Assembly (NCBI GenBank): GCA_045604905.1
Contig: JAZUOX010000060.1
Span: forward strand, 22,386 to 86,385
Source of the DNA: Clostridia bacterium
GTDB taxonomy: Bacteria; Bacillota; Clostridia; UMGS1883
Length of the DNA stretch: 64,000 nt
Direction: 5' to 3'
In this document: positions 1 to 64,000 of the stretch, piece after piece
How the letters are laid out: each line of letters starts with the position of its first letter
Numbering within the stretch: the stretch's first letter is position 1
Translations under genes and position numbers: made by a program
Notes under the pieces: generated by a model
Database searches by the model: none
Told to the model about the DNA's origin: nothing
The model's input: the letters and a program-made list of their open reading frames with translations, nothing else

Positions 1-29
1 TCTAATTTTGAATTAAGTGCTTTTTTATA

Positions 30-341
30 TCATAATCCTGCTATCTGAAAAGCAAATGCAACCACCGCAGCACCCAGAGCAACGGTTAACAGACCTCTTT
101 TGAAATAAGCCAGAATCACAGCAACAATACTTCCTGCAGTTGCTGACGCCACAGAACCTGTACTGGTAAAAATTGAAGGAAATGTCATCGCTGCCAGAAC
201 TGTATAAGGAACATAGAACAAAAAAGACTGAATCCATCTGTTTTTAATCTTTTTGCGGAAAACCACCATCGGTACTACCCTGATTATATAAGTCAAAAAT
301 GCCATAACAGCAATATTCATAAGTATGTAGGATACTTTCAT
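30..341 (-). CDS. azlD: AzlD-family branched-chain amino acid transport protein (small membrane subunit)
   Basis: 103-aa very hydrophobic ORF. Its start overlaps the stop of the upstream AzlC-like gene by 4 nt. Size and topology are typical of AzlD partners of AzlC. Confidence 0.75.
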   Translation of the reverse strand: MKVSYILMNIAVMAFLTYIIRVVPMVVFRKKIKNRWIQSFLFYVPYTVLAAMTFPSIFTSTGSVASATAGSIVAVILAYFKRGLLTVALGAAVVAFAFQIAGL

Positions 342-1060
342 TCCTGCACCTCCTTAACCGGAAAAACGCTTGCACAAAAAGCACTGACTGCCATTGTGAT
401 TATTATAACAGTCCATCCCTCCGAAACAAATTCAAGAAAAGGAGTAATTTTAAAAACAATACTCATTACAACTGATGCAAGCACTGCTATGAGCACACTT
501 TTGTTTTCTCTTGCCGGAGGAATTATAATTGCAATAAACATTCCATAGAGGGCTATTCCCATTGCCGATGAAAGTGCTGTCGGCATAACAGAGGTCGCAA
601 CTGCACCTACGGCAGTACCGGCTGTCCATCCTATTATAGGTGTCAGTATCAAACCCGCCAGATAGGAAGCGGTAAGTATTCTTTTTCGACGCATTGATAC
701 AGCAAATATCTCATCAGTAATACCGAAAGAAAGTATGAACCGTTGCCACAATTTCATCGAAGGGTCAATTTTTTGAGAAACGGAAAGAGACATCAGAAAA
801 TATCTCATATTTATAATCAACGTAGTTATGGCAAGTTCTATAAACCTTCCGCCTGCAAGAACAATATTAACCCCTGCAAACTGCCCTGCACTTGTAAGAT
901 TTGTAAAGGATGTAAGTATTGCTGCCCATTCAGGAAATCCCGATAAAACTGCAGTAAGACCGAATGCCATTGAAACTGAAAAATAACCAAGACAAATCGG
1001 AATCCCGTCTTTTATTCCGTTTATAAATTCAATTCTTTTCATAAAAGCACCTTTTAACAC
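338..1060 (-). CDS. azlC: AzlC-family branched-chain amino acid permease
   Basis: 240-aa multi-TM protein. The N-terminal region (GIKDGIPICLGYFSVSMAFG...) matches the AzlC family, and the gene is paired with azlD. Confidence 0.8.
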   Translation of the reverse strand: MLKGAFMKRIEFINGIKDGIPICLGYFSVSMAFGLTAVLSGFPEWAAILTSFTNLTSAGQFAGVNIVLAGGRFIELAITTLIINMRYFLMSLSVSQKIDPSMKLWQRFILSFGITDEIFAVSMRRKRILTASYLAGLILTPIIGWTAGTAVGAVATSVMPTALSSAMGIALYGMFIAIIIPPARENKSVLIAVLASVVMSIVFKITPFLEFVSEGWTVIIITMAVSAFCASVFPVKEVQE

Positions 1061-1142
1061 CGCATGTAAATGTCTTATAATACTATAAACAGTTAAATTT
1101 TATACTATTCGGTTATTATATCACAAATATTGTAAGTAAGCA

Positions 1143-1182
1143 ACAAAAAAAATGGTCACCACAGCAAAATGTGGCGACCATT
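1143..1182 (-). terminator. Rho-independent terminator ending the long minus-strand carbohydrate operon
   Basis: Inverted repeat aatggtcaccaca / tgtggcgaccatt (13 bp, 1 mismatch, 6-nt loop). It lies immediately downstream of the SDR gene stop (1186). On the minus-strand transcript it is followed by a U-run (plus-strand A8 at 1143-1150). Confidence 0.7.
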
Positions 1183-1185
1183 TAA

Positions 1186-2031
1186 TTATACTCCGCTATA
1201 TGCGCTGAATCCACCGTCTACAGGAATTACAACACCGTTAACAAAGCTTGACGCATCTTTATGCACAAGGAAAAGAAGTGTTCCGATAAGTTCTTCTGCT
1301 TTTCCGAAACGATCCATAGGAGTTGCGGCAAGGATTTTGCCTGTTCTTGCTGTGGGGGTTCCGTCTTCGTTGAAGAGAAGCTTTTCGTTCTGCTTTGTTA
1401 CAAAGAATCCCGGTGCTATTGCGTTGCAACGGATATTTGTCTTTGAAAAGTGCACTGCAAGCCACTGTGTAAAGTTTGAAATTGCAGCCTTTGCACCACT
1501 GTACGCAGGTATTTTTGTAAGGGGTGTGTACGCATTCATACTTGAAATGTTGATGATGCTTGCATCGTCCTTTTCGAGCATATCCTTTGCAAATACCTGG
1601 GTGGGTAAAAGAGTTCCAAGGAAGTTAAGGTTAAACACAAACTCAACACCCGACTTGTCAAGGTCAAAGAATGTCTTTACATTCCCCATATCTTCGGGTG
1701 AAAAGTATTCGTCATCAGTGGTTGCCTTGGAGTTGTTACCACCTGCACCATTGATGAGAATGTCACAAGTGCCAAAGTCCTTTACAATTTCGTCGTGTGC
1801 CTGCTGTATGCTTTCTGTTTCAAGAACGTTGCACTTGTATCCTTTTGCAATTCCGCCCTCTGCCTCAATTTCAGAAGCGTAAGCTTTTGCAGCGTCTTCA
1901 TTCAGGTCTAAAAGTGCAATTTTTGCACCTGTTTTTGCAAGAGCCTTTGCAAACATGGAGCAAAGCACACCGCCTGCACCTGTTACAACACATACCTTGC
2001 CTGTTAAGTCTATTTCAAAAGGTAATTTCAT
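1186..2031 (-). CDS. Short-chain dehydrogenase/reductase, probably SDR-type D-mannonate/fructuronate oxidoreductase (UxuB/YjmF-like)
   Basis: Rossmann motif TGAGGVLCS and a YxxxK catalytic motif (YSGAK). At ~280 aa it is a long SDR. A UxuA gene lies two genes upstream in the same operon, which supports a uronate-pathway role; that role is inferred. Confidence 0.7.
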   Translation of the reverse strand: MKLPFEIDLTGKVCVVTGAGGVLCSMFAKALAKTGAKIALLDLNEDAAKAYASEIEAEGGIAKGYKCNVLETESIQQAHDEIVKDFGTCDILINGAGGNNSKATTDDEYFSPEDMGNVKTFFDLDKSGVEFVFNLNFLGTLLPTQVFAKDMLEKDDASIINISSMNAYTPLTKIPAYSGAKAAISNFTQWLAVHFSKTNIRCNAIAPGFFVTKQNEKLLFNEDGTPTARTGKILAATPMDRFGKAEELIGTLLFLVHKDASSFVNGVVIPVDGGFSAYSGV

Positions 2032-2052
2032 TTATATATGTCCTTTCCAGCT

Positions 2053-2775
2053 TTATAATTTGCTAATAATCAACTCTGCTAACTCATTAGATTTAGCAAG
2101 CAATCCATGAGGATGATGTCCTTGCGAGTTTCGGGGGATAACCGTAAGAAGTTCACTGCATTCTGAATAAGCCTCCTCAAGGAGTTTGCCATTTGAAAAA
2201 TAATCCACAGTCATATCCTCTGTACCATAAAGCATTATGACAGGAAATCTCTTTTCTATAAGTTTGGGAACATTATTTATTGGATTTTCTTCTAACGTGA
2301 ATATATCAGATCTTTTAATATTTGGATAAGCCCGCGTGAATTCTTCATCCCAAATTTTTTCGTATTTATTATATTTTCCAGGAAAATCCAAGAAATTAAG
2401 AACAGGTGCATCTATAACCAAACACGATACTAATTCGGGATAGTATGCAGCAAAATTAACTGCCTGCGCCCCACCACAGCTCATACCAACTAACACGCAT
2501 TTACAATCAAGATTATATTTTTCTGATACATATTGTATGAATCTTGCTTTCATATCACAATTATTTCTGTTTGCCAATCTTGTTTCATTTTTAACATGAA
2601 CAAGGTGGAATCCTCGTTTCAAAAGCTCTATTTCAAGCTCAGGAAATGCATTCCAGTATTCAGTTTTAAATGCAATTCTATTGTTTGAATTTGAATCAGG
2701 AGTAACTACATACCCTATTGTATCTTCAAAGTCAAATTCTTCGCACTTAAAGCCATGAAATAATTTATCTCCCAT
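2053..2775 (-). CDS. Alpha/beta-hydrolase-fold esterase (putative carbohydrate esterase)
   Basis: Nucleophile-elbow motif GMSCGG in a 240-aa ORF with no signal peptide. It sits inside the uronate/xylan side-chain gene block. Confidence 0.6.
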   Translation of the reverse strand: MGDKLFHGFKCEEFDFEDTIGYVVTPDSNSNNRIAFKTEYWNAFPELEIELLKRGFHLVHVKNETRLANRNNCDMKARFIQYVSEKYNLDCKCVLVGMSCGGAQAVNFAAYYPELVSCLVIDAPVLNFLDFPGKYNKYEKIWDEEFTRAYPNIKRSDIFTLEENPINNVPKLIEKRFPVIMLYGTEDMTVDYFSNGKLLEEAYSECSELLTVIPRNSQGHHPHGLLAKSNELAELIISKL

Positions 2776-2795
2776 AAATTGTTCTCCTTATATGA

Positions 2796-3833
2796 TTATA
2801 ACATTTTATCAAGTGTTTCCCATATGCCTGCCATATACATAGCACCAAGTGCTCTGTCATAAAGTCCATAACCCGGCTTTCCTGTTTCTCCCCATATCAT
2901 TCTGCCGTGGTCAGGACGAAGGTATCCCTTGAAGCCTGTATCGTGGTAAGCCTTAAGAATTTCCACAACATCAAGAGAGCCACACTCTGAAAGATGTCCG
3001 CTTTCTTCAAATGAGCCGTCGGGAAGAATTTTAATGTTTCTTACGTGGGCGAAATGGATTCTGCCCATACTGCCGTACTTACGTACCATTGCGGTATAGT
3101 CATTGAATGTTGCACAGCCTAAGCTTCCGCTGCAAAGAGTAAGTCCGTGATGCACATCATCATAAAGTGAAAGGAATCTGTCAATATTCGCCTCTGTTGT
3201 GATAATTCTCGGAATACCGAAGATAGGCCACGGCGGATCATCGGGATGAATTGCCATATTAACGTCGCACTCAACTGCAACAGGCATAATCTCCTTTATA
3301 AAGTATTCAAGGTTACTCCACAGGCCCTCTTCCCCTATTTTCTTATATTCTTCAATAAGACCTGACATTTCGTCGGGAGTGTAAGATGCATCCCATCCGG
3401 GGAGTGTCATTTTTGTGGGGTCCATTTTGTCAACATCTTCCTTGTAGTAAACAAGTGCGTTTGAACCGTCAGGAAGAGGCTGATCAAGTCGTGAACGTGT
3501 CCAGTCAAACACGGGCATAAAGTTATAACAGATACACTTTACACCTGCTTTAGAAAGTCTTCTGATGTTTTCTTTGTAGTTATCAATATAAAGCTGATAG
3601 TTACCGCGTCTCAGTTTTATATCCTCGTGTACAGGTACTGATTCAATAACTTCCATTTCAAGACCTTTTGTGTTAACAGTAGCTTTCATAGCGTCAATTT
3701 CTTCCTGTGGCCATACCTCGCCAACAGGAACCGAATACACTGCCGTCACTACACCTGTCATACAGGGGATCTGTCTTATGTAGTCAAGTGTTATTGAATC
3801 GTCGTTTCCGTACCAACGGAAAGTCATTTTCAT
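2796..3833 (-). CDS. uxuA: Mannonate dehydratase
   Basis: N-terminus MKMTFRWYG..., plus CYNFMPVFDWTRS and AIHPDDPPWPIFGIPRI, align closely with E. coli UxuA over the full length (compared from memory). Confidence 0.93.
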   Translation of the reverse strand: MKMTFRWYGNDDSITLDYIRQIPCMTGVVTAVYSVPVGEVWPQEEIDAMKATVNTKGLEMEVIESVPVHEDIKLRRGNYQLYIDNYKENIRRLSKAGVKCICYNFMPVFDWTRSRLDQPLPDGSNALVYYKEDVDKMDPTKMTLPGWDASYTPDEMSGLIEEYKKIGEEGLWSNLEYFIKEIMPVAVECDVNMAIHPDDPPWPIFGIPRIITTEANIDRFLSLYDDVHHGLTLCSGSLGCATFNDYTAMVRKYGSMGRIHFAHVRNIKILPDGSFEESGHLSECGSLDVVEILKAYHDTGFKGYLRPDHGRMIWGETGKPGYGLYDRALGAMYMAGIWETLDKML

Positions 3834-3847
3834 AATTTTGCCTCCTT

Positions 3848-5977
3848 TTAAATATTTTCATTATCCCAGAAAAGCTCGTGTCTGAAATATCCGTCAAGGT
3901 GGATAATTTCTACCTCAATCTGCTCTATTTTCCAAAGAAGTGCCTTTTCGTCGCCTACGTATTCCATGCTTGGCTCCCAACCAAGGCGGCTGTCACATTG
4001 CACAAGCGGAATTGTGTCCTTAACGTTTTCAAGCTCATTTTTAAGGATTTCTTCCATATTGCAGATAAGCTCCTCGCCTTTTTCCCTTGTACGGCACATT
4101 GTAAGCTGCTGACGGTTAATATAATGCTCTTTTACATTTCTGGTTGTAACAATGCAGTTACGGATGTAGTGAACAAGATTTGTAAGACGTAAAAGCTCCT
4201 CGTTGGGATTTGTGCACTTATTAAGTGTTTTAAGAGCAGAATTTACAAGGTCAAGCATAATTTTCGACTCGTCCATTTCGTCAAAAATTCTGATACCGAT
4301 AAGCGAATTCTTGATAGAAAGATCTTCCCAATATCTTGAATATGCCATACCTGGAAGCGGATGTGCCGCATGCTTTGAATGTGAGGGGAAAGTTTTCGGC
4401 CATCCCTCGTAAATATCTGTCCAGATAGGATATGCAGGACCGATTCTGTAAGGGCCGTACTGGTCTTCATTGGTTGCAACATAGTGAGTTATAGCCTCAC
4501 TCAAGTCACGGAAAGCATCTTCCACAAGGTCTGCATTTTCCTCTCCGTAATCCCTTACAATGAGGTCACGGATAATAGCTTCGTCATCCTTTATGGGCGT
4601 AAAGAACTTCCACTTTTCAATGTCTGTAATGATTGAAGGATAAAATCCGTAGTGAATATTTTCAAGCATACCCGAAAGATTGTAGTTCTTCTTTGCTTTA
4701 AGAAGCTCGTTATACTTTTTCATCCACTGGAAGGGCATTGGCTCGTAGGGAATCATACCAAAATCCCATGTAAAGCCTGATGAGTTTGCGTTTGCGACAC
4801 TTCTTAGCCCTGCTTTTTTAACGGCTTCTACCTCAACTTTATATTTTTCAGACGGGTCTGCAAAGCGAAGCGAATAGTCAACCCCACATTCCACACTCTC
4901 TTTACCTAGGCGGTATCTTCTGCCATTGTCCCATGTTGTCATTATGATACATTCCTTGGGAAGGTCGTGAATAAGTCTTACACGTTCTTCATCGGGGGCT
5001 CCCTGCCAGTTGTAGGTACTTATAACAAGCTCTGCCTCGGGCTTGATTCCCTTAATAATCTTAAGAATAAGCTTCATAAGGTCGGGATAGTCATTACATG
5101 GCCACCAGCCTGAAGATGTGGGGCGTGTATCACGGGAAGCAATTCTTTCAAACTTTTTCACGCCCGGAGGTGCTATATGTGGGTCTGAAGTTGCGTAACG
5201 GGTAGCTTCACCAAGGAAGGAAACACCCCATACGCTTGGGCACTGTCTGAAAAGTGTACCGTAGATTTCATCATAGAATTCTTCGGCATTTGGTGCGTAC
5301 ACATTCACACTGTGAGGAACGTAGAATTGAACAAGGATTTTAATACCGTATTTTGCAGCACGCTGTGCAAGGTTTTCAAGGTCAAGGTAATATCCTCTGC
5401 GGTCACTGTCAAAGCCTGTCATCCACATTTCAAGAGTATCCATACCCAGGTGCGCAATTCTGGCAAGAATTTCATCAGGAAATTCTGCAGTACCCATTGG
5501 CGACTGAGTAGCACGCATTACATCAAACTCTGCTTTTCTCTTGATAGTACCAAAAGGCACGATTGGCGCTTTTTTAATACTCATTAAATCTTCAAGGAAG
5601 TAAAGTCCTTGAGCGATACCTCGTGAGTCAAAACCCTCAACCGTGATACCGCCTTCTGTTACATTGATTCTGTAACCCATATAACCGCTTGCTTCCTCAA
5701 TATCTTCGTTAACAGAAAGGCGGATATAATTTGTATCAGCTTTCTTTGCAATACCTGCACACACATTCATTGATGTGAGAAGGTAGTCAGAAAAGTCATA
5801 AGCTGCAGTTTTTGTGATTATATCGTAATTTTCAGGAAGAACTATTGAAAAGCCGTCCTCAATTTCAAGTTCATTCTCAGCTTTAGCGACATCATAATTT
5901 CTTATATTGGGTTTATGTAATTCCATAAGACGTTTACGGAATTCATAACGCTGTTCTTTTTTAAGCATACAACTCAC
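3848..5977 (-). CDS. Putative glycoside hydrolase with a GH67N/GH20b-like N-terminal domain; specificity unknown
   Basis: 709 aa, no signal peptide. The N-terminal RGIAQGLYFLEDL motif resembles the beta-sandwich N-domain of alpha-glucuronidase-type and DUF4838-type enzymes. The context (CE15, UxuA) suggests an alpha-glucuronidase-like role, but GH67 signature motifs were not recognised. Confidence 0.5.
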   Translation of the reverse strand: MSCMLKKEQRYEFRKRLMELHKPNIRNYDVAKAENELEIEDGFSIVLPENYDIITKTAAYDFSDYLLTSMNVCAGIAKKADTNYIRLSVNEDIEEASGYMGYRINVTEGGITVEGFDSRGIAQGLYFLEDLMSIKKAPIVPFGTIKRKAEFDVMRATQSPMGTAEFPDEILARIAHLGMDTLEMWMTGFDSDRRGYYLDLENLAQRAAKYGIKILVQFYVPHSVNVYAPNAEEFYDEIYGTLFRQCPSVWGVSFLGEATRYATSDPHIAPPGVKKFERIASRDTRPTSSGWWPCNDYPDLMKLILKIIKGIKPEAELVISTYNWQGAPDEERVRLIHDLPKECIIMTTWDNGRRYRLGKESVECGVDYSLRFADPSEKYKVEVEAVKKAGLRSVANANSSGFTWDFGMIPYEPMPFQWMKKYNELLKAKKNYNLSGMLENIHYGFYPSIITDIEKWKFFTPIKDDEAIIRDLIVRDYGEENADLVEDAFRDLSEAITHYVATNEDQYGPYRIGPAYPIWTDIYEGWPKTFPSHSKHAAHPLPGMAYSRYWEDLSIKNSLIGIRIFDEMDESKIMLDLVNSALKTLNKCTNPNEELLRLTNLVHYIRNCIVTTRNVKEHYINRQQLTMCRTREKGEELICNMEEILKNELENVKDTIPLVQCDSRLGWEPSMEYVGDEKALLWKIEQIEVEIIHLDGYFRHELFWDNENI

Positions 5978-5980
5978 CTC

Positions 5981-7141
5981 TTATTCAGTAAATCCGAACT
6001 GTTTATCTGCAAAATCCATATATGCTCTCCAGTCAAAGAGAAGAAGATTGTGTCCGCCAGTTCTCACATGATAACCGATATTACCCTTATTAAGTGAGAA
6101 ATTAACTTCAGGGAAACCGTCTGCAACAAGACCGATTTTGCCGTAAACCTTTTCATAAACTTCTGAAGCAAGTGCCGCGGTAGTAAATTCAGCCTTGGGA
6201 TCAGCCCACTCGTCAAGCTCGGAGCTCTGAATATAAAGTCCGCGGGGTGCAACAAGGGAAGCAAGATAGTGCTGGTCAAATTCCATTGCCTGCTCATTAT
6301 TTACATACTTTGCGTAGTTCTGACAGAACCAATAAGGAACAACATCAACCATATATTCAACGTGTTCACCGATTTTTGTCTTGAAGAGCGCAGCACCGCC
6401 GCATCCTGAACTGTTTGGAATTGCAATAGCAAATCTTTCGTCAAATGCTGCAGTAACAAGTGCGGTTTTGCCAAGTCTTGAATGTCCCATAACTGCAACC
6501 TTTGTTTCGTCAACTTCGGGAGCTACCTCAAGATAGTCCATAATTCTCATTGCGGCAAAGGACCAAAGACCGATTGCACCAAGGTCTTCTTTACTGTCAG
6601 GATCAATTTCAAGAGTTTCAAAAAGACCTTTTCTGTAGTCTGTGTACTTATAACCCGGCTCATGCTCAATAATACCTGCCGTATAATCCTCATGTGCAAT
6701 TTCGTCAGTATCATAATAAATAATGCCGTAACCGCGGCTTGTTATTTCAACAAGTGGAAATCTTTCGTCAATTATTCCCTGATATACGCTTCTTGACATC
6801 CAACTGTGACGACTGATGTGAAGGAACATCGGCACATTCTTTTTTCCGTAAGGCAGGAACATATATGCGTTAAAGGAAAATGACTTGCCGTTGTTATTAA
6901 CTGTAATTTCAATTTGGCGTTTAATGATTTCCTTATTGGGTACCATTGCATCAACAATAACCTTAAAAGTTGTGTTCTTTTTATCATATTCGGGAAATCT
7001 GCCGTATTCTTCACGCTGAAGAATATCTTTAAGCCTTGCTCTTCCCTCTTTTTCCCATTTTTCGGGATTTCCGATTTCATCGGGCATAAGAATTTCAGGA
7101 AGATTAGTATTATACTTTTTGTTAACCTCTGCAATTGTCAT
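5981..7141 (-). CDS. CE15-family glucuronoyl esterase (4-O-methyl-glucuronoyl methylesterase)
   Basis: The GHSRLGK motif matches the CE15 G-C/H-S-R-x-G catalytic-serine signature. The start is taken at MTIAEVNKKY (ATG 7139-7141), 1 nt after the upstream TGA, with an AAGGAGA ribosome-binding site; the longer ORF start would overlap the GH2 gene. Confidence 0.7.
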   Translation of the reverse strand: MTIAEVNKKYNTNLPEILMPDEIGNPEKWEKEGRARLKDILQREEYGRFPEYDKKNTTFKVIVDAMVPNKEIIKRQIEITVNNNGKSFSFNAYMFLPYGKKNVPMFLHISRHSWMSRSVYQGIIDERFPLVEITSRGYGIIYYDTDEIAHEDYTAGIIEHEPGYKYTDYRKGLFETLEIDPDSKEDLGAIGLWSFAAMRIMDYLEVAPEVDETKVAVMGHSRLGKTALVTAAFDERFAIAIPNSSGCGGAALFKTKIGEHVEYMVDVVPYWFCQNYAKYVNNEQAMEFDQHYLASLVAPRGLYIQSSELDEWADPKAEFTTAALASEVYEKVYGKIGLVADGFPEVNFSLNKGNIGYHVRTGGHNLLLFDWRAYMDFADKQFGFTE

Positions 7142-7142
7142 T

Positions 7143-9998
7143 TCAGTTCTCTCCTTTATTTGCATAATCATAAATGTTTGCAACGAAGCGCTTTGCAACG
7201 GGATTTTCTGTTCTTAATTCTGCAAGACAAATTATGTAAAGCTTACCCTCGTATTCCTTTACTGCACAGGCAAGTGCATCGTCCCAGTTTCCGTTTTCGT
7301 CCTTGTTACCTGTTGTAAGAACGGGTGTAAATCCGTCAGCTGTAAATGTCTTGTACAGAATGGGGGTAATCATATCCTCATCCTCATTATACCAGTAGGA
7401 GAAGTCCTTTTCACGGAATTCTTCCACGATAGGATGACCTGTCTTTCTTGATACGAAATGAAGCGGAAGCATACCGCAGTCCTTAACTTTTACAGTTTCC
7501 CCTGCAATCTGATATTCGCCGGGTTCAAGGTCATCAATGATAACAACATTGTCATTAACTTCAATTTCTACGTCTTCAAATACTTCAATGTCATGAGTTG
7601 TGTAGTTTACAACGCTTCCGTTTTCATCAAGAAGAATTGCCTTAAGAGTGAAGATTTCTCTGTCAACAACCTCGTCAATTGTGAAACGGATATCACTTAT
7701 TGCAGTAACATCACAGTTTTTGATTTCTGCCTGTTTTTCGGAAGTCTTTATAAGCTCATCACCTGCATAAAGCTCGTAACGCATCTTGTAATTATCTGTT
7801 TCAAGGTTTGTGTCGTTACAGATAAATGCTTCAACACTTACCTCTTCACCCTCAAAGTATGTCCATTTATCTGTGCGCAGACTTACCATAATCGGCTCAA
7901 GAGCATTTTTATATGCAAAAAATGCCTTTTTAGGATTTCTGTCACAGTCCATAATGGTCTTCATCCAACCGCTGGGCCATGCATCTATAAACAGATGTAT
8001 CGCAAATGAAATCATACGGCTGTCACGACGGTAGGACTCTGCCATAAGCTTTGTAGCAAGTGCCTGATAGCGCTGGCTATGCTCTACCCAATCTTCAACA
8101 TTATCCTGTGTATCGTAGAAGAATCTGTGAAGGTCTTTAGTCTGTGCACCAACTATTTTGCCAATGTCAAGAGGCTCAACAAGCCACTGTGCAGGATAAT
8201 ACTTTCTCATAACCTCGGTGCACTCAAGTCCTTCCGTACCGAATTCACCGCATCCGTAATACCAGCCGGGTTTAACCTGCATCCAGTGTCCTTTGTAGAG
8301 TTTACCGATGTCGATACCGTGACCGTTATACCATGTGGGATAACAGTGATTATCGGGCATACCCTCCGTAGGCGGATCGTAGTCACCGTCAACGTGTTTA
8401 ATTACACGATCGGGGTTATTAAGACGGACTATATAGTCACATGATGTGAAGAAGTTTTCAAGATCGGGACGCTCTAAATGTCTGTGAGGTTGATTCTTTG
8501 CATTTGGGAAAGGCTCATTAATATAAGTAACAACAACGCAAGAAGCGTGGCTTCTTATAAGCTTCTCCATTTCCTCTGCCTGACGGATACCCTCTGCAAC
8601 CTTGTTTCTTCTCATACAACCGAAAAGCGGAAGGTCTGTCTGAATCATAAGACCGAGCATATCGCAATAATTGTAGAATTCTTCCTGAACGGGACGCTGT
8701 GTAATACGAAGATAATTCATATTACAAAGTTTTGCAAGAAGGATATCGTCGATAAGCTGATCGAAATCACCACGCATAACGTCAAGCTGTTCAAATCCCA
8801 TTGTATTTGCACCGCGGAGACGGGTCTTTTTGCCGTTAAGCATAAACATACCCTTCATATCTTCGTTATCAAGGTCCTGACGGAATTCACGCATACCGAA
8901 TTGACGTGAGCGTGTATCTGTAACTTCACCATTATAAATAAGCTCTACCTGCACCTGATAAAGATAAGGTGTTTTTGGTTCCCAGAGCTTCGCATTTTCC
9001 ATAGGAATTTTGAATTTGTATACGTTATTACCTTTTTCTGCAGGCACTTTAAGGGGTTTACCCATAATATCCTTAACATCTGCCTGAGTAAGGCTGTCGC
9101 CCATACCTGCATAGTAAATTGTTTCAGCTTCAAAAGGCATTTTTTCAAATACTTTTTCTTCGAAGTTCTGACCATATACTGAAATTGTAAAATTAAGGTC
9201 TTTAATTACATACTCTGTATTTTCAACCTCAATCCAAACCTCCGCCTTGTTTTCAAAGGGAAGCGGACGAACAAATACATCACTTATATGAGTTTTGTTT
9301 CTGTATTCAATATAAACATCGTCATAAAGACCCATTCCGGGAGGACAATGATGCCAGCCAATCTGACTGTCGTCCCAGCCGATACCTGTTGCAGCGTACA
9401 GCTTATCACCCTCAAGTCGTTCTCCTGTGCCGCAAAAGTCACAGACTCCGCCATATATAAAATCGTTCTTAAGTACAATCTTAAGGTCGTTTTCACCTAT
9501 ATGTACAAACTCTGTTATATTAAATTCAAAGGGTGCGAAAAATCCCTCATGTCTGCCTGCAAATTCACCGTTAATCATAACAGCCGCTTCGTAGTCGGCA
9601 CCACCGATGCAAATATAGATTTCTTTTCCGGGTGCTTCTTCAATATTGAACTTTGTTTCGTAAACCTGCTTTGCATAGCCTACTGGACCACCGTAATAAG
9701 GGATTGTAATCTTTTCTTTTCCGTCAAGGATAAATTCCTTAATGTCCACCCTCTTATTCATTACAGGAAGCTTGGGTGCAAGATTACGAAGGTAAGGCGC
9801 ATATTCTCCCCTCATTTTCTTAAGCTCTGCACGCATTTCCTCTTGAGTGTCCATTTTCTTTTCTGTTTTTACTGCTTCTCCACCATCCTGAAGCTCACAG
9901 ATTTCAATATCCGTAAATTTGGGAGAAGGCTCATAAAGAAGCTCCGCTCTGCCGCCTATACCTCCGGCTGCAATTTCAATAAACTGGTCGTTAGCCAT
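7143..9998 (-). CDS. GH2-family glycoside hydrolase (beta-galactosidase/beta-glucuronidase/beta-mannosidase superfamily)
   Basis: 951 aa and cytoplasmic. The sugar-binding-domain ending GMGLYDDVYIEYR...ISDVFVRP and the TIM-barrel NEP motif (VVTYINEPF) are typical of GH2. Confidence 0.65.
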   Translation of the reverse strand: MANDQFIEIAAGGIGGRAELLYEPSPKFTDIEICELQDGGEAVKTEKKMDTQEEMRAELKKMRGEYAPYLRNLAPKLPVMNKRVDIKEFILDGKEKITIPYYGGPVGYAKQVYETKFNIEEAPGKEIYICIGGADYEAAVMINGEFAGRHEGFFAPFEFNITEFVHIGENDLKIVLKNDFIYGGVCDFCGTGERLEGDKLYAATGIGWDDSQIGWHHCPPGMGLYDDVYIEYRNKTHISDVFVRPLPFENKAEVWIEVENTEYVIKDLNFTISVYGQNFEEKVFEKMPFEAETIYYAGMGDSLTQADVKDIMGKPLKVPAEKGNNVYKFKIPMENAKLWEPKTPYLYQVQVELIYNGEVTDTRSRQFGMREFRQDLDNEDMKGMFMLNGKKTRLRGANTMGFEQLDVMRGDFDQLIDDILLAKLCNMNYLRITQRPVQEEFYNYCDMLGLMIQTDLPLFGCMRRNKVAEGIRQAEEMEKLIRSHASCVVVTYINEPFPNAKNQPHRHLERPDLENFFTSCDYIVRLNNPDRVIKHVDGDYDPPTEGMPDNHCYPTWYNGHGIDIGKLYKGHWMQVKPGWYYGCGEFGTEGLECTEVMRKYYPAQWLVEPLDIGKIVGAQTKDLHRFFYDTQDNVEDWVEHSQRYQALATKLMAESYRRDSRMISFAIHLFIDAWPSGWMKTIMDCDRNPKKAFFAYKNALEPIMVSLRTDKWTYFEGEEVSVEAFICNDTNLETDNYKMRYELYAGDELIKTSEKQAEIKNCDVTAISDIRFTIDEVVDREIFTLKAILLDENGSVVNYTTHDIEVFEDVEIEVNDNVVIIDDLEPGEYQIAGETVKVKDCGMLPLHFVSRKTGHPIVEEFREKDFSYWYNEDEDMITPILYKTFTADGFTPVLTTGNKDENGNWDDALACAVKEYEGKLYIICLAELRTENPVAKRFVANIYDYANKGEN

Positions 9999-10009
9999 TA
10001 TATTTCACC

Positions 10010-10972
10010 TCATTTATTGTCATAGTCGTAACGCCTTACCTGTCCGAGAATATCGGCAGCTGCAACGTTGTATGAATGATTATCTTTAATTGTAGGGTAC
10101 CACGTTGTCATCATATAACCCAGAAGATTTTCCTTACTTATCTGCTCTTTACAGAACTCAGAAAGAAGAGTGATATTCTCGTAAGCCATCCATATACTGC
10201 CTGTAGGAACCTGCTTATAGCCGTGTTTGTCAAGGAATGAATAATACTTATACGCATCCCACAAAGGATAGCTTGGCGTTCCGGGGAACGAGAAATCTCT
10301 GTCATAGTACCATATACTCTGGAGAACTGATTTGGGCATTTTCTTTACATATTCGTTTTCATCCTGAAGTACCACGTTATCGCTCCACATCCATGCACAG
10401 CTTCCGTTCTTTTCAACCTCGTTAATAAGGAAAAGAACATCGTGCCACCATAGGTCACCGTGTCTTACAACTGCATAGCTGTAAGGCTTCTGATGATGAT
10501 ATGCTTCCTCGTCCATACCGATGTGGAAATAATCAGGTGTGTCAAATATTTCGCAGACTTCTTTTATAAGGTCGGCACAAACTCTGTAATAAATGCTTGT
10601 CGAAACCATTCTTGAATATTCACCCAGCCACTCATCGTGAGTTGTGGCAAAATTCAGTTTTGGAATAGGATTAAGACCGATTGAGCGAAGACGTTTTAAT
10701 TCTTCCTTAAGCTCGTCCACGCTCCAGCTGCCATCGATTGCAAGCTCGGGATGTGTTTCGTACTTAACACCTTCACCAAGGTCAATAATAAGTGTATTTA
10801 CACCTTTTAAAACAAGCTCATTTGTAAGTGCAATCCACTCTTCTTTATCAGTACGCATCTTGTCCTCCGCCTTGTGCATAAGGCCACGTGGTGTTCTGTC
10901 AAGGCCGTAAAGCTTACCGTCTTTGTCTGCCCACATATGTGTACCTAAATGAATTAAATACGACCAAATCAT
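10010..10972 (-). CDS. Uncharacterised GH20-like TIM-barrel family protein, paralog 1 (divergent)
   Basis: 320 aa with no signal peptide. It shares the LNFATTHDEWLGEYSRMVST and FHIGMDEE motifs with the seven other paralogs. Confidence 0.6.
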   Translation of the reverse strand: MIWSYLIHLGTHMWADKDGKLYGLDRTPRGLMHKAEDKMRTDKEEWIALTNELVLKGVNTLIIDLGEGVKYETHPELAIDGSWSVDELKEELKRLRSIGLNPIPKLNFATTHDEWLGEYSRMVSTSIYYRVCADLIKEVCEIFDTPDYFHIGMDEEAYHHQKPYSYAVVRHGDLWWHDVLFLINEVEKNGSCAWMWSDNVVLQDENEYVKKMPKSVLQSIWYYDRDFSFPGTPSYPLWDAYKYYSFLDKHGYKQVPTGSIWMAYENITLLSEFCKEQISKENLLGYMMTTWYPTIKDNHSYNVAAADILGQVRRYDYDNK

Positions 10973-10996
10973 ACCAAATTCTCCCTTTTAATTAAT

Positions 10997-11025
10997 CTTT
11001 ATTTTAATTATAAATTTACCGGTAT
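10997..11025 (-). promoter_or_regulatory. Sigma-A-type promoter (TTGACG-17-TATAAT on the minus strand) driving paralog 1 and the downstream GH2/CE15/uxuA block
   Basis: On the minus strand the sequence reads TTGACG ataaataccggtaaatt TATAAT. About 25 nt further on are an AAAGGGAG ribosome-binding site and the ATG at 10972. Two direct repeats, GACAATATATCGGTC and GTCAATATATTGGTC, lie immediately upstream of the -35. Confidence 0.55.
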
Positions 11026-11075
11026 TTATCGTCAAGACCAATATATTGACAAAAGACCGATATATTGTCATTTCA

Positions 11076-13976
11076 TCAGTTTTTTCCTGATTTTTTTATT
11101 GTTTGCGGTGCAATTTTTCCGTCAGCATCAAGAATCATTATTTTGTAAGAATCCGCTTCGGAGAAATCGCCGTCAAAGCTTACGATTGAGTTGCCCGGTG
11201 AAAGAGTGATTTCCTTGACGCTTACCTCGATAAGCTTGCCTTCTTTATAGCCTGCGCAAATCGCATTCACAGCCACGTCGGATGCAGAACTGTTCTTGAC
11301 AGAAGCTTCTGCTATGCCTAAAATATTGCACTTCGTTTCACCGATTATAATCTGCTTTACATCAGACTTAAGAACAAGGTATGCGTTCTTGTCACCGGTT
11401 ACGGTGATGGTATTTCCGTTTATTTCGTAATCAATTTCCGCATAGCCGGTTGTTGATATATCATAAACCTCTGCCGTGTCTGCATCAAATGACTGCGGAA
11501 GGGTTATTCTCTCGCCCTCAACTGCTTCAAGGCAGTCGATAAAGAAATAACTTTCTCCGTTATATTCGATGTCGTAAACGGAAAGGTTTTCACCCTCTTT
11601 TGCAGTATCGCTGAACTTACGATATACAACGCCTTTATAGGGATCACCCTTTACAAGTTCTTTCTGAACTTTGAAAAGCGGATATGATTTAAGGGATTTA
11701 TAGAAATAGTAGGATTCGTTTGTTGCAAGGGTTGACGGTGATTTTTCATAGCTTCTTTCACCTACAGGCAAAAATCCGCTTGCAAAAGCAATTTCAGTTT
11801 CACCGTCTGCATTACGCATATAGTCAATGGTACGGTTTGTAATCTTCGGAGTTATGCCGTCTTCCATCACTTCGCCCCACATAGCTTTACCGATATATCC
11901 GTTGGGGTAATTTTCCGCATAATAGTCGTCTGCTTTACCCGTTGTATAAATAAGCTTCGGAGTTGTGAAATCGTAATTTATACCGCTATATGTAAAAGGC
12001 TTTGATCCGGGAATATATCTGTATGTACCACCGCCAAGATTGAATCTTGGATAATAGCAGTAGCCGATATACATAACCTTTGTATTTGCCATATCAGTAA
12101 GAATTTCGTGGTCAAGCTCCACTATTACAGAGCTTTCCTCGTCAACAATAATTCTCTGATGATAGCTTAAAAGTTCTTCTCCGAGAGCATAACCGATTTC
12201 GGGTGTCCACTCACCTTTTAATTCACGAAGAAGCTGGGGAAGCTTTCTCGGGTCTGTAAGAATGTATTTTTCGTCAAGTACAAGCTTGTCGCAGTTAAGT
12301 TCCTCATAAGTAAAGATATCAAGAGGGATTTCTTCACCGTTACGATAAGCAGTATATGTCTTAACGTGATTTTTTGTAATGGGGAAAATCATCTGTCCTG
12401 TCTGCTGATTGGTAAAGGAAAGTTCTTTACCTGCATATTTTTCTTCTGTGTCTATACAAGTGATTTTACCTGTTTTTATTCCTCCGTCCATTGAGTTTTT
12501 ATGCTGCCAGCTTGTTGAAGACACAAAATCATCCGACATAAAACGGATTGCATTTATATGGTCAATTTTGCAAAGTGTCCATTTTTCACCGCTTTCACTC
12601 TCCCACTGTGTACCAACCCAGCTGTCGTCAAGACCGTGTCCGTTAATTGTAAGCCTCATAGCCATAGGACCGTGGTTTGCACCATAGAAAAGACCGCTGA
12701 AGTTAATGGAAGGGGTATCGTCCTGCGCCTGATTTGCAAGCTGTGTTCTTACTCCGGTTTCCTTATCAATGAGATGCGGAATAAGGTGGTCAATTATGTG
12801 GTTGCTTGTAGTAATTTCCGCAAAACGATGTTCAATTAGTCTATCCTCATCGTAGTCCGATACAACGCTGAGTGCAGGATGTGCATTTGTAGAATCGTGA
12901 AGGTCTGTTGAAGAAGTAATACCTGTTGTAACCTTAAGAGGACCCATTTCATTTTCGTCCATTGTTGTTACTGTGATTGTGTCTTTTGGTGTTGACACTA
13001 CAACGTCATCAATATAGAAATTACCGCCCAGAATACTGAAACGCTGCATACCGAACTTCACTTCAAAAAGACCTGTATATGTAACACCGTCTTTTGCAAA
13101 TGAAACGGGAGCGGAATTTTTCTTTACACCGTCAACATAAAAATCAAGCGTCTCTGTTGCAAAATCAAAATCAATACCTATTCTGTTCGTATTGTTATGT
13201 GTATGAGATGCACCGTTAATCTTTGTGCCGTTTGCATTAAGCACACCTGTAACGGCGCTTTTACCGTTAGATGCAGAAAGAGTATAGCCTATGTATGTAT
13301 CTGTCTTACCGGTAGAATCCTGAAGATAGAAAAGCATATCATATCTTATAAGCTGACCGTAGTCGCTTGCTTCCTTACGAGTGAATGAATACTCGTATTT
13401 AACTCTGTCCGAATCAGGAAGGTCATTCATAATGTGCTTTGTATAATAAGCATAAGACTTTGTTTCTGTTCTGTTATTAAAGCAGTCAAGCACATAATTT
13501 CCGTTATCTTCTCCGATAAGATTCACATAATCGGGGTCTGCAACAGACTGTTGTTCGCCCCAGTTCTTAATAACTGCCATAGGTTTTTCACCGAGAGAAT
13601 CCGGTCTGCCGAAGCCTTCTGATTCTATTATATACGTAGACTTCGCAGGCACTGTAAAGGTAATAACCTTACTATATCCTCCGACAGTTGCAGTAAGGTT
13701 CACAACAGTATCATTTTCCTGCCTTGTAACGGAAGCCTTGTTTCCGCTTATAACTACTGCAGGAGAATCGCTTGTCCATGTAACAGAATTTCCTCCTACA
13801 GCATCAGAAAGCGCCTCTGTATCAAGCGAAAATGTTTTTGCAACTGCATACTTTGACTGACTTGTCAGAAGGTCAAGAGTGATATTTTCCGCAAGGTTTT
13901 CACCTGATGCAAAAGCCAAAGGTACAATATTTAAAACAAGCATTATTGAAATGATGAGTGAAACAATTTTTTTCAT
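11076..13976 (-). CDS. Secreted 966-aa modular carbohydrate-active protein (Ig-like domain + ConA-like jelly-roll module + ~550-aa unassigned region)
   Basis: Signal peptide MKKIVSLIISIMLVLNIVPLAFASG. It carries an Ig-like module (VTWTSDSPAVVISGNKASVTRQENDTVVNLTATV) and a jelly-roll module ending FYIDDVVVS. Both are repeated in the 1765-aa protein at 22728-28025. Confidence 0.55.
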   Translation of the reverse strand: MKKIVSLIISIMLVLNIVPLAFASGENLAENITLDLLTSQSKYAVAKTFSLDTEALSDAVGGNSVTWTSDSPAVVISGNKASVTRQENDTVVNLTATVGGYSKVITFTVPAKSTYIIESEGFGRPDSLGEKPMAVIKNWGEQQSVADPDYVNLIGEDNGNYVLDCFNNRTETKSYAYYTKHIMNDLPDSDRVKYEYSFTRKEASDYGQLIRYDMLFYLQDSTGKTDTYIGYTLSASNGKSAVTGVLNANGTKINGASHTHNNTNRIGIDFDFATETLDFYVDGVKKNSAPVSFAKDGVTYTGLFEVKFGMQRFSILGGNFYIDDVVVSTPKDTITVTTMDENEMGPLKVTTGITSSTDLHDSTNAHPALSVVSDYDEDRLIEHRFAEITTSNHIIDHLIPHLIDKETGVRTQLANQAQDDTPSINFSGLFYGANHGPMAMRLTINGHGLDDSWVGTQWESESGEKWTLCKIDHINAIRFMSDDFVSSTSWQHKNSMDGGIKTGKITCIDTEEKYAGKELSFTNQQTGQMIFPITKNHVKTYTAYRNGEEIPLDIFTYEELNCDKLVLDEKYILTDPRKLPQLLRELKGEWTPEIGYALGEELLSYHQRIIVDEESSVIVELDHEILTDMANTKVMYIGYCYYPRFNLGGGTYRYIPGSKPFTYSGINYDFTTPKLIYTTGKADDYYAENYPNGYIGKAMWGEVMEDGITPKITNRTIDYMRNADGETEIAFASGFLPVGERSYEKSPSTLATNESYYFYKSLKSYPLFKVQKELVKGDPYKGVVYRKFSDTAKEGENLSVYDIEYNGESYFFIDCLEAVEGERITLPQSFDADTAEVYDISTTGYAEIDYEINGNTITVTGDKNAYLVLKSDVKQIIIGETKCNILGIAEASVKNSSASDVAVNAICAGYKEGKLIEVSVKEITLSPGNSIVSFDGDFSEADSYKIMILDADGKIAPQTIKKSGKN

Positions 13977-13990
13977 TTAGCATCCTCCAT

Positions 13991-14890
13991 TTAATTTAAC
14001 CCAAGAAATTTTTCTGCATTCTTGTAAGAAATTTTATCATAAACTTCCTTAGTTATAAGGCCTTCCGCGAGCCAGTCGTTAAGAAGCGGTATAATAGTTA
14101 CCTCCATTTCAGGCGAAGTGATATCTGTACCAAAAAACATTCTGTCCTGAAATTCAGTTAGGAATTTTGCACCGAACTTCGGATCGCGTCTTAACATATG
14201 TACGGGGGTAAAGTCTGAAAGGTCACCGTAAAGATTCGGGAATTTACGGAATAATTTAGGCACAACGCCCTCCTCTTTTATAGGACCTTCACCCATTTTT
14301 CCGATAAAATTACCTTCAGAATTTACGAAATATCCTCTTTCACTGATTGTTTCAAGCTTTGCAAGCTCCGACCAGAAAAGCGGACCGTGACCGAATACTA
14401 TAAGCTTGGGAAATGACATCAACGTCATTTCAAGCTGCGGAAGACCGGGATCATCATATATGCCAAAGCCCATATCCTTACTCGGTGAGCCGTCAAAAGT
14501 AACAGAAAGACCGGCTTTTTCGGCATAAGCCAGTAAGTTCTGCATTTTCGGGTCCATAAGCTCCATTTTGGGCATAATTTCACCTATGCCTTTACACCCC
14601 ATTGACTTATAATATTCAAGCACTTCGCTGAAATCTGATTTTGGGCAGTTCCAAATCATTCTCGGATCAATATTACAGAAAGGGATTATTCTGTCGGGAT
14701 ATTTTTCCGCCATTTCAAGAACATCTTCGTTTGTCTGCGGAAAGTACACCTCAGGGCTTACGATAGGCATTACAACACCTTTTGCTATTCCCAGTTCGTC
14801 CCATCTTACAATTAACTGCTCCGCACTGCAGAATCTACACACAAATCTTTGCGGAAAACGGTACGCGTGGGCATGCATATCAATAAACAT
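13991..14890 (-). CDS. Amidohydrolase_2 (TIM-barrel metal-dependent hydrolase, lactonase/decarboxylase-type) family protein
   Basis: The N-terminal MFIDMHAHAY (HxH metal ligands) is typical of PF04909-type amidohydrolases. 299 aa, cytoplasmic. Confidence 0.6.
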   Translation of the reverse strand: MFIDMHAHAYRFPQRFVCRFCSAEQLIVRWDELGIAKGVVMPIVSPEVYFPQTNEDVLEMAEKYPDRIIPFCNIDPRMIWNCPKSDFSEVLEYYKSMGCKGIGEIMPKMELMDPKMQNLLAYAEKAGLSVTFDGSPSKDMGFGIYDDPGLPQLEMTLMSFPKLIVFGHGPLFWSELAKLETISERGYFVNSEGNFIGKMGEGPIKEEGVVPKLFRKFPNLYGDLSDFTPVHMLRRDPKFGAKFLTEFQDRMFFGTDITSPEMEVTIIPLLNDWLAEGLITKEVYDKISYKNAEKFLGLN

Positions 14891-14893
14891 ATC

Positions 14894-15694
14894 TTACTTC
14901 CTTTCAAAATAACCTAAAACGTTATAGAACTTACCGCCGGAAAGTGCTTTGTCCTTGATTTTTCTTGCAAATTCACTTTTTGGTTCAATATCGCGGATTT
15001 CCTCACGGTCGGTAAATCCGAACTTAAAGAGAAAGTGGATGATACTGTCCTGCTCACGTTTATGGATTATATTAAACCGTTTCTGAAATTTAATTATATT
15101 GGTATCGTCACCGAGAAATTCCTGTAGATTATCGTCAAGCATCCAAGAAAAGCAGGTATAATACTTATACTCATATTCAGGGAAATGCTTTGTGAAAAAT
15201 TCTTCCGCCAAACTGAAGGCTTCATCAATAACTTCAGGGGTGATTGAGCCACCATCTGCAGGAATATGCACGTCAATTATATTGGTATCTTCTGAAAAGC
15301 CACCGTCTTTTCCCTCGGGATACATTTTTGACATCTGAAACTGCAGTCTGCCAAGTCTGAAAATTTCAAACTTAAGCGAAAGCACTATCCATGCATCTTT
15401 ATCAACCTTGAAATCGCCTTTAACAAGAGTATCGGGAAGATACTTTATTGAGGCATTGAAAATATCCTCGCTGATTCCTCTTTTCTTGTACTGACGGCTC
15501 AGCTCTTCGCAAAAGTAAAGGAACATAACGGAGTTTTTCTCTTTATCTTCTCCGTCGTTTTCAAGATAGGTTTTAATATCACATTCATAAAGTCCGTTTG
15601 TGTTTTCAAGCAGGGCATAAAATCTTTCGTCCGCATTTTGGGGGAAATCAAGCTTTTCGTACCATTTCTTTGCCAGTTCTTTTACTTTTTCCAT
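14894..15694 (-). CDS. Hypothetical protein (267 aa) embedded in the GH105/paralog operon
   Basis: The start is reassigned to MEKVKELAKKWY (ATG 15692-15694), preceded by a GGAAGGA ribosome-binding site and 4 nt after the upstream stop. The longer tracked ORF overlaps paralog 2. No recognisable family. Confidence 0.5.
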   Translation of the reverse strand: MEKVKELAKKWYEKLDFPQNADERFYALLENTNGLYECDIKTYLENDGEDKEKNSVMFLYFCEELSRQYKKRGISEDIFNASIKYLPDTLVKGDFKVDKDAWIVLSLKFEIFRLGRLQFQMSKMYPEGKDGGFSEDTNIIDVHIPADGGSITPEVIDEAFSLAEEFFTKHFPEYEYKYYTCFSWMLDDNLQEFLGDDTNIIKFQKRFNIIHKREQDSIIHFLFKFGFTDREEIRDIEPKSEFARKIKDKALSGGKFYNVLGYFERK

Positions 15695-15698
15695 TGTT

Positions 15699-16652
15699 TC
15701 AATCCTTCCAGTGGTCGTCAACTGCTTTTTTACTATGTACAATCGCTGAAAAGTGAATATACTTGTCAAGCTCTGTTGTGTCACACCAGGGTGCAACGAG
15801 TAATCCCTTAAGATGCTCCGGCGCAATGTTTTCCTTAGAAAATCTTACCTGATGGTCAAAATTGTATTTTGCACTATGATTTGAGCCACAGGGAAGCTGA
15901 TCGTAACCCTCATCACTGAGCTTTCTGTAATTTTCAAGTCTTGCCTTACTCCACGGGTCCTTGGGAAGGGGTGCTGATGCATCCTCGTACATATGGCAGT
16001 AATACCAGGGACTGATAAGAACGTCCTTGGGTACATTTTCAATAAATTCGTCATAGTGAGTCCACGACCAGTCTGCCCATATCCAGGGGCGTGAGCCGTT
16101 CTCACGAACGCAGTCAAAATAAAAATTAAGGTCTTGCCAGATAAGTTCAAACTGACGGTATGCCGCAAAAGTGAGCTTCTGCTGATTAAGACCGTTTTCT
16201 TCATCAAGGCCGAGATGGAAAAGCTCGGGCGTTTCGAAAATTTCACAAACTTCTTTTATAAGGTCTTTTACAACCTCATAGTATTTTGGTGTAGAAAGCA
16301 TTCTTGAATATACGCCTAGCCAGGCATCGTGACCTGCCGAGAAGTTCAGCTTCGGGAATACTTTTAGTCCCATTTTTTTAAGACGCTTAACCTCGTCATT
16401 CATAAACTCAGGAGTCCACGCACCCTCAACCGCAATTTCGGGATGTGATTTATAGAGAATACCGTCACCAACGTCTACAAGAATAGAGTTAAAACCGTGA
16501 GCTACGGCAAAATCAATGATTTCGTCCCACGCCTTTTTTTCTGTATTAAGTTTAAGGGAAAATCTTGCACCTGTGCAGGCAGGTCTTGTAGCTGAATCCT
16601 CCCACATATTGTCGCTGAGGTATAACATTAAGCATAAAAGTTTATCTTTCAT
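15699..16652 (-). CDS. Uncharacterised GH20-like TIM-barrel family protein, paralog 2 (group B)
   Basis: 317 aa. Motifs LSDNMWED, LNFSAGHDAWLGVYSRM and FHLGLDEENG. Cytoplasmic. Confidence 0.6.
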   Translation of the reverse strand: MKDKLLCLMLYLSDNMWEDSATRPACTGARFSLKLNTEKKAWDEIIDFAVAHGFNSILVDVGDGILYKSHPEIAVEGAWTPEFMNDEVKRLKKMGLKVFPKLNFSAGHDAWLGVYSRMLSTPKYYEVVKDLIKEVCEIFETPELFHLGLDEENGLNQQKLTFAAYRQFELIWQDLNFYFDCVRENGSRPWIWADWSWTHYDEFIENVPKDVLISPWYYCHMYEDASAPLPKDPWSKARLENYRKLSDEGYDQLPCGSNHSAKYNFDHQVRFSKENIAPEHLKGLLVAPWCDTTELDKYIHFSAIVHSKKAVDDHWKD

Positions 16653-16671
16653 TTTTAAAAACTCCTTTATA

Positions 16672-17628
16672 TTAATCTAAAAACTTACTTTTAACCTCGG
16701 CAACGTGTTCAAGTGCCGCAAAATATCTGTATTTGTGTCTTTCGGTAGTGCTTCTTCCTGAAGTAATCATAAAGCCACTTACCTTATCCCATACGGCGTT
16801 ATCCTTTGTAAATCTGACATTATGCTCAAAGGAAAAAGGCGTGAACGAATCATTTGCACCGCAGGGGATAATTTCATAACCTGCTTCCGAAAGCTTTTTA
16901 TAGCTGTCACGCATATTAACGTGATCAGTAGCATCAATAAGAGGAGCCTGAGGGTCAGAATACATATGATTGTGGTAATAAGGACTTACAAGAACGTCTT
17001 TTCCGATGTTATTCTCAAAGCGTTCAAAATCCTTTGCCGCAATATGTCCCCATATCCATGGACGTACACCCTTATCTCTTACACACTGAAGCATAAAGTT
17101 AAGATCCTCCATAAGAAGGTCAAACTGTCTGTAGCAAGCATATGTAAGATTTCTCTGGCTTTCCTCATCCTCGTTATTCATACCAAGGTGGAAAAGCTCG
17201 GGATTTTCAAATATATCACATACCTCATAAATAAGGTCTTTCACCACATCGTGATAGTCGGGCGTGCCGAGCATTCTTCCATATACGCCAAGCCACGCAT
17301 CGTGCGCCGCAGAGAAGTTAAGCATAGGAACTACCTTGAATCCCATTTTCTTGAGGCGTCTTACTTCCTCTGTCATATATTCGGGAGTCCAGCCGCCTTC
17401 TTCAAGCCAAAGTTCGGGATGTGACTTATAGTTAATACCGTCGGCAAGGTCAATTACAAGGGTAGTTATCCCCTTTTCCTTTGCTCCGTCAACTATCTGG
17501 TCCCAAGCCGCCTTTTCTGTAATCATTTTTGTATTGAAAACCTCACCTTTAAAGTTTGGTTTAGTTTTAGAGTCGTTTCCTGTATTATCGCCAAGGGTTA
17601 TAATTAAGCATAAATCTTTATTATACAT
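16672..17628 (-). CDS. Uncharacterised GH20-like TIM-barrel family protein, paralog 3 (group B, DE->NN variant)
   Basis: 318 aa and roughly 70% identical to paralog 7. The H-x-G motif reads HLGMNNEDEE, so the Asp/Glu positions are replaced. Confidence 0.6.
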   Translation of the reverse strand: MYNKDLCLIITLGDNTGNDSKTKPNFKGEVFNTKMITEKAAWDQIVDGAKEKGITTLVIDLADGINYKSHPELWLEEGGWTPEYMTEEVRRLKKMGFKVVPMLNFSAAHDAWLGVYGRMLGTPDYHDVVKDLIYEVCDIFENPELFHLGMNNEDEESQRNLTYACYRQFDLLMEDLNFMLQCVRDKGVRPWIWGHIAAKDFERFENNIGKDVLVSPYYHNHMYSDPQAPLIDATDHVNMRDSYKKLSEAGYEIIPCGANDSFTPFSFEHNVRFTKDNAVWDKVSGFMITSGRSTTERHKYRYFAALEHVAEVKSKFLD

Positions 17629-17630
17629 AC

Positions 17631-18590
17631 TTATTTTCCTCCAAAGAATTGTTCTCTTGTGTAACTTGCCTGATAGATTGCATCAAAATAGTAGTACTTG
17701 GATGAACCATTAACAGGCGACCAACAACCGGTGATTGCCATACCTATAATTTTATCAAGAACGGCATTTTCGGTTGCATATCTTACATTATGTTCAAAGT
17801 TAAACGTACTTTCGTTAGAACCGCCCTGAAGCCATAGGTCGTAGCCCGCTTCCGTCAGCTCCTTAAAAGCTTCAAGACGCTTTGTACTCCACGGGTCTGT
17901 AAGCTTCGGACGAGCGGCATCAAAGTAAAGATTGTTATAAAACCAGTTACTTATAATAACGTCACGGGGGACATTTGCTAAAAATTCCTCGGGAAAGCTC
18001 CAGAAATAGTCCGCATCGATGTTCGGCCTTACGCCCTTTTGTCGGATGCAGTCGCACAGATAATTTATATCGTGCCATTGAAGATCCCTCTGTCTGTAGC
18101 AGGCATACTGCACTCTTCCCTGATTAAGTCCATTTTCTTCGTCCATTTCAATAGCCATCATTTCAGGAGTATTAAAGAGGTCGCAAACCTCAAAAATCAG
18201 GTCACGGACAACTTCATAATATTTCGGCGTTGACACCATACGGGAATAAATCCCGAGCCATACATCGTGACCTGCCGAGAAGTTAAGGCGCGGATAAGCC
18301 TTAAGTCCTTTGGAATAAATATACGAAAGTTCTTCTTTAAGTTCATCCGTTGTCCATGCACCTTCAATTGCAATTTCGGGATGAGATTCATAGCGGATGC
18401 CATTTGCAAGGTTTATGTAAAGGCTGTCGATTCCGTTTTCCGCTGCCATATCAACAACCTCTCTCCACGCTTTTTTCTCTGTCAGAAGTTTTGTGTTAAA
18501 AAGCTCACCCGTACACCACGCCTCTGTATCAGAATCATTCCAACAGTTACCTGCAAGATATAAAATAAGACACCAGTTGTCATTTATCAT
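17631..18590 (-). CDS. Uncharacterised GH20-like TIM-barrel family protein, paralog 4 (group A)
   Basis: 319 aa. Motifs LAGNCWNDS, LNFSAGHDVWLGIYSRMVST and IEMDEENGLNQ. It ends in GGK. A 2-nt spacer separates it from the next gene. Confidence 0.6.
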   Translation of the reverse strand: MINDNWCLILYLAGNCWNDSDTEAWCTGELFNTKLLTEKKAWREVVDMAAENGIDSLYINLANGIRYESHPEIAIEGAWTTDELKEELSYIYSKGLKAYPRLNFSAGHDVWLGIYSRMVSTPKYYEVVRDLIFEVCDLFNTPEMMAIEMDEENGLNQGRVQYACYRQRDLQWHDINYLCDCIRQKGVRPNIDADYFWSFPEEFLANVPRDVIISNWFYNNLYFDAARPKLTDPWSTKRLEAFKELTEAGYDLWLQGGSNESTFNFEHNVRYATENAVLDKIIGMAITGCWSPVNGSSKYYYFDAIYQASYTREQFFGGK

Positions 18591-18591
18591 A

Positions 18592-19548
18592 TTATTTTCC
18601 TCCGTTCATTTTATCAATAGAATACCTTGCCTGATTGATTGCATCAAGATTGTAGTTCACGGTTTCAGGCACAGGAGATTCCCAGCTGCCGCAAATCTGA
18701 AGTCCGAGGATTTTACTTTCGTCAAGAGTTTCCTTTGCAAGCTTTATTAACTGCTCAAAATTAAAGCTGTTTATTCCTGCACCGCAGAGGAATATATCAT
18801 AACCCGCCTCTGTAAGTGCTTTAAAGCTTTTAAGCCTGTTATCGCTCCAGTAATCAGCAGGTCTGGGGTGTGCATCGTCAAAAAAGAGTGTGTCATAATA
18901 CCAGTTGGTAAGTGCAACATCCCTGGGTACATTTTGAAGAAATTCCTCGGGATGTGACCAGTAGTAATCGGCACACATACTGGGTCTTACTCCCTTTTCA
19001 CGGATGCAGTCACAAAGATAGTTTACATCGTGCCAGATTAATTCACCCTGACGGTAGCATACATACTGCAATCTTCCCTGATTAAGTCCGTTTTCCTCGT
19101 CATATTCAAGGCTGAAAAATTCAGGAGTATCGAAAATGTCAATAATCTCATGAATTAAATCCTTTGCAACCTCGTAATACTTCTTTGTTGAAACCATTCT
19201 TGAATATTCACCGAGCCACGCATCGTGTGCCGCTGAAAAATTAAGCATAGGATACGGAGTAAGACCAATACTTCTTAAATAGTCAAGCTCACTTTTAAGT
19301 AAGTCAACCTCCCACGCATTTTTTACCGCTATTTCAGGATGTGATTTATACTTTATACCGTTTGAAAGGTTTATAAATATACTGTCACATCCGTTTTTTG
19401 CCGCATGGTCTACTGTTTTTCGCCAACATTCATAATCAAGACGCATTTCGGGTCTGAATACGTTACCGTTACACCAGGGGACATCTACAGAGTCGTTCCA
19501 GCAGTTTTCGGCAATCCATACCATCATAGAAAGTCTGTTAATACCCAT
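18592..19548 (-). CDS. Uncharacterised GH20-like TIM-barrel family protein, paralog 5 (group A)
   Basis: 318 aa. Motifs IAENCWNDS and LEYDEENGLNQ. It ends in GGK. A 1-nt spacer separates it from paralog 4. Confidence 0.6.
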   Translation of the reverse strand: MGINRLSMMVWIAENCWNDSVDVPWCNGNVFRPEMRLDYECWRKTVDHAAKNGCDSIFINLSNGIKYKSHPEIAVKNAWEVDLLKSELDYLRSIGLTPYPMLNFSAAHDAWLGEYSRMVSTKKYYEVAKDLIHEIIDIFDTPEFFSLEYDEENGLNQGRLQYVCYRQGELIWHDVNYLCDCIREKGVRPSMCADYYWSHPEEFLQNVPRDVALTNWYYDTLFFDDAHPRPADYWSDNRLKSFKALTEAGYDIFLCGAGINSFNFEQLIKLAKETLDESKILGLQICGSWESPVPETVNYNLDAINQARYSIDKMNGGK

Positions 19549-20508
19549 TTAATTGACCTCTTTCATTTTATCCCACGAATATTTCCACTGATAGATTGCA
19601 TCAAGGTAATAGTACTTATTTTCCTCCATAGGTGCTTCCCAGCTGCCGCACATCAAAACACCGTTTATCTTATTTTCATCAAGCTTTTCACGGGCAAAAC
19701 GGATTGTCTGCTCCGCATTATAGTTGTTTTCGTTTGAAGCGGGCTGGAGCATAATATCAAAGCCTGCATTTGTAAGTGCCTCGAATGCACCGAGGCGGTT
19801 AAGCGACCAGGGATGTGTAGGCTTCGGATGTGCTTCATCAAAATAAAGAAGTCCGTAATGCCATGGGCATACAAGCACATCTTTAGGTACATTTGCGATA
19901 AATTCTTCGGGATAAGACCAATAGTAGTCAGCACCTATACAGGGGCGTACTCCCTTTTCGCGGACACAGTCGCAAAGGTAATTAACATCGTGCCAGATAA
20001 GGTCAAACTGACGGTAGCAGGCATAACGAAGCCTGCCCTGATTAAGTCCGTTTTCTTCATCAAGAACAAGTGACATAATTTCGGGAGTATCAAAGATATC
20101 GCAAACCTCGTGAATCAGTTCTTTTGCAACCTCGTAATACTTCTGTGTTGAAACCATTCTTGAATATTCACAAAGCCACACATCGTGCCCTGCGGAGAAG
20201 TTAAGACGGGGGTAAAATTTAAGCCCTTTTTCCTTGTAACGCCTTACTTCTTCTTGCATAAATTCGGGAGTCCAAGCACCCTCCACTGCAATTTCGGGAT
20301 GTGATTTATACTTAATTCCGTTTGCAAGGTCAATAATTACGCTGTCAAAGCCACACTGGAGTGCCTTGTCGCATATTTCACGGAATGTATTTACGTCTGC
20401 ACGAAGGACAGGCTGATACAAAACGCCTGTACACCACGGAATTTCTGCAGAATCATTCCAGCAGTTATCTGCAAGACATATAAGTAAACAGGTTCTGTCT
20501 GTAATCAT
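19549..20508 (-). CDS. Uncharacterised GH20-like TIM-barrel family protein, paralog 6 (group A)
   Basis: 319 aa. Motifs LADNCWNDS and LVLDEENGLNQ. Its stop abuts the start of paralog 5 with no spacer. Its start is 2 nt after the GH105 stop. Confidence 0.6.
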   Translation of the reverse strand: MITDRTCLLICLADNCWNDSAEIPWCTGVLYQPVLRADVNTFREICDKALQCGFDSVIIDLANGIKYKSHPEIAVEGAWTPEFMQEEVRRYKEKGLKFYPRLNFSAGHDVWLCEYSRMVSTQKYYEVAKELIHEVCDIFDTPEIMSLVLDEENGLNQGRLRYACYRQFDLIWHDVNYLCDCVREKGVRPCIGADYYWSYPEEFIANVPKDVLVCPWHYGLLYFDEAHPKPTHPWSLNRLGAFEALTNAGFDIMLQPASNENNYNAEQTIRFAREKLDENKINGVLMCGSWEAPMEENKYYYLDAIYQWKYSWDKMKEVN

Positions 20509-20510
20509 TT

Positions 20511-22598
20511 TTATTCTCCTAACATATTCATAACGGCTACACCTGCACCAAGAACTATACCTACGCCGTGGTCGTCATTTGTGATTGTACCAAGATCAAG
20601 GTAGTATTTTTCTTCCTTATTACAGCCTGAACCCTGACATACACCGTAAACGTTACCTTCACTGTCAACGCATTTTTCACAAAGGGCGTTCCACGCTTCA
20701 ACAACAGTGTCTTTGATATTTTCATCAAGCCAACCAAACTTTACGCCACGCGCAAGTGCAGTAATAAACATTGCACTGCCGCTTGTTTCAACATAACTGT
20801 CGTGATTGTTTATAACCTGATGCCAGATACCTTCATTTTTGTCACGACACTTAAGAACACCGCCTGCAAAATTGCGGAATATTTCCAGAATTCTTTCTCT
20901 GTCCTTATGACTTTCAGGCATAAGCATAAGAAGCTCACTCATAGCAAGGAGCACCCAACCGTTACCTCTGCCCCAGGGAACTCTGTTTGCAAATTCTTCC
21001 GGTGGGAAGAAAATGTGTGAGTATATGTTCTGATCGTGCATATACATTCTTTCCCAAAATCCGAAAATCTGTCTTGCAGCTTCGTCAAAATACTTTTCTT
21101 CGCTGAATATTGCACCAAGACGTGCAAGGAACGGAAGACACATATACATATCGTCTGTCCACATTGTCTTTCCGCGGTGGAATGTACCGTCGGGGAATCT
21201 TGGAACATTGGTCATCATTCTGTCAGCCATCAGTTCTATAAGACGTTTCGCATTATTGTCTCCTGATATAAGATAGTATTCGCAAAGAGTTATACCGAAT
21301 GTTCCGATAGAATCAAGGTTATTGAAGTTGGCAGATGAAGAAAGATATGATGAATATCCCGACACTCTATTATCGTGTGCTGCGTAATCACGGTGCTTTG
21401 AGATAGTCTTTCCGAAAGATATGTAGTAATCGTAAAAATCTCTAATATCAAGTTTTGCTGCAGTCTGCCTCATACCTTCTATACCTACCATAATGGCATA
21501 GAACCACTGTCCCCAGAAGCTTGTTTCAACGTTCTGGCGAAGATAGGTGCCCTTACGGTAGAAATTCCAGTAGCAGGTTTTTCCGCAGGCTGAAGGCATA
21601 GGCTCTGCAAAATCAAGCTTCATTTCAGGAACATAGGGGTAGCTGAAGGGATCTGTTTCTCTTCCGAAAGGTCCCGTCCATATCCACTGAAGGTCGGGAC
21701 AGGTATCACCTGTTACAAATGAAAGCTGCGATTCGCCGCCGGCAGTTGCGGTAAATCCCCATTCTTCTCCTTTTGCGCTCTTTATAAGAAGGTGTGTAAA
21801 ATCTTTAAATTCAGCCTCATACTTCCCTTTTTCTTCCGATGTGTAAAGGGTCTTTCCTTCGCTCATTATCTTGATAGGTGACTTATGCTCGATAACAAGC
21901 TTACCCTTATATTCTGTATATACATAAGCGGCTTTACCATCATTTTCACAAAGCGAGGCAAAGTCAAACTCTTTTACATTTGACTGCTCCGGCTTTACCG
22001 GGAAAACCCAGTCGATATTTTCAAATGTAGGCTCAAAAACTTCGTCCTTTTTATAAAGACGTGAATGTCTGATTACTGACTGCCCTTCAAAGCCGTCGTC
22101 ATCGATATACATTCTTGTGCAATAAACGTAGCTTCCTGCACCCATACGAAGTCCGGGAATGAGGATACGAATGGCACCTTCAAAACCATCTTCGTCCGCT
22201 ACGAGCTTTACTACAATACGGTTTTTACCCTTTTTGAAAAGGATATCCGCATCAACTGCAGGAATATTTCTGAAATCTCCTTTGTGAGTGGGAATTTTTT
22301 CACCGTTAAAGTACACTTCTGCATTTTTATTCTTAGCTATATTAATTATAAGCTCTCTATCATATGGACCGTCTGCATCAACGCTGATAAAAGCGTAGTC
22401 ACCTACCTCGTAAGAGGGAAAAATCTCGCTGAAATCAGGTCCCGCCTTATGAATAATATCCATTTCCTTGTAATAAGGGAACGGATGGTAATAAACCTCA
22501 CTCTTTCCTCTTGTTTCAAGCATATGATCATAGATTTTCCTTAAGACTTCTGCATTTGTAGACGCAACAGTTCTGATGGATTTCTCGCAGTATTTCAT
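20511..22598 (-). CDS. GH105-type unsaturated rhamnogalacturonyl/galacturonyl hydrolase with a ~330-aa N-terminal extension
   Basis: The C-terminal ~360 aa carry the WGRGNGW motif and (alpha/alpha)6-type signatures of the GH105/GH88 YteR family. There is no signal peptide. A GGAGG ribosome-binding site is present. Confidence 0.7.
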   Translation of the reverse strand: MKYCEKSIRTVASTNAEVLRKIYDHMLETRGKSEVYYHPFPYYKEMDIIHKAGPDFSEIFPSYEVGDYAFISVDADGPYDRELIINIAKNKNAEVYFNGEKIPTHKGDFRNIPAVDADILFKKGKNRIVVKLVADEDGFEGAIRILIPGLRMGAGSYVYCTRMYIDDDGFEGQSVIRHSRLYKKDEVFEPTFENIDWVFPVKPEQSNVKEFDFASLCENDGKAAYVYTEYKGKLVIEHKSPIKIMSEGKTLYTSEEKGKYEAEFKDFTHLLIKSAKGEEWGFTATAGGESQLSFVTGDTCPDLQWIWTGPFGRETDPFSYPYVPEMKLDFAEPMPSACGKTCYWNFYRKGTYLRQNVETSFWGQWFYAIMVGIEGMRQTAAKLDIRDFYDYYISFGKTISKHRDYAAHDNRVSGYSSYLSSSANFNNLDSIGTFGITLCEYYLISGDNNAKRLIELMADRMMTNVPRFPDGTFHRGKTMWTDDMYMCLPFLARLGAIFSEEKYFDEAARQIFGFWERMYMHDQNIYSHIFFPPEEFANRVPWGRGNGWVLLAMSELLMLMPESHKDRERILEIFRNFAGGVLKCRDKNEGIWHQVINNHDSYVETSGSAMFITALARGVKFGWLDENIKDTVVEAWNALCEKCVDSEGNVYGVCQGSGCNKEEKYYLDLGTITNDDHGVGIVLGAGVAVMNMLGE

Positions 22599-22727
22599 AA
22601 ACTATTCCTCCAAAATTATTTAGTTTAAACAGAAAACGGAAAACAGAATCAAAGGTAGCCAAATGCTTTTAAAACCAATGTTTTGTTTTTGCGATTTTGT
22701 ACCTCCGAATTCCGTTTTCCGTTTATT

Positions 22728-25700
22728 TTAATTAGTAAGTTCTGCCGTAACAGAAGCTATTTTTATATCTGAAGACCCATTGATTGTAAAATCAGTCTTT
22801 AAGCGTTCCATATTGTCAAGGCACGCACCTGCAATGTTAAGAGTAACTGTTTTAAGCGCCCCTGTTCCCGTACGGGGTATTTTTTCAGTATTCTTAACAA
22901 GGCGGTTTCTTGTTTCCCCAATTTCAAAAGTATAATAGGTAAAGTTAAAAGAGTCTGTACCCTCGTCAAGATAGGTGATTGTCACCTTTACATTGCCCTC
23001 CGGCTGATATGCGACTTCATTCTTGACATTTACACGCATAATGTTGCCTTCTGGAAGATTGTAAAGAGTCTTTCCATTGTGTGAAACTTCACTTACTTCA
23101 CTGTCACAGCCCGCATAGCTGAAACTGTCGCAGCTGTCTGAAAGGTCATACCATCCGCCATCAGGTGCATTTTCGATTATATCCGATACATCTGCCCATC
23201 CGATTCTTATAATCTTACCAGTTTCGTCATAGTGGCCGAACCACACCTTTGTACCGTCAATGTTAAATGCGGGATGACAGTGTCCGGGGTTAACGCCTGT
23301 CTGCTTTACTCTTGCAACAACGTGACTTACACCTGTGTAACAGTCAATAAGCACTATGTCTGAATATTCACCGTTGCTGTACCCTGTATCTGCTACTGCC
23401 CAGCGGTTACTTACGGGACTTGTTGCAACGTGGTTATATGCATAGTCACTGTTTATGTAATTACGTTCTGTTCCGTCATATTTAATGGAAACTATACCTG
23501 GATAACCGATTGCGGAACTACCCGAAGATTTATGGAACACAATATGCTCGCCGTCGTAGGACCACATTTCGTGACAGGCAATTTCCCCTGCAGATTTCGC
23601 TGAATAGAATCTTGGAACAAATACATTGTAGTATTCGTCAGTATCTGTATTAAGAACCCACAATCTGTCGTTTACGGAAGTACCTTCGTGACAAAACAGG
23701 AGAAGATTTGGCTTTACGGGGTTAATCGAAACGTGATTGGGGTCATACCATTCTGTATCAAATACATAGTTGTGGCTTAAATCCCACTCGCCCGTCTTAA
23801 GATCAAGAATCGGGAATCTTGACCCCTCTGAAAGGAGCTTATCGTTCCATTCCACGGAAAGCTTTTCCTCTGTATCCATTACCTGAAGCATTCCTGCATA
23901 GTCTGCATATTCTTCCGGAATGACACCCACAACCCTTTTCTCGTAAGTGTCAATATCCATACGGATAATTTCACTGTTGCGGTTAATGTAGAACAATCCG
24001 TTAAGAGGCGTTGTTACAACATTATGCTCACGCTCACATGTGTCAATATACTTTACACTGCTTGTATTTATATCATACTCATAAATTTTAAAGTTATCGT
24101 CGCGGACGAAGAACTTATTTCCATCTTTTGACCAGCCCTGCATAGTAAAGTAGCTTCTTATCATATTTTTGCCGTTAAAGTCTACCCAGTTATATGTCCT
24201 ACCTGAAATAGGACAAGTCATCTCTCCTGATATAACTTCACGGTTAAGCTCATTTTTAAAGCAAAGCTGTTCTATGTAAGGATGAGCAAAATTCTTGTCA
24301 AAAACATATACTTTGACAACCGAAAGTTCCGGATACGGCGACAGTTTGAAATCTTCGAATATAAGTTCTTCTGCAGTTGAGCTGTCTGTATCAAGGTCAA
24401 TTGACTTAAGCTTGATATTTGTCATTGTCGATCCTTGATATTCACAAACTGCAACGCTTACCTTCTTTACTTCTTCCGTCTGATTATAAAGACGGACATT
24501 TACATCAATACTTCCGTCAAGTGCTTCTTCAATAGCACCGATGATTCTTCCGTCTGATGAGAATATACTGTTTGAAACAACATCCCCTGCAGCTGTATAT
24601 GCGGCAAAATTATCAAATGAAAGCTGACCTGACTGTGTTCTGAAGTTTGTAAAACGAATATCCTCAACGTTATAAAGTGCCTGGTCTTTTCTTGTAACAC
24701 ACTCTAAAAGACCTATGGGAGCCTCGTTAATTTTCACCCCGTCAATAAAATAGTCTGCCGTCTGGGTTGCTGTATTAACCTCAATTCTGAGAGTGAACCA
24801 TTCATCAAGCACAGGAGCTGTATTCATAAGGTAAATGCTTCTTACTGTACCCTTATCATCCTGACGTCTTGCAAACATAAATTCACGGTAACCCTCGTAA
24901 TAGAAACAGCAGTCAACAATCTGTGCCCTTTCTTTTGTTCCGTCAGGCAAAAGATAGTTTCCGTACATATGGAAGAAATAATACTGTGGCGTATCTGAGT
25001 GATTAAATTTCAGGTCCGTTTCAAAAGCCACTTTGTGCTGAGATGTTGTAGGGAATTTGTACTGAATAAATTTCTGCGACCCGCTTGTGCCTTCACGCCA
25101 TGTATGCATAATGTGATTTTTGTTTTTATCGACTTCTAGCGCTGTTTTATAAAGTGCGTCACTGTATGTTGTTATTCCCATTTGAGAGTCAGTAATCTCA
25201 TGTATTCCCTTTCCTACACTTTCGGGATAATAGAAAGAATCTGAATAATACACTGCCTTATCTTTTGAAAGAACTCTGTACTCAAGTTCCTTGTCTATTG
25301 AAAACTCTTTTCCTTTTTGTGAAATCGATGCAGTAATTGTAACAGCGGTATCTTCTATAGGACGTTTTACAATACCCACGCCTTGCTCGCTGTCAATATC
25401 AATAACAGAAGGATTACTACTCTCAAAGGTGATTTCTACATCTGAAAAATCAATACCTGTAAGCTTTGCATAATTAAAATCAAGATTTTTTGTTACATGA
25501 TTTACGGACTCTGCCGTAAACACTTCCGGATTAAATCTCTTTGCAATGTTTGATATTTTGCTGTATTCTTCATCGCACAAAACAGTGTAAACAAGCTCTT
25601 TTGAAATTGACGCTCCATTCTTTTCAAGAGTAACGGTAAGCGTTACAGTTGAATCATACTTATCTCTTGTGACCGTGCCGTCTTCAGACAGAATATTGCT

Positions 25701-28025
25701 GTTACTTGATAAATAAGTTACTGTTATGTCATTATCAGAGATATATTCAGCCCATTTGTGATTTATTAAATCAAGGTCGGTGGTAATTAAATCTTTGTCT
25801 TCTGATGTAAAATCAGTTTCTTCAAGATTATTGTACAGATAGAATATTTCAGGATTTTCATTATACCACCGTGGGTTATCTGTAATACTTACATCATCTA
25901 TAAAAAGGTTTCCCTTGCCGTACTGACGGAATGTATTGAATTCAAAGTCGTTGTAGCCCATAAATTCTGTTCTGTCAACAGAGGGATTAAGAACATCGTT
26001 AAAATGAATGGGTTCACTGTTAACCTTTACATCATTTATGAAAAGGTCAAGAGTCAATGAGTCTTCGTAATATCTCCATTCAAAGTCTGCCCACTCGCCC
26101 ACTTCCGGCAAATAATCCTTTGAAAAATAAATTGTTTGGCTTTTTTCACCGTTATGAACGGGCATGTAAATGTTGTATGCACCGTTGGCTTCATATCGGA
26201 AGTTTGTTTCATTCAGCCATACACGTTTGTTTTCACCGTTCACCTTAAATATTCCGTATGTTCTGAACACATAAATCTGCGGTGCGTCAGCATGCTCAAA
26301 CTTCATACGCATGCGGTGAATAATGTCACCCTTTGGTTTTTCACCAAGAATGTAATAAGTGCTGTTGCCTTCCTCCATTCCTATAGGGCGATATGAATGA
26401 AGCAGATACTTCTCATCCTCCACATCAATATAGCTTTTAAATCTCTGCCCGGAAGTTGTGTCCTCGGAAAGCTGTGTTGCATATCTTGAAGACCAGCCGT
26501 ACGTTCCCGAAATCGGAGGTGTGACATTTGTTTCCGAACGTATTATTCCGGGAACATCGTAAAGTATCATTCCTTTGCCTTCGGGATAATAAAAGTTTTC
26601 CGACATATGTACCTTTGTAGTTTGTCTGAGAACTTTAAAGTAAAGTTTATTTGTCCAACTCTTTCCCTCGCCATTTACAGTTGCAGTAATTTCCACGGGG
26701 GTATCACGGTAAAGGTCACGGGTAACGTAGCCAGTATTTTCACTTATAATAATAGCGTCGCTATTACTTGCAAATGTTACGGTATAACCATCAGGAAGGA
26801 AATTCTCCGGATTAAGGTCAAGATTTTCTGTTATAACATCTCTTGGCTCGTTTGTAAGCATTTCTTCAGTTACATTAAAATGATCCAAGTCATTTTCTTT
26901 TATACTAGTTACAGATAAATCATCTATATATACTTTTCCGCCTGTAAATGTACGGAAAATGTTAAAGTCAATATCATTTATATCCACAAAATTCGCACGG
27001 TCTGCACCCTCTTTATCTCTTTCGTAGAAGGGTATGCTTTCCGTCGTTACTTTTGCGTCGTTTATGTACATATCCCAAATTTGGGCATCTGTGTCAATAA
27101 GCCATTCAATCTTTGCTTCTTCCCCAACCTTGGGCATATCTTCTTTTTTAACGTAAGCGGACTTAACTTCACTGCCGCTGTAATAGGACATATAGGTTGA
27201 GGATGCACCGTTTTGGTCATATTTATAGTTTATTTCAAAAATGCGTGCTCTTTCATAAGCGCTGTCTACATAATAATTACCGAAAGCACGGAATACGTAA
27301 ATCTGTGTGCCCGGTTCGTGATCAAATGTGACATCAGCCTTGACGGACACCTTGCCCGAAGGTTTGTCACCGAATACATAATGTAAAAAGTTATAGTCGC
27401 TGTCTACGGCAACATCACGGTATGCATTAAGGAAATAGTCACCGTTTACTTCATCTGTAATTGCTTTGAATCTGTTTGCCGCTACGCTGTCACCTTCAAG
27501 CTCTGTTGCAAAGGCGAATGCCCATCCCTCTTCTGTGTCTCTTGTAGGCGATGGTATAGTTTTACTTATTTTAAGAGATCTTTCCTCTGTGAAAAGTTTT
27601 CCTTTGTTATTAGGATAATAGAAATTCTCCGACATATGGGCTTTTGTTGTCTGTCTGAGAACTGTAAAATTAAGTTCTTTGGTAAAAACTTTGCTACCAT
27701 CACTTACTGTTGCTGTAAGTGTTACCGGTATATCATGGTAGAGGTTGCGCACAACATGCGCAACCTCACCATCAATTGCTATGGCGTTAGAGTTACTTTC
27801 AATGCTTACGCTGACACCTGCGGGAAGAATATCGCTTAAATCAAGGTCAAGATTCTTTGTTATTGCATCTGTAACCTCATTTGTGAGCATTTCTTCGCAA
27901 ATGAGTTCCGCAAAAGAAGCTGCATCACTGCCTGCTGTGTAGCCATCCATTGGCATACATCCGCATACAAGCACAAATGCACATATTATTGACATAATTC
28001 TTCTGTAAAGCTTTGAATGTAACAT
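22728..28025 (-). CDS. Giant secreted 1765-aa multi-module protein with a PL22 (oligogalacturonide lyase-like) beta-propeller domain
   Basis: Signal peptide. Four [Ig-like ~80 aa + ConA-like jelly-roll ~250 aa] modules. The C-terminal region carries the PL22 motifs LLLFCHEGTSVNDRLWVLN, CHEMWSYDGEH and NPGHCHPAFNIDGTKVWF. A terminal ~110-aa domain with the VTITYLDEG motif is shared with two other proteins in the cluster. Confidence 0.7.
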   Translation of the reverse strand: MLHSKLYRRIMSIICAFVLVCGCMPMDGYTAGSDAASFAELICEEMLTNEVTDAITKNLDLDLSDILPAGVSVSIESNSNAIAIDGEVAHVVRNLYHDIPVTLTATVSDGSKVFTKELNFTVLRQTTKAHMSENFYYPNNKGKLFTEERSLKISKTIPSPTRDTEEGWAFAFATELEGDSVAANRFKAITDEVNGDYFLNAYRDVAVDSDYNFLHYVFGDKPSGKVSVKADVTFDHEPGTQIYVFRAFGNYYVDSAYERARIFEINYKYDQNGASSTYMSYYSGSEVKSAYVKKEDMPKVGEEAKIEWLIDTDAQIWDMYINDAKVTTESIPFYERDKEGADRANFVDINDIDFNIFRTFTGGKVYIDDLSVTSIKENDLDHFNVTEEMLTNEPRDVITENLDLNPENFLPDGYTVTFASNSDAIIISENTGYVTRDLYRDTPVEITATVNGEGKSWTNKLYFKVLRQTTKVHMSENFYYPEGKGMILYDVPGIIRSETNVTPPISGTYGWSSRYATQLSEDTTSGQRFKSYIDVEDEKYLLHSYRPIGMEEGNSTYYILGEKPKGDIIHRMRMKFEHADAPQIYVFRTYGIFKVNGENKRVWLNETNFRYEANGAYNIYMPVHNGEKSQTIYFSKDYLPEVGEWADFEWRYYEDSLTLDLFINDVKVNSEPIHFNDVLNPSVDRTEFMGYNDFEFNTFRQYGKGNLFIDDVSITDNPRWYNENPEIFYLYNNLEETDFTSEDKDLITTDLDLINHKWAEYISDNDITVTYLSSNSNILSEDGTVTRDKYDSTVTLTVTLEKNGASISKELVYTVLCDEEYSKISNIAKRFNPEVFTAESVNHVTKNLDFNYAKLTGIDFSDVEITFESSNPSVIDIDSEQGVGIVKRPIEDTAVTITASISQKGKEFSIDKELEYRVLSKDKAVYYSDSFYYPESVGKGIHEITDSQMGITTYSDALYKTALEVDKNKNHIMHTWREGTSGSQKFIQYKFPTTSQHKVAFETDLKFNHSDTPQYYFFHMYGNYLLPDGTKERAQIVDCCFYYEGYREFMFARRQDDKGTVRSIYLMNTAPVLDEWFTLRIEVNTATQTADYFIDGVKINEAPIGLLECVTRKDQALYNVEDIRFTNFRTQSGQLSFDNFAAYTAAGDVVSNSIFSSDGRIIGAIEEALDGSIDVNVRLYNQTEEVKKVSVAVCEYQGSTMTNIKLKSIDLDTDSSTAEELIFEDFKLSPYPELSVVKVYVFDKNFAHPYIEQLCFKNELNREVISGEMTCPISGRTYNWVDFNGKNMIRSYFTMQGWSKDGNKFFVRDDNFKIYEYDINTSSVKYIDTCEREHNVVTTPLNGLFYINRNSEIIRMDIDTYEKRVVGVIPEEYADYAGMLQVMDTEEKLSVEWNDKLLSEGSRFPILDLKTGEWDLSHNYVFDTEWYDPNHVSINPVKPNLLLFCHEGTSVNDRLWVLNTDTDEYYNVFVPRFYSAKSAGEIACHEMWSYDGEHIVFHKSSGSSAIGYPGIVSIKYDGTERNYINSDYAYNHVATSPVSNRWAVADTGYSNGEYSDIVLIDCYTGVSHVVARVKQTGVNPGHCHPAFNIDGTKVWFGHYDETGKIIRIGWADVSDIIENAPDGGWYDLSDSCDSFSYAGCDSEVSEVSHNGKTLYNLPEGNIMRVNVKNEVAYQPEGNVKVTITYLDEGTDSFNFTYYTFEIGETRNRLVKNTEKIPRTGTGALKTVTLNIAGACLDNMERLKTDFTINGSSDIKIASVTAELTN

Positions 28026-28039
28026 ACTGTCACCCCGAA

Positions 28040-30763
28040 TTATTTAATGACTACCACACAGTCATTGATATAACCTGAATATCTGTAAATATACATTGTC
28101 ACACCATTGTCAGTATATGTGTAGTCTCCGTTTTCATCAAGTGATGCACTTACGGGAACGTCCAGGTATGTGCCCTGTCTTACTTCCCAATTCACATAGT
28201 CAATGACTACCGGCTTTGGTCCGTTTCCTATTGTATGAGCTCTTACAGTTGCACCACGGTCTGTTGAAAGCACAACCGCTAAATCGTTTCTTGCATATAC
28301 ATGACCGTAGAATACGCCTTCACCCGTATCTTCGTTACCTGTTATTGACTGGAAAGGCGCTGCGTCGCTTGTTCTTACGCGCAACTGAGCTTCAATAATA
28401 TTGAAGTTCTCATCAACTTTGATTGCTGCAATATCACCGAATTTAAATCCACCCGGAACAACACTGTCGATAACACCGGGACGCTCTTCGCGGAATGTAT
28501 ATTCCTCATCCTTATATCTTCCTGTTACCATATAAATCTCTTCACCGTCAGCATTTGTACCTTTAACACTCTTTATTACAGTCATAGCCTTTGGAAGAAA
28601 ACCTGTACCGGATTGCGAAACAACTTCTACTGCACCTGTTGTCCAGAATTCATCTGCATCATACATTCTTACATTTGACCTTCTTGCAAGATCGTAAAGC
28701 TTTTCATGAGGAATTACCTTAATATAATTCTCGTCAAAGTTTTTATCTTCCGGAACAAGGAATATTGTTGTATTTTCATCCATACGGTACTTTCCGCTCA
28801 TAGAATTACGTTTTGCATTATAATATTCTGAGTAGCTTCCGCTGGGTGTTTTATATACAAGGCAGAATCTTGTGGGGTCAAAACCGGTTGTTTTCGTACA
28901 TATTTCAGCATCTGTGGTTGTTTCAATTTCTTTAAGCTCACCTATTGCGCTAAATTTTACTTTTACAATCTGTCTTCTGAAATCACCTGATGTATTTCCG
29001 TCAACATAGAGGTCTGTTTCTGCGAGTAGGTCTTCACTGTTTTTAGTTGTAACACCGTTTATTGTAATTTTCTTTGCTGTTGCAACTGTAGCGACATCAC
29101 CTGTGTTAAGGCAAAGCTTTATAAGACATCTGCTTGAAAGCTTTGCGTTTTTGTCTTTTCCGGCATCAAGGAAGTATGCATACTGGAACTGATCTTTGTA
29201 ATTTTCAACACCTGCGATCCTACCCTGGAAGTCAAGACGAAGCGTAACCTCTGATTCAAGCGCAGGTTTAACAAAACCTTTTATATTATTTTCAACATTT
29301 TTAATGAATGTTGCACTGTATTCGTAAGGTGTCTCAACCTCTTCACCTTCAACCATATGAGTTACAGTTATAATTTCCTCATCGTCTTCATTGGTTTCAA
29401 TACCTGAAACTCTGCAATCAACCTTGTCTTCTGAAACAATGATTTTAACTCTTGCGTCATCTTTACTTGCAAATACTGAAAGCACACTGTTGGATTTAAG
29501 AAGAGATATTGCTTTTGTTTCCCCAAGTGTTGTGAGGAATTCATACTTATCATATTCTCCGTACTTAATCTCGTTACCGTTACTGTCAGCAACAAGCTGG
29601 CTTGCCTGATTGTTTGTAAGAAGCAGATAGTTTTCAAACTCTTCAGCAATAACTACATCATAGGTACTGTCAAGGTCAACATCGACAAAAGTAAGTGTAC
29701 CTGATTCAATTTTCATATCATCCACAAGAAATGCCGGATAAGAACTTCCGTTGTATATAAAGTCAGCAAAAGGACTTACTTCCACATCTATTTTCTTATT
29801 TTTTACCGTATATACAACATTTGTTTTTGTGAAGTCAGGAGATTCAACATCTAGGTCTTCTGCTTTTACAGTAAGAACTTTGTTCCTTGCGTCATCTTTT
29901 ACTACATAGAGGAGCTTGTCTTCATCTGCATCGTAATACGCGATAACATTATAACCTACAAGTCCGTCTGTATTTACAGATTCGTTTACCAATTTCTTTT
30001 TGCCGATAATTGCAGTTTTTCCCGGATACACTGTTGAACCTTTAAGATTAGTGATACCGTCATCCATAAACTGTGCTCTCATCTTTTTTATGTTGTGATA
30101 TACATCGAGAACAGTTTTGCCTTCTGTCACAGCATATGTAATATACTTACCCTTAACAGCGAGAATATCCATTACCTCAACTTCACAAGCTTTGGCAAGC
30201 ATATTCACTATGTTATAACGTGTAAGATACTCAGTTCTTCCGGGACTGTTCAAAAGACCGAGATCAATTGCTACTGAATAGTAGCCGTTGGGGTACCCTC
30301 CTCTTGAATTTGCGATACCCTCATATCCAAGAACTGAAATTACAGTTTTTACAGCCTGGTCAAGTGTAACAAAATCATCCGGTCTGAATTTGCCGTCAGA
30401 TCCAACCATAAGATTGGCTACACCTACAGAGTAAATGTGCTCTCTGAACTGTGTTGATTCACCTACATCTTCATACTTGAGCTCTGCACTGAATGTTTTT
30501 TCATCAAGATCACAAAGTCTTGAAATTGCACTTGCAAATTCACCCCTTGTAACATTATTTATATGGTCTGTATTGGGAGAAACCCATATTCCCACTGCAG
30601 TAAGGAACTCAATGTTCTTTTTATAGGTTTCAATCTGTGCTTCTGTGTATTTTGATTCTTCGACAGGAGCTTCGGTTTCTTCTGCTGCAAATACTGAAAA
30701 TGCAGATGCAAACATAAGAATTGCCATAATAATTGAAATTGATTTTCTAAATATTTTATTCAT
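28040..30763 (-). CDS. Secreted 907-aa cell-surface protein with N-terminal SLH-like repeats
   Basis: Signal peptide MNKIFRKSISIIMAILMFASAFSVFA. Degenerate SLH-type segments (NVTRGEFASAISRL, FRPDDFVTLDQAVKTVISVLG). The large C-terminal region is unassigned. Confidence 0.55.
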   Translation of the reverse strand: MNKIFRKSISIIMAILMFASAFSVFAAEETEAPVEESKYTEAQIETYKKNIEFLTAVGIWVSPNTDHINNVTRGEFASAISRLCDLDEKTFSAELKYEDVGESTQFREHIYSVGVANLMVGSDGKFRPDDFVTLDQAVKTVISVLGYEGIANSRGGYPNGYYSVAIDLGLLNSPGRTEYLTRYNIVNMLAKACEVEVMDILAVKGKYITYAVTEGKTVLDVYHNIKKMRAQFMDDGITNLKGSTVYPGKTAIIGKKKLVNESVNTDGLVGYNVIAYYDADEDKLLYVVKDDARNKVLTVKAEDLDVESPDFTKTNVVYTVKNKKIDVEVSPFADFIYNGSSYPAFLVDDMKIESGTLTFVDVDLDSTYDVVIAEEFENYLLLTNNQASQLVADSNGNEIKYGEYDKYEFLTTLGETKAISLLKSNSVLSVFASKDDARVKIIVSEDKVDCRVSGIETNEDDEEIITVTHMVEGEEVETPYEYSATFIKNVENNIKGFVKPALESEVTLRLDFQGRIAGVENYKDQFQYAYFLDAGKDKNAKLSSRCLIKLCLNTGDVATVATAKKITINGVTTKNSEDLLAETDLYVDGNTSGDFRRQIVKVKFSAIGELKEIETTTDAEICTKTTGFDPTRFCLVYKTPSGSYSEYYNAKRNSMSGKYRMDENTTIFLVPEDKNFDENYIKVIPHEKLYDLARRSNVRMYDADEFWTTGAVEVVSQSGTGFLPKAMTVIKSVKGTNADGEEIYMVTGRYKDEEYTFREERPGVIDSVVPGGFKFGDIAAIKVDENFNIIEAQLRVRTSDAAPFQSITGNEDTGEGVFYGHVYARNDLAVVLSTDRGATVRAHTIGNGPKPVVIDYVNWEVRQGTYLDVPVSASLDENGDYTYTDNGVTMYIYRYSGYINDCVVVIK

Positions 30764-30782
30764 TATCTATCTCCCGCCTTTC

Positions 30783-32519
30783 TTAATATTTTAATAATCT
30801 GTAGATTAACTGCGCAGCCTGTGCTCGTGTGAGTTTTCCACCGGGCTGGAATTCAGTTTCTGTCATACCGGTTATTACTCCGGCCTTTGTAAGTGTTTCT
30901 ACACTTTCTTTTGCATAGTCAGCTATCGCAGCATCATCACTGAAAGTTTTTCCTGCACCTTCCTCAAGTTCAATGCCTTTGTATTCAATAACTCTGTCAA
31001 GCATTACAGCAGCATCCTGTCTAGTTATAGGCTGACCTATACCGAAAGTGAAATTATCCTGACCTTTTACAATGCCTTTTTCCTGCGCACTTGCAACATA
31101 AATGTTCGCCCAGTGTCCGAGAAGGTCTGTGTATATTGTAAGAGCTTCTTTATTGTAAAGGCCAAATGCCATTACATACATCTTTACAAATTCTTCTCTT
31201 GTAACATTTGCATCAGGATCATATCTGTTAGTAGCAACACCGTCAATTACACCGATACTATGGAGTTCATTTACTGCAGCAAATGCCCAGTGACCCTTTG
31301 GTACATCGTTAAATATGCCGCCTACAGGAGCTTCGGGAAGTATTGACATATTAGCATTTGAATTGTGAAGAGTATCTTCTACATCCCGTATCTCTGTTTT
31401 GTCATCTTTTACAGTAGCACCGCCACCGCCACCGCCGCCACCGCCACCGCCGGAGGAGGGTTTCTTGCCTGATTCCTTTTCTGCATTCTTTATAACTTCT
31501 TCAAATGCATCTGCAACTTCTTTTGAAAGAACAAAGTTTCTGCCAACAAATGTCTTGTTGATTTCTCCTGCGCCATACTTATCACAGGCTTCTTCATAGT
31601 CCTTTTTGTCAATACCGAAGTATTCGATATATTTTTCAACAGTAGTACCTACATTTGTCGCATTGAGCTTGTTGAAGTTTGCCATTGCGATACTCTGGAA
31701 AAGGTCGTCTTTTACATCACCGATAGTTTCAGGACTGCTATCCTTTGAGTTCTTGTAGAAAAGTTTATACACATCTTCTTTCTTTTCTGAATAGTCCCCA
31801 TCTTCCACATCGAGAGTAAGAAGAACACTTTCATCTTCACAAATTTCTTTGCATCTTTCTTCTGTTGTAGCTTCATTAAGGTCACGGATAAGCTGAACAC
31901 CTGAAAGAATATTCATAACTGTGCCCATATCATTACATTGGTTATCATAGTCTTCTTCACGGATATTAAGGAAAAGGTCACAAATTACATCTGTGTTCTC
32001 CGCAAAATCAGTTTTGTCGACTGAAAGCATATCTGCCTTTTCTGAAAGAAGTGCTTCTATTTCTGCACGATCTGCAGTTTCAATTGCAGGAAGTGTAACC
32101 TCATCTATATAAGTCTGGCTTTCAAAGTATATTTCCGTTGTATCCTTTGAAACTGCTGCTTTTGTACCATTACCGGAAGCAGCTATTACAATATAACCTG
32201 CAGGGTCATCCTCTGCGAGCTGTACTTCTTTTTCTACATATCCGCTGCCGTCTGTTTTAACCTCAAGCGCGCGCACAAAATCAGCGGGCGAAGATACCGC
32301 AGTTTCTTTTTCGTACATTACAATTGAAATTTTCTGCACATATTTTGCAGGGGTAGTAACCTGAATTGAAACTACTGATGTATCGTAGTTTACAGATGCG
32401 GTCACCTCAAACTCTGTTTCTGCCGAAACGCTAAAACACATCATTGAAAGTGTCATAGTGCATACAACAATCATACAGAGGATTTTTTTAACATTATTCA
32501 TATCTGTAACTCCTCCCAA
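30783..32519 (-). CDS. S-layer homology (3x SLH) cell-wall-anchored protein with a poly-Gly linker
   Basis: Signal peptide. A G12 linker. Three canonical C-terminal SLH domains (FNDVPKGHWAFAAVNELHSIGVIDG..., ...ITRQDAAVMLDRV..., ...LTRAQAAQLIYRLL). Confidence 0.8.
   Translation of the reverse strand: MGGVTDMNNVKKILCMIVVCTMTLSMMCFSVSAETEFEVTASVNYDTSVVSIQVTTPAKYVQKISIVMYEKETAVSSPADFVRALEVKTDGSGYVEKEVQLAEDDPAGYIVIAASGNGTKAAVSKDTTEIYFESQTYIDEVTLPAIETADRAEIEALLSEKADMLSVDKTDFAENTDVICDLFLNIREEDYDNQCNDMGTVMNILSGVQLIRDLNEATTEERCKEICEDESVLLTLDVEDGDYSEKKEDVYKLFYKNSKDSSPETIGDVKDDLFQSIAMANFNKLNATNVGTTVEKYIEYFGIDKKDYEEACDKYGAGEINKTFVGRNFVLSKEVADAFEEVIKNAEKESGKKPSSGGGGGGGGGGGATVKDDKTEIRDVEDTLHNSNANMSILPEAPVGGIFNDVPKGHWAFAAVNELHSIGVIDGVATNRYDPDANVTREEFVKMYVMAFGLYNKEALTIYTDLLGHWANIYVASAQEKGIVKGQDNFTFGIGQPITRQDAAVMLDRVIEYKGIELEEGAGKTFSDDAAIADYAKESVETLTKAGVITGMTETEFQPGGKLTRAQAAQLIYRLLKY
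31423..31452 (-). repeat. (GGN)n triplet microsatellite encoding the poly-Gly linker
   Basis: The plus strand reads caccgccaccgccaccgccgccaccgccaccgcc, and the repeat is in frame within the SLH protein. Slippage here would change only linker length. Confidence 0.6.
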
Positions 32520-32520
32520 A

Positions 32521-35427
32521 TCACTTAACTTCTTTTACGAATACATCGCGGATAAACGCCTTTGACTGAACACCGCTTAACTTAAAATCTGCACCAAGCT
32601 GATACATATTCTCGAGATTCATATGATGTATTGTAAGCTTTGCCGTTTTCCATTTACCTGTATTATTACGCTGAATATACTCTACTCTCGGACGGAGCTT
32701 ACCAATGCCTTCGTAATAGTAGTCGGGGTGATTTTTCTCACGTTTTGCGTAGGTACTGATGTTTTCCCATTCAAAATAATCAAGCCTTATTGGGAAATAA
32801 CCGTTGTCCAAATATTCAATCTCAATTTCTACTGAGGTTGATTCCTTTTCAAGGTAGTCGGTTTTAACCTTAACTTCCATATAGTTATTCTTGGGTATTT
32901 CGTAATATGTACCCTTATCATCCTTATGCTCAAGCATAAAGTGGTCTTCGCCCTCGTAACTATAGGTTGAGCAAGCTTCGTTAAGGTCAATCTGACCGCC
33001 GGGAGTGGGATTTTCTGTAATGTCGCCTACGTAAGCCCAGCCGACTTCAACAGTCTTATAGTCTTCACTCCAGAGACCGAAGAACGCAGTCTTTGCATCC
33101 CAGCTGAACTGCGGATGCGAATGTCCGGGGTTATTACCCTTTGTATGGTTTACAATAACTTTTGACCAGCCTGCCTCTGTATCCATAAGTACAAGCTTTG
33201 TAAAACCGTTTGCACTGTCGATACCAACGTCGGAAATAAGCCAGCGGTTGGAGTTAAGTGCTGTTGCACAGTGTGAATAATCGTAGTCACCGTTTACAAG
33301 GTAACGGTCCTTACCGTCCCAACGTGCAAAGTAAATACCTCTTTCTGTGGGAGTTTCTGTTTCAGCACCCCAGTTGTAACGGATTTCGTCGTGATGACCG
33401 TGTCCGCGGACTGTAAGAAGATACTCACCATCTGCAAGCCAGTATTCGTGAACACCTGTTTCACCTGTTCTTTCTGGTGAATACTTTTTCTGAGGGAAGC
33501 CTACCCATCTTTCACCTGTGTCAATATCCATAACCCATGTTCTGTCATTTACATGTGCACCCTCGTGACAATAGAACACAAGATTTTTCTTTACGGGGTT
33601 CTGACAAAGATGTCCGGGATAAGTATAGTCGGTTACAAAATCCTTTGAAAAATCAGGTATGAAAATATTTTTCCAGATATTATTTTCGATATCGTACTGA
33701 TGTATTGAACCGCCCTGGTCCCTTATTTCCCAATAGCGGGCATCACGTACACCAATTGTAAGTGCCGTTTCGTTAAAGTCAACCTGAAGCATTACACCTG
33801 TTGAAAGAGATATATCCTGATATGCATCGGGAAGGTGTACTACAACAGTTTCTTCATATGTGTCAAGATTAATCTTACAGATTCTTGAATACTGATCAAG
33901 ATACCACAGATTATTCTTTTTTGTCAGGCAGAAGAAATGCTCAATACCGGGTCTACCACTGCACATATACTTAACCATATAGGTTTTCATATTGTACTCA
34001 TATATGTTTGAGTTTTTATCACGGAAATAGAAGCGGGTATCATCATAGGATGTCATAGGCATCGTATAATAGTTCTTAATTGCGTTTTCTCCGAGAAGAT
34101 TAATTGTGTAATATGTTCTTCCTGTTTCGGGGTCGTAGTGTTCTTCCGGAGGCATATAGAATTCACCCATTAAAAGCCAGTTGATAAGGCTTGAGTCCCC
34201 TGTTTCTCTGAATGTATCAACTGTTACTCTGCCTGAATTGTAAAGGTCTGAAAGATAACACTTTTCTGTCTTTAAATTCTTTAACGGAAGCATATTGTTT
34301 GCAAATGCAACAAGATTATCCATCAGAACTTTCTTTGTAGGCTGGAATACCATATTACCAGAATTTATAAGATTAAGTCCAGCCACAACTGTAAGGGGAT
34401 TTGTCTTTACAGCCGGATCTTCAGAGCCCATAAATGCTGCGTACCACTCACAAAGTTCACTCTGTGGAAACATCTCTTTGGCGCCGAGGGTACCGCCTGT
34501 GTTCTTTATGATACCCAGGCTTTCTGCCATACCCACATAGGGTTTATATTCCAGAGATACATCAGTAAATGAGCAAGAAAGATTCTTTGTTTCAGCCTCT
34601 TCCTTAAGACCTGCAAACTGAATGATGTACTTAAGTGCTTCTTCCCTTGTAAGCTCTTTTCCGAGAATTGCATCTGCATTCTCTGCACTGTACTCATCGA
34701 AAAGTCCGAGTACTTTAAGAGAGTTAGCTGACTTTGAGTTAAAGAGGTCGAATGTTTCCTCACCTGCGTTACGGCTGAGGTTTGTAACCTCAATCTTTGA
34801 AAACGCGTTGTAACCACCGGTTACAATACGGATGTCTCCACCGTAGTCCATTGCCTGACGGAAGGATGCATCAGAAATGTAAAAGGTACATTCCCACCAC
34901 TTTGCTTTTTCATAACGTTCTTCCTCGGTACCGCCCTTGGGGTCACCCATTTTAAGAACGGAGATACGTCCGTAAGTATCGGTTGTGCCCGGAATGGTGT
35001 AGTCAAAATGAATATAACCTGCACCACCGAAGTCATAATAGTTAAACGTTATTTTATAGGTTGTATCTTCCGGAGAACAGAATGACGGATCAAAGCGAAG
35101 ATACATAATATTCTGATAATAAACTTTTCTTCCCACAATACCTTTAAGATTAATCTTTTCATTGTATGTAACGTCCGTGAGAGTTGTTTTGCCGAATCCG
35201 TCTTCAAATGACATCTGATTTTCCTGCGCAGTATCTGTGAAAATGATGTATGCGTTATTCTCATCAACAGGTGTCGTCTGCTTGATTTCTACCTGAGGCA
35301 TAATAACAGGATTTTCACGCACTACAACCGATGCCGCCTTTGCCTCGGGAGGAGCAACATTAACAACAGTTACTGCCATAATTACCGCCAGCAAGCATAG
35401 AAGACCTTTCTTGAATATTTTTTTCAT
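32521..35427 (-). CDS. Secreted 968-aa SLH-like-domain protein with a PL22 (oligogalacturonide lyase-like) beta-propeller and the shared C-terminal domain
   Basis: Signal peptide MKKIFKKGLLCLLAVIMAVTVVNVAPPEAKA. SLH-like segment (LTREEALKYIIQFAGL...FTDVSLEY). PL22 motifs VFYCHEGAHVNDRTWVMD, VHEYWLADGEY and NPGHSHPQFSWDAKTAFF. C-terminal IEIEYLDNG domain. Confidence 0.7.
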   Translation of the reverse strand: MKKIFKKGLLCLLAVIMAVTVVNVAPPEAKAASVVVRENPVIMPQVEIKQTTPVDENNAYIIFTDTAQENQMSFEDGFGKTTLTDVTYNEKINLKGIVGRKVYYQNIMYLRFDPSFCSPEDTTYKITFNYYDFGGAGYIHFDYTIPGTTDTYGRISVLKMGDPKGGTEEERYEKAKWWECTFYISDASFRQAMDYGGDIRIVTGGYNAFSKIEVTNLSRNAGEETFDLFNSKSANSLKVLGLFDEYSAENADAILGKELTREEALKYIIQFAGLKEEAETKNLSCSFTDVSLEYKPYVGMAESLGIIKNTGGTLGAKEMFPQSELCEWYAAFMGSEDPAVKTNPLTVVAGLNLINSGNMVFQPTKKVLMDNLVAFANNMLPLKNLKTEKCYLSDLYNSGRVTVDTFRETGDSSLINWLLMGEFYMPPEEHYDPETGRTYYTINLLGENAIKNYYTMPMTSYDDTRFYFRDKNSNIYEYNMKTYMVKYMCSGRPGIEHFFCLTKKNNLWYLDQYSRICKINLDTYEETVVVHLPDAYQDISLSTGVMLQVDFNETALTIGVRDARYWEIRDQGGSIHQYDIENNIWKNIFIPDFSKDFVTDYTYPGHLCQNPVKKNLVFYCHEGAHVNDRTWVMDIDTGERWVGFPQKKYSPERTGETGVHEYWLADGEYLLTVRGHGHHDEIRYNWGAETETPTERGIYFARWDGKDRYLVNGDYDYSHCATALNSNRWLISDVGIDSANGFTKLVLMDTEAGWSKVIVNHTKGNNPGHSHPQFSWDAKTAFFGLWSEDYKTVEVGWAYVGDITENPTPGGQIDLNEACSTYSYEGEDHFMLEHKDDKGTYYEIPKNNYMEVKVKTDYLEKESTSVEIEIEYLDNGYFPIRLDYFEWENISTYAKREKNHPDYYYEGIGKLRPRVEYIQRNNTGKWKTAKLTIHHMNLENMYQLGADFKLSGVQSKAFIRDVFVKEVK

Positions 35428-35441
35428 ATTTATCCTCCTTG

Positions 35442-37067
35442 TTATCTGGCGTCATAGAAACGGATAGATTTAACTCTGAGAGGCTGACCGTTTGTTGAAA
35501 TGATTATATCATCCGTAGAAATGGGAAGATTCTTACCAATTGCAAATTTCGCATCGGAAAGCTCAATTCTTGCAGTCTTCCATTCGCCACTGTTTGTAAG
35601 AGAATATGTAGCCTGAGAATTACCGGATGTACTCATATAGTCAAGAACGATATCTCCTTCCCCTTCGTCGAGGTATTCAATATCCACATTAACTCTTTTT
35701 ACTCCGTTAAGTCTTGTGTCGGTGATATCAAAATCAAATGATTCTGTCTCGTCAATTTCGATACATTCTTCTCCGTCTATCTCCACAACCTCTGCCTGGT
35801 CCATATAAAATACCACTTCACGGATTTCGGGAACATCTTTCATACGAAGACCTGAAGGATCACCGTCATAGTCGCTTCTTCTTGAAACGGCTACGTTTGA
35901 AACCTTAAGCCCGGGAGTGCCCTGCCAGAAACGGAAGTTACCCTGACCTGTACCGTTATCCATATAGTAGTGGAAGCCTGCATCTACAAGGCGAAAGCTT
36001 TCCGTCTTCCAAAGACCTGTACCTGTCTTTGTAAAGCTTGCGCTACCTGTTTTAAGAGTTGTTGCGGTTGAATCTTTTCTTGTGTATGAAATATCAACCT
36101 TTTCTGTATCCTCATCAAAGAATGTGATGTCGATAATCACTCTTTCATCATCTGCATTGATAAGTGCAGGATCAACCTTACAGGTGAAACGGCCAATAAG
36201 AGTTGCGCTGCCGCGAAGGTAATCGGGAGCTACACGGCACGCTCTGCCACCTGCTTCGGCATACTCTGTATAACCGTAACCCTGCTTACTTCCCGGTGTA
36301 GGTCCTGTAAGTTCGGGACGAGCTATTGGAAGCCAGAGCCATACGCCGTTTTCTGTAACTTCTGTTGTGTTATCCGGATCAGTTGTTGACATTTCGATAT
36401 TCGGAACATCTATGGTTGTTACATTGAATTCTGCTGCCTGGGATACAAGACCTTCTCCGTCTATTGCTTCGATAAGATAATTCTTCTGTGTGTTTTTATC
36501 AAGGTCTTCTTCAGCAAATGTTGTCTCATTACTTCCTGATGAAACAAGTATTCCGTCGCTGTATACATTATAAGATGTCACATCGTCAAAATCGTCATAC
36601 GCTGCATCCCATGTAATCTCAAGGTTTGAAGGCATATTCACACTGTCAACAACATTCTGAGGCGCTGCAGGCTCCATATTGTCAAGAGGTGTGCAAAGTG
36701 TAATGCCATCCCAGAGAAATACCTTGTACTCTTCTGTTGAAAGGTCTCCGACTGTAACACCTGCTTTAAGTGTATCACTTACAAGCGCACCGGAAAGTGT
36801 TACTGACTGCGAATCTGTCGCCTTTATCTTTCCGGTATCCTTGTCACACAGCATAACAATAAGCATCACACTCTGCGGTGAAGTGCCGTTAAGATTCGCT
36901 GTTACCTGAGTGTACACAAGACCTGACTGGATTTCAGGAATTTCGTTATCTCCTGCATCCAGATACTTAATATCTGTGAATTCCACTTTTGCGGCGGACG
37001 CCATTGCCACAGGCGCAAGTGAGAGCACCATTGCAAGGACCACCATGGTTGCCAATAGTTTTTTCAT
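35442..37067 (-). CDS. Secreted 541-aa FN3-domain surface protein with the shared C-terminal YLDEG domain; first gene of the operon
   Basis: Signal peptide MKKLLATMVVLAMVLSLAPVAMASA. FN3-like segment (APQNVVDSVNMPSNLEITWDAAYDD...). C-terminal VDIEYLDEGEGDIVLDY...NSGEWKTARIELSDAKF. Confidence 0.6.
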   Translation of the reverse strand: MKKLLATMVVLAMVLSLAPVAMASAAKVEFTDIKYLDAGDNEIPEIQSGLVYTQVTANLNGTSPQSVMLIVMLCDKDTGKIKATDSQSVTLSGALVSDTLKAGVTVGDLSTEEYKVFLWDGITLCTPLDNMEPAAPQNVVDSVNMPSNLEITWDAAYDDFDDVTSYNVYSDGILVSSGSNETTFAEEDLDKNTQKNYLIEAIDGEGLVSQAAEFNVTTIDVPNIEMSTTDPDNTTEVTENGVWLWLPIARPELTGPTPGSKQGYGYTEYAEAGGRACRVAPDYLRGSATLIGRFTCKVDPALINADDERVIIDITFFDEDTEKVDISYTRKDSTATTLKTGSASFTKTGTGLWKTESFRLVDAGFHYYMDNGTGQGNFRFWQGTPGLKVSNVAVSRRSDYDGDPSGLRMKDVPEIREVVFYMDQAEVVEIDGEECIEIDETESFDFDITDTRLNGVKRVNVDIEYLDEGEGDIVLDYMSTSGNSQATYSLTNSGEWKTARIELSDAKFAIGKNLPISTDDIIISTNGQPLRVKSIRFYDAR

Positions 37068-37232
37068 AAAAACTCCTCCTTGAAAAATGTATAATTAATA
37101 AAATTATTTGCTCTTTAATAAGAAAATTTGTTTTCATCAAACTGCACTTTCTGTCAGCTTGCCTTAAATTTCATCCAATCTTCCTATTTTACATTGTATA
37201 TTATACAATAAAACAAAAAACTGTGCAATACA

Positions 37233-37267
37233 CAATATTAATATTTTTGTGCTCAATATTAATATTT
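37233..37267. promoter_or_regulatory. Twin copies of caatAATATTAATATTt (perfect 12-bp palindrome) spaced 21 bp apart in the divergent promoter region
   Basis: Exact repeats at 37233-37246 and 37254-37267, two helical turns apart, in the 330-bp AT-rich gap between the surface-protein operon (-) and the REC-AraC regulator (+). Confidence 0.5.
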
Positions 37268-37398
37268 GGTTGATTTTTTGATTTTTTTGTTGTATTATGT
37301 AAGCATAGTTTGGAAACAATGGAAATTATTATTAATATAGGTGTTACAAGGATTTTTCATCTAATTCCAAACAACATGTTTTTGCGGAGGTCATACAT

Positions 37399-38604
37399 AT
37401 GCACGAACTTACGATTATAGACGACGACAGACAGTTTTTAAACAATTTTTCTGTTTTTTTAAAAAAGAATATCGGTTCACAAATAAAATCGACTCTTATT
37501 ATGGAAACGGATTCCGCACTGATGCACCTTCGTATACACTATCCCGATGTTATTATAATAAATGCAAGGTTTAACGGAGAAAGTGGACTTGACATAATCC
37601 GCAGCTGCAAAAAAACAAATAACACTTCAAAATTTATAGTTATAAGCGATGAAAAAGATTTTGATACAATTCAGGAAGCTCTGCGCCTAGGTGTACGCGA
37701 TTTTTTCTTGAAACCTGTTGATTATTCCGCACTGCTTGAATCTGCGAATAAGATTTTTGCAACCCTCGATAAAGAAGCACCTAAACATTCCGAAAATGAC
37801 GTACGACCTATGAAGGACAGAATGTTTTCAGACCTTCTTGCAGGTCGCATAAAAAATCCCGTTGACTTATCACTCCGCCTTGCGGAGGCAGAGCTTAAAT
37901 CAGACTATATCAACCGTCCTTGTGCACTTGTAAACATACATATAAACAGCTTTTCAAGATGGCTTACAATGTGTTGGGACAGTGGTGCACACAGGTTTTA
38001 CAGCGAAGTTGACAATGCACTTTCCAGCATTACTGAAAAGGCTGAGTTTGTTATTGCAAGGACTTTCTACAGTAATATTGAAGTACTTTGCATAAACAAT
38101 TCCCAAATGTCCACCGAAGAACTTCTTGAAGAATGTATCCCGCTATTTTCGAAAATAATTCTTGAAAAATTAGGAGTGTATTCTCAAATACATACAACCA
38201 AAATTTTCTCTTCACTTTCTGAAATTATGAAATATAATCTGCAGGAACCTGTCAATACGGATAACAAATCAGAAACCATTCTAGAAAATGCACTGAAATA
38301 TATGCGCCACAACTATTTCCGTGAATTCACCCTTGATGATGTTGCAAATTATGTCAAACTTTCAAAGGAATATTTCTGCTCATACTACAAGAAAAAAACG
38401 GGGGAAAATTTTCTTGACTCCCTCACCCGTCACAGAATAGAAATGTCAAAAAAACTTCTTGCAAATACTACACTTACAATCAATCAAGTAGCAGAAAGCG
38501 TTGGCTACAGAAGTGCTTCTTATTATCATAAAACCTTTAAGATTTCATGCGGAATGTCACCATCTGAATTCCGCAAAAAATCCATTATTACAAAAGCTGA
38601 ATAA
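37399..38604 (+). CDS. Response regulator with an N-terminal receiver and a C-terminal AraC-type HTH (orphan; receiver apparently lacks the phospho-acceptor Asp)
   Basis: The receiver-like N-terminus (IIDDD acidic pocket, conserved Lys in FFLKPV) has Asn at the position aligning with CheY D57 (PDVIIINARFNGESGLD). The C-terminus carries two HTH_AraC helices (LDDVANYVKLSKEYF...). A GGAGG ribosome-binding site is present. No histidine kinase is adjacent. Confidence 0.75.
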   Translation: MHELTIIDDDRQFLNNFSVFLKKNIGSQIKSTLIMETDSALMHLRIHYPDVIIINARFNGESGLDIIRSCKKTNNTSKFIVISDEKDFDTIQEALRLGVRDFFLKPVDYSALLESANKIFATLDKEAPKHSENDVRPMKDRMFSDLLAGRIKNPVDLSLRLAEAELKSDYINRPCALVNIHINSFSRWLTMCWDSGAHRFYSEVDNALSSITEKAEFVIARTFYSNIEVLCINNSQMSTEELLEECIPLFSKIILEKLGVYSQIHTTKIFSSLSEIMKYNLQEPVNTDNKSETILENALKYMRHNYFREFTLDDVANYVKLSKEYFCSYYKKKTGENFLDSLTRHRIEMSKKLLANTTLTINQVAESVGYRSASYYHKTFKISCGMSPSEFRKKSIITKAE

Positions 38605-38693
38605 TCATTGTTTATATTATATCATTCGTAAATTTTTCTGTAAATATTATCTGTACATTTTGCTTTAAAATGCAAAAAACGACACAGTCAAAT

Positions 38694-38739
38694 CAAAAAA
38701 AATGCACATTTGAGTATAAGTCTCAAATGTGCATTTTTT
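38694..38739. terminator. Bidirectional intrinsic terminator between the regulator (+) and the dppA-like gene (-)
   Basis: Perfect 18-bp inverted repeat aaaaaatgcacatttgag / ctcaaatgtgcatttttt with a 7-nt loop. It is flanked by an A-run upstream and a T-run downstream. Confidence 0.7.
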
Positions 38740-39538
38740 ATTTGTTTTCAGCCATATCCCACTGAAGCCCTGTGTTTATTACATAACGAAGGGTTCTCGC
38801 ATCAAGCCTTTCAGTCCATGGATAATTTTCGTGGTATATGTCACAGTAGTCTGTACGATAGAGTTCTAACTTTATCTCCGCAGGCATAGTCGGCTTATAT
38901 GGGAGAAATTTCTTCCCTTCCTTAAGTGCTTTCACAGTGCGGAAGGATGCATCATAAATTTCCTGCCGTGATTTTTTTGTATCGTAAAGCTGTGCCGCGT
39001 TTCTGCAGTTAGCTCCTTTAACGCTGACACACTCAATATCTCCGAAAAAGCTATGTGCTTCACGGACCGCCGCATCATCTCCCGACATCATGGCAAGAGG
39101 TACACCGAAATGACCTGCCACCATTGCCCACTGACCAAGTTCCCCGACTTTTCTGCCGTTTATGTAATAATTAAACCACTCTATACTCGACTGAGTATGG
39201 TCAAGGAAAGCATTTTGTGTACCTGCCATAGCGTGGGCACCTATAAAGAAGGTTGCATCAAAGCTTTCGTCAAGGCTCTGCCACCAATGTTTGTGACCCC
39301 CGTCAAGAACGGCACGGCTGTCGATAATACTCTTATCAATATTATCCCCGGGGCCGTGGCAGTCAAGAACATACACCTCATCAGCACCTGCATCAAATGC
39401 ACCCTTGATTGCCGCATTGGTATCGCAGGCAAGGGCACGGCACGCCTCTTTATTTTCAGGTGTGTAAAAAGGGAAAACCTGATTTATGGAATTAACCTCC
39501 GTTGCACCTTCAAGGTCTGTATGGATATAAATTTTCAT
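38738..39538 (-). CDS. M55-family D-aminopeptidase (DppA-like)
   Basis: The start is reassigned to MKIYIHTDLEGAT (ATG 39536-39538), matching the DppA N-terminus (MKxYxSxDxEG) and preceded by an AAAGGA ribosome-binding site. The 15-codon upstream extension was dropped. Confidence 0.7.
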   Translation of the reverse strand: MKIYIHTDLEGATEVNSINQVFPFYTPENKEACRALACDTNAAIKGAFDAGADEVYVLDCHGPGDNIDKSIIDSRAVLDGGHKHWWQSLDESFDATFFIGAHAMAGTQNAFLDHTQSSIEWFNYYINGRKVGELGQWAMVAGHFGVPLAMMSGDDAAVREAHSFFGDIECVSVKGANCRNAAQLYDTKKSRQEIYDASFRTVKALKEGKKFLPYKPTMPAEIKLELYRTDYCDIYHENYPWTERLDARTLRYVINTGLQWDMAENK

Positions 39539-39614
39539 AATAAACAATCCTTTCAAAATAAATTTATATTGCAAAAAGTCCACTGTTGTGTTACTATTCT
39601 CATAGGGTGATTTT

Positions 39615-40421
39615 ATGATACGTAATACGATTTCCGAGTTTTATAATGACACATTAAAATACGACCATATCTCCTTTGAGGATATGTCCTGGCCGGGGAT
39701 TGAAACTCAGTCACATACGGGGTATGAAATGATTTTTTTGAAATCGGGCGATGCTACCTTCATTGCCGATGAAAAGATTTTCAGTGTAAAACCCGGCAGC
39801 ATAATACTTACCCCACCTAATACCCGTCACATCATAAACTTTAACGAAACGGCGTATTATGACAGATTTGATGTGATTTTCGACCCCTCTGTAATACATC
39901 CCGAAATATATAAAGAAATTCCATCTGGGGCAAATGTTTTTTGTACGGAAAAGCCTGAATATTTCCTCTCCTTGTTTGAAAAAATTGATTTTTACTGCAG
40001 ACATTTTTCGGGTGATTCTCTTTGCAAAATCATCTTGAATGTAGTTGAGGAAATCTTTTACAATATCGCGATAGAAACAAAGGAAACCTCCGGAATTGTG
40101 CCGTATGACAACTACATTTCCGATTCAACATTTACGAAAATCATTGAATTTATAAGTAAAAACATCACTAACCCTTTCACCCTCGAAGATATGTGCGATG
40201 AACTTTATATTTCAAAAAGCAATCTGCACAAGCTTTTTTCAAAACACCTCGGTAAAAGCCCCAAAAAATATATTACCGAAAAACGTCTTGCCATAGCACG
40301 CCTTGAAATCCTTTCAGGGTCACTTCCTACAGAGGTTTTCCATAAATACGGATTTTCTGACTATTCCTCTTTTTACAGAAGCTATCGGGCATATTATGGA
40401 CATTCACCGTCGGAAACCTAA
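39615..40421 (+). CDS. AraC-family transcriptional regulator (cupin-type sensor + HTH)
   Basis: 268 aa. The N-terminal cupin-like region and the C-terminal AraC HTH (FTLEDMCDELYISKSNLHKLF...) are both present. It is divergent from the dppA-like gene. Confidence 0.8.
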   Translation: MIRNTISEFYNDTLKYDHISFEDMSWPGIETQSHTGYEMIFLKSGDATFIADEKIFSVKPGSIILTPPNTRHIINFNETAYYDRFDVIFDPSVIHPEIYKEIPSGANVFCTEKPEYFLSLFEKIDFYCRHFSGDSLCKIILNVVEEIFYNIAIETKETSGIVPYDNYISDSTFTKIIEFISKNITNPFTLEDMCDELYISKSNLHKLFSKHLGKSPKKYITEKRLAIARLEILSGSLPTEVFHKYGFSDYSSFYRSYRAYYGHSPSET

Positions 40422-40472
40422 ATATCCGGGGATGTAAAAAAGTCCATAACACATTTTCCTATCACCTAGTGG

Positions 40473-40510
40473 GAGTGTAAAAAAACTTGGTTTTTTTTAC
40501 ACTCTTTTTT
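40473..40510 (+). terminator. Intrinsic terminator after the AraC regulator gene
   Basis: Stem gagtgtaaaaaaa / tttttttacactc with a 5-nt loop, followed by T6. Confidence 0.6.
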
Positions 40511-40596
40511 ACCGTATAGGAATTTGCGTCAAATTATGACGCAGGAAACTTTGTTTGCACTCCTGCGAGGGTGCGACATGGGTGAAGCGGCACGCT

Positions 40597-42600
40597 TCAT
40601 CTGTTTGCGGTGATTTTATAGTACAGAGTTTTAAGTTGTGATCTTGTAAGTGCATCCTTTAACTGAGTATCAGGCTCATAGTCAAGATAAACTATACCAT
40701 AAGTGTATTCGCTCATACGCTCCGCAAGCGAGGAAATTTCAGAATACAGTTTTTCTTCATCATCACGTTTTTCATAAAGACAGTTGTAATAATCAAGGCA
40801 AAGCACCATCATCCTGAAAACATCAACACCGTACAAAACTCCGCGGATATCTTCGTTGATTTTTGAAAGCAGTGCCTCTCCCTCTGGCTTTTTTCTCATA
40901 TCCCGAGGGTTAAGGGCAGTGCTTTCGTCAGTAAAAAGTTCGGGAGAAAGAGATGCTGTTTCTTCCGTTCTTATTTTCCGAAGTTCCCTCAAAGCTTTTT
41001 CAAGCTTTTTTACAGTTTCATAACCGCTTGCTACGGCATTTTCTCCCAGGTGGGATTCGTTATAAAAAGGCTTTGCGGGGATTTTTCCGTCCCACTCGGA
41101 AAGGTGTGTGAGAATACTTGTGTCAAACCAGTTACGCCATGATCCGCAATAGCTCACGGCATCCTCGATAAGTCGGTAAGCCTCTTTTGCACGATCTGCA
41201 TATTTTCCGTACATATCGTCAAAATACTTTCCGATAAGCTTGTCAGTATCACAGTTTCTGTCACGGCTGATATTTGCAAGCACATACTGATTAAGACTTC
41301 TCACTCCCCAGTCGAGGACGGGGGTGTGCATATACTCAATTTCCGTCACACCGCAGTCTATGTAATACTTAACGTCGTTTATTATCCTCTCCGTGAAAAG
41401 AAGCGGCAAATCCTCATACTTTGAAACGTTATAATACTCATTCATCGCAAGCATCATGCCCGTTTTTGTCCAGTCATTGAGAGTACGTTTATATATTCTG
41501 TTTTTGTCGCAAGTATCGTCACTTAAATCGTGGTGGTAGCATCTTAAAATCGGGCAAAAAAGCGGATAATCTCCCGCTTTTATAAGATTTTCGGGAACGG
41601 GATTCTCAGGTGCTTCAAGGGTATCTGTACCCTCATAAGCATCGAATGAAAGTCTTATATTATGGTCAATAATACCATCACGATACGCCTGGTCAATTCT
41701 TTTTCTTATATGTGAAAGATAATGCAGAGTTCTGTCAGTTCCGTTTCCGAGGGCACTGCATTTTTCACAATTACAACTTGCCCCCCAGGTATCAAAGCCT
41801 GCAAGTTCAAACACCGATTGGTCTTTCCAGTCGGTCTTTATTTTATCAATGACAGTTTCCGCAAGCTTGTCAAGTAATCCTTCATTGGTAACACAGAACT
41901 GAACGTTAATGGCATTTTTCTCATTTATTTCGCCTTCACGCTTGCCGTACCAGTCTTTGTGCACGTCAATATAATATCCGCCGTTCTCATCAACGTTTTT
42001 CGGATTAAGAATTTTTGTAAAAACGTGGCCACCTGTTTTAAGAGTGAAGCACAGCTTCTGCTGAAGTTTTTTCGTATTCGGAAAACAAGCGTGTATGTTC
42101 ATCCGATTTCTCGCCATCCATACGGTCAGGCCTATTGATTCTTTGAGAAGTCCTTCAAAATGAAATCCTCTGCCGTCAGGCATATCGTATTTATAATTTT
42201 TAGATTTGAAAGTTGCAAGTTCTTTAAGTTCAGGTACAAATTCCTCCGTAGGGGAATACCAGCGAATTCCCTGCATTTCAAGGAATTCATACACTGCATA
42301 AAGTAGTCCTTTCCTCGAATTGCCTTCCAGAACAGTGTCACTGCCGTCAGTGTATATTCTGAATTCTTCTCCGTCTTTGTCAAGACACTTGAGAATAATG
42401 TTTCTCTCACCTTTTTCGTGAGATACAGAAGTCTTAAGTCCGCATTTATTAAGATAAACACAAAGTTCCTCTGCCGCATAAGAAACCGTACATCTTACGG
42501 CAGATTCCTTGTCGTTTTCAAAATCAATTTTATTTTCATCATGTGCCCAAAGTTCATAATATTTTTCCGCATCGGGATATGGAAGCACTATTGTCAACAA
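40597..42600 (-). CDS. DUF4838-like putative glycoside hydrolase (GH67N/GH20b-type N-domain + TIM barrel), specificity unknown
   Basis: 667 aa with no signal peptide. The N-terminal RKGLLYAVYEFLEMQGIRW motif is typical of DUF4838/alpha-glucuronidase-N-like domains. It shares architecture with the 3848-5977 gene. Confidence 0.5.
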   Translation of the reverse strand: MLTIVLPYPDAEKYYELWAHDENKIDFENDKESAVRCTVSYAAEELCVYLNKCGLKTSVSHEKGERNIILKCLDKDGEEFRIYTDGSDTVLEGNSRKGLLYAVYEFLEMQGIRWYSPTEEFVPELKELATFKSKNYKYDMPDGRGFHFEGLLKESIGLTVWMARNRMNIHACFPNTKKLQQKLCFTLKTGGHVFTKILNPKNVDENGGYYIDVHKDWYGKREGEINEKNAINVQFCVTNEGLLDKLAETVIDKIKTDWKDQSVFELAGFDTWGASCNCEKCSALGNGTDRTLHYLSHIRKRIDQAYRDGIIDHNIRLSFDAYEGTDTLEAPENPVPENLIKAGDYPLFCPILRCYHHDLSDDTCDKNRIYKRTLNDWTKTGMMLAMNEYYNVSKYEDLPLLFTERIINDVKYYIDCGVTEIEYMHTPVLDWGVRSLNQYVLANISRDRNCDTDKLIGKYFDDMYGKYADRAKEAYRLIEDAVSYCGSWRNWFDTSILTHLSEWDGKIPAKPFYNESHLGENAVASGYETVKKLEKALRELRKIRTEETASLSPELFTDESTALNPRDMRKKPEGEALLSKINEDIRGVLYGVDVFRMMVLCLDYYNCLYEKRDDEEKLYSEISSLAERMSEYTYGIVYLDYEPDTQLKDALTRSQLKTLYYKITANR

Positions 42601-42628
42601 TAAAATTCACTACCTTTTCATCGTATTT

Positions 42629-43579
42629 TTATAACAGTTTACTACATTTATTTTTTGCACTTGAAGCCGCCTGAATCGCCGCAAAAATGCGAAATTTATT
42701 TCTTTCTGTTGTACTGCGTCCGGTAACAATAAGAAGTCCCTGTGCTTTATCCTGAACGGCATTTTCAAGAGTAAATCTTAAATTATGTTCAAGGTTGAAG
42801 GTTGAATCTATGGAGCCGGCAGGAATAATATCGTATCCTGCCTCGGTAAGTTTTCTGTAGCTTTCACGCTTTTTTATATCGTAAGGGTCATCGGGAAGCG
42901 GTGCGGCAACATCCGGGAACATATGACCGAAATACCACGGGCTTACCACAACATCCTTTCCGATGTTTTTTTCAAAAGTTTCAAAGTCTTTCCAAAAAGC
43001 ATCTGCCCACATCCAGGGTCTTACCCCTTTATCTCTTACGCACTGAAGCATAAACTTAACATCGTGAAGCAGTAGTTCGTGCTGACGGTAGCACGCATAG
43101 GTGAGGTTACGCTGACTGTCCTCCCCTTCTTCATTCATACCAATGTGGAAAAGTTCGGGAGTTTCAAATATATCGCACACCTCATAAATAAGGTCTTTTA
43201 CAACCTCATAATAATCAGGTGTAGAAAGCATTCTGCCGTAAATACCGAGCCAAGCATCGTGTGCCGCGGAAAAATTCAGTTTCGGATAGACCTTGAAGCC
43301 CATAGAACGAAGACGTCTTACTTCCTCCGTCATATATTCAGGAGTCCATCCCCCTTCAATCCACAGTTCGGGATGGGATTTATAGCAAATTGCATCACCG
43401 ATATTTATAACAAGAGCTTCTACGCCCTTTTCCTTTGCAAAGTCCACAACCTGATCCCAGGCTGCCTTCTCGGTAATTATTCTTGTATTGAACACATTAC
43501 CTGCATAATCGGCACGGGTGGTTGAATCTATGCCGAAATTATCTCCAAGAGAGAGCATTAAATAGAGTGTGTCTTTCAT
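42629..43579 (-). CDS. Uncharacterised GH20-like TIM-barrel family protein, paralog 7 (group B, D->N variant)
   Basis: The start is reassigned to MKDTLYLMLSLGDNFG (ATG 43577-43579), 1 nt after the paralog-8 stop. The H-x-G motif reads HIGMNEEGED. ~70% identical to paralog 3. Confidence 0.6.
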   Translation of the reverse strand: MKDTLYLMLSLGDNFGIDSTTRADYAGNVFNTRIITEKAAWDQVVDFAKEKGVEALVINIGDAICYKSHPELWIEGGWTPEYMTEEVRRLRSMGFKVYPKLNFSAAHDAWLGIYGRMLSTPDYYEVVKDLIYEVCDIFETPELFHIGMNEEGEDSQRNLTYACYRQHELLLHDVKFMLQCVRDKGVRPWMWADAFWKDFETFEKNIGKDVVVSPWYFGHMFPDVAAPLPDDPYDIKKRESYRKLTEAGYDIIPAGSIDSTFNLEHNLRFTLENAVQDKAQGLLIVTGRSTTERNKFRIFAAIQAASSAKNKCSKLL

Positions 43580-43580
43580 A

Positions 43581-44543
43581 TTATTTACCTCCCAAAAGCT
43601 TTTCCCTTGCGTACTTTGCCTGGTATATGGCATCCATATACCAATACTTGCTGTCATCCATAGGTGCCGCCCAGCTTCCGCAGATAATCATACCGCGAAT
43701 TTTGTCCTGATTAAGGTTTTCAAGAGCATAGCGTATTGTATGCTCAAAATTATGAGTGTTTACATTTGCTCCGCCCTGAAGCATAATATCAAAGCCGTTT
43801 TCCGTGAGAAGCTTGAAGCTTTTGTAGCGGTTCGTGCTCCATTCGTCAGTCGGAAGAGGATTCTGTGCATCACCGTAAAAGCTACCGTAAAGCCAGTTAC
43901 ACACAAGTACATCCTTTTTGACATTCTTTATAAACTCTTTGGGATATGACCAGCAATAGTCACCGCCAATGGCAGGTCTTACGCCTTTTTCTCGGATGCA
44001 GTTACACAGGTATTCCACATCGTGCCACACAAGGTCAAACTGACGATAGCAGGCAAAATCGTACCGCTGCTGATTTGTCCAGTTTTCCTCATCAAGGACA
44101 AGTGAAAAGAATTCGGGGGTGTCGAAAATGTCACAAACTTCGTGAATAAGCTCCCTCGCAACCTCATAATATCGTTGTGTTGAAACCATTCTGGAATATT
44201 CCTCAAGCCACGCATCGTGACCTGCAGAAAAGTTAAGTCTGGGATACAGCTTTATCCCCTTTTCGTCACGAAGACGCTTTACCTCCGCCCGCATAAATTC
44301 AGGAGTCCATGCCCCCTCAACGGCAATTTCGGGGTGGGAATCAAACCTTATACCATTTGCAATGTCAAGAAGAATACTGTCACATCCATTTTCAGCTGCA
44401 CAATCAACTATTTCGTTCCACGCCTTTAAATCTGCCCTCAGTTTTTTATAATAAATCTCCCCCTGACAGTCGGGTCTTGTGGGAGAATCGTTCCAACAGT
44501 TGTCCGCAAGGCAAACAAGCAGGCACCATTTTTCAGAAATCAT
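43581..44543 (-). CDS. Uncharacterised GH20-like TIM-barrel family protein, paralog 8 (group A)
   Basis: The start is reassigned to MISEKWCLLVCLADNCWND (ATG 44541-44543) with a strong GGAGGA ribosome-binding site at 8-nt spacing. The tracked 72-codon N-terminal extension is an artifact that runs into the spoVT terminator. Confidence 0.6.
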   Translation of the reverse strand: MISEKWCLLVCLADNCWNDSPTRPDCQGEIYYKKLRADLKAWNEIVDCAAENGCDSILLDIANGIRFDSHPEIAVEGAWTPEFMRAEVKRLRDEKGIKLYPRLNFSAGHDAWLEEYSRMVSTQRYYEVARELIHEVCDIFDTPEFFSLVLDEENWTNQQRYDFACYRQFDLVWHDVEYLCNCIREKGVRPAIGGDYCWSYPKEFIKNVKKDVLVCNWLYGSFYGDAQNPLPTDEWSTNRYKSFKLLTENGFDIMLQGGANVNTHNFEHTIRYALENLNQDKIRGMIICGSWAAPMDDSKYWYMDAIYQAKYAREKLLGGK

Positions 44544-44666
44544 AGCTTTTCCTCCATAATGAGATTGAAAAATTTCTCTTATGATTATTTTACCACGATA
44601 AATTTTCCTTGTAAATTGCAAAAATAAGAAAAGCACATTGCAAAAAGTCCACTGAATTCTTTCCCT

Positions 44667-44716
44667 AAAAAAAATTGTACATTTTGGGGACTGTCCCCAA
44701 AATGTACAATTTTTTA
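44667..44716 (-). terminator. Long perfect palindrome (22-bp arms); probably the spoVT intrinsic terminator
   Basis: aaaaaattgtacattttggggac t gtccccaaaatgtacaatttttt. A GC-rich core hairpin has extended AT arms, and U-runs sit on both strands. It overlaps the spoVT stop codon. Confidence 0.6.
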
Positions 44717-45259
44717 TTCTTCCATTTGTTTTCCTAAGAATCCTGCTGCACTCTGGCAAAGCTTCTTTTCAACTTCACCAACGGGCATTGACTCTTTATC
44801 CGACACCATCATAACACTTCCGATGCTGTCACCTTCGCTGATAATCGGGGCAACAACACCTGCAAAATACTTTTCTGAGCCTTCTACAACGGGAAGTCCT
44901 TCCCCACCCGTTGAATCGATCACAAAGATGTTTTTCTTTTCCATTGTTTTTTCAACATCCTCGCTGATTCTCTTTTCAACAAGTTCTTTTTTGGGAGCTC
45001 CTGAAACAGCTATAACACTGTCCTTATCAGTGATAACAACGGCTAAACCACTTGTTTTTGAAAGAGTTTCCGCATAACCTGCGGCAAACTCACCAAGCTC
45101 TCCAATCGGTGAGTATTTTTTGAAGATTACTTCCCCGTCACGCTCCGTGAATATCTCAAGTGGATCGCCCTCACGGATTCGGAGAACGCGGCGAATTTCT
45201 TTGGGTATAACTACACGACCGAGGTCGTCTATTCTTCTGACAATTCCTGTTGCTTTCAT
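44714..45259 (-). CDS. spoVT: Stage V sporulation protein T (AbrB-type N-domain + GAF-like C-domain)
   Basis: MKATGIVRRIDDLGRVVIPKEIRRVLRIREGDPLEIF... is near-identical to the SpoVT N-terminus. At ~181 aa from the M17 start it has the right length. Confidence 0.85.
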   Translation of the reverse strand: MKATGIVRRIDDLGRVVIPKEIRRVLRIREGDPLEIFTERDGEVIFKKYSPIGELGEFAAGYAETLSKTSGLAVVITDKDSVIAVSGAPKKELVEKRISEDVEKTMEKKNIFVIDSTGGEGLPVVEGSEKYFAGVVAPIISEGDSIGSVMMVSDKESMPVGEVEKKLCQSAAGFLGKQMEE

Positions 45260-45342
45260 TACATAAATGCTCCTTTTGGTTTGATTTACATTTCTATTGT
45301 GTTCCAAAAGGAATTTTTTATGTAAGGAAAAAGGTGGAATAA

Positions 45343-45374
45343 AGCTAAAAATCCCGTCTCAAACGAAACAGGAT
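45343..45374 (-). terminator. Intrinsic terminator after the Zn-ribbon membrane protein gene
   Basis: On the minus strand the sequence reads aaaaauccuguuuc-guuu-gagacgggauuuuu (14-bp stem with 2 G-U pairs), followed by a U-run. Confidence 0.55.
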
Positions 45375-45381
45375 TTTTAAA

Positions 45382-45882
45382 TTATTCTTTTCCGCAAAAT
45401 TCACACGGAGACTGACTCCTCATTTTTCCGCAACTGTCACAAAGCCATTTATGTTCAGGTTTTTCAGTTTTTACAAATTTTGCTCCGCAGTGCCAGCACA
45501 CAACTCTGTCACTTGGCTGTTCAAAATTGCATTCAGAACAAATCATCATACCGTTTTCAACCAAAACAGAAGTAGCCGTTTTTTCTGTTTTACTTAATTC
45601 ATTATTAGTTCTTTCAGGCTTATTCTCTTTCAGAATTTCAAGGATTTTTCTGCTGTTTTGCTCATTCTGACTTGTTTTTTCTACCAATTCACCAAAAGCA
45701 TAGATAAACCATGACACCACCAGTGCTGCAAAAGGACCTAAAATCATAACATATATGCCGATTTCAAACATATCTTCATCAAAAAGCATAGACAATCCTG
45801 TTATTATGGCAGAAACAACTTCTATTATGAACGATACTTTTGCATACTTCTTAATCTTTTCTCCAACATTTTCAAAAAACAT
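45382..45882 (-). CDS. Membrane protein with C-terminal double zinc-ribbon (CxxC x4)
   Basis: Two TM segments are followed by CSECN...CWHCG...CDSCG...CEFCG. Confidence 0.6.
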   Translation of the reverse strand: MFFENVGEKIKKYAKVSFIIEVVSAIITGLSMLFDEDMFEIGIYVMILGPFAALVVSWFIYAFGELVEKTSQNEQNSRKILEILKENKPERTNNELSKTEKTATSVLVENGMMICSECNFEQPSDRVVCWHCGAKFVKTEKPEHKWLCDSCGKMRSQSPCEFCGKE

Positions 45883-45906
45883 AATATCATACTCCGTGAA
45901 ACAGAT

Positions 45907-47259
45907 TTAATTTTTAAGGCTATGCATAGGTGCAGGAATTCTTCCTCCGCGGTTAATAAAGTCTGCACAACCGAATTTACTTACGGGCATTACAGGACCT
46001 GTACCCAGAAGTCCGCCAAATTCAACTACATCTCCCACCTTTTTGCCGGGTGCAGGAATTATACGAAGAGCTGTGGTTTTTGTATTTATAACACCGATTG
46101 CAACCTCGTCTGCAAGGATGCCTGAAATTGTTTCGGCAGTTGTATCTCCCGGAACAACAACCATATCTATGCCAACAGAACATACGCAGGTCATAGCTTC
46201 CAGCTTTTCAAGAGAAAGTGCACCACACTTAACAGCTTCAATCATGCCCGCGTCTTCACTTACGGGAATAAACGCACCACTGAGACCACCTACATACGAA
46301 GACGCCATAACGCCACCCTTTTTAACTGCATCGTTAAGAAGTGCAAGAGCTGCCGTTGTTCCGGGTGCACCGCACTTTTCTACGCCCATTTCCTCCAGTA
46401 TATACGCAACACTGTCACCAACTGCCGGAGTCGGTGCAAGCGAAAGGTCAACTATACCCGACTGAGCATTAAGTCTTTCCGCAGCTTCACTTGCTACAAG
46501 CTGACCCATACGGGTAATTTTGAACGCTGTTTTCTTTATAGTATCGGCAACAACTCCAAAATCCTCACCCTTTACTTTTTCAAGAGCTTTTTTAACAACT
46601 CCCGGACCGCTTACCCCAACATTTATGACACACTCACCCTCACCGGTGCCATGGAATGCACCAGCCATAAAAGGGTTGTCCTCAACTGCGTTCGCAAAAA
46701 CAACAAGCTTTGCGCAGCCAAATCCGTCACTTTCAGCTGACATTTCGGCTGTTCTTTTTATAATCTGCCCCATATGCTTAACCGCATCCATTGAAATCCC
46801 GGCTTTTGTTGAGCCTACATTTACACTTGAGCAAATTCTGTTTGTAGTACAGAGAGCTTCAGGAATAGTTTCAATAAATTCCCTCTCTCCGATTGTATAT
46901 CCTTTCTGTATGAGAGCAGAATAACCCCCGATAAAGTTTACACCGGTAGTTTCAGCAGCGCGGTCAAGTGCTTTTGCAAATTCCACATAATGCCCACAAG
47001 GATGTCCCACAATCGAAATGGGAGTTACGGATATACGCTTGTTTATAATCGGAATACCGTACTCCTTCTCCAGTTGTTCACCAACCGGAACTAGATTTTC
47101 CGCAAGTCGCGTAACCTTGTCGTAAACCTTACTTGAGGCAATTTTATAATCCTCACTCATACAGTCAAGAAGTGATATTCCCATCGTGATTGTTCTTATA
47201 TCAAGATGTTCATTGTCAACCATCTTGATGGTTTCAAGTATTTCAAAAGGATTTATCAT
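45907..47259 (-). CDS. UPF0210 (PFL-like, DUF711) family protein
   Basis: 450 aa. The N-terminus [33 protein letters not shown] is characteristic of the UPF0210 family. It is paired with an upstream ACT-domain gene, as in other Firmicutes. Confidence 0.8.
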
Positions 47260-47271
47260 TTATGCTCCTCC

Positions 47272-47541
47272 TTATATTCTGTGCATTGAGTCAAAAACTT
47301 TTTTATGTCTGACTTGAATTCTGAGGCAATTATCATTTCCAAGCTTTTTAAGTTTTTCAGACACTTCAAAAAAAGATACTTTAGCCTCTTTTATATCCAC
47401 AACCATAACCATCAGAAACTGTTTGTCATAAGTTGTCTGGGAGATATCTATAATGTTGATATTATCCTCAGCAAGAAGTCCCGACACTTTAGCTATGATG
47501 CCGACTGCATCTTCTCCAATAACTGTTATTACAGATTTCAT
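47272..47541 (-). CDS. ACT-domain protein (UPF0237 family), partner of UPF0210
   Basis: The start is taken at MKSVITVIGEDAVGIIAKVSGLL, giving ~89 aa, typical of UPF0237. The longer tracked ORF adds 21 unsupported codons. Confidence 0.75.
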   Translation of the reverse strand: MKSVITVIGEDAVGIIAKVSGLLAEDNINIIDISQTTYDKQFLMVMVVDIKEAKVSFFEVSEKLKKLGNDNCLRIQVRHKKVFDSMHRI

Positions 47542-47605
47542 ATACATTCCTCCATAAAAAAATAGAACCGCATTGATTATATCACCAAGCGGTTCTGTTT
47601 TCAAG

Positions 47606-47854
47606 TCATAAAGTCTTTTTTTTCAGGTCGTCAAGACAATTTTTGCAAACATTTTTTTCTGCATACAGATAAATATGCTCACTGTTCCCGCAAAATATGC
47701 ATGTGGGATTGTACTTTTTAAGGATTATGCTGTCACCGTCTACATAAATCTCAAGGGGATCTCTTTCCTTGATGTCAAAAATTGTGCGCATTTCCTTAGG
47801 AAGAACTATTCTACCAAGCTCGTCAACTTTACGGATTATACCTGTCGATTTCAT
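47606..47854 (-). CDS. abrB: AbrB-family transition-state regulator with a Cys-rich C-terminus
   Basis: MKSTGIIRKVDELGRIVLPKEMR...LEIYVDGDSIILKKY is near-identical to the B. subtilis AbrB N-domain. The C-terminal domain is replaced by CIFCGNSEH...CKNC. Confidence 0.8.
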   Translation of the reverse strand: MKSTGIIRKVDELGRIVLPKEMRTIFDIKERDPLEIYVDGDSIILKKYNPTCIFCGNSEHIYLYAEKNVCKNCLDDLKKKTL

Positions 47855-48056
47855 GCATTTTCCTCCTCTTTTTTACATTTTATTCCATTAACTTTCACAA
47901 GTATATCAAATAAAACCGTTTTCGTCAATGAAATTTCTGTTAATATTTTGTGAATTTCGACATAAAATCTTCCCCTTTTTATTGCTTTTTCGGATTTTCT
48001 ATGGTACTATTGTGTAGGGTGTTTTTTACCCTAATAATATTTGCGAGGTAAATAAT

Positions 48057-49562
48057 ATGTCTAAAAGAAACAAACTCATTGGCATTATTGCCACAGTCAC
48101 AGCCGTAATTATGATTTTCGGCATCACCGCTTTCGCGGAAATTTCACAGAAAAATGCAGTTGCACATTACAATGACATAAAAATTGTTGTTGACGGAAAC
48201 CATATTATTCCTACTGATGTTAACGGTAACATTGTTGATCCGTTCATTATCGACGGTACAACATATCTTCCGGTAAGAGCACTTGCAACAGCTCTCGGTC
48301 AAGGTGTCAGATGGGAAGCGGAGACAAGCACTGTTTATATCGGTGGAGTAGCTGACGAGGCTGTTGCACCCAATACATCCGTTACAGAACAAGGTGCATT
48401 TTCAAAAGAAGTTGTTCTCAGCTATAACGATATAAAAATCAATGTAAATAATGCTGAAATTACTCCACAGGATGCTAACGGCAACAGTGTTGAGCCTTTT
48501 ATCATCGATGGTACAACATATCTCCCTGTAAGAGCGCTTGCAACAGCTCTCGGAGAAAACGTTGATTGGGATCAGGCTACTTCTACTGTAATCATCGGTG
48601 AAAAATCCGTTGTGGAAACACCTGCAGAAACTGAGCTTTTCAAGGTTGATTCAGCCATTCTCTCAACCTTTTCCGAAAAGACTCTTGCTACAGTAGGCGA
48701 CATTCCAGTAAAAGGTTCTTACTACAACATCAACATTGCTCAGACATGTAATTCCGCAATGTTTGAAATGATGTGTGATAACTATTCAGCTGACAAAACT
48801 CTTCAGACTATCACTATGAATTCTTATCCCGCTGCAAAAATTCTTGCTGATACTCTTACAGATTCTTTCCATCCTATGTTCGCAGTTTATGCAGAAGCTG
48901 AAAAAACAGGATTCACCAAGAAGCCTGAAATACAGCAGTTTATTGAGGCTACACTCAAGAGCTATAAGTCCCAGTTCAAAACTGACGAAGAGTTCCGTAA
49001 TTTCTTAAGTGAAAGTGCTATTTCAGAAAAAGATTTCAATAATTATATCACTATGAATGCTGTTTACTCAGTTTACGCTGACGATCTCTATTCAAGATAC
49101 ACTCAGATTCCCTACACTGACGAGGAAATCGTTGATATATGCAAAAAAGAATTTGTAAAAGCTAAGCACATCCTCGTTCAGGATGCTGAAACTGCACAGA
49201 AAATCATCTCTGAGCTTAGCGCAGGAAAGGACTTCCATGCGCTTACAGATGAGTACAATCTTGATTCCGGACAGCCTTATGAAGGCTACACTTTCACTCG
49301 TGGTGAAATGGTTCCAGAATTCGAAAAAGCAGCATTTGACCTTGCTGAAAACACTTACACAAAATCACCTGTAAAGTCTGTGTACGGTTATCATATCATT
49401 TACAGATATTCCATTGACGCTGAATGGGCAAAAGCTAATATACAGGCGATTATATCAGCTATAGCATCAAGAGATACTGACAACGTTATTTCCACACTTA
49501 AAAACAATTCAGCTCTTAAATTGACAGCTGATTATGACACCTATGTCACAACTATAAAATAA
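48057..49562 (+). CDS. PrsA-like peptidyl-prolyl isomerase (PpiC domain) with two Cu-amine-oxidase-N-like stalk repeats, membrane anchored
   Basis: N-terminal TM anchor. Two ~60-aa repeats (YNDIKI.V.....P.D.NGN.V.PFIIDGTTYLPVRALATALG). C-terminal parvulin domain (FVKAKHILVQD...YGYHIIY). Confidence 0.7.
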   Translation: MSKRNKLIGIIATVTAVIMIFGITAFAEISQKNAVAHYNDIKIVVDGNHIIPTDVNGNIVDPFIIDGTTYLPVRALATALGQGVRWEAETSTVYIGGVADEAVAPNTSVTEQGAFSKEVVLSYNDIKINVNNAEITPQDANGNSVEPFIIDGTTYLPVRALATALGENVDWDQATSTVIIGEKSVVETPAETELFKVDSAILSTFSEKTLATVGDIPVKGSYYNINIAQTCNSAMFEMMCDNYSADKTLQTITMNSYPAAKILADTLTDSFHPMFAVYAEAEKTGFTKKPEIQQFIEATLKSYKSQFKTDEEFRNFLSESAISEKDFNNYITMNAVYSVYADDLYSRYTQIPYTDEEIVDICKKEFVKAKHILVQDAETAQKIISELSAGKDFHALTDEYNLDSGQPYEGYTFTRGEMVPEFEKAAFDLAENTYTKSPVKSVYGYHIIYRYSIDAEWAKANIQAIISAIASRDTDNVISTLKNNSALKLTADYDTYVTTIK

Positions 49563-49574
49563 GGACGAATTTCT

Positions 49575-51950
49575 ATGGCAACAAAAACTCTTTTACCTGT
49601 TATCCCCACTCGCGGATTTGTTATTTTCCCTAAAAATGTTTTTCACTTTGATGTAGCAAGAGAAAAAAGCAAAGCCGCAATCGAAAAAGCAATAATGCAA
49701 GACGGTCTGATTTTTCTCGCTGCACAAAAAAACGACATGGTAGAAAATCCAACAGAAAGCGATATCCGACCCTTCGGAATAATAGCAAAAATCAAACAGC
49801 TTGTGCGCTTGCCCGATGATTGTCTCCGCATTCTTGTGGAGGGTGTTTCTCGAGGCAAGCTCACTTCAGGCTTTGTTACAGATGCTTTGTATGAAGGAGA
49901 AGTTGTTTTTAAAAAATCCTCTGTAAAGGATTTGTCGGTTGAAGAATATACGGCATTTCTGAATCAGGTACATCTTCTTATAAACGACTATGTTGAATTC
50001 AATCCGAAGCTCGCTACGGAAGCTTTTCTTAAATCTCTTCCGGAAAGCGAGCCGTCAGATTTCTGCGATGCCGTTGCATTCAATCTTTTACGAAGCAACA
50101 ATGACAAACAGGACCTTCTTGAAATAACAAATGTAAAAAAACGTCTCACTAAGCTTATAGACATTATGACAAAGGAAGTCAGAATTCTCGATGTCGAAAG
50201 TGCAATAGCTTCTCGGGTGAAGCAGCAGATGGATGATCATAATCATGAATATTATCTGCGCGAACAGCTTAAAATAATACGCGAAGAGCTTGGTGAGGAC
50301 CGTTTTGATGAAGTTGAGGAGCTTTGCGCTAAAATTGAAAGCACTCCTCTGACAGAAGAAGCTTATGAAAAAGCTATCCGCGAGCTTAATTCTTTTGAAA
50401 AAATGCCTCCTTCATCACCGGAGAGCAACATCGCAAGAAATTATCTTGACACCCTATGCGCTCTTCCGTGGGAGGTTTTTACAGACGAAAATAATAATAT
50501 AGAAAATGCCCGCGCAGTGCTTGACCGTGACCATTATGGAATGAAAAAGGTTAAGGAGCGTATAATAGAACAGCTTGCAGTAGTGAACCGCACCGGTAAT
50601 CCTGCAGGAAGCATTCTTTGTCTTCTCGGTGCTCCCGGTGTAGGTAAAACATCTATAGCAAAATCTATTGCTGAAGCCACCGGCAGAAAATATGCCCGCA
50701 TAAGTCTTGGTGGAATGCGTGACGAAGCAGAGCTTCGCGGACACAGAAAAACTTATGTAGCAGCTATGCCCGGTCGTATAGTAAATGCTCTCAAACAGGC
50801 ACAATCTTCAAATCCGCTTATCCTGCTTGATGAAATTGATAAGCTCGGTGCAGATTTCAAAGGCGACCCATCATCAGCTTTGCTTGAAATCCTCGACAGC
50901 GAACAGAATGTATCTTTCCGCGACAATTATCTTGAAGTCGGGATTGACCTTTCAAAAGTCCTTTTCATAGCTACGGCAAACGATGTTTCAACCATACCTG
51001 CTCCGTTGCTCGACAGACTGGAGATTATAGAACTTTCAAGCTATACCTATGAAGAGAAGATGAATATTGCAAAAAAGCATCTTATTCCCAAGCAGCTTAA
51101 AAAACATTCAATTGATGCTAAAACGCTTAAAATTTCAGATAAGGCGCTTTCCTCAATCATAAATTCTTATACCAGAGAGTCCGGCGTAAGAAAACTCGAA
51201 AGAGAAATTGCAAAACTTTGCAGAAAAGCTGTTCTCAGTATGGCTGAATCAAAAAAAGGCATATCTGTTACAGACAAAAATCTTGCCGTTTACCTGGGAT
51301 GCGAAAAATATGTAGATGAAGCTATTTCAAAAACATCAGAGGTCGGTATAACAAATGGTCTTGCTTGGACCTCTGTAGGTGGTGAACTGCTTAAATGCGA
51401 AGCTGTAAGTATGCCGGGTACCGGTAAAATTCAGCTGACAGGAAAGCTTGGTGACGTAATGAAAGAATCTGCTGAAACAGCAGTTTCTTATATAAGAACA
51501 ATTGCTGATCTGCTTGAAATCGATGCTGACTTTTACAAAAATCGCGATATACACATTCATTTTCCCGAAGGCGCTGTTCCGAAAGACGGTCCAAGTGCCG
51601 GAATTACTGTTGCAACAACAGTAGCAAGCGCACTTTCACTTTTGCCGGTACGCAGTGATATTGCTATGACAGGTGAGATATCTCTTACCGGCAAGGTGCT
51701 TCCGATAGGCGGGCTTAAAGAAAAAGTTCTTGCTGCATATCGTCACGGAATTAAGGAAATAATAGTTCCGAAAGCCAATGTGAAGGACTTTGAAGAAATA
51801 CCAGAAGTCATTCTTCGGGAAATCATTTTTCATCCCGTGGAAAGCACTTCAGATGTCTTAAATATCGCGCTTGTTAAATCTGCAGCAAACAAAAAGATTT
51901 CTCCGATTTCTAACAGCAAAGAAAGGAGACTTGACCGTGAATATTCATAA
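49575..51950 (+). CDS. lon: ATP-dependent Lon protease
   Basis: Walker [12 protein letters not shown] and the catalytic-serine motif [10 protein letters not shown]. 791 aa. Confidence 0.93.
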
Positions 51951-52527
51951 TGTCGAACTCACGATATCCGCAGTATCGCCAAAACAGTACCCGAACACTA
52001 AGTTTCCTGATATTGCATTTGCAGGGCGCAGTAATGTCGGCAAAAGCTCCTTTATAAACAAAATGCTCAACCGCAAATCTCTTGCAAGAACAAGCTCCAA
52101 GCCCGGAAAAACAGCGACAATCAATTTTTACAACATTGACAACACAGTCAACTTTGTAGACCTGCCGGGTTATGGTTATGCAAAAGTTAGCAAGGAAGAA
52201 AAGAAAAAATGGGGTAACATGATAGAAACTTATCTGGACACCCGCGACACACTCGTCTGCACTGTTCTCCTTGTAGACGCAAGACATAAACCAACAAGCG
52301 ACGACCTTGTTATGCTTAATTACATACGCGAGCGACATGGCTTTGCGTTTGTAGTAGCTACAAAATGTGATAAAATAGCTAAAACCAAGCTTAATGACCA
52401 CCTTGACGACATCTATTATACTCTTGAGCTTGAAGATGATGATATCATGATGCCTTTCAGTGCTGAATCCGGTGCTGGTGCAGAAGATATCTGGGAAGCT
52501 ATTTATGAAATTTGTGAAATTAATTAA
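51937..52527 (+). CDS. engB: Ribosome biogenesis GTP-binding protein YsxC/EngB
   Basis: G1 motif GRSNVGKSS. A GTG start at 51937, 8 nt after an AGGAGA ribosome-binding site, overlaps the lon stop. The lon-ysxC order is conserved in Firmicutes. Confidence 0.85.
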   Translation: MNIHNVELTISAVSPKQYPNTKFPDIAFAGRSNVGKSSFINKMLNRKSLARTSSKPGKTATINFYNIDNTVNFVDLPGYGYAKVSKEEKKKWGNMIETYLDTRDTLVCTVLLVDARHKPTSDDLVMLNYIRERHGFAFVVATKCDKIAKTKLNDHLDDIYYTLELEDDDIMMPFSAESGAGAEDIWEAIYEICEIN

Positions 52528-52549
52528 ATATTATAAATGAGGTGTTATT

Positions 52550-53083
52550 ATGGAATTAAAAGGTTCAAGAACAGAAGCTAATCTCCTTGCAGCATTTGCA
52601 GGAGAATCACAGGCAAGAAATAAGTATACTTATTTTGCGTCTGTGGCTAAAAAGGAAGGCTATCAGCAGATTGCCGCTATTTTTGAAGAAACTGCAAACA
52701 ATGAAAAGGAACACGCAAAGCTTTGGTTCAAAGCTCTTGGTCTTCTTGGAGAAACTGCAGGAAATCTTCTTTCTGCTGCTGAAGGCGAAAATTATGAATG
52801 GACTGATATGTACAAGAACTTCGCTGAAGAAGCTGATGCTGAAGGCTTTACAGAAATTGCAGCACAGTTCCGTGCAGTAGCTAAAATTGAAAAGGCTCAC
52901 GAAGACCGCTACCGTGCACTTCTTAACAATGTAGAAATGCAGAAAGTTTTCGAAAAAGCTGAAGAAACCATGTGGGAATGCCGTAACTGCGGACACCTTG
53001 TTATGGGTAAAAAAGCTCCTCAGCTTTGCCCTGTATGTAAACATCCTCAGGCTTACTTTGAAGTAAGGAAAGAAAATTATTAA
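52550..53083 (+). CDS. rbr: Rubrerythrin
   Basis: N-terminal ferritin-like diiron motifs (E..E.....KEH) and a C-terminal rubredoxin-like C-x2-C...C-x2-C (CRNCGH...CPVCKHP). Confidence 0.9.
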
Positions 53084-53142
53084 GCAGCGTACCGCTGCAC
53101 TCTTGTCGCACCCCTAGTAAGTGCTGACATTGTTAAAAACCA

Positions 53143-53181
53143 AAAACGGGATTGCAAACCTAAGTTTGCAATCCCGTTTTC
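53143..53181. terminator. Bidirectional intrinsic terminator between rbr (+) and the dac-like gene (-)
   Basis: Perfect 17-bp stem aaaacgggattgcaaac / gtttgcaatcccgtttt with a 4-nt loop. U-runs follow on both strands. Confidence 0.8.
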
Positions 53182-53195
53182 TGATAACACGGTTT

Positions 53196-54551
53196 TTACC
53201 TCATCATTCTTTCCATTTCTTCTCTTCGTTTTCTCCTTGCTTCGCGTCTTTTTTTTCTGAGGATTCTTCTACGTCTTCTTTCAACCATTATAAAGAAAGC
53301 TATAGCAAGCAAAATTGCCACATAAAGCCATGGAGAGGTAACAAACGCTACCATTTTATTTACAGTAAAAGTAATTGGATCCAGCATGTAATCTTTATCT
53401 GCAACCAGTTGAACTTTGCCGATAGATTTACCACCGATAAAATATTCTCTTGAACCTATAACATCCAATTCCTTAATTGGTGCGCTTTTTTTCGCCGGAA
53501 GGCTGTCTTTATAGGTTATTTTCAAATCAGCTTTGTCTTTATGCGTTATCACAGACAATTCTTTATTTGTTTTCAGTATGAGTTTATTATTGCGTCTTGT
53601 ATGTTCAACCTCAGTCTGTGCGACTATCTCGCCCTCTCCTACCACTTTCTGTGCGACATAGTTTTCAAAGGTATAATCAAACATATTTTTACAGTCTTTA
53701 AAACTCTGAGCCACTTTATCAACTGTTGGTGCTCCAAAAACAAGAGCTACAAGTTCCATTCCGTTTTTTCTGGCTGACGCGGCTATACAGGATTTTGCTT
53801 CCATTGTGTAGCCCGTTTTTATTCCCGTTGCGTAACGGTAATAGTAGTCAGTCCTCTTGAGTCTGCTCACGAAATGATTGGTGTTAACTACTTTATGTGC
53901 AGAATTATTTTTATTAGTTGCAGGGATACTATAAGAATCACACTTTACTATTTCTCTGAATTCTTCTATTTGCATTGCATAAACAACAAGATTGGTCATA
54001 TCAATGGCAGTTGTATAATGCCTTTCATCGTGTTCTCCGGAAGGATTGGTAAAGTTTGTACTGTTCATTTTAAGCTCTTTCGCTTTTTCATTCATCAATA
54101 CAACAAATTTTTCTATACTTCCCGATGTTTTTTCAGCAAGAACATTGGATGCATCTGCCGCAGAACCAAGAAGCATAGCATAGAGAAGCTGTCTTACGGA
54201 AAATTTCTCATCTTTTACAATGCCAAGCTTACTCTCACCTGTTTTAACATTTGATACTGCAGTTTCGCTTGCTGTAACGGTTTCTTCAAGTTTACAGTTT
54301 TCAAGCACTAACACTGCCGTCATTATCTTAGTCAGATCAGCCGGATAAACTCTGTCCTTAGAATTTTTTTCATAAAGCACTATTCCTGTGGAAAGGTCAG
54401 CCAGAACTACATAGGGCGAAGATGCACTTATTCCCCGCTCTTTGGTATTTTCAGTTTTTTCCTCAGTAGGTTCGTTTTCTGCAAATGCTATTCCAAAAAT
54501 CGAAAACGAAATAACTGAACACATAATAAGAGAAATTATCTTCTTTATCAT
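53196..54551 (-). CDS. PBP5-family D-alanyl-D-alanine carboxypeptidase homolog, apparently catalytically degenerate
   Basis: Signal peptide, a KTG motif and a C-terminal TM anchor with an Arg/Lys-rich tail. The S-x-x-K motif reads A-D-L-T-K (Ser->Asp). The SxN position reads S-A-A-D. Confidence 0.7.
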   Translation of the reverse strand: MIKKIISLIMCSVISFSIFGIAFAENEPTEEKTENTKERGISASSPYVVLADLSTGIVLYEKNSKDRVYPADLTKIMTAVLVLENCKLEETVTASETAVSNVKTGESKLGIVKDEKFSVRQLLYAMLLGSAADASNVLAEKTSGSIEKFVVLMNEKAKELKMNSTNFTNPSGEHDERHYTTAIDMTNLVVYAMQIEEFREIVKCDSYSIPATNKNNSAHKVVNTNHFVSRLKRTDYYYRYATGIKTGYTMEAKSCIAASARKNGMELVALVFGAPTVDKVAQSFKDCKNMFDYTFENYVAQKVVGEGEIVAQTEVEHTRRNNKLILKTNKELSVITHKDKADLKITYKDSLPAKKSAPIKELDVIGSREYFIGGKSIGKVQLVADKDYMLDPITFTVNKMVAFVTSPWLYVAILLAIAFFIMVERRRRRILRKKRREARRKRREEMERMMR

Positions 54552-55720
54552 TGTTTTGTTCCTTTTATACTTTCTATCGCCGCCTTAAACGCAGCATCAT
54601 TTCTTATGTCAGATGCTATATCTTCCGTCACTTCAATATCCGGAGTTATGGCATCATTCATCCATTTGCCGTTTGGAGTAAAGTTTTTGCACACAGTAAG
54701 TTTAACTGCTCCGGATGATTTATCCAGCGGATTTATGTATCTGACACTCTGACTTACTCCTTTGCCATAAGTTTTTTCTCCAACGATCACAGCTCTTTTA
54801 TTATCCTGCAATGCTCCTGCAAAAACCTCTGCAGCACTTGCACTGCCTCCATTAACAATTACTGCAAGCGGAAGATCACACTTACCGTCTTTTGCTGTAT
54901 AGACAACCTTTTGTCCCTGCTTATCGACAGTGTACATAACAGTAGCCTCATCAAGGAAAAGGTCACACATATCTATTGCGCTGTTAAGTTCACCGCCCGG
55001 ATTATTCCTCAGGTCTATTACAATTCCTGTCACTGATTCATCCAGGGAATCTGTGATTTTTTTTGTTTGCTCGAGCGAATTCTTATCAAAACCCGGATAT
55101 TTTATGTAACAGATTCCGTCAATGAATTCACTTTTTACATTATTCACCTGAATTTTTTCGCGTTTCAGCTTGATTTCAAGAAGTTCTCCACTTCTTTCTA
55201 TAGTCAAGGTAAGTTCTTTATCGAGAGGATTTTTTTCACTGATACCCCTCATATAGTTTACGGCCTCAGGAAAAGTAGCTGCGTCATACTCTTTATCATC
55301 AATTTTAAGAATATAATCTCCACTTTTTATACCTGCTTTTGACGACGGAGTTCCTTCGTAAGCCGATATAACTTCAATTTTTCCATTTTCACTGTTCGCA
55401 AAAGCTTCTATACCTATGCCATAATAATAGCCGTCAATTTCAAGAAACTGCTGCTGTGCACTTTCTTCATCGTAGTAAACGGAATATTTGTCACCAAGTC
55501 CACTCACGACAGCACTCAAAACTTCATTTTCAAGCTGTTTTTTATCGTAGTTACCCATATATTGTTTATCAATAATATCTGCAACTCTGATAACATTATA
55601 AATTGGTACCGGAAGACTTTTAAGATAAACAACTATTCCTAAAGCAATTAACAAAAAAGTAATAAAAGCTGTAACCAGAACTGTCATTACTTTTTTACGG
55701 ATGCTGTCTTTTCTTTCCAA
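54548..55720 (-). CDS. S41-family C-terminal processing peptidase (CtpA/CtpB-like)
   Basis: N-terminal TM, a PDZ region and the S41 catalytic motif GGSASAAEVFAGALQD...KTYGKG. Confidence 0.85.
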   Translation of the reverse strand: MERKDSIRKKVMTVLVTAFITFLLIALGIVVYLKSLPVPIYNVIRVADIIDKQYMGNYDKKQLENEVLSAVVSGLGDKYSVYYDEESAQQQFLEIDGYYYGIGIEAFANSENGKIEVISAYEGTPSSKAGIKSGDYILKIDDKEYDAATFPEAVNYMRGISEKNPLDKELTLTIERSGELLEIKLKREKIQVNNVKSEFIDGICYIKYPGFDKNSLEQTKKITDSLDESVTGIVIDLRNNPGGELNSAIDMCDLFLDEATVMYTVDKQGQKVVYTAKDGKCDLPLAVIVNGGSASAAEVFAGALQDNKRAVIVGEKTYGKGVSQSVRYINPLDKSSGAVKLTVCKNFTPNGKWMNDAITPDIEVTEDIASDIRNDAAFKAAIESIKGTKQ

Positions 55721-55745
55721 GTCGTTCCCTCCGAATCTTTAAAAA

Positions 55746-56915
55746 TTATTTGTAATAGCTAAGTGGGTCAACCGTAGCTCCGTTTATACGCACCTCATAG
55801 TGAAGGTGAGGACCTGTAGAAAGCCCTGTCGAACCTGCTTTTGCAATTAATTGCCCCTTCTTAACCTTATCGCCCTTTGATACAAGAAGCGAACTGTTAT
55901 GACCATATAACGTAGATATACCGCTACCGTGATTTACGATAATACATTTACCGTAACCACCATTATATGTAGACATAGTAACTGTACCGTCTGCAGCAGC
56001 AACAATATCAACACCGTATGACGCATTTATGTCAATACCGGAATGGAACTTCCTTGTTTTGTATATCGGGTGTATACGGTAACCGTAGTAGCTCGAAATA
56101 CTTTTTGTGGAAGGAACCGGCCATGCAAACTTTCCGCCCGTATACTTTATCGGATTTCCTTTGCTTGAAAGAGCATCGGAAGCCTGACTGATAAGAGCCT
56201 GTTCCGCTCTGTCTGCTGCTTCGTAAACAGCTTTATACATTTCAACGTCAGCCATAATTTCTGCCATAAATGCAGCCTTTGTTTCGAGAGTTACAGAAAG
56301 ATTTTTCTTGTTTTCTTCCAGTATTTTAACGTTTTCTTCCTGCTGTTTAAGATTCTCTTCAAGCGATGCTTTTGAATCTATAATCTGCTGCTTTTTTTCC
56401 TGTATTGTTTCAAGAATGTCCTGGTCATAATTGATAATTGATGTGACTATATCTATCTTTGCCAAAAAATCGCTGAAATTTTCCGCGCTGAAAAGAATTT
56501 CAAGATAGTCAAAGTCTGTATTTTCATACATTGCTCTTGCTCTTGTTTTAAAAACTTCGAGATAGTCATCGTACTCTTTCTGAGCAAGAACAATAGCTTC
56601 CTCAAGGACTTTTATTTCACTCTTGGTCTGCTCTATTTCGGCCTCAAGCACGCTTATCTCATACTCAGCATCGGAAATTTGTTTATCAATAGCATTATAT
56701 TCTGCGACAATTGCTTCTTTTTTTCGTTCTGCTTCTTCAAGGTCTTTCTTAGCCTCGGCAGTTTTGTCTTTTGCCTCATTGAGTTCTGTCTTTGAAACTG
56801 CCATAGCCGGCTGAAGCATAATGGACGAAATAAAAGCAAGCAACACCAGTGCGGCACAGACAATTGCAACTGCACGTTTTAATTTTTCTTTTTTGTTTTT
56901 TTTCAAATTAAACAC
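55746..56915 (-). CDS. M23 peptidase with an N-terminal coiled-coil (EnvC-like), catalytic residues intact
   Basis: A long coiled-coil N-terminal half. The M23 motifs HSGIDI (HxxxD) and GPHLHYEV (HxH) are present. Confidence 0.8.
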   Translation of the reverse strand: MFNLKKNKKEKLKRAVAIVCAALVLLAFISSIMLQPAMAVSKTELNEAKDKTAEAKKDLEEAERKKEAIVAEYNAIDKQISDAEYEISVLEAEIEQTKSEIKVLEEAIVLAQKEYDDYLEVFKTRARAMYENTDFDYLEILFSAENFSDFLAKIDIVTSIINYDQDILETIQEKKQQIIDSKASLEENLKQQEENVKILEENKKNLSVTLETKAAFMAEIMADVEMYKAVYEAADRAEQALISQASDALSSKGNPIKYTGGKFAWPVPSTKSISSYYGYRIHPIYKTRKFHSGIDINASYGVDIVAAADGTVTMSTYNGGYGKCIIVNHGSGISTLYGHNSSLLVSKGDKVKKGQLIAKAGSTGLSTGPHLHYEVRINGATVDPLSYYK

Positions 56916-56933
56916 CCTTTCACGAGGATTATA

Positions 56934-57806
56934 TCAGACTTTAAGATGCTTTTTAAGTGAAAGGCCACTTCCTGCTGCACCCATGATGATTCCAAACAGA
57001 GCCATACATACACCAAGCACAACAATACACTTCTGAAGCGGAATAAATTCAAACAGGCCAATCATATCACTCACTCCTGCAATAACAGCTCCGTATCCGA
57101 AAACTATTATAAGGAATGACACAATAAAGCCGAGAATACCAATCATCACACCTTCAATTACAAAGGGTGTTCTTATAAAATGATCGGTTGCTCCGACAAA
57201 TTTCATAATATGTATTTCTTTTTCTCTTGCATAAACACTGAGTTTTATGGTGTTCTTAATGATAAATACTGCTATAAGAAGAAGAATAAGCATTGCAATG
57301 ACACTTCCTCTTTTTACAACATTGGTAAAACTGATTACTTTATCAACAAGGTCCTGATGATGTTTAACTTCTTCAACACCTTTGATTCTCTTAATTTCAT
57401 TAGCAGTATCCTGTGTAAGATTGATATCCTTGAGTGTAATTCTTACAGTACTTCTTAAGAAATCTTCTCCACGAAGTCCGTCAAGTATATGAGCTTTATT
57501 TCCAAGTCTTTTTCTGAAGTTGGACATTGCCTGCTCCTGAGACTCAAACTCAATCTTCTCAACATTCGGATTCTTTGATATTTCTGTACAGATGCGCTGT
57601 TCTCCTGCATCATCTTCTGTCATTTTGATATGTGCCTGGATTTCGCACTGCGATTCTATCTGCCGGCTGATATCATTAAGGTTAAGAGTAACAAGCAAAA
57701 ACACACCGAAAAGGAACAAAGCACACGTTACTGTTATAAACGAAGCAAGTGTCATTATTCCGTTTCTTACGAAAGAGCTCGCTGCACTCTTTATATAGTA
57801 TTTCAT
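56934..57806 (-). CDS. ftsX: Cell-division ABC transporter permease FtsX
   Basis: The start is taken at MKYYIKSAASSFVRNGIMT, aligning with the B. subtilis FtsX N-terminus, 4 nt after the ftsE stop. An alternative ATG 12 nt upstream would overlap ftsE. Confidence 0.8.
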   Translation of the reverse strand: MKYYIKSAASSFVRNGIMTLASFITVTCALFLFGVFLLVTLNLNDISRQIESQCEIQAHIKMTEDDAGEQRICTEISKNPNVEKIEFESQEQAMSNFRKRLGNKAHILDGLRGEDFLRSTVRITLKDINLTQDTANEIKRIKGVEEVKHHQDLVDKVISFTNVVKRGSVIAMLILLLIAVFIIKNTIKLSVYAREKEIHIMKFVGATDHFIRTPFVIEGVMIGILGFIVSFLIIVFGYGAVIAGVSDMIGLFEFIPLQKCIVVLGVCMALFGIIMGAAGSGLSLKKHLKV

Positions 57807-57810
57807 ATTT

Positions 57811-58497
57811 CTAAACATCAAGATTGTACACCCCGTTTTCTTCGTCACGCACCAATGCACCGTTTTCGAGCTGAATTACTCTCTTTTGCATATCGTTAAC
57901 GATTTTTTCAGAATGAGTAACCATAACAATGGTTGTTCCCATTTTGTTGATTTTATCAAAAAGCTCCATTACACCTGACGAAGTTTCCACATCAAGGTTA
58001 CCGGTAGGTTCATCGGCAATTATAAGTGACGGGCTGTTGACAATAGCACGGGCAATGCTTACACGCTGCTGCTCACCGCCTGAAATTTCGTGAGGGAAGT
58101 TATCGGCTCTTTCGCCAAGACCTACAAGAGCAAGAATTTTTGGTACTTTACGTTCTATTTCACTCTTCGGCTTTCCGATTATTTCCATGGCAAAAGCAAC
58201 GTTTTCGTAAACGGTTTTATTCGGCAGAAGCCTGAAATCCTGGAATACTACTCCCTGCGCTCTTCTAAGATAAGGAATTTTTTTTCTTTTAAGCGAATTT
58301 ACAACTATTCCGTCAACAACAACATCCCCTGATGTCGGTTTTATTTCTCCTGTAAGAAGTTTTATTGCAGAACTTTTTCCTGCGCCTGTCTTACCTACAA
58401 GAAATACAAATTCGCCATCATTTATTTCAAAGGAAACATGGTCAAGTGCAACTATTTCCTTGTCATAAACAACTGAGACATCTTTGAATTTAATCAT
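57811..58497 (-). CDS. ftsE: Cell-division ATP-binding protein FtsE
   Basis: Walker [10 protein letters not shown], an ABC signature and Walker B. 228 aa. Confidence 0.9.
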
Positions 58498-58509
58498 CTA
58501 ACCATCCTT

Positions 58510-59598
58510 TCATATGCGAGTAGGCTTTGAAACGAGATACTTTTTAACCATCAGTGCAACCTTGAAGACAATAGCATGATCAAAAATTCTGAGATCAAGC
58601 CCTGTTATTTTGCGCACCTTATCGAGCCTGTATACAAGTGTGTTTCTATGTACATAGAGCTGTCTTGAAGTTTCTGACACATTAAGGTTATTTTCGAAAA
58701 ACTTCTGTATTGTGTAAAGCGTCTCCTGATCCAAAGAGTCAAGAGAGCCTTTTTTGAAAACTTCCGAAAGGAACAGCTCGCAAAGTGTAGTCGGAAGCTG
58801 GTATATAATACGGGCAATTCCGAGATTGTCATAATTAATTATATACTTATCCCCGTCAAACACCTTTCCGACTTCAAGAGCAATTCTTGCTTCCTTATAG
58901 CTTTTTGCTATGTCACGGATATTGGTAGCTATACTTCCGATACCGAGTCTTATGTTTACCATTGCCTCTGCAGTAATAGTATCAGCAAGCTGACGTGCCA
59001 TCTTCTCAAGTTCTGTTGCAGAAGCGCCCATCTTGACTTCCTTTACAACTGCAATCATGTTATTGTCAAGGTCTATGACAAAATCCTTGCCGTTATCAGG
59101 AAAAATTCCGCTTATGATATCGTACACATCAACTCCGCGGATTTCATCATACTGAAGCGCAAAAACAGCTCTGTCAGTATCATATGCAAGATGAAGCTCT
59201 TTGCTTTTCAGAAACACATCTCCGGGAAGAATACCGTCAGACAGGATGTTTTTGATAAAATTAGCCTTGTCATACTTATCGTTATGCATCTGTCTTATAC
59301 TTCCGATATAAGCTGCAAGAACCTCTGCTTGCTTCAGTGCATCTTCATCATCTTTTCCCACAAAAGTGATGTAATCAAGCTTCCCGCGGGACATAACTGC
59401 ATAAAATGTAAAACCGAACATTTTCAACACTCTATCACCGGATTCAGCACACTTAGTCATAATTTCAGGAGTGTTTTTTTCAACAGTTTCACAATATGCT
59501 GACGCTGTTACCGCTCCGCTGTTTTCGATAACTCCTAATGCAGAATTAAGAATCTTACTCATCTGCACTAAAACATTGTTGAGATATTTATTAACCAA
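58510..59598 (-). CDS. PucR/CdaR-family transcriptional regulator
   Basis: The C-terminal PucR-type HTH (SETSRQLYVHRNTLVYRLDKVRKITGLDL) follows an N-terminal ligand-binding-like region. Confidence 0.65.
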   Translation of the reverse strand: MVNKYLNNVLVQMSKILNSALGVIENSGAVTASAYCETVEKNTPEIMTKCAESGDRVLKMFGFTFYAVMSRGKLDYITFVGKDDEDALKQAEVLAAYIGSIRQMHNDKYDKANFIKNILSDGILPGDVFLKSKELHLAYDTDRAVFALQYDEIRGVDVYDIISGIFPDNGKDFVIDLDNNMIAVVKEVKMGASATELEKMARQLADTITAEAMVNIRLGIGSIATNIRDIAKSYKEARIALEVGKVFDGDKYIINYDNLGIARIIYQLPTTLCELFLSEVFKKGSLDSLDQETLYTIQKFFENNLNVSETSRQLYVHRNTLVYRLDKVRKITGLDLRIFDHAIVFKVALMVKKYLVSKPTRI

Positions 59599-59783
59599 TT
59601 AAATCTTCCTCCAATCAGTTACATACATAACCATACGATTATATAATAACACTTTTACTCTACTATTTCAACATTTTTTTGAATTTCTTTACAAAATTGT
59701 TACATTATTTTCCGTTTCTTATTCTGTATACTCAAAAAACATCCTTTGTGCATACTATAATATTGTAAGAATTTAAAGAAAGG

Positions 59784-60041
59784 GTGATGTTAATGATTGC
59801 CACAGTTGCCTCTTTGACTGCCGCAAACAGATTAAAGCGCCACAGCAACGAATACGGTATATATCCGAGCATTATACAAACTCCGCATTTGCTTACAAAA
59901 GACGGTTGCGGATACAGTCTGCGTTTTGATGACAACGACAGAATAATCATACAGAATTCTGCCGAAAATCTCGGGATAAGAATAAGAGGAATATACCGAG
60001 AAGAAATAAAAGATGGAAAGAAAATATATTCTGAGGTTTAA
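59784..60041 (+). CDS. Small hypothetical protein (85 aa)
   Basis: ORF preceded by AAAGGGTG. It ends 11 nt before the aminotransferase gene. There is no family assignment, so it may be spurious. Confidence 0.3.
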   Translation: MMLMIATVASLTAANRLKRHSNEYGIYPSIIQTPHLLTKDGCGYSLRFDDNDRIIIQNSAENLGIRIRGIYREEIKDGKKIYSEV

Positions 60042-60052
60042 AGGAGTATTTT

Positions 60053-61171
60053 ATGATATATCTGGATAATGCCGCTACCACTTTTCCGAAGCCCGAAAGC
60101 GTAATCGTTGCTATGAATGAGCTTATGCAGCTTTACGGTGGAAATCCCGGCCGCGGCGCACATTATATTTCAAGGAAATGTAACGAAAAAATTTTTGAAT
60201 GCCGTGAAGCTGCTGCAAAACTCATAAATGCCTCTTCCCCTGATGAAATAGTATTTACAAAAAATGCTACAGAAGCAATAAACCTGGCTATAAAAGGAAC
60301 ATTAAAAGAAGGCGATGAAATAATTCTTTCTTCAATGGAACACAACAGTGTACTCCGTAGTGCTGTTGGTCTTGAAAAGAAAGGTATAATTGTGAAAATC
60401 GCTCGTGCAGATTCTTCAGGATTTGTAAGCAAAGAGAGCATTTCATCTCTCTTAGGAGAAAAAACCAGACTTGTAGTTGTCACTCATGCTTCAAACGTAT
60501 GCGGAACAGTAAACCCTATAAGAGAAATAGCTTCAGAGGTACATTCAAAGGGGATACCGATACTCATTGATGCCGCGCAAAGTGGCGGTGTACTTGATAT
60601 ATATGCTCCGGATTTTGACATGATAGCATTTGCCGGTCACAAAGGCTTGTACGGACCTTTCGGAACAGGCATTCTCTATGTTAAAAACAATGTAAAGCTG
60701 GAAACCTTAACAGAAGGTGGAACAGGCAGCTTTTCTGAAAGTGCATTTATGCCGGACTATTCCCCCGACCGTTACGAAGCAGGAACCCTGAATGCCTGTG
60801 GCATAGCAGGACTATGTAAAGGTATTGAATTTGTCACTAAAGAAGGTGTTATGGAAAAGGAACGCGAACTGGCAAGTTTTATGGCAGAACAGTTTTCCGT
60901 CGTAAAAGGGGTACGGATAATCGGTAATCCTTCAATTGCACTCATTGGTCTAAGGATTCCGGGTTATGACTGTGTTAACATTGCCGAAAGATTAGATGGA
61001 GAATTCGGCATTGCTACAAGAGCTGGGCTGCATTGTGCACCAATGGCACACCGTACTCTCGGAACTATTACAGGAGGACTTCTAAGGATTTCAGCAGGAT
61101 ATTTCAACACCAAAGATGACATTACTGCCGCTGCAAAAGCAATTGAAAAACTTACCGAATGTTACAAATAG
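60053..61171 (+). CDS. Class-V aminotransferase-fold PLP enzyme, cysteine desulfurase-like
   Basis: MIYLDNAATTFPKPESV.. N-terminus and a C-terminal RAGLHCAP motif containing the active-site Cys. AGGAG ribosome-binding site. Confidence 0.8.
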   Translation: MIYLDNAATTFPKPESVIVAMNELMQLYGGNPGRGAHYISRKCNEKIFECREAAAKLINASSPDEIVFTKNATEAINLAIKGTLKEGDEIILSSMEHNSVLRSAVGLEKKGIIVKIARADSSGFVSKESISSLLGEKTRLVVVTHASNVCGTVNPIREIASEVHSKGIPILIDAAQSGGVLDIYAPDFDMIAFAGHKGLYGPFGTGILYVKNNVKLETLTEGGTGSFSESAFMPDYSPDRYEAGTLNACGIAGLCKGIEFVTKEGVMEKERELASFMAEQFSVVKGVRIIGNPSIALIGLRIPGYDCVNIAERLDGEFGIATRAGLHCAPMAHRTLGTITGGLLRISAGYFNTKDDITAAAKAIEKLTECYK

Positions 61172-61269
61172 ATGAAATATCGGCAGAAAGCCTTTTTTTT
61201 TGACGGTTTTTATTGTATTATTAAACTAGATGAATTATTCATACTCCGGAACAAAGGTGGTTGACAGTA

Positions 61270-62097
61270 TTGGACGCATTTTTCAGCGGATTAGCCTTGA
61301 GATTGGCAGATATACTTGATATTGCAATAGTTGCTTACCTTTTTTACAAGCTTTCTGCACTCCTTCGTGAAACACGGGCAGGCGCTCTTATTAAAGGTAT
61401 TATTCTCGTGCTTATTTTTGCATGGCTCAGCAATCTTTTGCAGCTTAACACCATCAACTATCTGCTACGCAATCTTATGCAGTTCGGTATTATGGCTCTG
61501 ATTGTCGTTTTCCAACCGGAACTCAGACGAACTCTTGAGAAAGTCGGTAAAACAAACTTTGCTACACTATTCTCCAGTGAAAAGGATGAGGCTGAAGAGG
61601 TCGCTTCAGAAATTGCAGCTGCAGCAAGTGCTATGTCCAGCAGACGAATTGGAGCGCTTATTGTTCTTGAGAGAGATATTAAAATCGGTGATATAGTAAG
61701 AACAGGTTGCGAGATTGATTCAAAAGTTTCAAGCGAACTTCTTATTAACATATTCATTCCTAACACTCCCCTTCATGACGGAGCCGTTATTGTAAGAGAC
61801 GGAAGAATTCTTGCAGCTAGGTGCATTCTTCCCCTTACTCCTAACGAAACGCTCAGTCAGGAGTTCGGAACAAGACATCGCGCAGCACTCGGTATTTCCG
61901 AAAGTTCTGATTCGGCAGTTATTGTTGTCAGTGAAGAAACAGGAAAAATAAGTTTTGTAGCAGACGGTAATATGAGCCGTAATTATACTGAGGAAACTCT
62001 CAAAAAAATGATTATTAAATCACTTGCTTCCGATTCTAAAAATATTAAAGACAGTACTATTTCTAAGTGGAAGGAGCGTATGAAATGGAAAAAATAA
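61270..62097 (+). CDS. cdaA: Diadenylate cyclase CdaA (DisA_N domain, membrane-anchored)
   Basis: 3 TM segments and DAC motifs (DGAVIVRDGRILAA, RHRAALGISE). A TTG start at 61270, 9 nt after AAAGGTGG, is preferred over the TTG at 61261. Confidence 0.85.
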   Translation: MDAFFSGLALRLADILDIAIVAYLFYKLSALLRETRAGALIKGIILVLIFAWLSNLLQLNTINYLLRNLMQFGIMALIVVFQPELRRTLEKVGKTNFATLFSSEKDEAEEVASEIAAAASAMSSRRIGALIVLERDIKIGDIVRTGCEIDSKVSSELLINIFIPNTPLHDGAVIVRDGRILAARCILPLTPNETLSQEFGTRHRAALGISESSDSAVIVVSEETGKISFVADGNMSRNYTEETLKKMIIKSLASDSKNIKDSTISKWKERMKWKK

Positions 62098-63011
62098 TGC
62101 AGAATAAAAAAGTCATCAAGATCATTTGTATTGCTCTTGCCACTCTTTTGTGGGTGTATGTTTCCTATCAGGAGAATCCCTCAATGTCAAAAACTGTTAA
62201 GAATGTTCCGATAGTAATTGTAGGTGAGCAGGCTCTTAAGGAAAAAGGATTTTCTGTTTATTCCGTTTCGGAAAAAAGCGTTAATGTTAAAGCAACGGCA
62301 AATAGACTCACTCTTTCGAGAATCAACAGTAAAACAGTATCTGCAAACATAAACGTTTCTTCCATAAAAAAAGCAGGCACCCATGTGGTTCCCGCCACTA
62401 TTACATCAAGTGTTTCTTCCGCTGCCAATTATTATGTGAAAACAAGTGATATAAAGGTTATAATTGAACCGATTATGAAAGATACTTTTGCGGTTGAAGC
62501 AGTACTTAATAAACCTGATGCAGAAAATAAAGTGATAGATTCTTATGCACTTTCAGATGAATCTGTGAGTGTTTCAGCTCCAAAAAGCATTATAAGTGAT
62601 ATCGGCAATGTGAAAACCGAGGTGATAACAACTGCGCCTGAAAGCGGTACACAGACAGTACGCCTTGTGGCATATGCTAAAAACGGAAAAATTCTTGAAG
62701 GTGTTGAGTTTTCTCCCGCTGAAATTACTGTAAGCTATATAATTTCTGACGTCAAAAAAGTTCCTGTAATTCTTAAAACTTCCGATGGAAAGAGTCATCA
62801 GCTCCCGTCTCAGTACGATGTTGATATTTGCGGTTTTGGTGAAAGTTTTAATTCTCTTAAAGAGATTGCGACATTGCCACTGGATGTTACGGGAGCAAAA
62901 GACGGAGATATTTTGACAGCAATTCTGGATGTTCCCGGTTATGCTAAGCCAAAAGACATCTCCAAGGAAATACAAATCAGGTTTGAATCCGGATTTTTTA
63001 AAGAAGATTGA
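62085..63011 (+). CDS. cdaR: CdaR (YbbR-domain regulator of CdaA)
   Basis: N-terminal TM and repeated YbbR-like beta domains. It is in the conserved position downstream of cdaA. The start at MEKIMQ sits 8 nt after GGAAGGAG. Confidence 0.8.
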   Translation: MEKIMQNKKVIKIICIALATLLWVYVSYQENPSMSKTVKNVPIVIVGEQALKEKGFSVYSVSEKSVNVKATANRLTLSRINSKTVSANINVSSIKKAGTHVVPATITSSVSSAANYYVKTSDIKVIIEPIMKDTFAVEAVLNKPDAENKVIDSYALSDESVSVSAPKSIISDIGNVKTEVITTAPESGTQTVRLVAYAKNGKILEGVEFSPAEITVSYIISDVKKVPVILKTSDGKSHQLPSQYDVDICGFGESFNSLKEIATLPLDVTGAKDGDILTAILDVPGYAKPKDISKEIQIRFESGFFKED

Positions 63012-63013
63012 TA

Positions 63014-63048
63014 AAAACCGATGAGTGATTTTCACTCATCGGTTTTTT
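63014..63048 (+). terminator. Intrinsic terminator after cdaR
   Basis: Stem ccgatgagtg / cactcatcgg with a 5-nt loop, followed by T6. Confidence 0.8.
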
Positions 63049-63085
63049 AATATATGGAAATTTAACAAAATTATGTCCTTACAAA

Positions 63086-63940
63086 TCAGGGCTGTAGTGG
63101 GGTAAGACTATCTTTCCAGTAGAATATTCTGTATTTTTTACCAACGTATGCAGAAATATCTTTTTCTATTTTCTCATACTCATTTAACGTAGGACAATCT
63201 TTGTTGAGGAATTCTATCTTTTCGATTTTTCCGTCAACTGTGTATGAAGCAAGTATTCCAGAGAAATAAAGAGGCTCTAAGGTGTTATTTTTAAATTTCA
63301 CCTTATTGTTTTCTACAGTCATAGTTACTCCGTGGTTTTCGGCTGCACTGTTAAGAGCTTCGTCATAGACTATAAAAGAGGCATCACTAAGCTCTCCAAC
63401 ACTGAACTCTGCCGTTTTACTGTTATTTGATCTTAAAACTGTTTTTATACCATTTTTATGCCCTATGCATATAATTGAACTGATATCCTTTCCATCTACT
63501 TCAACACATATTTTCTTTTCGTCTGTGTCTTTTATTTGTATCGCCTTAAATTCAGGTTTCTCATTTTGCGGAATTACAGTGATTTTAATTACCTGAGCCT
63601 CACTCTCCGTTTTGTGGAGTGGTGACATAAAGTAAAACTCCCACACTACTTTTCCGTTTGTCTTTAGCGTTTCTGAAACGGCTCCGTTTTTTGTCACAAA
63701 GGTATTAAGGTTAAGTGATGTTCTTTTCGGTGCAAAAGCGTCATATATAACTTCATCGTCTGCCTTGATTCTCACAAATGTATTTCTTCGTATCTGTGCA
63801 ATAAGCGAAAGAGCGCTGTTTTCAACAAATTCGTCAGGGTCCGTTGTAAATGGCAGAATATATCCTTCCTCTGACTGTTTGATTTTATTTTCAACTGTCG
63901 CATAGTTCATTTTTGTACTGAAAAGGAAGTCTGTATTCAT
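63086..63940 (-). CDS. Hypothetical protein (284 aa)
   Basis: Intact ORF convergent with cdaR. No recognisable motifs. Confidence 0.45.
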   Translation of the reverse strand: MNTDFLFSTKMNYATVENKIKQSEEGYILPFTTDPDEFVENSALSLIAQIRRNTFVRIKADDEVIYDAFAPKRTSLNLNTFVTKNGAVSETLKTNGKVVWEFYFMSPLHKTESEAQVIKITVIPQNEKPEFKAIQIKDTDEKKICVEVDGKDISSIICIGHKNGIKTVLRSNNSKTAEFSVGELSDASFIVYDEALNSAAENHGVTMTVENNKVKFKNNTLEPLYFSGILASYTVDGKIEKIEFLNKDCPTLNEYEKIEKDISAYVGKKYRIFYWKDSLTPLQP

Positions 63941-64000
63941 ATTATCTTCGTTTACAGGAGTATATTGTTCCCAGTCGCCGTAGAAACCTGTAAAGGGTAT

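Follow-up and report, generated by a model that had tools for sequence, protein, structure and literature searches.

An eight-copy gene family in a gut Clostridia bacterium is a remote branch of GH20 with predicted N-acetylhexosaminidase-type and variant members

In an uncultured gut Clostridia bacterium, one locus contains eight copies of a gene whose relatives have no public names other than 'hypothetical' or 'Tat pathway signal protein', which raises the question of what kind of protein has been multiplied here, and on what it acts. A first-pass annotation of the window (the whole 64,000-nucleotide stretch analysed, GCA_045604905.1 JAZUOX010000060.1:22386-86385) had proposed a wholly new glycosidase family in a uronide-utilisation locus, with each paralog taking a different linkage of RG-I/RG-II or glucuronoxylan-derived oligosaccharides.

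Organisation of the eight paralogs

All eight open reading frames were confirmed on the minus strand at the coordinates listed below; they encode proteins of 316-320 aa with pairwise identities of 31-66%. The starts assigned to P7 and P8 are internal ATGs within longer mechanical ORFs. Each copy scores 398-490 bits against the family HMM (P2 highest at 490 bits; P5 at 437 bits), and a search of the whole window with this model gave no match beyond the eight, even at E<=10. Copies that keep the full GH20 catalytic signature (P1, P2, P4, P5, P6 and P8; 6/8) are termed canonical.

P1, 10010..10972, minus strand: canonical, separate older clade, next to the GH2 gene; 320 aa
P2, 15699..16652, minus strand: canonical, complete HxGxDE motif (FHLGLDEE); 317 aa
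P3, 16672..17628, minus strand: active-site variant, N-N-E, Y-x-H, beta8 Trp to Gly
P4, 17631..18590, minus strand: canonical, group A, upstream partner of variant P3; 319 aa
P5, 18592..19548, minus strand: canonical, group A; 318 aa
P6, 19549..20508, minus strand: canonical, group A, first gene after GH105
P7, 42629..43579, minus strand: active-site variant, N-E-E, W-x-F, beta8 Trp to Gly; 316 aa
P8, 43581..44543, minus strand: canonical, group A, upstream partner of variant P7; 320 aa
GH105-type unsaturated uronyl hydrolase, 20511..22598, minus strand: heads the six-gene array; N-terminal extension of ~350 aa
GNAT_C acyltransferase-like gene, 14894..15694, minus strand: 4 nt downstream of P2; Pfam GNAT_C E 2.4e-36
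DUF4838 protein (domain of GH163/GH185), 40597..42600, minus strand: directly downstream of P8-P7; Pfam DUF4838 E 3.1e-16
GH2 of beta-glucuronidase/galacturonidase type, 7143..9998, minus strand: directly downstream of P1; Pfam GH2 domains

The six-gene head-to-tail array, in which P6 to P2 follow the GH105-type gene, has the spacers first reported (GH105/P6 2 nt, P6/P5 0, P5/P4 1, P4/P3 2, P3/P2 19), while P7 lies 1 nt downstream of P8. A GGAG-type Shine-Dalgarno site is found 5-10 nt upstream of every copy, and promoter- or terminator-like sites show no excess within the tandem array. The proposal that the copies are co-operonic with GH105 is supported. A promoter-like site is present in the P1 region at 11035-11007. 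The assignment of the leading gene to GH105 is likewise sound (Pfam Glyco_hydro_88 E 2.4e-63 over residues 359-692; PDB sequence matches 3k11, 4wu0, YteR and 4ce7), and its product has no signal peptide. The paralogs had also been annotated as lacking signal peptides; indeed, there is no space for one in any copy because barrel strand beta1 begins at residue 5-6 of the models.

A neighbour-joining tree separates {P4,P5,P6,P8} from {P2,(P3,P7)}, with P1 apart in a multi-phylum canonical clade. The two subgroups described earlier thus hold in outline, but a C-terminal GGK does not define the first of them, given that P6 does not end in GGK; where present, these residues are the next cistron's Shine-Dalgarno sequence (GGAGGAAAATAA) read as codons. 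All paralogs, the variants P3 and P7 included, are under purifying selection. Compared with orthologs of three other species-level genomes, every paralog has a dN/dS of 0.006-0.12, with the strongest constraint of the eight on P1 (0.006-0.03). P5 gives 0.10, P4 0.07 against locus L003 (its nucleotide sequence is 100% identical to that of the copy in L001), and P8 and P7 give 0.04 and 0.07 against L004.

Kinship with GH20

The family is phylogenetically wide but small and unannotated. None of the eight copies passes the threshold of a Pfam or NCBIfam model, NCBIfam giving nothing at all, in line with the family's original description as unassigned. The copy closest to Pfam PF00728 (Glyco_hydro_20) is P2, which at 20.6 bits (E 3.3e-4) falls short of the cutoff of 22.3; P7 has a sub-threshold match (E 4.4e-3) and the other six copies have none. 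Sub-threshold GH20 matches also occur in 18 of 119 relatives (E 2e-4 to 1e-2), making GH20 the most frequent family among them.

More sensitive comparisons support the cytoplasmic GH20-like TIM barrel that had been proposed. A profile built from the eight copies matches TrdeGH20 (9FYM/9FYL, E 1.8e-7) and Niako3494 (8BAL, E 6.6e-7), and hhalign against a canonical GH20 returns a probability of 89.9% (E 1.7e-6), pairing HIGMDE of GH20 with HLGmDEE of the family and WgY with WYY. AF2 models, with pLDDT values of 94.6 and 95.0, show a barrel structurally closest to GH20 enzymes, despite an identity to solved GH20s of just 10-21%. The family is therefore a remote, unannotated branch of GH20, nearest to the single-domain TrdeGH20/Niako3494 group, rather than a new kind of enzyme unrelated to known families; CAZy might place it inside GH20 or, as with GH163 and GH185, beside it as a sister family.

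Each protein is a single (beta/alpha)8 barrel, and Pfam detects no N-terminal GH20b domain in the eight copies; this domain, widespread in GH20 but missing from several of its subgroups, is also absent from TrdeGH20, Niako3494, DspB and GcnA, and its absence is therefore no bar to GH20 membership. One relative, P0255, does carry it (28.2 bits, cutoff 26.1). TrdeGH20 and Niako3494 belong to group 'GH20:19.1', share 15-21% identity with the family and act, as a group, on LacNAc, LNB or 6S-GlcNAc. They possess a cysteine cluster whose CxxxC...CxxC region aligns to non-Cys positions in the family. The latter differs further in an additional invariant Glu (D-E-E), in the invariants H70-P-E72, D109, Y115, R166 and D174, and in being mostly cytoplasmic and arranged in tandem arrays and canonical/variant pairs.

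High-ranking Foldseek matches were also obtained with GH20C of S. pneumoniae and GcnA of S. gordonii (E 1.5e-10, TM 0.65), themselves intracellular exo-beta-HexNAc-ases without an N-terminal GH20b domain. Unlike the family, these are ~620 aa proteins with a C-terminal helical domain that pass the Pfam GH20 model. In locus L086 a Glyco_H_20C_C GH20 has a gene of its own next to a family pair, and the family is therefore not simply a GH20C replacement.

GH163 (BT1035) and GH185 (Sp_0475) are distant GH20 homologues, given families of their own by CAZy as their similarity was too low; both are substrate-assisted, and members of the GH185 cluster are cytoplasmic proteins with small oligosaccharides as substrates (PMC10570127). 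The catalytic residues of GH185 are reported not to match those of GH20 (PMC10570127), whereas the family keeps the GH20 Asp-Glu pair. The GH163/GH185 domain DUF4838 (PF16126) has no match in the eight copies at E<=1, and hhalign finds no similarity between the family and the DUF4838 protein adjoining P7/P8 (probability 0.05%). DUF4838 genes occur again near relatives in L081 and L090.

Catalytic residues of the canonical copies

The motifs quoted in the first-pass annotation are present in the sequences, and the H.G.DE motif aligns, as had been suggested, with the HxGxDE catalytic motif of GH20. In the canonical copies the catalytic set would comprise Asn103/His108 after beta3, Asp150-Glu151 after beta4, Trp216-x-Tyr218 after beta6 and Trp290 after beta8. 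On the basis of the HMMER alignment and the numbering of PMC11776370, Asp150-Glu151 corresponds to TrdeGH20 Asp188-Glu189, Trp216/Tyr218 to Trp273/Tyr275, Asn103/His108 to Asn117/His121 and Trp290 to Trp329 (Trp342 in Niako3494). This alignment-based mapping, from which the active-site geometry is also predicted, places the oxazolinium-stabilising Tyr and the subsite -1 Trp in all six canonical copies; P3 and P7 lack Tyr218 and Trp290, and have N-N and N-E in place of the Asp-Glu pair. The 104 canonical members of the loci analysed, the six window copies included, all have D150, E151, E152, Y218, N103 and H108; 102 of them have W216 and 103 have W290, and the full signature is present in 188 of about 243 representatives.

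Differences among the paralogs occur around this set. The motif His and Gly are lost in group A, and the beta5 Trp (Trp232), kept in P1, P2 and also the variants P3 and P7, is replaced by Asp in P4, Cys in P5 and Gly in P6 and P8. Such pocket differences suggest different sugars or linkages.

Within the D-E-E triplet it is the third position, E152, that is invariant, and not E151, the GH20 acid/base position; a GH18/GH85-like D-x-E register is therefore possible. The Tyr placement after beta6 is likewise GH18-like (PMC11776370).

Variant copies

In the variants, D150, W216, Y218 and W290 are lost together, along with E151 in most, while all other invariants are kept. The idea that each paralog serves a different linkage is undermined for P3 and P7, the two of the eight in which the residues of the catalytic signature have been lost jointly. 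Variants elsewhere, in other Clostridia, read E-D-E or D-D-E. P3 and P7 form a distinct class: they are partner subunits without catalytic function, or else enzymes whose mechanism or substrate has changed.

Non-catalytic subunits would form heteromers with the upstream canonical copy, aiding substrate binding or stability, such that the canonical/variant pair is the functional unit. This would account for the joint loss of active-site residues from proteins otherwise intact, for the confident GH20-type barrel modelled for P3, for the purifying selection on variants (dN/dS 0.07-0.11), and for their position, as each of the 14 variants directly follows a canonical copy, from overlapping it to a gap of 24 nt, and none occurs alone. 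In the tree the variants fall into two separate clades, each with a canonical sister clade, which suggests that the pair arrangement arose twice. Catalytically dead paralogs have a precedent in the GH18 chi-lectins. However, adjacency is equally expected of tandem duplicates with sequential enzymatic roles. Furthermore, N-N-E and N-E-E can be read as the N-x-E of GH85, where Asn replaces Asp, and D-D-E retains D-x-E (PMC10570127); the variants may therefore still be catalytic. On balance we regard the non-catalytic role, for P3, P7 and the E-D-E/D-D-E variants alike, as a serious but somewhat doubtful option.

Genomic context and predicted substrates

We consider it probable, from the conserved residues and neighbouring genes, that the canonical copies are glycosidases of the beta-HexNAc type that work in the cytoplasm by substrate assistance and cleave hexosamine-uronate oligosaccharides, with P3 and P7 as a distinct class. 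The six would be retaining beta-N-acetylhexosaminidase-type enzymes, exo-acting or disaccharide-releasing. Secreted lyase-like proteins would cut the polymer, GH105 would remove the unsaturated uronate, and the canonical copies would then trim imported oligosaccharides, in concert with the UxuA pathway and the GUS-type GH2. The product of the GNAT_C gene downstream of P2, similar to the glucosamine N-acyltransferases Dbv8 and Orf11* (E 1e-16 to 1e-18 in matches to the PDB sequences of Dbv8 and Orf11*/tcp24), may N-acetylate free glucosamine, enabling cleavage.

Both uronate and hexosamine genes accompany the family. Related loci repeatedly pair it with UxuA/UxaC uronate catabolism, PL8 and PL22-like lyases and GH88/105, and many also hold GH20, GH109, NagA/NagB-like, PIG-L or glucosamine N-acyltransferase-like GNAT_C genes. 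Examples include L086 (PL8, GH20, M55, GlcNAc 2-epimerase, Glucosamine_iso, UxuA), L087 (PL8), L088 (NagA-like, GH88/105, GH109-like, GNAT_C, GH2), L089 (NagA-like, GH20, GH88) and L093/L094 (M55, a canonical and a variant copy, GH20, Glucosamine_iso); GNAT_C recurs in L083, L084 and L088. The window itself contains GH105, GNAT_C, GH2, CE15, UxuA, DUF4838 and M55 genes, with no canonical HexNAc catabolic gene and no transporter gene in the cluster; its clearest partners (GH105, CE15, UxuA and the GUS-like GH2, which among PDB sequences is nearest to GUS-type enzymes and to AqGalA, a GH2 beta-galacturonidase) point to uronates. Beyond Clostridia the gene neighbourhoods vary, and among 123 ORFs no partner predominates.

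This context could also indicate that the GH20 fold was kept and its chemistry changed, so that the enzymes cleave non-acetamido sugars as uronidases or glycosidases of another type; glucuronate, for instance, could be set free from oligosaccharides of aldouronic, AGP-type or pectic origin. This is essentially the new activity first envisaged for the locus. The tightest recurrent neighbours, UxuA, UxaC and an SDR, belong to glucuronate catabolism and are joined by the CE15 glucuronoyl esterase and GH105. Locus L081 (UxaC, UxuA, DUF4838, GH39 genes, CE15), where three family genes lie between UxuA and a GH67N+DUF4838 protein and a hexosamine gene is absent, looks glucuronoxylan-type on account of its GH39, CE15 and UxaC. 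R166 and R117, both invariant, are candidates for carboxylate binding, and E152, also invariant, does not occupy the GH20 acid/base position. Against this, Asp150 and Tyr218, invariant in 104/104 canonical members, orient and stabilise the 2-acetamido group in relatives, a GUS-type GH2 is already available for the uronidase step, hexosamine genes recur in many related loci, and all characterised relatives of the same fold and motif (GH20, GH163, GH185) are substrate-assisted on HexNAc (PMC11776370, PMC10570127). A change of chemistry therefore appears unlikely. The RG-I/RG-II or glucuronoxylan oligosaccharides first proposed, and pectin or xylan in general, are also unlikely substrates because the conserved residues belong to acetamido-assisted catalysis, for which a 2-acetamido sugar is required, and because of the hexosamine genes in related loci.

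It is highly improbable that the family is a sugar isomerase/epimerase, amidohydrolase or esterase: a weak AP_endonuc_2 match in one of 119 members, frequent AP_endonuc_2 and UxuA barrel neighbours, and many invariant His/Asp/Glu that might bind metal are set against the finding that xylose-isomerase-like and amidohydrolase barrels are not its closest structural or profile neighbours. The first-pass annotation had itself named such a barrel class, or a displaced D/E pair, as decisive against a glycosidase; the best structural matches include no non-glycosidase class of TIM barrel, and the pair aligns to the GH20 Asp-Glu.

Implications

With the canonical copies probably hexosaminidase-type enzymes, a further, distinctly speculative and improbable extension concerns the canonical/variant pairs (P4-P3, P8-P7 and the E-D-E/D-D-E pairs), which might form a two-component machine of one fold that dismantles alternating hexosamine-uronate oligosaccharides in the cytoplasm. 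If so, GNAT_C would re-acetylate free glucosamine before cleavage, and the canonical subunit would cut the HexNAc bond via acetamido assistance. The variant, devoid of exactly the acetamido-handling residues, would use other catalysis on a non-acetamido sugar (e.g. uronate) or be an obligatory non-catalytic partner. An acetylate-then-cleave step is known from lysosomal heparan sulfate breakdown, of which this would be a bacterial counterpart. As a remote GH20 branch with canonical and variant members, the family is a good candidate for biochemical characterisation.

Organisation of the paralogue arrays

An ORF listing bore out the eight paralogous genes of the first-pass annotation, all of them on the minus strand.

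Paralogues P1–P8 in the window (ORF listing).
10010-10972, minus strand: P1
15699-16652, minus strand: P2
16672-17628, minus strand: P3
17631-18590, minus strand: P4
18592-19548, minus strand: P5
19549-20508, minus strand: P6
42629-43579, minus strand: P7
43581-44543, minus strand: P8

A full-length alignment of the proteins has 40 invariant columns, and pairwise identities are 31-66%. A family HMM scores each of P1–P8 at 398-490 bits and finds no further match in the window. The spacers between the array genes match the lengths first reported exactly, and the gene ahead of P6 is indeed a GH105-type hydrolase, as indicated by its Pfam domain and PDB sequence matches. A GGAG-type Shine-Dalgarno sequence is located 5-10 nt 5' of each start codon. 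The 'GGK' C-termini, initially described as a subgroup feature, are present, but correspond to GGAGGAAAATAA, which places the ribosome-binding site of the next cistron within the last codons. The common 'GGK*' 3' end (GGAGGAAAATAA / GGAGGTAAATAA) occurs in P4 (17631-17645), P5 (18592-18606) and P8 (43581-43595). As these codons double as the Shine-Dalgarno of the next gene, the arrangement suggests that translation is coupled from gene to gene in the array. A promoter and terminator scan revealed no excess over shuffled sequence, with no internal signal standing out in the array. The gap of 103 nt preceding P1 contains a near-consensus sigma-70-like site (TTGACG, 17 nt, TATAAT; 11035-11007, minus strand), so that P1, together with GH2, CE15 and UxuA downstream of it, may be under a promoter of its own.

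Downstream of P2, a GNAT_C acyltransferase-like gene follows after 4 nt, and then an Amidohydro_2 gene (13991-14890). The region from ~1186 to 37067 runs in one direction throughout and is carbohydrate-related. P7 and P8 belong to another small cluster, which also encodes a DUF4838 protein, an AraC regulator and an M55 peptidase, and housekeeping sequence is found beyond ~44.7 kb. Base composition is uniform across the window (~0.40 GC), with no sign of a recent foreign origin of the locus.

A remote GH20-type family

Pfam and NCBIfam scans of P1–P8 returned no family above threshold; sub-threshold Pfam Glyco_hydro_20 matches were obtained for P2 and P7 only. However, searching the PDB sequence set with an eight-copy profile identified the single-domain GH20 enzymes TrdeGH20 (9FYM/9FYL, E 1.8e-7) and Niako3494 (8BAL, E 6.6e-7). 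Sub-threshold GH20 matches occur in 18 of 119 relatives, among which GH20 is the family most often matched, and one relative (P0255) carries a GH20b N-terminal domain above threshold. Comparison by hhalign with a canonical two-domain GH20 encoded beside a relative gave a probability of 89.9%, pairing HIGMDE with HLGmDEE and W-g-Y with W-Y-Y. AlphaFold models of P6 (pLDDT 94.6) and P3 (pLDDT 95.0) are both confident eight-stranded barrels. The top 50 Foldseek matches are GH20 only. A non-glycosidase TIM barrel, the outcome that the first-pass annotation had named as refuting its proposal, was thus rejected, as no isomerase or amidohydrolase class appears among the top matches. The proposal of a wholly new glycosidase family is not supported either, since profile, hhalign and Foldseek evidence all place P1–P8 beside GH20.

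Among characterised enzymes, those of the single-domain TrdeGH20/Niako3494 group come closest, with LacNAc-ase, LNB-ase and 6S-GlcNAc-ase activities. Architecture and catalytic layout are common to both, whereas sequence identity is just 15-21%, the cysteine cluster of TrdeGH20 and Niako3494 is absent, and the P1–P8 family has its own invariant residue set and, unlike these enzymes, falls below the Pfam GH20 threshold. There is CAZy precedent for splitting off distant GH20 homologues, in the form of GH163 and GH185 (PMC10570127). Membership of either was rejected, given the lack of similarity to DUF4838: hhalign found no relationship between the family and the DUF4838 protein of the window, and the Pfam scan of P1–P8 no DUF4838 match. 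Public names of relatives are restricted to 'hypothetical protein' or 'Tat pathway signal protein', and we found nothing on this family in the literature on the 8BAL hexosaminidase and GH20-like proteins. P1–P8 belong to a genuine, remote GH20-type family that is unannotated and unusual in its tandem expansion; its fold and probable mechanism are already familiar.

Conservation of the predicted catalytic residues

Family residues (P6 numbering) were mapped by HMMER alignment using the numbering of the TrdeGH20 paper (PMC11776370), and the assignments are alignment-based.

Family residues and their TrdeGH20 counterparts (roles from PMC11776370).
D150-E151: Asp188-Glu189, catalytic pair
W216-x-Y218: Trp273 / Tyr275, Tyr stabilises the oxazolinium
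N103 / H108: Asn117 / His121, subsite -2
beta5 Trp: Trp232, subsite -1
W290: Trp329 (Niako Trp342), subsite -1

The location of the oxazolinium-stabilising Tyr after beta6 is a feature of the TrdeGH20/Niako3494 subgroup (PMC11776370). Among 104 canonical members in the fetched loci, H70, E72, N103, H108, D109, W111, Y115, D150, E151, E152, R166, D174, D194 and Y218 are invariant, with W216 present in 102 and W290 in 103. The D-E-E, W-x-Y and beta8 Trp signature is complete in 188 of ~243 full-length representatives, and in P1, P2, P4, P5, P6 and P8 of the window. In group A, the beta5 Trp is replaced (D/C/G/G in P4/P5/P6/P8), plausibly reflecting a change in specificity. The third residue of the D-E-E triplet alone is invariant across every sequence, variants included, and a GH18/GH85-like D-x-E register is therefore a possible alternative to the D150-E151 assignment.

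A recurrent variant class

The remaining copies depart from the signature, with an N-N-E triplet in P3 and N-E-E in P7. D150, Y218 and W290 are changed together in both, while every other family-invariant residue is kept; W216 is changed in P3 and kept in P7. Related Clostridia genomes encode 12 more variants (six E-D-E, two D-D-E and four N-x-E, the latter being orthologues of P3 and P7). In a neighbour-joining tree, the variants fall into two separate clades, each with a canonical clade as its sister. All 14 variants are encoded directly downstream of a canonical copy, the two genes overlapping by up to 4 nt or lying up to 24 nt apart, and the canonical-then-variant order is also seen in L093/L094.

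Every paralogue, variants included, is under purifying selection when compared with orthologues from three other genomes (dN/dS 0.006-0.12). The exception is P3 against a near-identical copy in the related locus L001, where a dN/dS of 0.36 derives from very few substitutions. With dN/dS well below 1 throughout, pseudogene status was rejected for any copy, and the variants are therefore functional, either as partner subunits or as enzymes with altered chemistry. The recurrent pairing with a catalytically stripped partner paralogue is a concrete, testable oddity.

Distribution and evolution

A genome scan identified at least 585 relatives, which come from many phyla and are mostly single-copy, and an exhaustive profile search of 1.84 billion representatives yielded 351, 854 and 1847 clusters at E<=1e-30, 1e-10 and 1e-3, respectively. 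Besides Clostridia, the family occurs in PVC phyla, Armatimonadota, Chloroflexota, Bacteroidota and Actinomycetota, and extends as far as Bathyarchaeia. Most members have no N-terminal extension, with Sec- or Tat-type signals in a minority. Only a small set of uncultured Clostridia/Oscillospiraceae MAGs, apparently from herbivore and other gut samples, shows the tandem expansion; in one lineage, apparently of the herbivore gut, 8-9 copies have accumulated within a ~45-kb locus that encodes several large secreted proteins as well.

Locus L001 (92-94% nucleotide identity to the window) contains seven tandem copies but no Amidohydro_2 gene; the seventh copy (14794-15774) shares 81% amino acid identity with P2. 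L002 and L003 have three- and four-copy arrays, respectively, each with a separate P1 orthologue, while L083 and L084 lack both Amidohydro_2 and a 966-aa secreted protein. The locus has a modular make-up, with a copy number that is still changing. P1 belongs to an older multi-phylum clade in the neighbour-joining tree, the other seven copies forming a lineage-specific clade. P4 (17631-18590) is 100% identical in nucleotide sequence to L001 11919-12878 (MAG JAZQAO010000054), while the paralogues flanking it have diverged from L001 (dS 0.17-0.43; P3 0.04), suggesting that strains have recently exchanged this segment by recombination or transfer.

Genomic context and proposed role

Neighbours outside Clostridia are heterogeneous. 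A census of 123 ORFs in these loci revealed no dominant partner (URO-D, DAO, AP_endonuc_2 and GFO_IDH_MocA have 3-4 matches each), although this result is weak, as crude ORF calling failed in high-GC loci. Some distant relatives are fused to a GH110-like alpha-galactosidase module, CE7 acetyl esterases or an FAD oxidoreductase (P0128, P0231/P0202, P0142). In loci of the Clostridia type, recurrent neighbours are genes of uronate catabolism (UxuA, UxaC, SDR), lyases (PL8 or PL22-like domains in giant secreted proteins), GH88/105, CE15, DUF4838 and Peptidase_M55. Notably, hexosamine enzymes recur near the family as well, namely canonical GH20, a GH109-like protein, a NagA-like amidohydrolase, Glucosamine_iso, GlcNAc 2-epimerase and PIG-L deacetylases. 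Genes for Peptidase_M55, a D-aminopeptidase family, adjoin family pairs in the window (38738-39583), L086 (2804-3595), L091 (6157-6939) and L093 (889-1671), and often come first in an operon ordered M55, canonical, variant, GH20.

The GH2 beside P1 is closest to beta-glucuronidases and a beta-galacturonidase among PDB sequences. The GNAT_C protein directly after the array (14894-15694, minus strand; also in L083, L084 and L088) resembles Dbv8 and Orf11*, glucosamine N-acyltransferases from glycopeptide antibiotic pathways that N-acylate a glucosamine residue. Its role may be to add an N-acetyl group to free hexosamine of the substrate.

Five large secreted proteins with little or no annotation are encoded on the minus strand (22728-28025, 32521-35427, 28040-30763, 35442-37067 and 11076-13976), and an SLH-anchored protein at 30783-32519. 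PL22-like oligogalacturonate-lyase propellers are matched in two of them (1765 aa, 22728-28025; 968 aa, 32521-35427), and aBig_2 domains occur in the 1765-aa and 966-aa proteins. The large secreted proteins are candidate novel extracellular lyases that would define the substrate. A 709-aa cytoplasmic protein (3848-5977, minus strand) has only a sub-threshold GH20b-like N-domain match, with no match in a PDB sequence search and no relationship to the family by hhalign. As Pfam-less ~700-aa proteins also occur beside the family in L083, L086 and L088, the pathway may include this protein as a further uncharacterised enzyme.

The main rival to a hexosamine-directed function is a uronide-directed role, in line with the CE15/GH39/UxaC locus L081. 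The pectic or glucuronoxylan substrates initially proposed fit poorly, as neither contains acetamido sugars. Conservation of the acetamido-handling residues, together with the hexosamine/uronate gene context, argues instead for a pathway in which a glycan with both uronate and hexosamine would first be cleaved by lyase-like enzymes outside the cell, and the resulting oligosaccharides would be imported. GH105 would then take off the unsaturated uronate, the GH20-like paralogues remove or release HexNAc-containing units, and GH2 take off saturated uronate, with UxuA and partners catabolising the uronate.

GH163 and GH185, with similarly weak links to GH20, have recently provided new specificities and useful glyco-engineering enzymes. 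The P1–P8 family escapes Pfam, NCBIfam and public annotation alike. Its characterisation would correct carbohydrate-active enzyme counts for such genomes, and could reveal a new GH20 subfamily or sister family, the use of catalytically stripped paralogues, and which hexosamine-uronate glycan feeds these uncultured Clostridia.

Follow-up and report, generated by a model that had tools for sequence, protein, structure and literature searches.

The eight genes and their locus

Eight GH20-like paralogs lie near each other in the genome of one uncultured gut member of the Clostridia, within the window analysed here, which is the whole 64,000-nucleotide stretch of DNA (Table 1). The operon also encodes GH88, PL22-like proteins, CE15, UxuA, GH2 and DUF4838, and a neighbouring 667-aa protein matches PF16126 (GH163/GH185, DUF4838; E = 3e-16), a model to which a Pfam search gave no match in any of the eight paralogs. 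Paralog 8 lies immediately upstream of paralog 7, whose start codon is preceded by GGAGG and is 1 nt from the paralog 8 stop; the longest frame of paralog 7, which reaches to 43657, is probably an over-extension. Both the paralog 3 and paralog 7 genes have intact frames and ribosome-binding sites, and paralog 3 is a GH20-like (beta/alpha)8 protein without a signal peptide. An open reading frame antisense to paralog 3 was set aside as no more than a by-product of the coding sequence on the minus strand.

Table 1. Genes and active-site features in the window, with positions counted from its first letter.
Feature	Position	Strand	Remarks
Paralog 1 (W1)	10010..10972	-	canonical, HIGMDEE
Paralog 2 (W2)	15699..16652	-	HLGLDEE
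Paralog 3 (W3)	16672..17628	-	318 aa
G291-R292	16753..16758	-	paralog 3, after beta8; Gly in place of stacking Trp329 of TrdeGH20
Antisense ORF	16822-17424	+	200 aa; set aside
Y217-Y218-H219	16972..16980	-	paralog 3; counterpart of TrdeGH20 W273-x-Y275
H195	17044..17046	-	paralog 3; W-x-W-x-D motif after beta5
E155	17164..17166	-	paralog 3; Glu invariant in the paralog-3/7 clade, 3% in the rest of the family
N151 N152 E153	17178-17170	-	paralog 3; codons AAT AAC GAG at the family's D-E-E positions
H147-L-G149	17182..17190	-	paralog 3; H-x-G kept at the end of strand beta4
G17	17578..17580	-	paralog 3; loop after beta1
Paralog 4 (W4)	17631-18590	-	D-E-E kept
Paralog 5 (W5)	18592-19548	-	D-E-E kept
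Paralog 6 (W6)	19549-20508	-	D-E-E kept
667-aa protein	40597-42600		PF16126 match
Paralog 7 (W7)	42629..43579	-	316 aa; ATG at 43579
N-E-E	43135-43127	-	paralog 7; codons AAT GAA GAA
Paralog 8 (W8)	43581..44543	-	320 aa; ATG at 44543

A family distantly related to GH20

Judged by sequence profiles and predicted structures, all eight genes code for cytoplasmic, single-domain (beta/alpha)8 proteins of an uncharacterised family that is distantly related to GH20. The family comprises about 450 clusters at 50% identity (E<=1e-10), mostly from Clostridia, with further members in Planctomycetota, Verrucomicrobiota, Lentisphaerota and Kiritimatiellota. It has no Pfam or NCBIfam model, and the paralogs gave no NCBIfam match. 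A search of the PDB with the family profile recovered 8BAL (E=1.9e-13) as well as 9FYM/9FYL, 7CBN and 3GH4, all of them GH20 enzymes. AlphaFold2 (AF2) models of paralogs 2 and 3 (pLDDT 95.7 and 94.6) have eight beta/alpha units in the GH20 topology, and the best 50 Foldseek PDB matches of paralog 3 are all GH20 (E 5e-13 to 4e-9). Our literature search turned up no characterised member of the family; the sole relatives or precedents that it yielded were the GH20:19.1 enzymes and GH185.

The closest known enzymes, which are the best matches of the family in both sequence profile and fold, are those of CUPP group GH20:19.1, namely TrdeGH20 (PDB 9FYL/9FYM), a LacNAcase/lacto-N-biosidase, and Niako3494 (PDB 8BAL). 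Like the window family, these enzymes are built of a single catalytic (beta/alpha)8 domain, about 320-380 aa long, and the two groups have in common SHPE after beta2, N-x-x-x-x-H after beta3, H-x-G-x-D-E at beta4, W-x-W-x-D after beta5, W-x-Y after beta6 and a Trp after beta8. However, identity is only 11-15% and TM about 0.6, and the window family scores below the curated Pfam GH20 threshold (PF00728, cut-off 22.3 bits), with paralog 2 at 20.6 bits, paralog 7 at 16.6 bits and paralog 3 without any match to this model in the Pfam search. Where the GH20:19.1 enzymes have Val and a Cys cluster, the window family shows a third Glu and Arg167, both invariant. Further differences in paralogs 3 and 7 are that the Asp, Tyr and post-beta8 Trp are missing and, in paralog 3, the Glu as well.

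The D-E-E column in paralogs 3 and 7

In GH20, an Asp orients and polarises the 2-acetamido group and the adjacent Glu is the acid/base, with a Tyr to stabilise the oxazolinium and a set of Trp residues enclosing the sugar and its N-acetyl group. The suggestion of the first-pass annotation that the D-E pair of the window family is this polariser and acid/base is supported by a profile alignment to four solved GH20 enzymes, in which D188/E189 of TrdeGH20 correspond to family positions 151/152 (PMC11776370). The AF2 models likewise place the D-E-E positions in the loop directly after beta4 and in equal register in paralogs 2 and 3 (in paralog 3, beta4 spans 145-149 and is followed by N151, N152 and E153), so the structural mapping, which could have removed these residues from the active site, instead puts them at the GH20 catalytic pair.

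At these positions paralog 3 reads HLGMNNEDEE (...LFHLGMNNEDEESQ...) and paralog 7 HIGMNEEGED (...LFHIGMNEEGEDSQ...), and all six other paralogs have D-E-E in the same ungapped column, a difference first noticed from the sequence alone and borne out by codons and alignment. The surrounding motif is less uniform than had been described. H(L/I)G(L/M)DEE, attributed to paralogs 1, 2, 4, 5, 6 and 8, holds for paralogs 1 and 2, which alone match the GH20 combination of H-x-G and D-E after beta4; paralogs 4, 5, 6 and 8 read AIEMDEE, SLEYDEE, SLVLDEE and SLVLDEE, with D-E present and the His and Gly of H-x-G gone, and paralogs 3 (H-L-G-M-N-N) and 7 (H-I-G-M-N-E) lack the combination for the opposite reason. 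The supposedly invariant LDEENGLNQ is in fact DEENGLNQ in paralogs 2, 4, 5 and 6, preceded by L, M, Y and L, and paralog 8 has DEENWTNQ.

Across the family, the third Glu of D-E-E (E153) is invariant in 116 of 116 cluster representatives and the D-E pair is not. Paralogs 3 and 7 belong to a clade, sister to the canonical clade of paralog 2, that is known so far from no more than a few related, uncultured Clostridia/Oscillospiraceae of the gut; position 151 is Asn in 15 of its 17 non-redundant members and Asp in 93% of the other 181 members of the family. Since the Asn states recur in several independent MAGs and metagenomes, we rule out chance and assembly or sequencing error as their source.

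If the register of the alignment were shifted, D154-E155 of paralog 3 (NNEDEE), three residues downstream, could act as the Asp-Glu dyad, and the clade-wide invariance of E155 would fit this. We regard such an artefact as very improbable and have rejected it: the segment contains no indels in 76 aligned sequences, D154 is not a conserved residue, being G or N in relatives and G in paralog 7, and in their AF2 models paralogs 2 and 3 share the end of beta4 and a short helix (154-157 and 155-158), so that E155 begins the helix and does not follow the strand. The common register of the two models thus leaves no gap that would restore a D-E dyad in paralogs 3 and 7, and the alignment agrees.

Losses at subsite -1 beyond the motif

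Profile mapping equates W232, W273, Y275 and W329 of TrdeGH20 with family positions 193, 217, 219 and 291 (PMC11776370). At positions 151, 152, 193, 217, 219 and 291, paralog 3 has N, N, W, Y, H and G, and paralog 7 has N, E, W, W, F and G. Paralog 3 thus has other residues, Y217 and H219, where TrdeGH20 has its subsite -1 Trp and the Tyr that stabilises the oxazolinium. The Gly at 291 is followed by an Arg (R292) that is invariant in the paralog-3/7 clade, and position 17 is Gly in 14 of 17 clade members, against Trp in 87% of the family outside the clade. At position 195, at least 90% of the family have Asp, and His is confined to paralog 3 and its relatives of at least 97% identity. Paralog 7 has Phe in place of the Tyr and Gly in place of both the beta8 and the beta1 Trp, with E152, W193 and W217 retained. 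Counted over the seven scored catalytic and subsite -1 residues, paralog 2 keeps all seven, paralog 7 three and paralog 3 one. Paralogs 4, 5 and 6 keep the Tyr and the beta8 Trp and have lost both beta5 Trp, an active-site type that paralog 8 shares. Among 198 non-redundant sequences, those with a residue other than Asp at 151 tend also to lack Y219, W291, W217 and W17 (Fisher p 6e-18 to 8e-8, not corrected for phylogeny).

In a GH20 enzyme, the D437N mutant had no detectable activity and E438A/Q mutants kept less than 0.5% (PMC4752478), and replacement of the Tyr by Phe, His or Gln strongly reduces activity (PMC10570127). Read against these mutants, the residues present suggest that GH20-type hydrolysis of HexNAc glycosides would be gone in paralog 3 and weak at best in paralog 7. 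The proposal that the two are mechanistically altered is strengthened by the correlated loss of the Tyr and Trp residues and by the release of constraint there (see below), but the change from Asp to Asn is by itself no proof of inactivity, because the third Glu is invariant and amide polarisers occur naturally, Asn in GH85 and Gln174 in GH185 (PMC10570127).

If E153 were the acid/base, by analogy with the D/N-x-E of GH18 and GH85, then the N-x-E of paralogs 3 and 7 could be catalytic. The GH85 motif is N-x-E at the end of beta4, and GH85 requires its Tyr for hydrolysis. By sequence this pattern would match N151-x-E153, which is conserved in the paralog-3/7 clade (N-x-E in 15 of 17 members), and both GH85 (Endo-A, Endo-D) and GH185 (Sp_0475) are substrate-assisted TIM-barrel hexosaminidases with an amide side chain as polariser (PMC10570127). 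Paralogs 3 and 7 might then still be substrate-assisted HexNAc-ases in which Asn151 polarises as in GH85, through an imidic-acid tautomer, or like Gln174 in GH185, and in which invariant Glu153, or Glu152 in paralog 7, serves as acid/base, with kinetics altered (for example towards transglycosylation) and function kept. The early-branching clade members P0009 and P0011 carry Asn151 with the other six scored residues intact (in P0010, position 219 is Phe in addition), which implies a functional Asn enzyme at that stage, and the E152, W193 and W217 of paralog 7 would also suit this reading. We nevertheless consider it unlikely. The Tyr, which GH85 and GH185 keep, is lost in both paralogs together with the beta8 and beta1 Trp, W217 and E152 are gone in paralog 3 too, site 219 is hypervariable, and the D-to-N mutant of GH20 is inactive (PMC4752478). 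A sequence match to GH85 is also absent: the Pfam search gave none at E<=1, and GH85 chains were missing both from the profile hits in the PDB (E<=10) and from the best 50 Foldseek PDB matches.

We would treat as a long shot, to be taken together, the readings that position 1 and the third Glu are the real catalytic pair or that canonical/degenerate tandems are obligate heteromers. In the first case the family would have the D-x-E of GH18 on a GH20-like scaffold and the paralog-3/7 clade would have converged on the N-x-E of GH85, a natural intermediate linking three mechanisms of clan GH-K. In the second, the degenerate subunit would supply binding or regulation; tandems of canonical and degenerate members do recur, with stop and start codons overlapping or nearly abutting.

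Conservation and selection

Both paralogs 3 and 7 are under purifying selection. Against orthologues from at least four species, dN/dS of paralog 3 is 0.07-0.15, the highest of the eight, and that of paralog 7 is 0.047-0.068; the neighbouring paralogs have 0.006-0.12. The lost catalytic residues and the comparatively high dN/dS of paralog 3 are what one would expect if these were decaying copies on their way to pseudogenes, but we find this barely credible: values of 0.05-0.15 across at least four species effectively refute it, and the frames and ribosome-binding sites are intact, the predicted fold is of high confidence, and 63 of 68 family-conserved sites are still conserved. Paralogs 3 and 7 thus combine replaced catalytic residues with a retained fold and purifying selection, a combination expected of a pseudoenzyme. 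As to the first-pass view of subfunctionalisation inside the array, the change is no recent event there, the clade being an older one that is conserved in at least four MAG species, and the identity of paralogs 3 and 7, put there at about 70%, is 66%. Elsewhere in the family degenerate members arose several times independently and make up about 10% of clusters.

Where constraint was released could be followed in 11 non-redundant paralog-3 orthologues with a mean identity of 80%; those of paralog 7 are 96-99% identical, too similar to reveal relaxation at its catalytic sites. No site of the protein varies more than the Tyr site, 219 (2.66 bits), and the acid/base site, 152, is among the 15 most variable. 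Of 68 sites with a conservation of 80% or more elsewhere in the family, five (74, 126, 152, 219 and 258) have turned variable in these orthologues and only two have been re-fixed to another residue, W17G and D151N. Even over short distances the site fluctuates, with Asp at 151 in one 97%-identical paralog-3 homologue and a switch between Gly and Trp at 291 among paralog-3 relatives. Charged residues that are invariant and specific to the clade are E155, R292, R297 and R240. Two of these, E155 and R292, are older than the Asp-to-Asn change and occur also in the canonical relatives P0012, P0030 and P0032.

The invariance of E155, R292, R297 and R240 fits a new ligand or chemistry as well as a dead site. 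Having lost the Trp cage and the Tyr, kept E153 and E155 and fixed R292, R297 and R240, the remodelled pocket might act on a sugar that lacks the 2-acetamido group, by cleavage or by modification, two carboxylates replacing substrate assistance; a uronate-containing oligosaccharide would be a possible substrate, given the glucuronate-oriented locus. This new enzymatic function is conceivable but doubtful. It would account for fresh invariant charged residues at or near the former catalytic centre, for strong purifying selection on both paralogs in several species, and for their place in an operon with GH88, PL22-like, CE15, UxuA, GH2 and DUF4838 proteins, and in other lineages degenerate members with conserved motifs of their own (E-D-E, D-D-E) recur beside canonical ones, which looks like diversification of specificity. 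On the other hand, free variation of the -1 pocket residues 219, 152, 291, 195 and 151 among close orthologues is unexpected for a newly installed active site, E155 and R292 predate the loss of the Asp, and a classical two-carboxylate mechanism is not known to us from any clan GH-K fold.

A proposed dismantling of the GH20 apparatus in retained proteins

The explanation to which we would give about half of our credence is that the GH20-type apparatus of paralogs 3 and 7 was dismantled stepwise and that the proteins have been selected for another role. From an ancestral state with H-x-G-x-D-E-E, Tyr after beta6 and Trp after beta1, beta5, beta6 and beta8, the clade would first have gained Glu155; Asp151 would then have become Asn with the rest initially intact, the next losses would have been the Tyr and the Trp residues after beta1 and beta8, and the paralog-3 line would finally have given up its beta6 Trp and acid/base Glu as well. 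Since catalytic residues are lost and yet the genes are conserved, paralogs 3 and 7 are probably not ordinary N-acetylhexosaminidases now. Most likely, GH20-type substrate-assisted chemistry has been lost and the two have been kept for binding or for altered catalysis.

For paralog 3 we prefer the reading of a putative non-catalytic glycan-binding or auxiliary protein. The retained role would use the conserved cleft (H70, E72, N104, H109, D110, W112, E153, R167, W191 and W193), and paralog 3 would be produced together with the adjacent canonical paralogs at a locus that would degrade a glucuronate-containing glycan. Inactive GH18 chitinase-like lectins such as YKL-40 and Ym1 are clan GH-K paralogs that have lost the catalytic acid and have kept the fold and the sugar-binding cleft under purifying selection. 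These lectins are secreted eukaryotic proteins with demonstrated glycan binding, whereas paralogs 3 and 7 are cytoplasmic, bacterial and encoded in a catabolic operon, and their binding is putative; a cytoplasmic binding protein in such an operon has no obvious job, which is a point against this role.

Significance for the family

The eight genes define an uncharacterised GH20-related family in which about one in ten clusters has independently dismantled the substrate-assisted set, with the fold and an invariant Glu-Arg pair kept. For annotation, the fold alone is no ground for labelling such genes hexosaminidases. Paralogs 2, 3 and 7, together with the intermediates that have only the Asn change, form a natural series on how much of the GH20 apparatus catalysis needs; this series could reveal whether an Asn polariser works on a GH20-like scaffold and could show what role degenerate glycosidase paralogs have in bacterial catabolic operons.

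A GH20-like family with two divergent paralogs

All eight paralogous genes of the window (W1–W8; table) lie on the minus strand and encode proteins of about 317–320 aa. All eight proteins fall short of the Pfam and NCBIfam thresholds; the highest Pfam score is 20.6 bits, for W2 against PF00728 (GH20), where the cut-off is 22.3. When a family profile built from 76 members was compared with solved structures, it matched the single-domain GH20 enzymes Niako3494 (8BAL, E=1.9e-13) and TrdeGH20 (9FYM/9FYL, E=2.5e-7) and, more weakly, the GH20 structures 7CBN and 3GH4. AlphaFold models are (beta/alpha)8 barrels (pLDDT 94.6 for W3 and 95.7 for W2), and a Foldseek search of the PDB with the W3 model gave only GH20 among its best 50 matches (TM ~0.6, identity 11–15%). 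The proteins have no signal peptide, and strand beta1 lies right at the N-terminus. The family is small: when 1.84 billion representatives at 50% identity were searched exhaustively with HMMER, 880 clusters matched at E<=1e-3, of which 451 reached E<=1e-10. A literature search found no characterized member.

ORF translation and ungapped alignment bear out the central claim of the first-pass annotation, whose coordinates are exactly those of W3: paralogs 3 and 7 lack the D-E-E motif that W1, W2, W4, W5, W6, and W8 carry at the same ungapped column. The stretch reads LFHLGMNNEDEESQ in W3 and LFHIGMNEEGEDSQ in W7. Some details need correction: the H-x-G said to precede the motif holds for W1 and W2 only, with AIEM, SLEY, SLVL, and SLVL in W4, W5, W6, and W8; the "invariant LDEENGLNQ" reduces to DEENGLNQ, common to W2 and W4–W6; and W3 and W7 are 66% rather than ~70% identical. 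The longest ORFs of W7 (42629-43657) and W8 (43581-44759) are over-extended at the 5' end, that of W7 running 77 nt into the preceding gene; GGAGG ribosome-binding sites precede the ATG codons at 43579 (W7) and 44543 (W8), and these starts give lengths that agree with orthologues.

Coordinates of the paralogs and neighboring features in the window
Feature	Position	Strand	Remark
W1	10010-10972	minus
W2–W6	15699-20508	minus	head-to-tail array
W3	16672-17628	minus
W3 N151 N152 E153	17178-17170	minus	codons AAT AAC GAG
W3 E153	17170-17172	minus	third Glu of D-E-E; equivalent codon in all eight paralogs
W3 H195	17044-17046	minus	family Asp
W3 H219	16972-16974	minus	family Tyr
W4–W6	17631-20508	minus
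W8 + W7	44543-42629	minus
W8	43581-44543	minus
W7	42629-43579	minus
DUF4838 protein	40597-42600	minus	667 aa
709-aa protein	3848-5977	minus	between CE15 and UxuA
Very large protein	22728-28025	minus	1765 aa
Very large protein	32521-35427	minus	968 aa
Very large protein	11076-13976	minus	966 aa
Very large protein	28040-30763	minus	907 aa
SLH-domain protein	30783-32519	minus	578 aa, among the very large proteins

Replaced catalytic-dyad and pocket residues

In all 4 GH20 alignments the GH20 D-E (IHVGLDEV, FHVGLDEV, IHIGGDEA, and IHLGGDES, for example) falls on positions 1 and 2 of D-E-E, residues 151 and 152 in W3, and in TrdeGH20 this pair is the catalytic Asp188 and Glu189 (PMC11776370). By sequence homology, these positions correspond to the GH20 catalytic dyad, as the first-pass annotation had supposed, and the W3 model agrees: beta4 (145-149) is followed by 151-153 and then a short helix (155-158), with no sign that the motif lies outside the active site. 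The matching W2 elements are 144-146, 150-152, and 154-157, in identical register because the numbering offset is one extra residue in W3 at position 75. A gap or shift that would restore a dyad in W3 or W7 is ruled out by this register, by the absence of indels in the motif segment across 76 sequences, and by D154, which is not conserved.

The change is, by the aligned residues, one part of a wider dismantling of the catalytic set. Counterparts were assigned from the GH20 alignments together with published residue roles in TrdeGH20 and Niako3494. TrdeGH20 W232 (W3 position 193) is Trp in both paralogs; W273 (217) is Tyr in W3 and Trp in W7; the catalytic Y275 (219) is His and Phe, respectively; and W329, the beta8 stacking Trp (291), is Gly in both, as is position 17 after beta1, where the family conserves Trp. 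Scored over W17, D151, E152, W193, W217, Y219, and W291, W3 keeps one of seven residues and W7 three, against all seven in W1 and W2 and six in W4, W5, W6, and W8. The cleft residues H70, E72, N104, H109, D110, W112, E153, R167, W191, and W193 are all kept. The W3 pocket is His-rich (H147, H195, H219, and H221), and His at both 195 and 219 is found only in W3 and its at least 97%-identical relatives.

A second, distinct pocket remodelling within the array, conserved in orthologues, is seen in W4, W5, W6, and W8. D-E-E, the beta8 Trp, and the Tyr are retained there, but H-x-G has lost its His and Gly (AIE, SLE, or SLV instead) and both beta5 Trp are gone, W-x-W becoming NID, SMC, CIG, and AIG.

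Selection and order of losses

Among matching genomes the closest is the MAG JAZQAO010000054, labelled Clostridia bacterium, with W3 at 98% identity; three further MAG species, one labelled Oscillospiraceae, have W3 orthologues at 88, 79, and 75%. W7 orthologues were found in three of the four species. Pairwise Nei-Gojobori dN/dS is low, 0.07–0.15 for W3 and 0.047–0.068 for W7 (0.006–0.12 for neighboring paralogs in the same genome pairs), so both genes are being maintained; W3 evolves faster than the other seven, but only mildly. Site variability was compared between a set of 11 non-redundant W3 orthologues, averaging 80% identity, and the remaining family members. Site 219 (H, F, E, A, V, I, Q) is the most variable of the whole protein at 2.66 bits, and site 152 (N, G, E, D) ranks within the top 15. 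Relaxation is limited to a small number of positions: among 68 sites with 80% conservation or more in the remaining 181 family members, only five have turned variable (74, 126, 152, 219, and 258) and only two are re-fixed to a different residue (W17G and D151N). At site 291 some orthologues have Gly and others Trp, and P0001, 97% identical to W3, carries Asp at 151, a one-nucleotide change (AAT/GAT).

Intermediate states in relatives reveal an order of events: E155 was gained first (P0012 has it and is otherwise canonical), D151N followed (P0009 and P0011 keep the other six scored residues; P0010 adds Phe at 219), and the Trp and Tyr losses came last.

Divergence along the array is mosaic (16672-18590 against two relatives' loci, L008 and L011). 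Against L008, W4 is 100% identical (dS 0) and W3 98% (dS 0.04), with dS of 0.42–0.44 for W1 and W2 and 0.17–0.19 for W5 and W6; against L011, W1, W2, W7, and W8 are 97–99% identical, W3 76%, and W4 67%. The W4–W3 segment appears to have been exchanged between lineages by recombination.

Degenerate members across the family

Among 116 cluster representatives with every key column aligned, E153 and W112 are present in all and R167 in 115, with D151 in 103, E152 in 107, Y219 in 106, and W291 in 103. Degeneration affects about 11 clusters (QKE, GDE, NEE, ANE, DGE, EDE, ESE, NNE, EEE). Non-Asp at 151 co-occurs with loss of Y219, W291, W217, and W17 in 198 non-redundant sequences (Fisher p 6e-18 to 8e-8, uncorrected for phylogeny). 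Degenerate members form several separate groups in an NJ tree. Wherever context is available, a paralog that is canonical or nearly so sits directly upstream of the degenerate member, and the stop codon of the first often overlaps or nearly abuts the start codon of the second; tandem duplication alone would suffice to produce this adjacency. Such pairs, near-canonical then degenerate (E-D-E, D-D-E, N-D-E, N-E-E), recur in other lineages (L016 5534-9632, with two pairs in succession; L017, L019, and L022 at ~9995-11937; L020, L021, and L026; L039; L074), with stop/start overlaps in some cases, such as 6559/6556 and 10993/10990.

The third Glu and R167 outrank the GH20-type Asp-Glu pair in conservation, and the third-Glu position is occupied by Val, Ala, or Ser in GH20 enzymes. 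By analogy with GH18 and GH85, this Glu may be the family's true acid in a D/N-x-E arrangement; alternatively, it may be a buried salt-bridge partner of Arg167, in place of the GH20 Val/Ala.

Genomic setting

The locus encodes GH88, a CE15 glucuronoyl esterase, UxuA, GH2, a DUF4838 protein, an amidohydrolase, and AraC-type regulators, along with two very large PL22-like propeller proteins and an SLH-domain protein, a gene content that points to a glucuronate-containing glycan as substrate. The very large proteins have aBig_2 domains and weak matches to the oligogalacturonate-lyase (PL22-like) propeller, with no Pfam match over most of their length; together with the SLH protein they are probably the locus's cell-surface depolymerizing machinery. 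The DUF4838 protein (PF16126, E=3e-16; the domain of families GH163 and GH185) is encoded directly downstream of W7, an arrangement kept in two relatives' loci (L001, L012). The 709-aa protein, whose only match, to PF02838 (GH20 N-terminal domain, 20.4 bits), is sub-threshold, is another unassigned candidate glycosidase.

Functional interpretation

VhGlcNAcase D437N has undetectable activity and E438A/Q less than 0.5% (PMC4752478), and activity falls strongly when Phe, His, or Gln replaces the conserved Tyr (PMC10570127). By this experimental precedent, GH20 chemistry does not tolerate changes of the W3/W7 type. Because of it, and because constraint is lost exactly at the acid/base and Tyr positions, the best-supported conclusion, held as likely, is that the W3 line has lost GH20-type substrate-assisted hydrolysis; W7 would be crippled at best as a GH20-type enzyme. 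For W3 we favor a non-catalytic glycan-binding or auxiliary protein: 5 of the 7 pocket positions vary among close orthologues, which disfavors a new catalytic site there. A serious rival is that the proteins act in a new way on a sugar that is non-acetylated and possibly acidic, to which the new invariant residues E155, R240, R292, and R297 lend support. Another serious rival is an amide-polarizer mechanism as in GH85 (Asn) or GH185 (Gln174), for which the early-branching members with Asn only, and W7, are the most plausible candidates.

Degenerate glycosidase paralogs are already known, the GH18 chi-lectins among them. What is new here is their presence in an undescribed GH20-like family, as a graded natural series with recurrent independent losses, which is of use for annotation and as an experimental series; specialists would not be astonished, and the significance is moderate.

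Follow-up and report, generated by a model that had tools for sequence, protein, structure and literature searches.

The described proteins closest in fold and active site to the propeller analysed here are the oligogalacturonate lyases (Ogl) of polysaccharide lyase family 22 (PL22), YeOGL from Yersinia enterocolitica (PDB 3PE7) and VPA0088 from Vibrio parahaemolyticus (PDB 3C5M). In YeOGL, we take H242 to be the catalytic base, R217 the catalytic arginine, and H287, H353, H355 and Q350 the Mn2+ site, roles whose assignment reportedly goes back to Abbott, Gilbert and Boraston (J Biol Chem 2010). The literature views PL22 as a small enzyme that finishes pectin breakdown within the cell, and the location of Ogl is indeed cytoplasmic (PMC11322527). 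The protein described here (hereafter the giant) is part of a large sister clade, as yet unnamed, and departs from this picture in several respects: (i) it has 1765 aa and a predicted signal peptide, compared to ∼390 aa and a cytoplasmic location for Ogl; (ii) it carries additional Ig, lectin-like and C-terminal beta-sandwich domains; (iii) its gene lies among GH88 and glucuronate catabolism genes, whereas those of Ogl lie among pectin and KDG genes; (iv) its clade is found in Gram-positive gut Clostridia rather than in enterobacteria and vibrios; and (v) Gln350 of YeOGL corresponds to Asn in the giant and mostly to His in the clade.

Three further systems bear comparison. The [aBig_2 plus ConA-like beta-sandwich] unit of AbnA, an extracellular GH43 arabinanase from Geobacillus stearothermophilus (PDB 5HO0), is the best structural match to the repeated module of the giant, and AbnA and the other secreted Firmicute CAZymes with this combination are secreted multidomain polysaccharide enzymes, as we propose for the giant; yet the catalytic domain of AbnA is an unrelated 5-bladed GH43 hydrolase, and the giant has the module three times. 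The ulvan lyases of PL24 and PL25, together with PL42, are propeller-fold lyases acting on glucuronate glycans and thus offer a functional analogy for the proposed substrate class; to our knowledge, they lack the three-His metal site of PL22. PL42, an L-Rha-alpha-1,4-GlcA lyase, acts with its beta-propeller on a glucuronate-containing glycan (PMC8377490). None of these three families appeared among the best 50 to 60 structural matches listed, nor did they show a sequence link to the giant. Finally, SLH-anchored cell-surface CAZyme systems occur in Gram-positive bacteria such as Monoglobus pectinilyticus, Paenibacillus and Caldicellulosiruptor. The present locus resembles them in that secreted degradative enzymes are encoded with an SLH-domain protein in a fiber- or glycan-degrading gut Clostridia bacterium, and differs in that the SLH domains belong to a protein of their own, of 578 aa, encoded in a fixed cassette of four genes.

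The giant is encoded in a 64-kb stretch of DNA (the window) by an uninterrupted open reading frame (22728..28025, minus strand) that begins with ATG, 14 nt past the stop of the preceding gene, with a Shine-Dalgarno-like GGGGTG on its 5′ side. The gene evolves at a dN/dS of 0.12 and has four intact orthologues of 1764 to 1776 aa, which together rule out a pseudogene or a chance reading frame; the giant is a genuine, conserved 1765-residue protein of an uncultured gut Clostridia bacterium. An exact-sequence look-up returned no record of it, and a promoter and terminator scan gave signals no better than chance. With its nine structural units, the giant does not follow the single-domain, ∼390-aa cytoplasmic format of PL22. 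Its parts, all on the minus strand, are as follows.

27936..28025, minus strand: signal-peptide-like N-terminus, residues 1-30 (hydropathy; pattern shared by orthologue P0008 and nearly all long family members)
26886..27929, minus strand: module M1, residues 33-380, aBig_2 plus ConA/lectin-like jelly roll (Pfam aBig_2; self-BLAST; module HMM E 1e-182)
25854..26885, minus strand: module M2, residues 381-724, aBig_2 plus ConA/lectin-like jelly roll (AF2 model m311561758412; Foldseek)
25566..25829, minus strand: lone aBig_2 without jelly roll, residues 733-820 (best Pfam stretch 763-816; module HMM positions 11-93 only)
24588..25565, minus strand: module M3, residues 821-1146, aBig_2 followed by a ConA-like jelly roll that is more divergent (self-comparison; module HMM)
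24240..24587, minus strand: pre-propeller Ig-like beta-sandwich, residues 1147-1262 (AF2 model m1d56a398b296, strands at model residues 5-115)
23151..24239, minus strand: 7-bladed beta-propeller, PL22-like predicted catalytic domain, residues 1263-1625
22728..23150, minus strand: C-terminal beta-sandwich, residues 1626-1765, and stop codon (AF2 strands at model residues 506-624)

The signal peptide proposed in the initial annotation agrees with a heuristic reading of the N-terminus: K5, R8 and R9 give it a basic n-region, residues 10-24 form a hydrophobic core (hydropathy of 1.78 over residues 6-24), and there is an AxA-like pattern with a possible cleavage site at YTA|GS (MLHSKLYRRIMSIICAFVLVCGCMPMDGYTA|GS). 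By the same heuristics, such N-termini are conserved in the orthologues and present in nearly all long members of the clade and absent from its short members of ∼350 to 390 aa. No canonical lipobox was found there, and a lipoprotein reading was rejected because the CGC motif is incompatible with one. Judged from these features, the giant looks like a Sec-secreted protein. It has no cell wall anchor of its own, and SLH, dockerin and sortase signals are all absent from the propeller enzymes.

Between the signal peptide and the propeller, Pfam aBig_2 (PF20578) matches four stretches (95.4 bits compared to a cutoff of 27; E of 1.7e-27). Four tandem [Ig plus jelly-roll] modules had been described here; the four Ig domains stand, but self-comparison and the module HMM, built from clade members recovered by an exhaustive HMMER search, place only three jelly rolls, and the same layout of three modules and a lone Ig domain is present in the four orthologues. 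The M3 jelly roll shares 20 to 25% identity with those of M1 and M2. No Pfam model covers this jelly-roll family, and the M2 jelly roll alone retrieved no matches in a word-indexed search of 5.8 billion proteins. Its ConA/LamG-like character, also proposed earlier, agrees with the predicted structure of M2 (pLDDT of 90.7, pTM of 0.90), for which Foldseek returned the AbnA accessory domain first (5ho0; E of 3e-9), followed at E of 1e-6 to 1e-4 by legume lectins, Emp46/47p, CBM66, calreticulin and galectin-like YesU-type proteins; LamG-like domains were also among the matches. The modeled fold thus supports a repeated module consisting of an Ig-like domain and a ConA/lectin-like jelly roll, present in one to three copies in many clade members. 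The three modules and the flanking beta-sandwiches probably serve glycan binding and spacing. These two sandwiches, on either side of the propeller (residues 1147-1262 and 1626-1765), were absent from the initial annotation; the first also occurs in the relatives P0001, P0002, P0009 and P0010, and the second (∼140 aa) accompanies the propeller in most of the clade, with most long matches reaching query position ∼500 to 512 of 515.

The predicted catalytic domain is a deeply divergent, PL22-like propeller. The PF14583 (Pectate_lyase22) model scores above its cutoff on the giant (36.1 bits compared to 30) but aligns over profile positions 35 to 255 of 386 only; the search with this model, suggested earlier as a check, gave a match that is marginal as well as partial. 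Orthologue P0008, 74% identical to the giant, fails the model, as does half of the clade sample (22 of 44 members reach E ≤ 1e-3), and NCBIfam has no model for the giant or for its 968-aa paralogue. The clade profile, in turn, aligns along nearly all of 3pe7 (E of 4.9e-21), at about 18% identity between the propeller and OGL. The AF2 model of the catalytic region, computed from a nine-sequence alignment and of moderate confidence (pLDDT of 72.9), has the seven blades anticipated in the initial annotation, and the solved OGL structures are its closest matches. All three PL22-type motifs named there, LLLFCHEGTSVNDRLWVLN, CHEMW and NPGHCHPAFNIDGTKVWF, are present in the giant, and the Yersinia counterparts given for them proved correct by alignment. 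This alignment assigns the following residues.

23664..23666, minus strand: R1454 (in DRLW), counterpart of YeOGL R217 (alignment)
23571..23573, minus strand: H1485 (in CHEMW), matching YeOGL H242, the proposed catalytic base (alignment)
23430..23432, minus strand: H1532, matching YeOGL H287, the third metal-binding His (alignment)
23274..23291, minus strand: N1579-P-G-H1582-C-H1584, counterpart of the metal-binding Q350-x-x-H353-x-H355 of YeOGL (alignment; translation check)

Of the metal-binding His and Gln residues looked for in the propeller, the three histidines (H1532, H1582 and H1584) are in place, and Asn1579 takes the position of Gln. Among 123 clade members, H1485 and H1584 are invariant (123/123 each), and R1454 and H1532 are nearly so (122/123 and 119/123). 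The two less conserved metal positions keep residue types that bind metals, H/Q at 1582 (H in 88/123, Q in 29/123) and H/N/S/D at 1579 (H in 73, N in 24, S in 11, D in 6 and Q in 3 of 123). The propeller is also the most constrained region of the giant (dN/dS of 0.04 to 0.08). Taken together, sequence and fold support homology of the C-terminal region to PL22 oligogalacturonate lyase, with active-site residues retained.

This conservation bears on two other views of the protein. Its many lectin-like and Ig-like modules, and cotranscription with an SLH protein and with p907, which weakly matches an S-layer protein, would suit a noncatalytic surface protein (an adhesin, or a glycan-capture or S-layer-associated factor) whose propeller merely binds a ligand. 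We consider this very unlikely, given catalytic residues that are nearly invariant across 123 diverged members, where binding-only descendants of enzymes usually lose them, and given that purifying selection is strongest in the propeller. Alternatively, the metal, His and Arg site might carry out another reaction (hydrolysis, epimerization or de-esterification) on a sugar acid or other anionic substrate. The great distance of the clade from characterized PL22, the altered metal ligand, the failure of the PL22 model on half of the sampled members and the many uncharacterized neighbors (such as eight paralogues of ∼318 aa, p709 and DUF4838) speak for it; however, the catalytic-base, Arg and metal positions are all retained, and it would be hard to explain why GH88, whose substrate has to be an unsaturated uronate made by a lyase, is repeatedly found next to giant-type genes, making this view unlikely as well. 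The gene neighborhood includes the following parts.

20511..22598, minus strand: 695-aa GH88 unsaturated glucuronyl hydrolase without a signal peptide, the next gene downstream of the giant (Pfam GH88 E 2.4e-63)
28040..37067, minus strand: four-gene secreted cassette upstream of the giant, intergenic gaps of 1-19 nt
28040-30763, minus strand: p907, cassette member
30783-32519, minus strand: 578-aa protein with three SLH domains, cassette member
32521..35427, minus strand: 968-aa secreted paralogue, propeller plus C-terminal domain, three genes upstream of the giant, 35% identical to its residues 1272-1750
35442-37067, minus strand: p541, cassette member

From the cassette to the giant, the genes are packed closely, as in an operon. 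In eight related loci (L006-L008, L018 and L010-L013), too, a giant-type gene is paired with GH88. UxuA, a D-mannonate oxidoreductase (454 bits compared to a cutoff of 281) and CE15 are also encoded in the window, and with GH88 they form a glucuronate-specific set. The pectin-associated genes PL1, PL9, CE8, GH28, GH105, UxaA and UxaB are all absent from the 64 kb, and the window yielded no sugar transporter. Because of these genes nearby and the lack of pectin genes, the substrate is probably a glucuronate-containing glycan, a reading taken solely from the gene neighborhood. The same context does not favor the cleavage of oligogalacturonides suggested in the initial annotation, that is, an extracellular PL22 acting on pectin fragments at the cell surface. 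The only characterized relatives are oligogalacturonate lyases, the giant clade and OGL have their catalytic residues in common, and the unsaturated product of galacturonate is chemically the same as that of glucuronate. Nevertheless, the window has glucuronate genes instead of pectin genes, the giant is only ∼18% identical to OGL and lies at the edge of the Pfam model, and three lectin-like modules suit polymer binding better than turnover of di- and trisaccharides, so that we regard pectin fragments as a quite unlikely substrate.

We therefore favor, with some confidence, a secreted, multimodular, metal-dependent, beta-eliminating uronate lyase with a divergent PL22-like propeller, most likely acting on a beta-glucuronate-containing glycan and not on oligogalacturonides. 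As a distant PL22 relative, presumably secreted, with lectin-like modules and with genes for glucuronate processing next to its own, it probably cuts a polysaccharide containing glucuronate outside the cell. By analogy with the Yersinia enzyme, a metal, presumably divalent, would be held by H1532, H1582, H1584 and N1579 and would bind the uronate carboxylate, R1454 would help to neutralize charge, and H1485 would abstract the C5 proton, with departure of the O4-linked glycan and a 4,5-unsaturated uronate left at the new nonreducing end. The modules and beta-sandwiches may allow the enzyme to attack an extracellular polymer or large oligosaccharide, beside, and perhaps physically linked to, the cotranscribed surface cassette with its paralogous propeller protein, SLH-anchored protein and two further secreted proteins. 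The cell would then take up the unsaturated products for trimming by GH88, which is putatively cytoplasmic and encoded next to the giant, and the uronate would pass through UxuB and UxuA.

An exhaustive HMMER search gave 353 cluster representatives of the clade at 50% identity, mostly secreted multidomain proteins of 0.9 to 1.75 kaa, and all relatives located in genomes belong to gut Clostridia/Oscillospiraceae MAGs. In the literature searched, we found no description of a secreted or multimodular PL22 or of the four-gene cassette, and no name for the clade proteins. The earlier claim of an architecture new to PL22 thus holds for that literature, but not in sequence space, where the format is common among the 353 representatives, mostly long and with signal peptides. 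The one preprint found to mention PL22-like propellers deals with viral proteins that show no sequence similarity. The sister clade appears to have kept the PL22 catalytic machinery in proteins that are secreted, multimodular and tied to GH88 and glucuronate catabolism. If active, the giant would extend the PL22 fold to extracellular polymer degradation, probably on a new substrate, would provide an annotation for hundreds of "hypothetical" gut proteins half missed by current Pfam models, and would make the recurrent SLH cassette a candidate glycan-foraging system in uncultured Oscillospiraceae. We see no evidence of a new principle; for expression and substrate screening, the giant offers a well-defined target.

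The paralogous propeller gene at 32521-35427, absent from the initial annotation, is the core lyase-like gene of this cassette. The protein scores below the PF14583 cutoff (25.6 bits), and its C-terminus aligns with the C-terminal beta-sandwich of the giant. Against PDB sequences, p907, p541 and a 318-aa paralogue gave weak matches only (S-layer protein fragment, FN3 domain and GH20), and a homologue search with the 318-aa family returned only "hypothetical" proteins, with no hint of substrate. More speculatively, the clade could represent a new polysaccharide lyase family or subfamily that attacks, at polymer level, a glycan of host, dietary or microbial origin containing glucuronate. The 968-aa form would then supply the catalytic core for a multicopy surface apparatus of gut Oscillospiraceae, SLH-anchored and made of four proteins (p541, propeller lyase, SLH protein and p907), a Gram-positive counterpart of the polysaccharide utilization locus with variable "fifth-gene" enzymes such as the giant; we regard this as possible rather than probable. 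Across gut MAGs and metagenome contigs, at least 13 distinct loci share the gene order of the cassette, which occurs at least five times per genome; of the clade proteins, the gut Clostridia MAGs sampled best have about seven copies each.

The 1,765-aa protein studied here (the giant) is not a one-off but one of a sizeable, unannotated clade of multimodular, predicted secreted proteins at the edge of PL22, because its propeller region has many relatives that are mostly long and signal-peptide-like and often carry the same module. HMMER, run exhaustively over 1.84 billion representatives with residues 1251-1765 as the query, yielded 353 matches at an E value of ≤1e-3 (83 at ≤1e-30); most of the matches listed are 0.9 to 1.75 kaa long, and in most long ones the alignment extends across the C-terminal beta-sandwich. 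In the first 70 representatives, N termini resembling signal peptides are present in nearly all long members but missing from single-domain or fragmentary ones (e.g., P0044 and P0068), and many clade members carry one to three copies of a module composed of an aBig_2 domain and a jelly roll. The sources searched give these proteins no name. The initial annotation called the architecture undescribed, and the literature searched indeed offers no description of secreted multimodular PL22-like proteins, PL22 being treated as a cytoplasmic digalacturonate lyase (e.g., PMC11322527); in metagenomes, however, the architecture is widespread. The clade may represent a new subfamily or family of PLs. The 20 loci recovered from genomes all lie in MAGs of uncultured gut Clostridia/Oscillospiraceae, of human or animal origin, two of the loci (L006 and L018) with 93 to 94% identity to the giant's propeller, and the two best-sampled MAGs hold at least seven clade genes each. 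The window itself carries SpoVT and other Firmicute genes at a G+C content of ∼40%.

The giant is a single unbroken ORF (22728..28025, minus strand) whose ATG lies behind a GGGGTG Shine-Dalgarno-like stretch, 14 nt past the stop of the preceding gene. Orthologs are intact in four MAG loci (1,764 to 1,776 aa), with neighbors identical in kind, and dN/dS against them (Nei-Gojobori) is 0.11 to 0.13 overall and lowest in the propeller (0.04 to 0.08). A chance ORF is ruled out by the four intact orthologs and the overall dN/dS.

Domain layout of the giant (residues)
1-30, signal-peptide-like N terminus
33-380, module M1, aBig_2 + jelly roll
381-724, module M2, aBig_2 + jelly roll
733-820, lone aBig_2
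821-1146, module M3, aBig_2 + divergent jelly roll
1147-1262, Ig-like beta-sandwich
∼1263-1625, propeller
1626-1765, C-terminal beta-sandwich

The N terminus, MLHSKLYRRIMSIICAFVLVCGCMPMDGYTA followed by GS, reads as the predicted Sec-type signal peptide, with an n-region, an h-region, and an AxA-like pattern; no canonical lipobox was found in it. Pfam detects four aBig_2 Ig-like domains (95 bits), so that the four Ig-plus-jelly-roll modules proposed initially become three complete modules and one lone Ig domain. The jelly-roll assignment itself was borne out: the AF2 model of M2 (pLDDT, 90.7; pTM, 0.90; 19-sequence alignment) shows an Ig domain followed by a jelly roll of the ConA/lectin type, and its best Foldseek matches are to AbnA, a secreted GH43 arabinanase (accessory domains; E = 3e-9), and then to legume lectins, Emp46/47p, CBM66, calreticulin, and galectin-like proteins.

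PF14583 (Pectate_lyase22) matches the giant at 36.1 bits (cutoff, 30) over only profile positions 35-255 of 386 and reaches just 22 of 44 sampled clade members (E ≤ 1e-3); P0008, an ortholog 74% identical to the giant, is not among the matches at that threshold. The sole PDB sequences matched by the whole giant in phmmer are two oligogalacturonate lyases (E = 4e-8 and 1e-7), and a profile of seven clade propellers covers nearly the entire chain (residues 33-368; E = 4.9e-21) of YeOGL, the oligogalacturonate lyase of Yersinia enterocolitica (PDB 3PE7). Residues 1140-1765, modeled with AF2 (pLDDT, 72.9), have VpOGL (Vibrio parahaemolyticus VPA0088, PDB 3c5m; E = 1.9e-18; TM, 0.72) as their top Foldseek match, and the remaining propellers match at E values of ≥6e-10. 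The propeller is thus PL22-like, as first proposed, though distantly so.

The three motifs quoted in the initial annotation are present in the giant, and their Yersinia counterparts agree with the actual 3PE7 sequence. In YeOGL, we take H242 to be the proposed base, H287, Q350, H353, and H355 to be metal ligands, and R217 to be a catalytic residue; their catalytic roles were reportedly described by Abbott, Gilbert, and Boraston in 2010. These residues were mapped by profile alignment.

YeOGL residues, counterparts in the giant, and conservation among 123 full-length clade propellers
R217, R1454, kept in 122
H242, H1485, kept in 123
H287, H1532, kept in 119
Q350, N1579, H in 73, N in 24, S in 11, D in 6, Q in 3
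H353, H1582, H in 88, Q in 29
H355, H1584, kept in 123

Loss of the metal-binding His/Gln residues would have spoken against the assignment; the His counterparts are present, whereas the Gln is swapped out, its position being filled in the clade by other residues that, by their kind, should be able to bind metal. That the giant is a noncatalytic binder is very improbable given the invariance of site residues in the clade.

The neighborhood bears on the chemistry and the substrate. Directly 3′ of the giant lies a GH88 gene (20511-22598, minus strand; 695 aa, without a signal peptide), and giant-type genes are paired with GH88 even where the secreted cassette described below is absent (L010-L013). 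GH88 acts on a 4,5-unsaturated uronate made by a lyase, so that lyase chemistry finds its best indirect support in this pairing; the linkage likewise makes it unlikely that the same site carries out a different chemistry. The window also holds GH2 and a glucuronate-related cytoplasmic cluster (1186-7198).

1186-2031, minus, D-mannonate oxidoreductase (454 bits; cutoff, 281)
2053-2775, minus, alpha/beta-hydrolase
2796-3833, minus, UxuA
3848-5977, minus, 709-aa protein with a weak GH20b-like N-terminal domain
5981-7198, minus, CE15 glucuronoyl esterase without a signal peptide

Because CE15, UxuA, and D-mannonate oxidoreductase are present and PL1, PL9, CE8, GH28, GH105, UxaA, and UxaB are absent from the 64-kb window, the context points to glucuronate rather than galacturonate. 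The initial pectin/oligogalacturonide reading therefore needs correcting, and a surface oligogalacturonide lyase is quite unlikely. We consider it reasonably probable, on the combined evidence of sequence homology, the folds of the propeller and the modules, conserved site residues, gene context, and purifying selection, that the giant is a secreted metal-dependent beta-eliminating lyase of a glucuronate-containing polymer: its lectin-like modules would engage the polymer outside the cell, it would act beside, and perhaps in complex with, the SLH-anchored cassette, and its products would be imported and then passed to GH88 and the Uxu pathway. In the 695-aa protein, the GH88 domain makes up residues 359-692, the ∼350-residue N-terminal region being without assignment; this long form is kept beside giant-type genes in related MAGs (62 to 93% identical), and the L003 protein is a plain form of 362 aa.

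The most novel element, lying outside the region initially annotated, is a recurrent cassette upstream of the giant (28040-37067, minus strand), in which the genes of four predicted secreted proteins are separated by gaps of 1 to 19 nt. Its order is p541, a 968-aa PL22-like paralog (propeller plus C-terminal domain 35% identical to the giant's), an SLH protein of ∼580 aa, p907, and then a variable fifth gene. The SLH protein of the window has 578 aa and three SLH domains, which were also detected in L003/L004. For p541, p907, and the greater part of the SLH protein, the only known domains are an FN3 domain and a weak S-layer-like stretch. At least 13 distinct loci of gut Clostridia MAGs and metagenome contigs share this order (besides the window, L001, L003, L009, L014-L017, and L019-L025), with several copies per genome. 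The window, L003, L006-L009, L018, and L020 have a giant-type lyase as the fifth gene, and the other loci have an aBig_2-module protein there. A 966-aa predicted secreted protein of the window (11076-13976, minus strand) has an N-terminal aBig_2 + ConA-like module 26% identical to M1 and ∼600 further residues without a detectable family; similar proteins fill the fifth slot in L019 and L022.

The window further encodes eight cytoplasmic paralogs (34 to 67% identical) of an uncharacterized ∼318-aa family, five of which lie in a row as a tandem array just 3′ of GH88.

10010-10972, minus
15699-16652, minus
16672-17628, minus
17631-18590, minus
18592-19548, minus
19549-20508, minus
42629-43657, minus
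43581-44759, minus

The family shows just weak GH20-catalytic-like matches (Pfam, E = 3e-4; PDB 8bal, E = 2e-4), and its homologs form 156 clusters, all unnamed or "hypothetical" and without a Pfam family. The array is kept in L006-L008, and distant relatives (33 to 39% identical) lie upstream of giant-type genes in L012 and L013. Two paralogs adjoin a 667-aa DUF4838 protein with a GH20b-like N terminus (40597-42600, minus strand), and the catabolic system may continue here as a second part, separated from the first by the regulators RR-AraC (37399-38604) and AraC (39615-40421) and by an M55 D-aminopeptidase (38738-39583). Finally, the listed TTG start of a GNAT_C-domain ORF (14894-15826, minus strand) overlaps the upstream 317-aa paralog (15699-16652) by 128 nt, so that its true start probably lies further downstream; its orthologs in L007 and L008 have 266 to 283 aa.

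What the first reader, a model, noticed from the sequence alone, without database searches (positions are those of the whole stretch)
22728..37067. Unassigned ~110-aa C-terminal domain (YLDEG motif) shared by three different secreted proteins of the same operon
Three proteins end with a similar beta-rich domain: the 1765-aa giant (VKVTITYLDEGTDSFNFTYYTFEIG...), the 968-aa PL22/SLH-like protein (VEIEIEYLDNGYFPIRLDYFEWEN...GKWKTAKLTIHHMNLEN) and the 541-aa FN3 protein (VNVDIEYLDEGEGDIVLDYMST...GEWKTARIELSDAKFA). Their N-terminal parts are otherwise different. A shared C-terminal module across co-transcribed secreted proteins, two of which lack SLH anchors, suggests one of three roles: a sorting or secretion signal domain, a carbohydrate-binding module, or a cohesin/dockerin-like protein-protein interaction module. 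An interaction module would assemble a surface complex on the SLH proteins encoded between these genes. I do not recognise it as a known CBM or dockerin.
Basis: seen in the sequence. Interest (0 to 1): 0.7.

Follow-up and report, generated by a model that had tools for sequence, protein, structure and literature searches.

The report
Unannotated sugar-binding-type module in lyase operon
Three secreted proteins of one operon in a gut Clostridia genome share a ~130-residue beta-sandwich module that no domain library tested here lists; it has the shape and distribution of a carbohydrate-binding module, which makes it a probable new module family rather than a new kind of biology.

Summary
The shared domain is real. 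There are five copies, not three: two in the 541-aa protein, two in the 968-aa protein and one in the 1765-aa protein. A profile built only from unrelated proteins finds exactly these five segments in the window (E 1e-13 to 4e-24).

The 968-aa and 1765-aa proteins also share the PL22-like propeller in front of the domain (35% identity over 528 aa). An exhaustive profile search finds about 1,970 protein clusters with the domain. They usually carry 2-6 copies at any position, fused to GH5, GH39, GH10, GH99, "Glyco_hydro_cc", PL22-like and GDSL-esterase modules, in several phyla.

The best reading is an uncatalogued carbohydrate-binding-type module that targets a uronate-polysaccharide degrading system. 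The sorting-signal idea is refuted. The cohesin-like assembly idea is unsupported but not excluded. Sugar binding itself is inferred, not shown.

The parts
35442..37067 (-). g541: secreted non-catalytic protein (signal peptide, Ig-like N-domain, FN3-like domain, two copies of the module)
   Evidence: ORF. Weak fn3 / RGI_lyase beta-sheet hit at residues ~135-215. 13 full-length homologs only.
35874..36296 (-). Module copy g541-M (residues ~258-398)
   Evidence: External profile i-E 7e-22. hhalign to 541C 95%, to 968C 94%, to 1765C 89.5%. Carries a loop, FHYYMDNGTGQGNFRFWQ, that is conserved among orthologs and rich in aromatic residues.
35445..35822 (-). Module copy g541-C (residues ~416-541; YLDEG motif)
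32521..35427 (-). g968: secreted PL22-like protein flanked by two copies of the module
   Evidence: ORF. Pfam PL22 25.6 bits, below the cut-off. PDB 3C5M/3PE7 E 4e-7 and 1e-6.
34768..35256 (-). Module copy g968-N (residues ~58-220)
   Evidence: External profile i-E 1e-13 (50-sequence profile) and 2e-19 (335-sequence profile). hhalign to 541M 83%.
33013..34131 (-). PL22-like beta-propeller of g968 (residues ~433-805)
32524..32976 (-). Module copy g968-C (residues ~818-968; YLDNG motif, with a ~20-aa Tyr-rich insertion)
   Evidence: External profile i-E 6e-19. hhalign to 1765C 99%. The insertion is conserved in orthologs.
30783..32519 (-). g578: secreted protein with three C-terminal SLH repeats (cell-wall anchor); no copy of the module
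   Evidence: Pfam SLH E 1.4e-31. No profile hit.
28040..30763 (-). g907: secreted protein with a divergent N-terminal SLH region; no copy of the module
   Evidence: Pfam SLH E 0.006-0.04, below threshold. PDB 6CWC SLH trimer E 0.002. No profile hit.
22728..28025 (-). g1765: giant secreted protein (aBig_2 repeats, unassigned beta-rich modules, PL22-like propeller, one copy of the module)
   Evidence: Pfam aBig_2 E 1.7e-27 and PL22 36.1 bits, above the cut-off of 30. PDB 3PE7 E 4e-8.
23151..24212 (-). PL22-like beta-propeller of g1765 (residues ~1272-1625)
22731..23120 (-). Module copy g1765-C (residues ~1636-1765; YLDEG motif, W replaced by L in the WKT motif)
37399..38604 (+). Divergently transcribed AraC-type response regulator, conserved next to the operon in relatives
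   Evidence: Pfam. Synteny in L001, L003-L005 and L007.
20511..22598 (-). GH88 unsaturated glucuronyl hydrolase immediately downstream. It would process the products of a lyase.
   Evidence: Pfam GH88 E 2.4e-63. GH88 is also next to module-bearing genes in L010.

Best explanation
The shared segment is an independently folding, non-catalytic beta-jelly-roll module of about 125-150 residues. It belongs to a large family that the libraries tested here do not annotate, within the galactose-binding-domain-like (CBM6/35-type) fold class.

Its most likely job is to bind the polysaccharide that this locus degrades. That would hold the two PL22-like lyases (g968, g1765) and a catalytically inert binding protein (g541, two copies) on the substrate. 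Several copies per protein and per operon would add avidity. The substrate is probably a uronic-acid-containing glycan, because the operon is followed by GH88, a GH2-like enzyme, a CE15 glucuronyl esterase and UxuA. Cell-surface attachment would come from the SLH proteins g578 and g907, not from this module.

Shown: homology of five copies, the fold class, family size, modular architectures and genomic association.
Inferred: carbohydrate binding, ligand identity and the avidity role.
For: - Five homologous copies.
- Two independent AF2 models (pLDDT 76 and 84) give the same 10-strand sandwich.
- The best Foldseek hits are almost all CBMs: CBM70, CBM28, CBM11, CBM61, CBM29 and CBM16.
- The exhaustive profile search finds 1,968 cluster representatives at E<=1e-3 and 486 at E<=1e-10. 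Hits carry 2-6 copies at N-terminal, internal or C-terminal positions.
- In 62 hits the partner domains are Glyco_hydro_cc (12), GH5 (8), PL22 (8), GH39 (5), GDSL esterases (4), GH10 (3), GH99 (2), CBM9 (2), plus SLH, Por_Secre_tail or dockerin as separate anchors. This is typical CBM behaviour.
- In a distant metagenomic locus, four adjacent genes (a GDSL esterase, an fn3 protein and two PL22-like proteins) carry 12 copies. They sit next to GH88, GH2, GH38, an AraC regulator and a sugar-binding protein, with no SLH protein nearby.
- Copy-specific loops rich in aromatic residues are strongly conserved among orthologs.
Against: - No binding experiment exists, and no ligand-binding residues could be mapped.
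- The residues conserved across the whole family (Y-x-D-x-G hairpin, WKT strand, DFRI strand) lie on predicted strands or in a hairpin turn, and I judge them structural rather than a binding site.
- CAZy's own CBM models could not be searched. The afdb50 library was unavailable.
Confidence: 0.6

Rival explanations
1. Structural or oligomerisation accessory domain. The module is a beta-sandwich that stabilises, spaces or dimerises the catalytic domains, as the C-terminal domain of GH115 enzymes is described in the literature (my recollection, not checked here). It would have no sugar-binding function of its own.
For: - In g968 and g1765 the module directly follows the propeller and was duplicated with it as one cassette.
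- Family-wide conserved residues look structural.
Against: - The module also occurs detached from any catalytic domain (g541; the fn3 protein P0020), in arrays of up to six, and with at least seven unrelated catalytic families.
- That is hard to reconcile with a role tied to one enzyme's architecture.
Confidence: 0.17
2. Cell-surface assembly module. The module docks g541, g968 and g1765 onto the SLH-anchored proteins g578 and/or g907, which would give a cohesin/dockerin-like surface complex.
For: - g541 and g1765 have no anchor of their own.
- The five-gene order, with the two SLH proteins in the middle, is conserved in six related MAG or metagenome contigs.
- Loops of each copy are conserved among orthologs, which would also fit a protein interface.
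Against: - No cohesin or dockerin Pfam hit in any of the five proteins.
- The family occurs in Verrucomicrobiota and in proteins with a Por_Secre_tail (type IX secretion) sorting domain, i.e. with other anchoring systems.
- The locus L010 has 12 copies and no SLH protein within 10 kb.
Confidence: 0.08
3. Self-glycan binding. The module binds the bacterium's own cell-wall or capsular polysaccharide and so retains the anchorless proteins at the surface.
For: - CBM-type fold.
- g541 and g1765 lack SLH.
Against: - The family is spread over phyla with very different envelopes.
- It is consistently fused to enzymes that depolymerise or de-esterify glycans, inside nutrient-utilisation loci with ABC sugar transporters and AraC regulators.
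Confidence: 0.1
4. C-terminal sorting or secretion signal domain.
For: Three of the five copies are at the extreme C-terminus.
Against: - Two window copies are N-terminal or internal.
- Across the family, copies occur at every position and up to six per protein.
- Members with a Por_Secre_tail (type IX secretion) sorting domain carry it in addition to the module.
- All five operon proteins have ordinary N-terminal signal peptides (sequence).
Confidence: 0.02

Closest known systems
CBM6 / CBM35 / CBM36 / CBM22-type carbohydrate-binding modules (galactose-binding-domain-like beta-jelly roll), e.g. PDB 8J3X, 2W46, 1UXZ, 4QB1, 2W5F
   Different: Only 7-15% identity. No Pfam CBM model and no PDB sequence matches, even at E = 10. 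It has its own motif set (YF-V-DD ... Y-x-D-x-G ... WKT ... DA-F-N ... DFRI). The Ca2+ and ligand sites of CBM6/35 were not verified.
[not shown]
   Different: 8-9% identity. Phage tailspike context. No sequence relationship detectable.
CBM70 hyaluronan-binding module of the S. pneumoniae hyaluronate lyase (PDB 4D0Q)
   Same: Top Foldseek hit (E 1.4e-4). It is a CBM attached to a lyase that acts on a uronate-containing glycan, which is the same functional logic as here.
Unclassified 'X modules' of multimodular CAZymes
   Same: A recurrent module of unknown function in carbohydrate-active enzymes. Historically many of these became CBM families once binding was shown (general knowledge of the CAZy classification).
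   Different: This is a label, not a family. It predicts nothing about specificity.

Membership tests
Carbohydrate-binding module (CAZy definition) | Contiguous, independently folding non-catalytic module within carbohydrate-active proteins | tested here: met
   AF2 models of isolated copies fold as compact beta-sandwiches. The module is found with GH5, GH39, GH10, GH99, Glyco_hydro_cc, PL22 and GDSL modules.
Carbohydrate-binding module (CAZy definition) | Experimentally demonstrated carbohydrate binding by at least one member | not testable with these tools
   No solved or characterised member was found. Literature searches gave nothing specific.
Carbohydrate-binding module (CAZy definition) | Sequence membership of an existing numbered CBM family | tested here: inconclusive
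   No Pfam CBM model and no PDB CBM sequence matches. CAZy/dbCAN family HMMs, including families without Pfam or PDB entries, could not be searched.
CBM6/CBM35 | Beta-jelly-roll fold of the galactose-binding-domain-like class | tested here: met
   [not shown]
CBM6/CBM35 | Significant match to the family sequence profiles (Pfam CBM_6, CBM_35 and related) | tested here: not met
   No such hit at E up to 10 on ten domain sequences, nor on the full proteins.
CBM6/CBM35 | Conserved structural Ca2+ site and cleft-A ligand residues | not tested
Cohesin / dockerin | Match to cohesin (PF00963) or dockerin (PF00404) profiles in the operon proteins | tested here: not met
   No hit in any of the five proteins at E<=0.1. 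Dockerin appears in only 1 of 62 family members, as a separate domain.
Cohesin / dockerin | Specific binding to a partner module | not testable with these tools
   No multimer prediction is available.
C-terminal sorting domains (type IX secretion C-terminal domain, cell-wall sorting signals) | Obligatory location at the extreme C-terminus, one per protein | tested here: not met
   Copies occur at N-terminal and internal positions, 2-6 per protein.
PL22 oligogalacturonate lyase (for the propellers preceding the module) | Match to PF14583 and to solved PL22 structures | tested here: met
   g1765 scores 36.1 bits (cut-off 30). g968 scores 25.6 bits, below the cut-off. PDB 3PE7/3C5M E 4e-8 to 1e-6.
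PL22 oligogalacturonate lyase (for the propellers preceding the module) | Conserved metal-binding His/Gln and catalytic His/Arg residues | not tested
   Residue-level alignment to 3PE7 was not examined.
SLH anchor | Three SLH repeats above the Pfam threshold | tested here: met
   Met for g578 only (E 1.4e-31, 3 repeats). g907 is sub-threshold but matches the 6CWC SLH trimer at E 0.002. g968 scores E 0.11. g541 and g1765 have none.

The most novel reading that the evidence does not exclude
The module is a protein-protein docking unit. Through it the anchorless g541 and g1765, together with g968, assemble on the SLH-anchored g578 and g907. This would be a cohesin/dockerin-independent surface multi-enzyme complex in gut Oscillospiraceae, built from a jelly-roll module that elsewhere acts as a CBM.
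Probability: 0.07. Interest if true: 0.7.

Novelty: new member of a known kind. Interest (0 to 1): 0.35.

Why it matters
If binding is confirmed, this would define a sizeable new carbohydrate-binding module family. It has about 2,000 clusters at 50% identity across Firmicutes, Verrucomicrobiota and proteins with a type IX secretion sorting domain. No domain library tested here annotates it, so its proteins go partly unannotated.

The family is preferentially linked to poorly understood multimodular PL22-like lyases, GDSL esterases and GH88/GH2 loci. A model for it would improve annotation of gut and environmental polysaccharide-utilisation loci. The g541-type proteins (fn3 plus two or three copies, no catalytic domain) are candidate Gram-positive surface glycan-binding proteins. 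The ligand could help identify the still unknown uronate-containing substrate of these loci.

Tried and rejected
- Pfam and NCBIfam on the whole proteins and on ten isolated domain sequences at E up to 10: nothing covers the module. The only faint full-length alignment was DUF7440 at E 0.09.
- PDB sequence searches with single sequences and with two profiles: nothing below E 0.1. An initial faint hit to the 118-aa beta-agarase chain 8WAE (E 0.67) disappeared with the profiles, so it was treated as chance.
- Word-indexed homolog searches with the g968 C-terminus and with the domain alignment returned only fragments.
- The afdb50 fold library was not available.
The single-protein scan gave only two MAG loci, which served to name the organism group: uncultured Clostridia / Oscillospiraceae.
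- Lead: the three 'CBMs' required for activity of the gut Ruminococcaceae UCG13 xanthanase RuGH5a (bioRxiv 10.1101/2021.06.02.446819) might be this module, because GH5 plus three tandem copies is a recurrent architecture among the hits. The construct sequences in the held supplement are cut about 38 residues into CBM-A. The visible parts and the CE-A N-domain score only 3-8 bits. The lead was dropped as untestable here.
- The promoter and terminator scan of the operon was no better than shuffled sequence. The operon structure rests on 1-19-nt intergenic gaps and on conserved synteny.
- Literature searches for PL22/SLH/CBM combinations found no description of the module.
Full report
**Anatomy of the locus.** Five tightly spaced minus-strand genes fill 22728-37067:
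- g541 (35442-37067)
- g968 (32521-35427)
- g578 (30783-32519)
- g907 (28040-30763)
- g1765 (22728-28025)

The intergenic gaps are 14, 1, 19 and 14 nt. All five proteins start with a signal-peptide-like N-terminus (sequence). A consensus promoter and terminator scan was uninformative. The same five-gene order, next to a divergent AraC-type response regulator, is kept in six related MAG or metagenome contigs carrying 54-80% identical g541 orthologs. The closest named records are uncultured Clostridia / Oscillospiraceae MAGs.

Pfam results:
- g1765 has aBig_2 repeats and a PL22 oligogalacturonate-lyase propeller (36 bits, above the cut-off).
- g968 has a sub-threshold PL22 match.
- g578 has three SLH repeats.
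- g907 has only a divergent SLH region.
- Nothing covers the C-terminal segments.

Downstream lie GH88, seven paralogs of an unannotated ~318-aa protein, a GH2-like enzyme, a CE15 esterase and UxuA. This is a utilisation locus for a uronate-containing polysaccharide.

- The g1765 and g968 C-termini align at 32% identity, E about 1e-20.
- The g541 C-terminus is much more distant (E about 1e-3 by BLASTP). Profile-profile comparison of ortholog alignments raises this to 92% probability against g968-C.
- The same analysis uncovered two further copies. One is internal in g541 (res ~258-398; 95% to g541-C, 94% to g968-C, 89.5% to g1765-C). The other is N-terminal in g968 (res ~58-220; 83% to g541-M).
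- MAFFT aligns all five copy types over their whole length. D68 and Y78 are invariant. Y66, W97, K98 and A107 are nearly invariant (g541-C numbering).
- As an independent test I built a profile from 50 domain copies taken only from unrelated database proteins. Among 172 window ORFs it hits exactly these five segments (i-E 1e-13 to 4e-24) and nothing else at E<1.

First, g968 and g1765 are not 'otherwise different': residues 433-952 of g968 align with 1272-1750 of g1765 at 35% identity (E 3e-83). Propeller plus module is therefore one duplicated cassette. Second, the module is not confined to C-termini.

**How widespread is it?** An exhaustive HMMER search of 1.84 billion cluster representatives with the window-derived profile returned 1,968 proteins at E<=1e-3, 486 at E<=1e-10 and 64 at E<=1e-30. 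In the best 149, the module occurs 2-6 times per protein at N-terminal, internal or C-terminal positions.

The family consensus is G-x-x-C ... YF-V-DD ... V-x-V-x-Y-x-D-x-G ... L-x-Y ... T-x-T-x-x-WKT ... L-x-DA-x-F-x-N ... DFRI ... I-x-x-V-x-V.

Pfam on 62 hits shows these partner domains:
- Glyco_hydro_cc (12), fn3 (10), GH5 (8), PL22 (8), GH39 (5), GDSL esterases (4), GH10 (3), GH99 (2), CBM9 (2)
- SLH (2), Por_Secre_tail (2) and dockerin (1), which appear as separate anchoring or sorting domains

One hit is annotated as a Verrucomicrobiota glycosyl hydrolase. No Pfam family recurs over the module itself. Ten isolated copies give no Pfam hit, even at E = 10. NCBIfam and PDB sequence profiles are also silent.

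Both window architectures recur among the hits. These are the g968-type (N-copy, PL22-like, C-copy; 917-976 aa) and the g541-type (fn3 plus two copies; about 540 aa).

**Fold.** Two AlphaFold2 models were made from different proteins and alignments: g541-C (pLDDT 76) and g1765-C (pLDDT 84, core above 90). They have the same order of ten strands.
- Foldseek's best hits are almost all CBMs: CBM70, CBM28, CBM11, CBM61, CBM29 and CBM16.
- Identities are 3-19%.

The module is therefore a beta-jelly roll of the galactose-binding-domain-like class, with no close solved relative.

**Genomic association.** In a distant metagenomic locus (L010), four adjacent genes carry 12 copies: a GDSL esterase (4), an fn3 protein (3), a PL22-like protein (3) and a g968-type PL22-like protein (2). 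They sit beside GH88, GH2, GH38, an AraC regulator and a solute-binding protein, with no SLH protein within 10 kb.

Two more loci were checked. In one, a g541-type protein lies next to GH2 and an ABC sugar transporter. In the other, a PL22-like carrier lies next to a GDSL esterase. The module thus travels with a set of enzymes and a type of substrate, not with SLH anchors.

**Mechanism.** The evidence best fits a carbohydrate-binding-type module (confidence about 0.6). It would tether the two PL22-like lyases and the non-catalytic g541 to the polysaccharide. Multivalency would come from several copies per protein and per operon. The SLH proteins g578 and g907 would provide wall attachment. GH88 would process the unsaturated products.

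Supporting but non-decisive detail: each copy has its own loop insertions rich in aromatic residues, and these are almost invariant among orthologs. Examples are FHYYMDNGTGQGNFRFWQ in g541-M and HPDYYYEGIGK in g968-C. This is as expected for specificity-determining surfaces.

Binding itself, the ligand and the avidity role are inferred. The residues conserved across the family look structural.

**Rivals.**
- A purely structural or oligomerisation beta-sandwich (0.17). This is disfavoured by the free-standing arrays and the variety of partner domains.
- Retention on the cell's own glycans (0.10).
- Cohesin-like docking on the SLH proteins (0.08). It has no positive evidence and is contradicted by the SLH-free locus, but it was not directly tested.
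- A sorting signal (0.02). It is refuted by the position data.

**Novelty and value.** Unannotated beta-sandwich 'X modules' in multimodular CAZymes are a familiar phenomenon, and the fold is the commonest CBM fold. The finding is therefore a probable new member of a known kind, not a new principle.

It still has practical value. The family is large, has no model in Pfam or NCBIfam, and has no structure or characterised member that I could find. It is linked to poorly understood PL22-like multimodular lyases. I could not query CAZy's own CBM models, so a recently numbered family cannot be excluded.

Noticed in passing
window 15699-20508 (five tandem genes), 10010-10972 and 42629-43657, all minus strand: There are seven paralogs (34-67% identity) of a ~318-aa protein with no signal peptide and no Pfam family. 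One copy has a faint GH20 catalytic-domain match. This is an unusual local expansion of an unannotated, probably cytoplasmic TIM-barrel-like enzyme inside the polysaccharide locus. Two similar-sized genes without Pfam hits sit beside the DUF4838 gene in L003.
   Followed up: partly
window 22728-28025, residues ~30-1150 of g1765: By eye, the N-terminal two-thirds of the giant protein holds about three repeats of an aBig_2 domain followed by a ~270-aa beta-rich unit ending in F-R-T/Q-F/Y-x-G-G/K-x-x-I-D-D-L/V-S-V/I-T. No Pfam model hits this unit. It looks like a concanavalin/LamG-type module. BLASTP self-comparison did not report the repeats.
   Followed up: no
window 20511-22598: The GH88 protein is 695 aa, about twice the usual size. 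The Pfam GH88 match covers only residues 359-692, so an N-terminal half of about 350 aa is unassigned.
   Followed up: no
window 28040-30763 (g907) and 30783-32519 (g578): These two conserved secreted proteins lie between the module-bearing genes and are essentially unannotated outside their SLH regions. g578 has a run of 12 glycines before its SLH triplet. About 700 aa of g907 have no match in Pfam or the PDB.
   Followed up: partly
L010 (JGI 3300004151, Ga0066602_10000158) 74-12253: An environmental locus has 12 copies of the module in four adjacent genes (GDSL esterase, fn3 protein, two PL22-like proteins) beside GH88, GH2 and GH38. It is a functional analogue of the window operon without SLH proteins, and it would be useful for comparative work on the unknown substrate.
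   Followed up: partly
window 5981-7198, 7143-9998, 2796-3833, 40597-42600: A CE15 glucuronyl esterase, a GH2-like enzyme, UxuA mannonate dehydratase and a DUF4838 protein surround the operon. Together with GH88 they point to a glucuronate-containing substrate rather than plain homogalacturonan.
   Followed up: no
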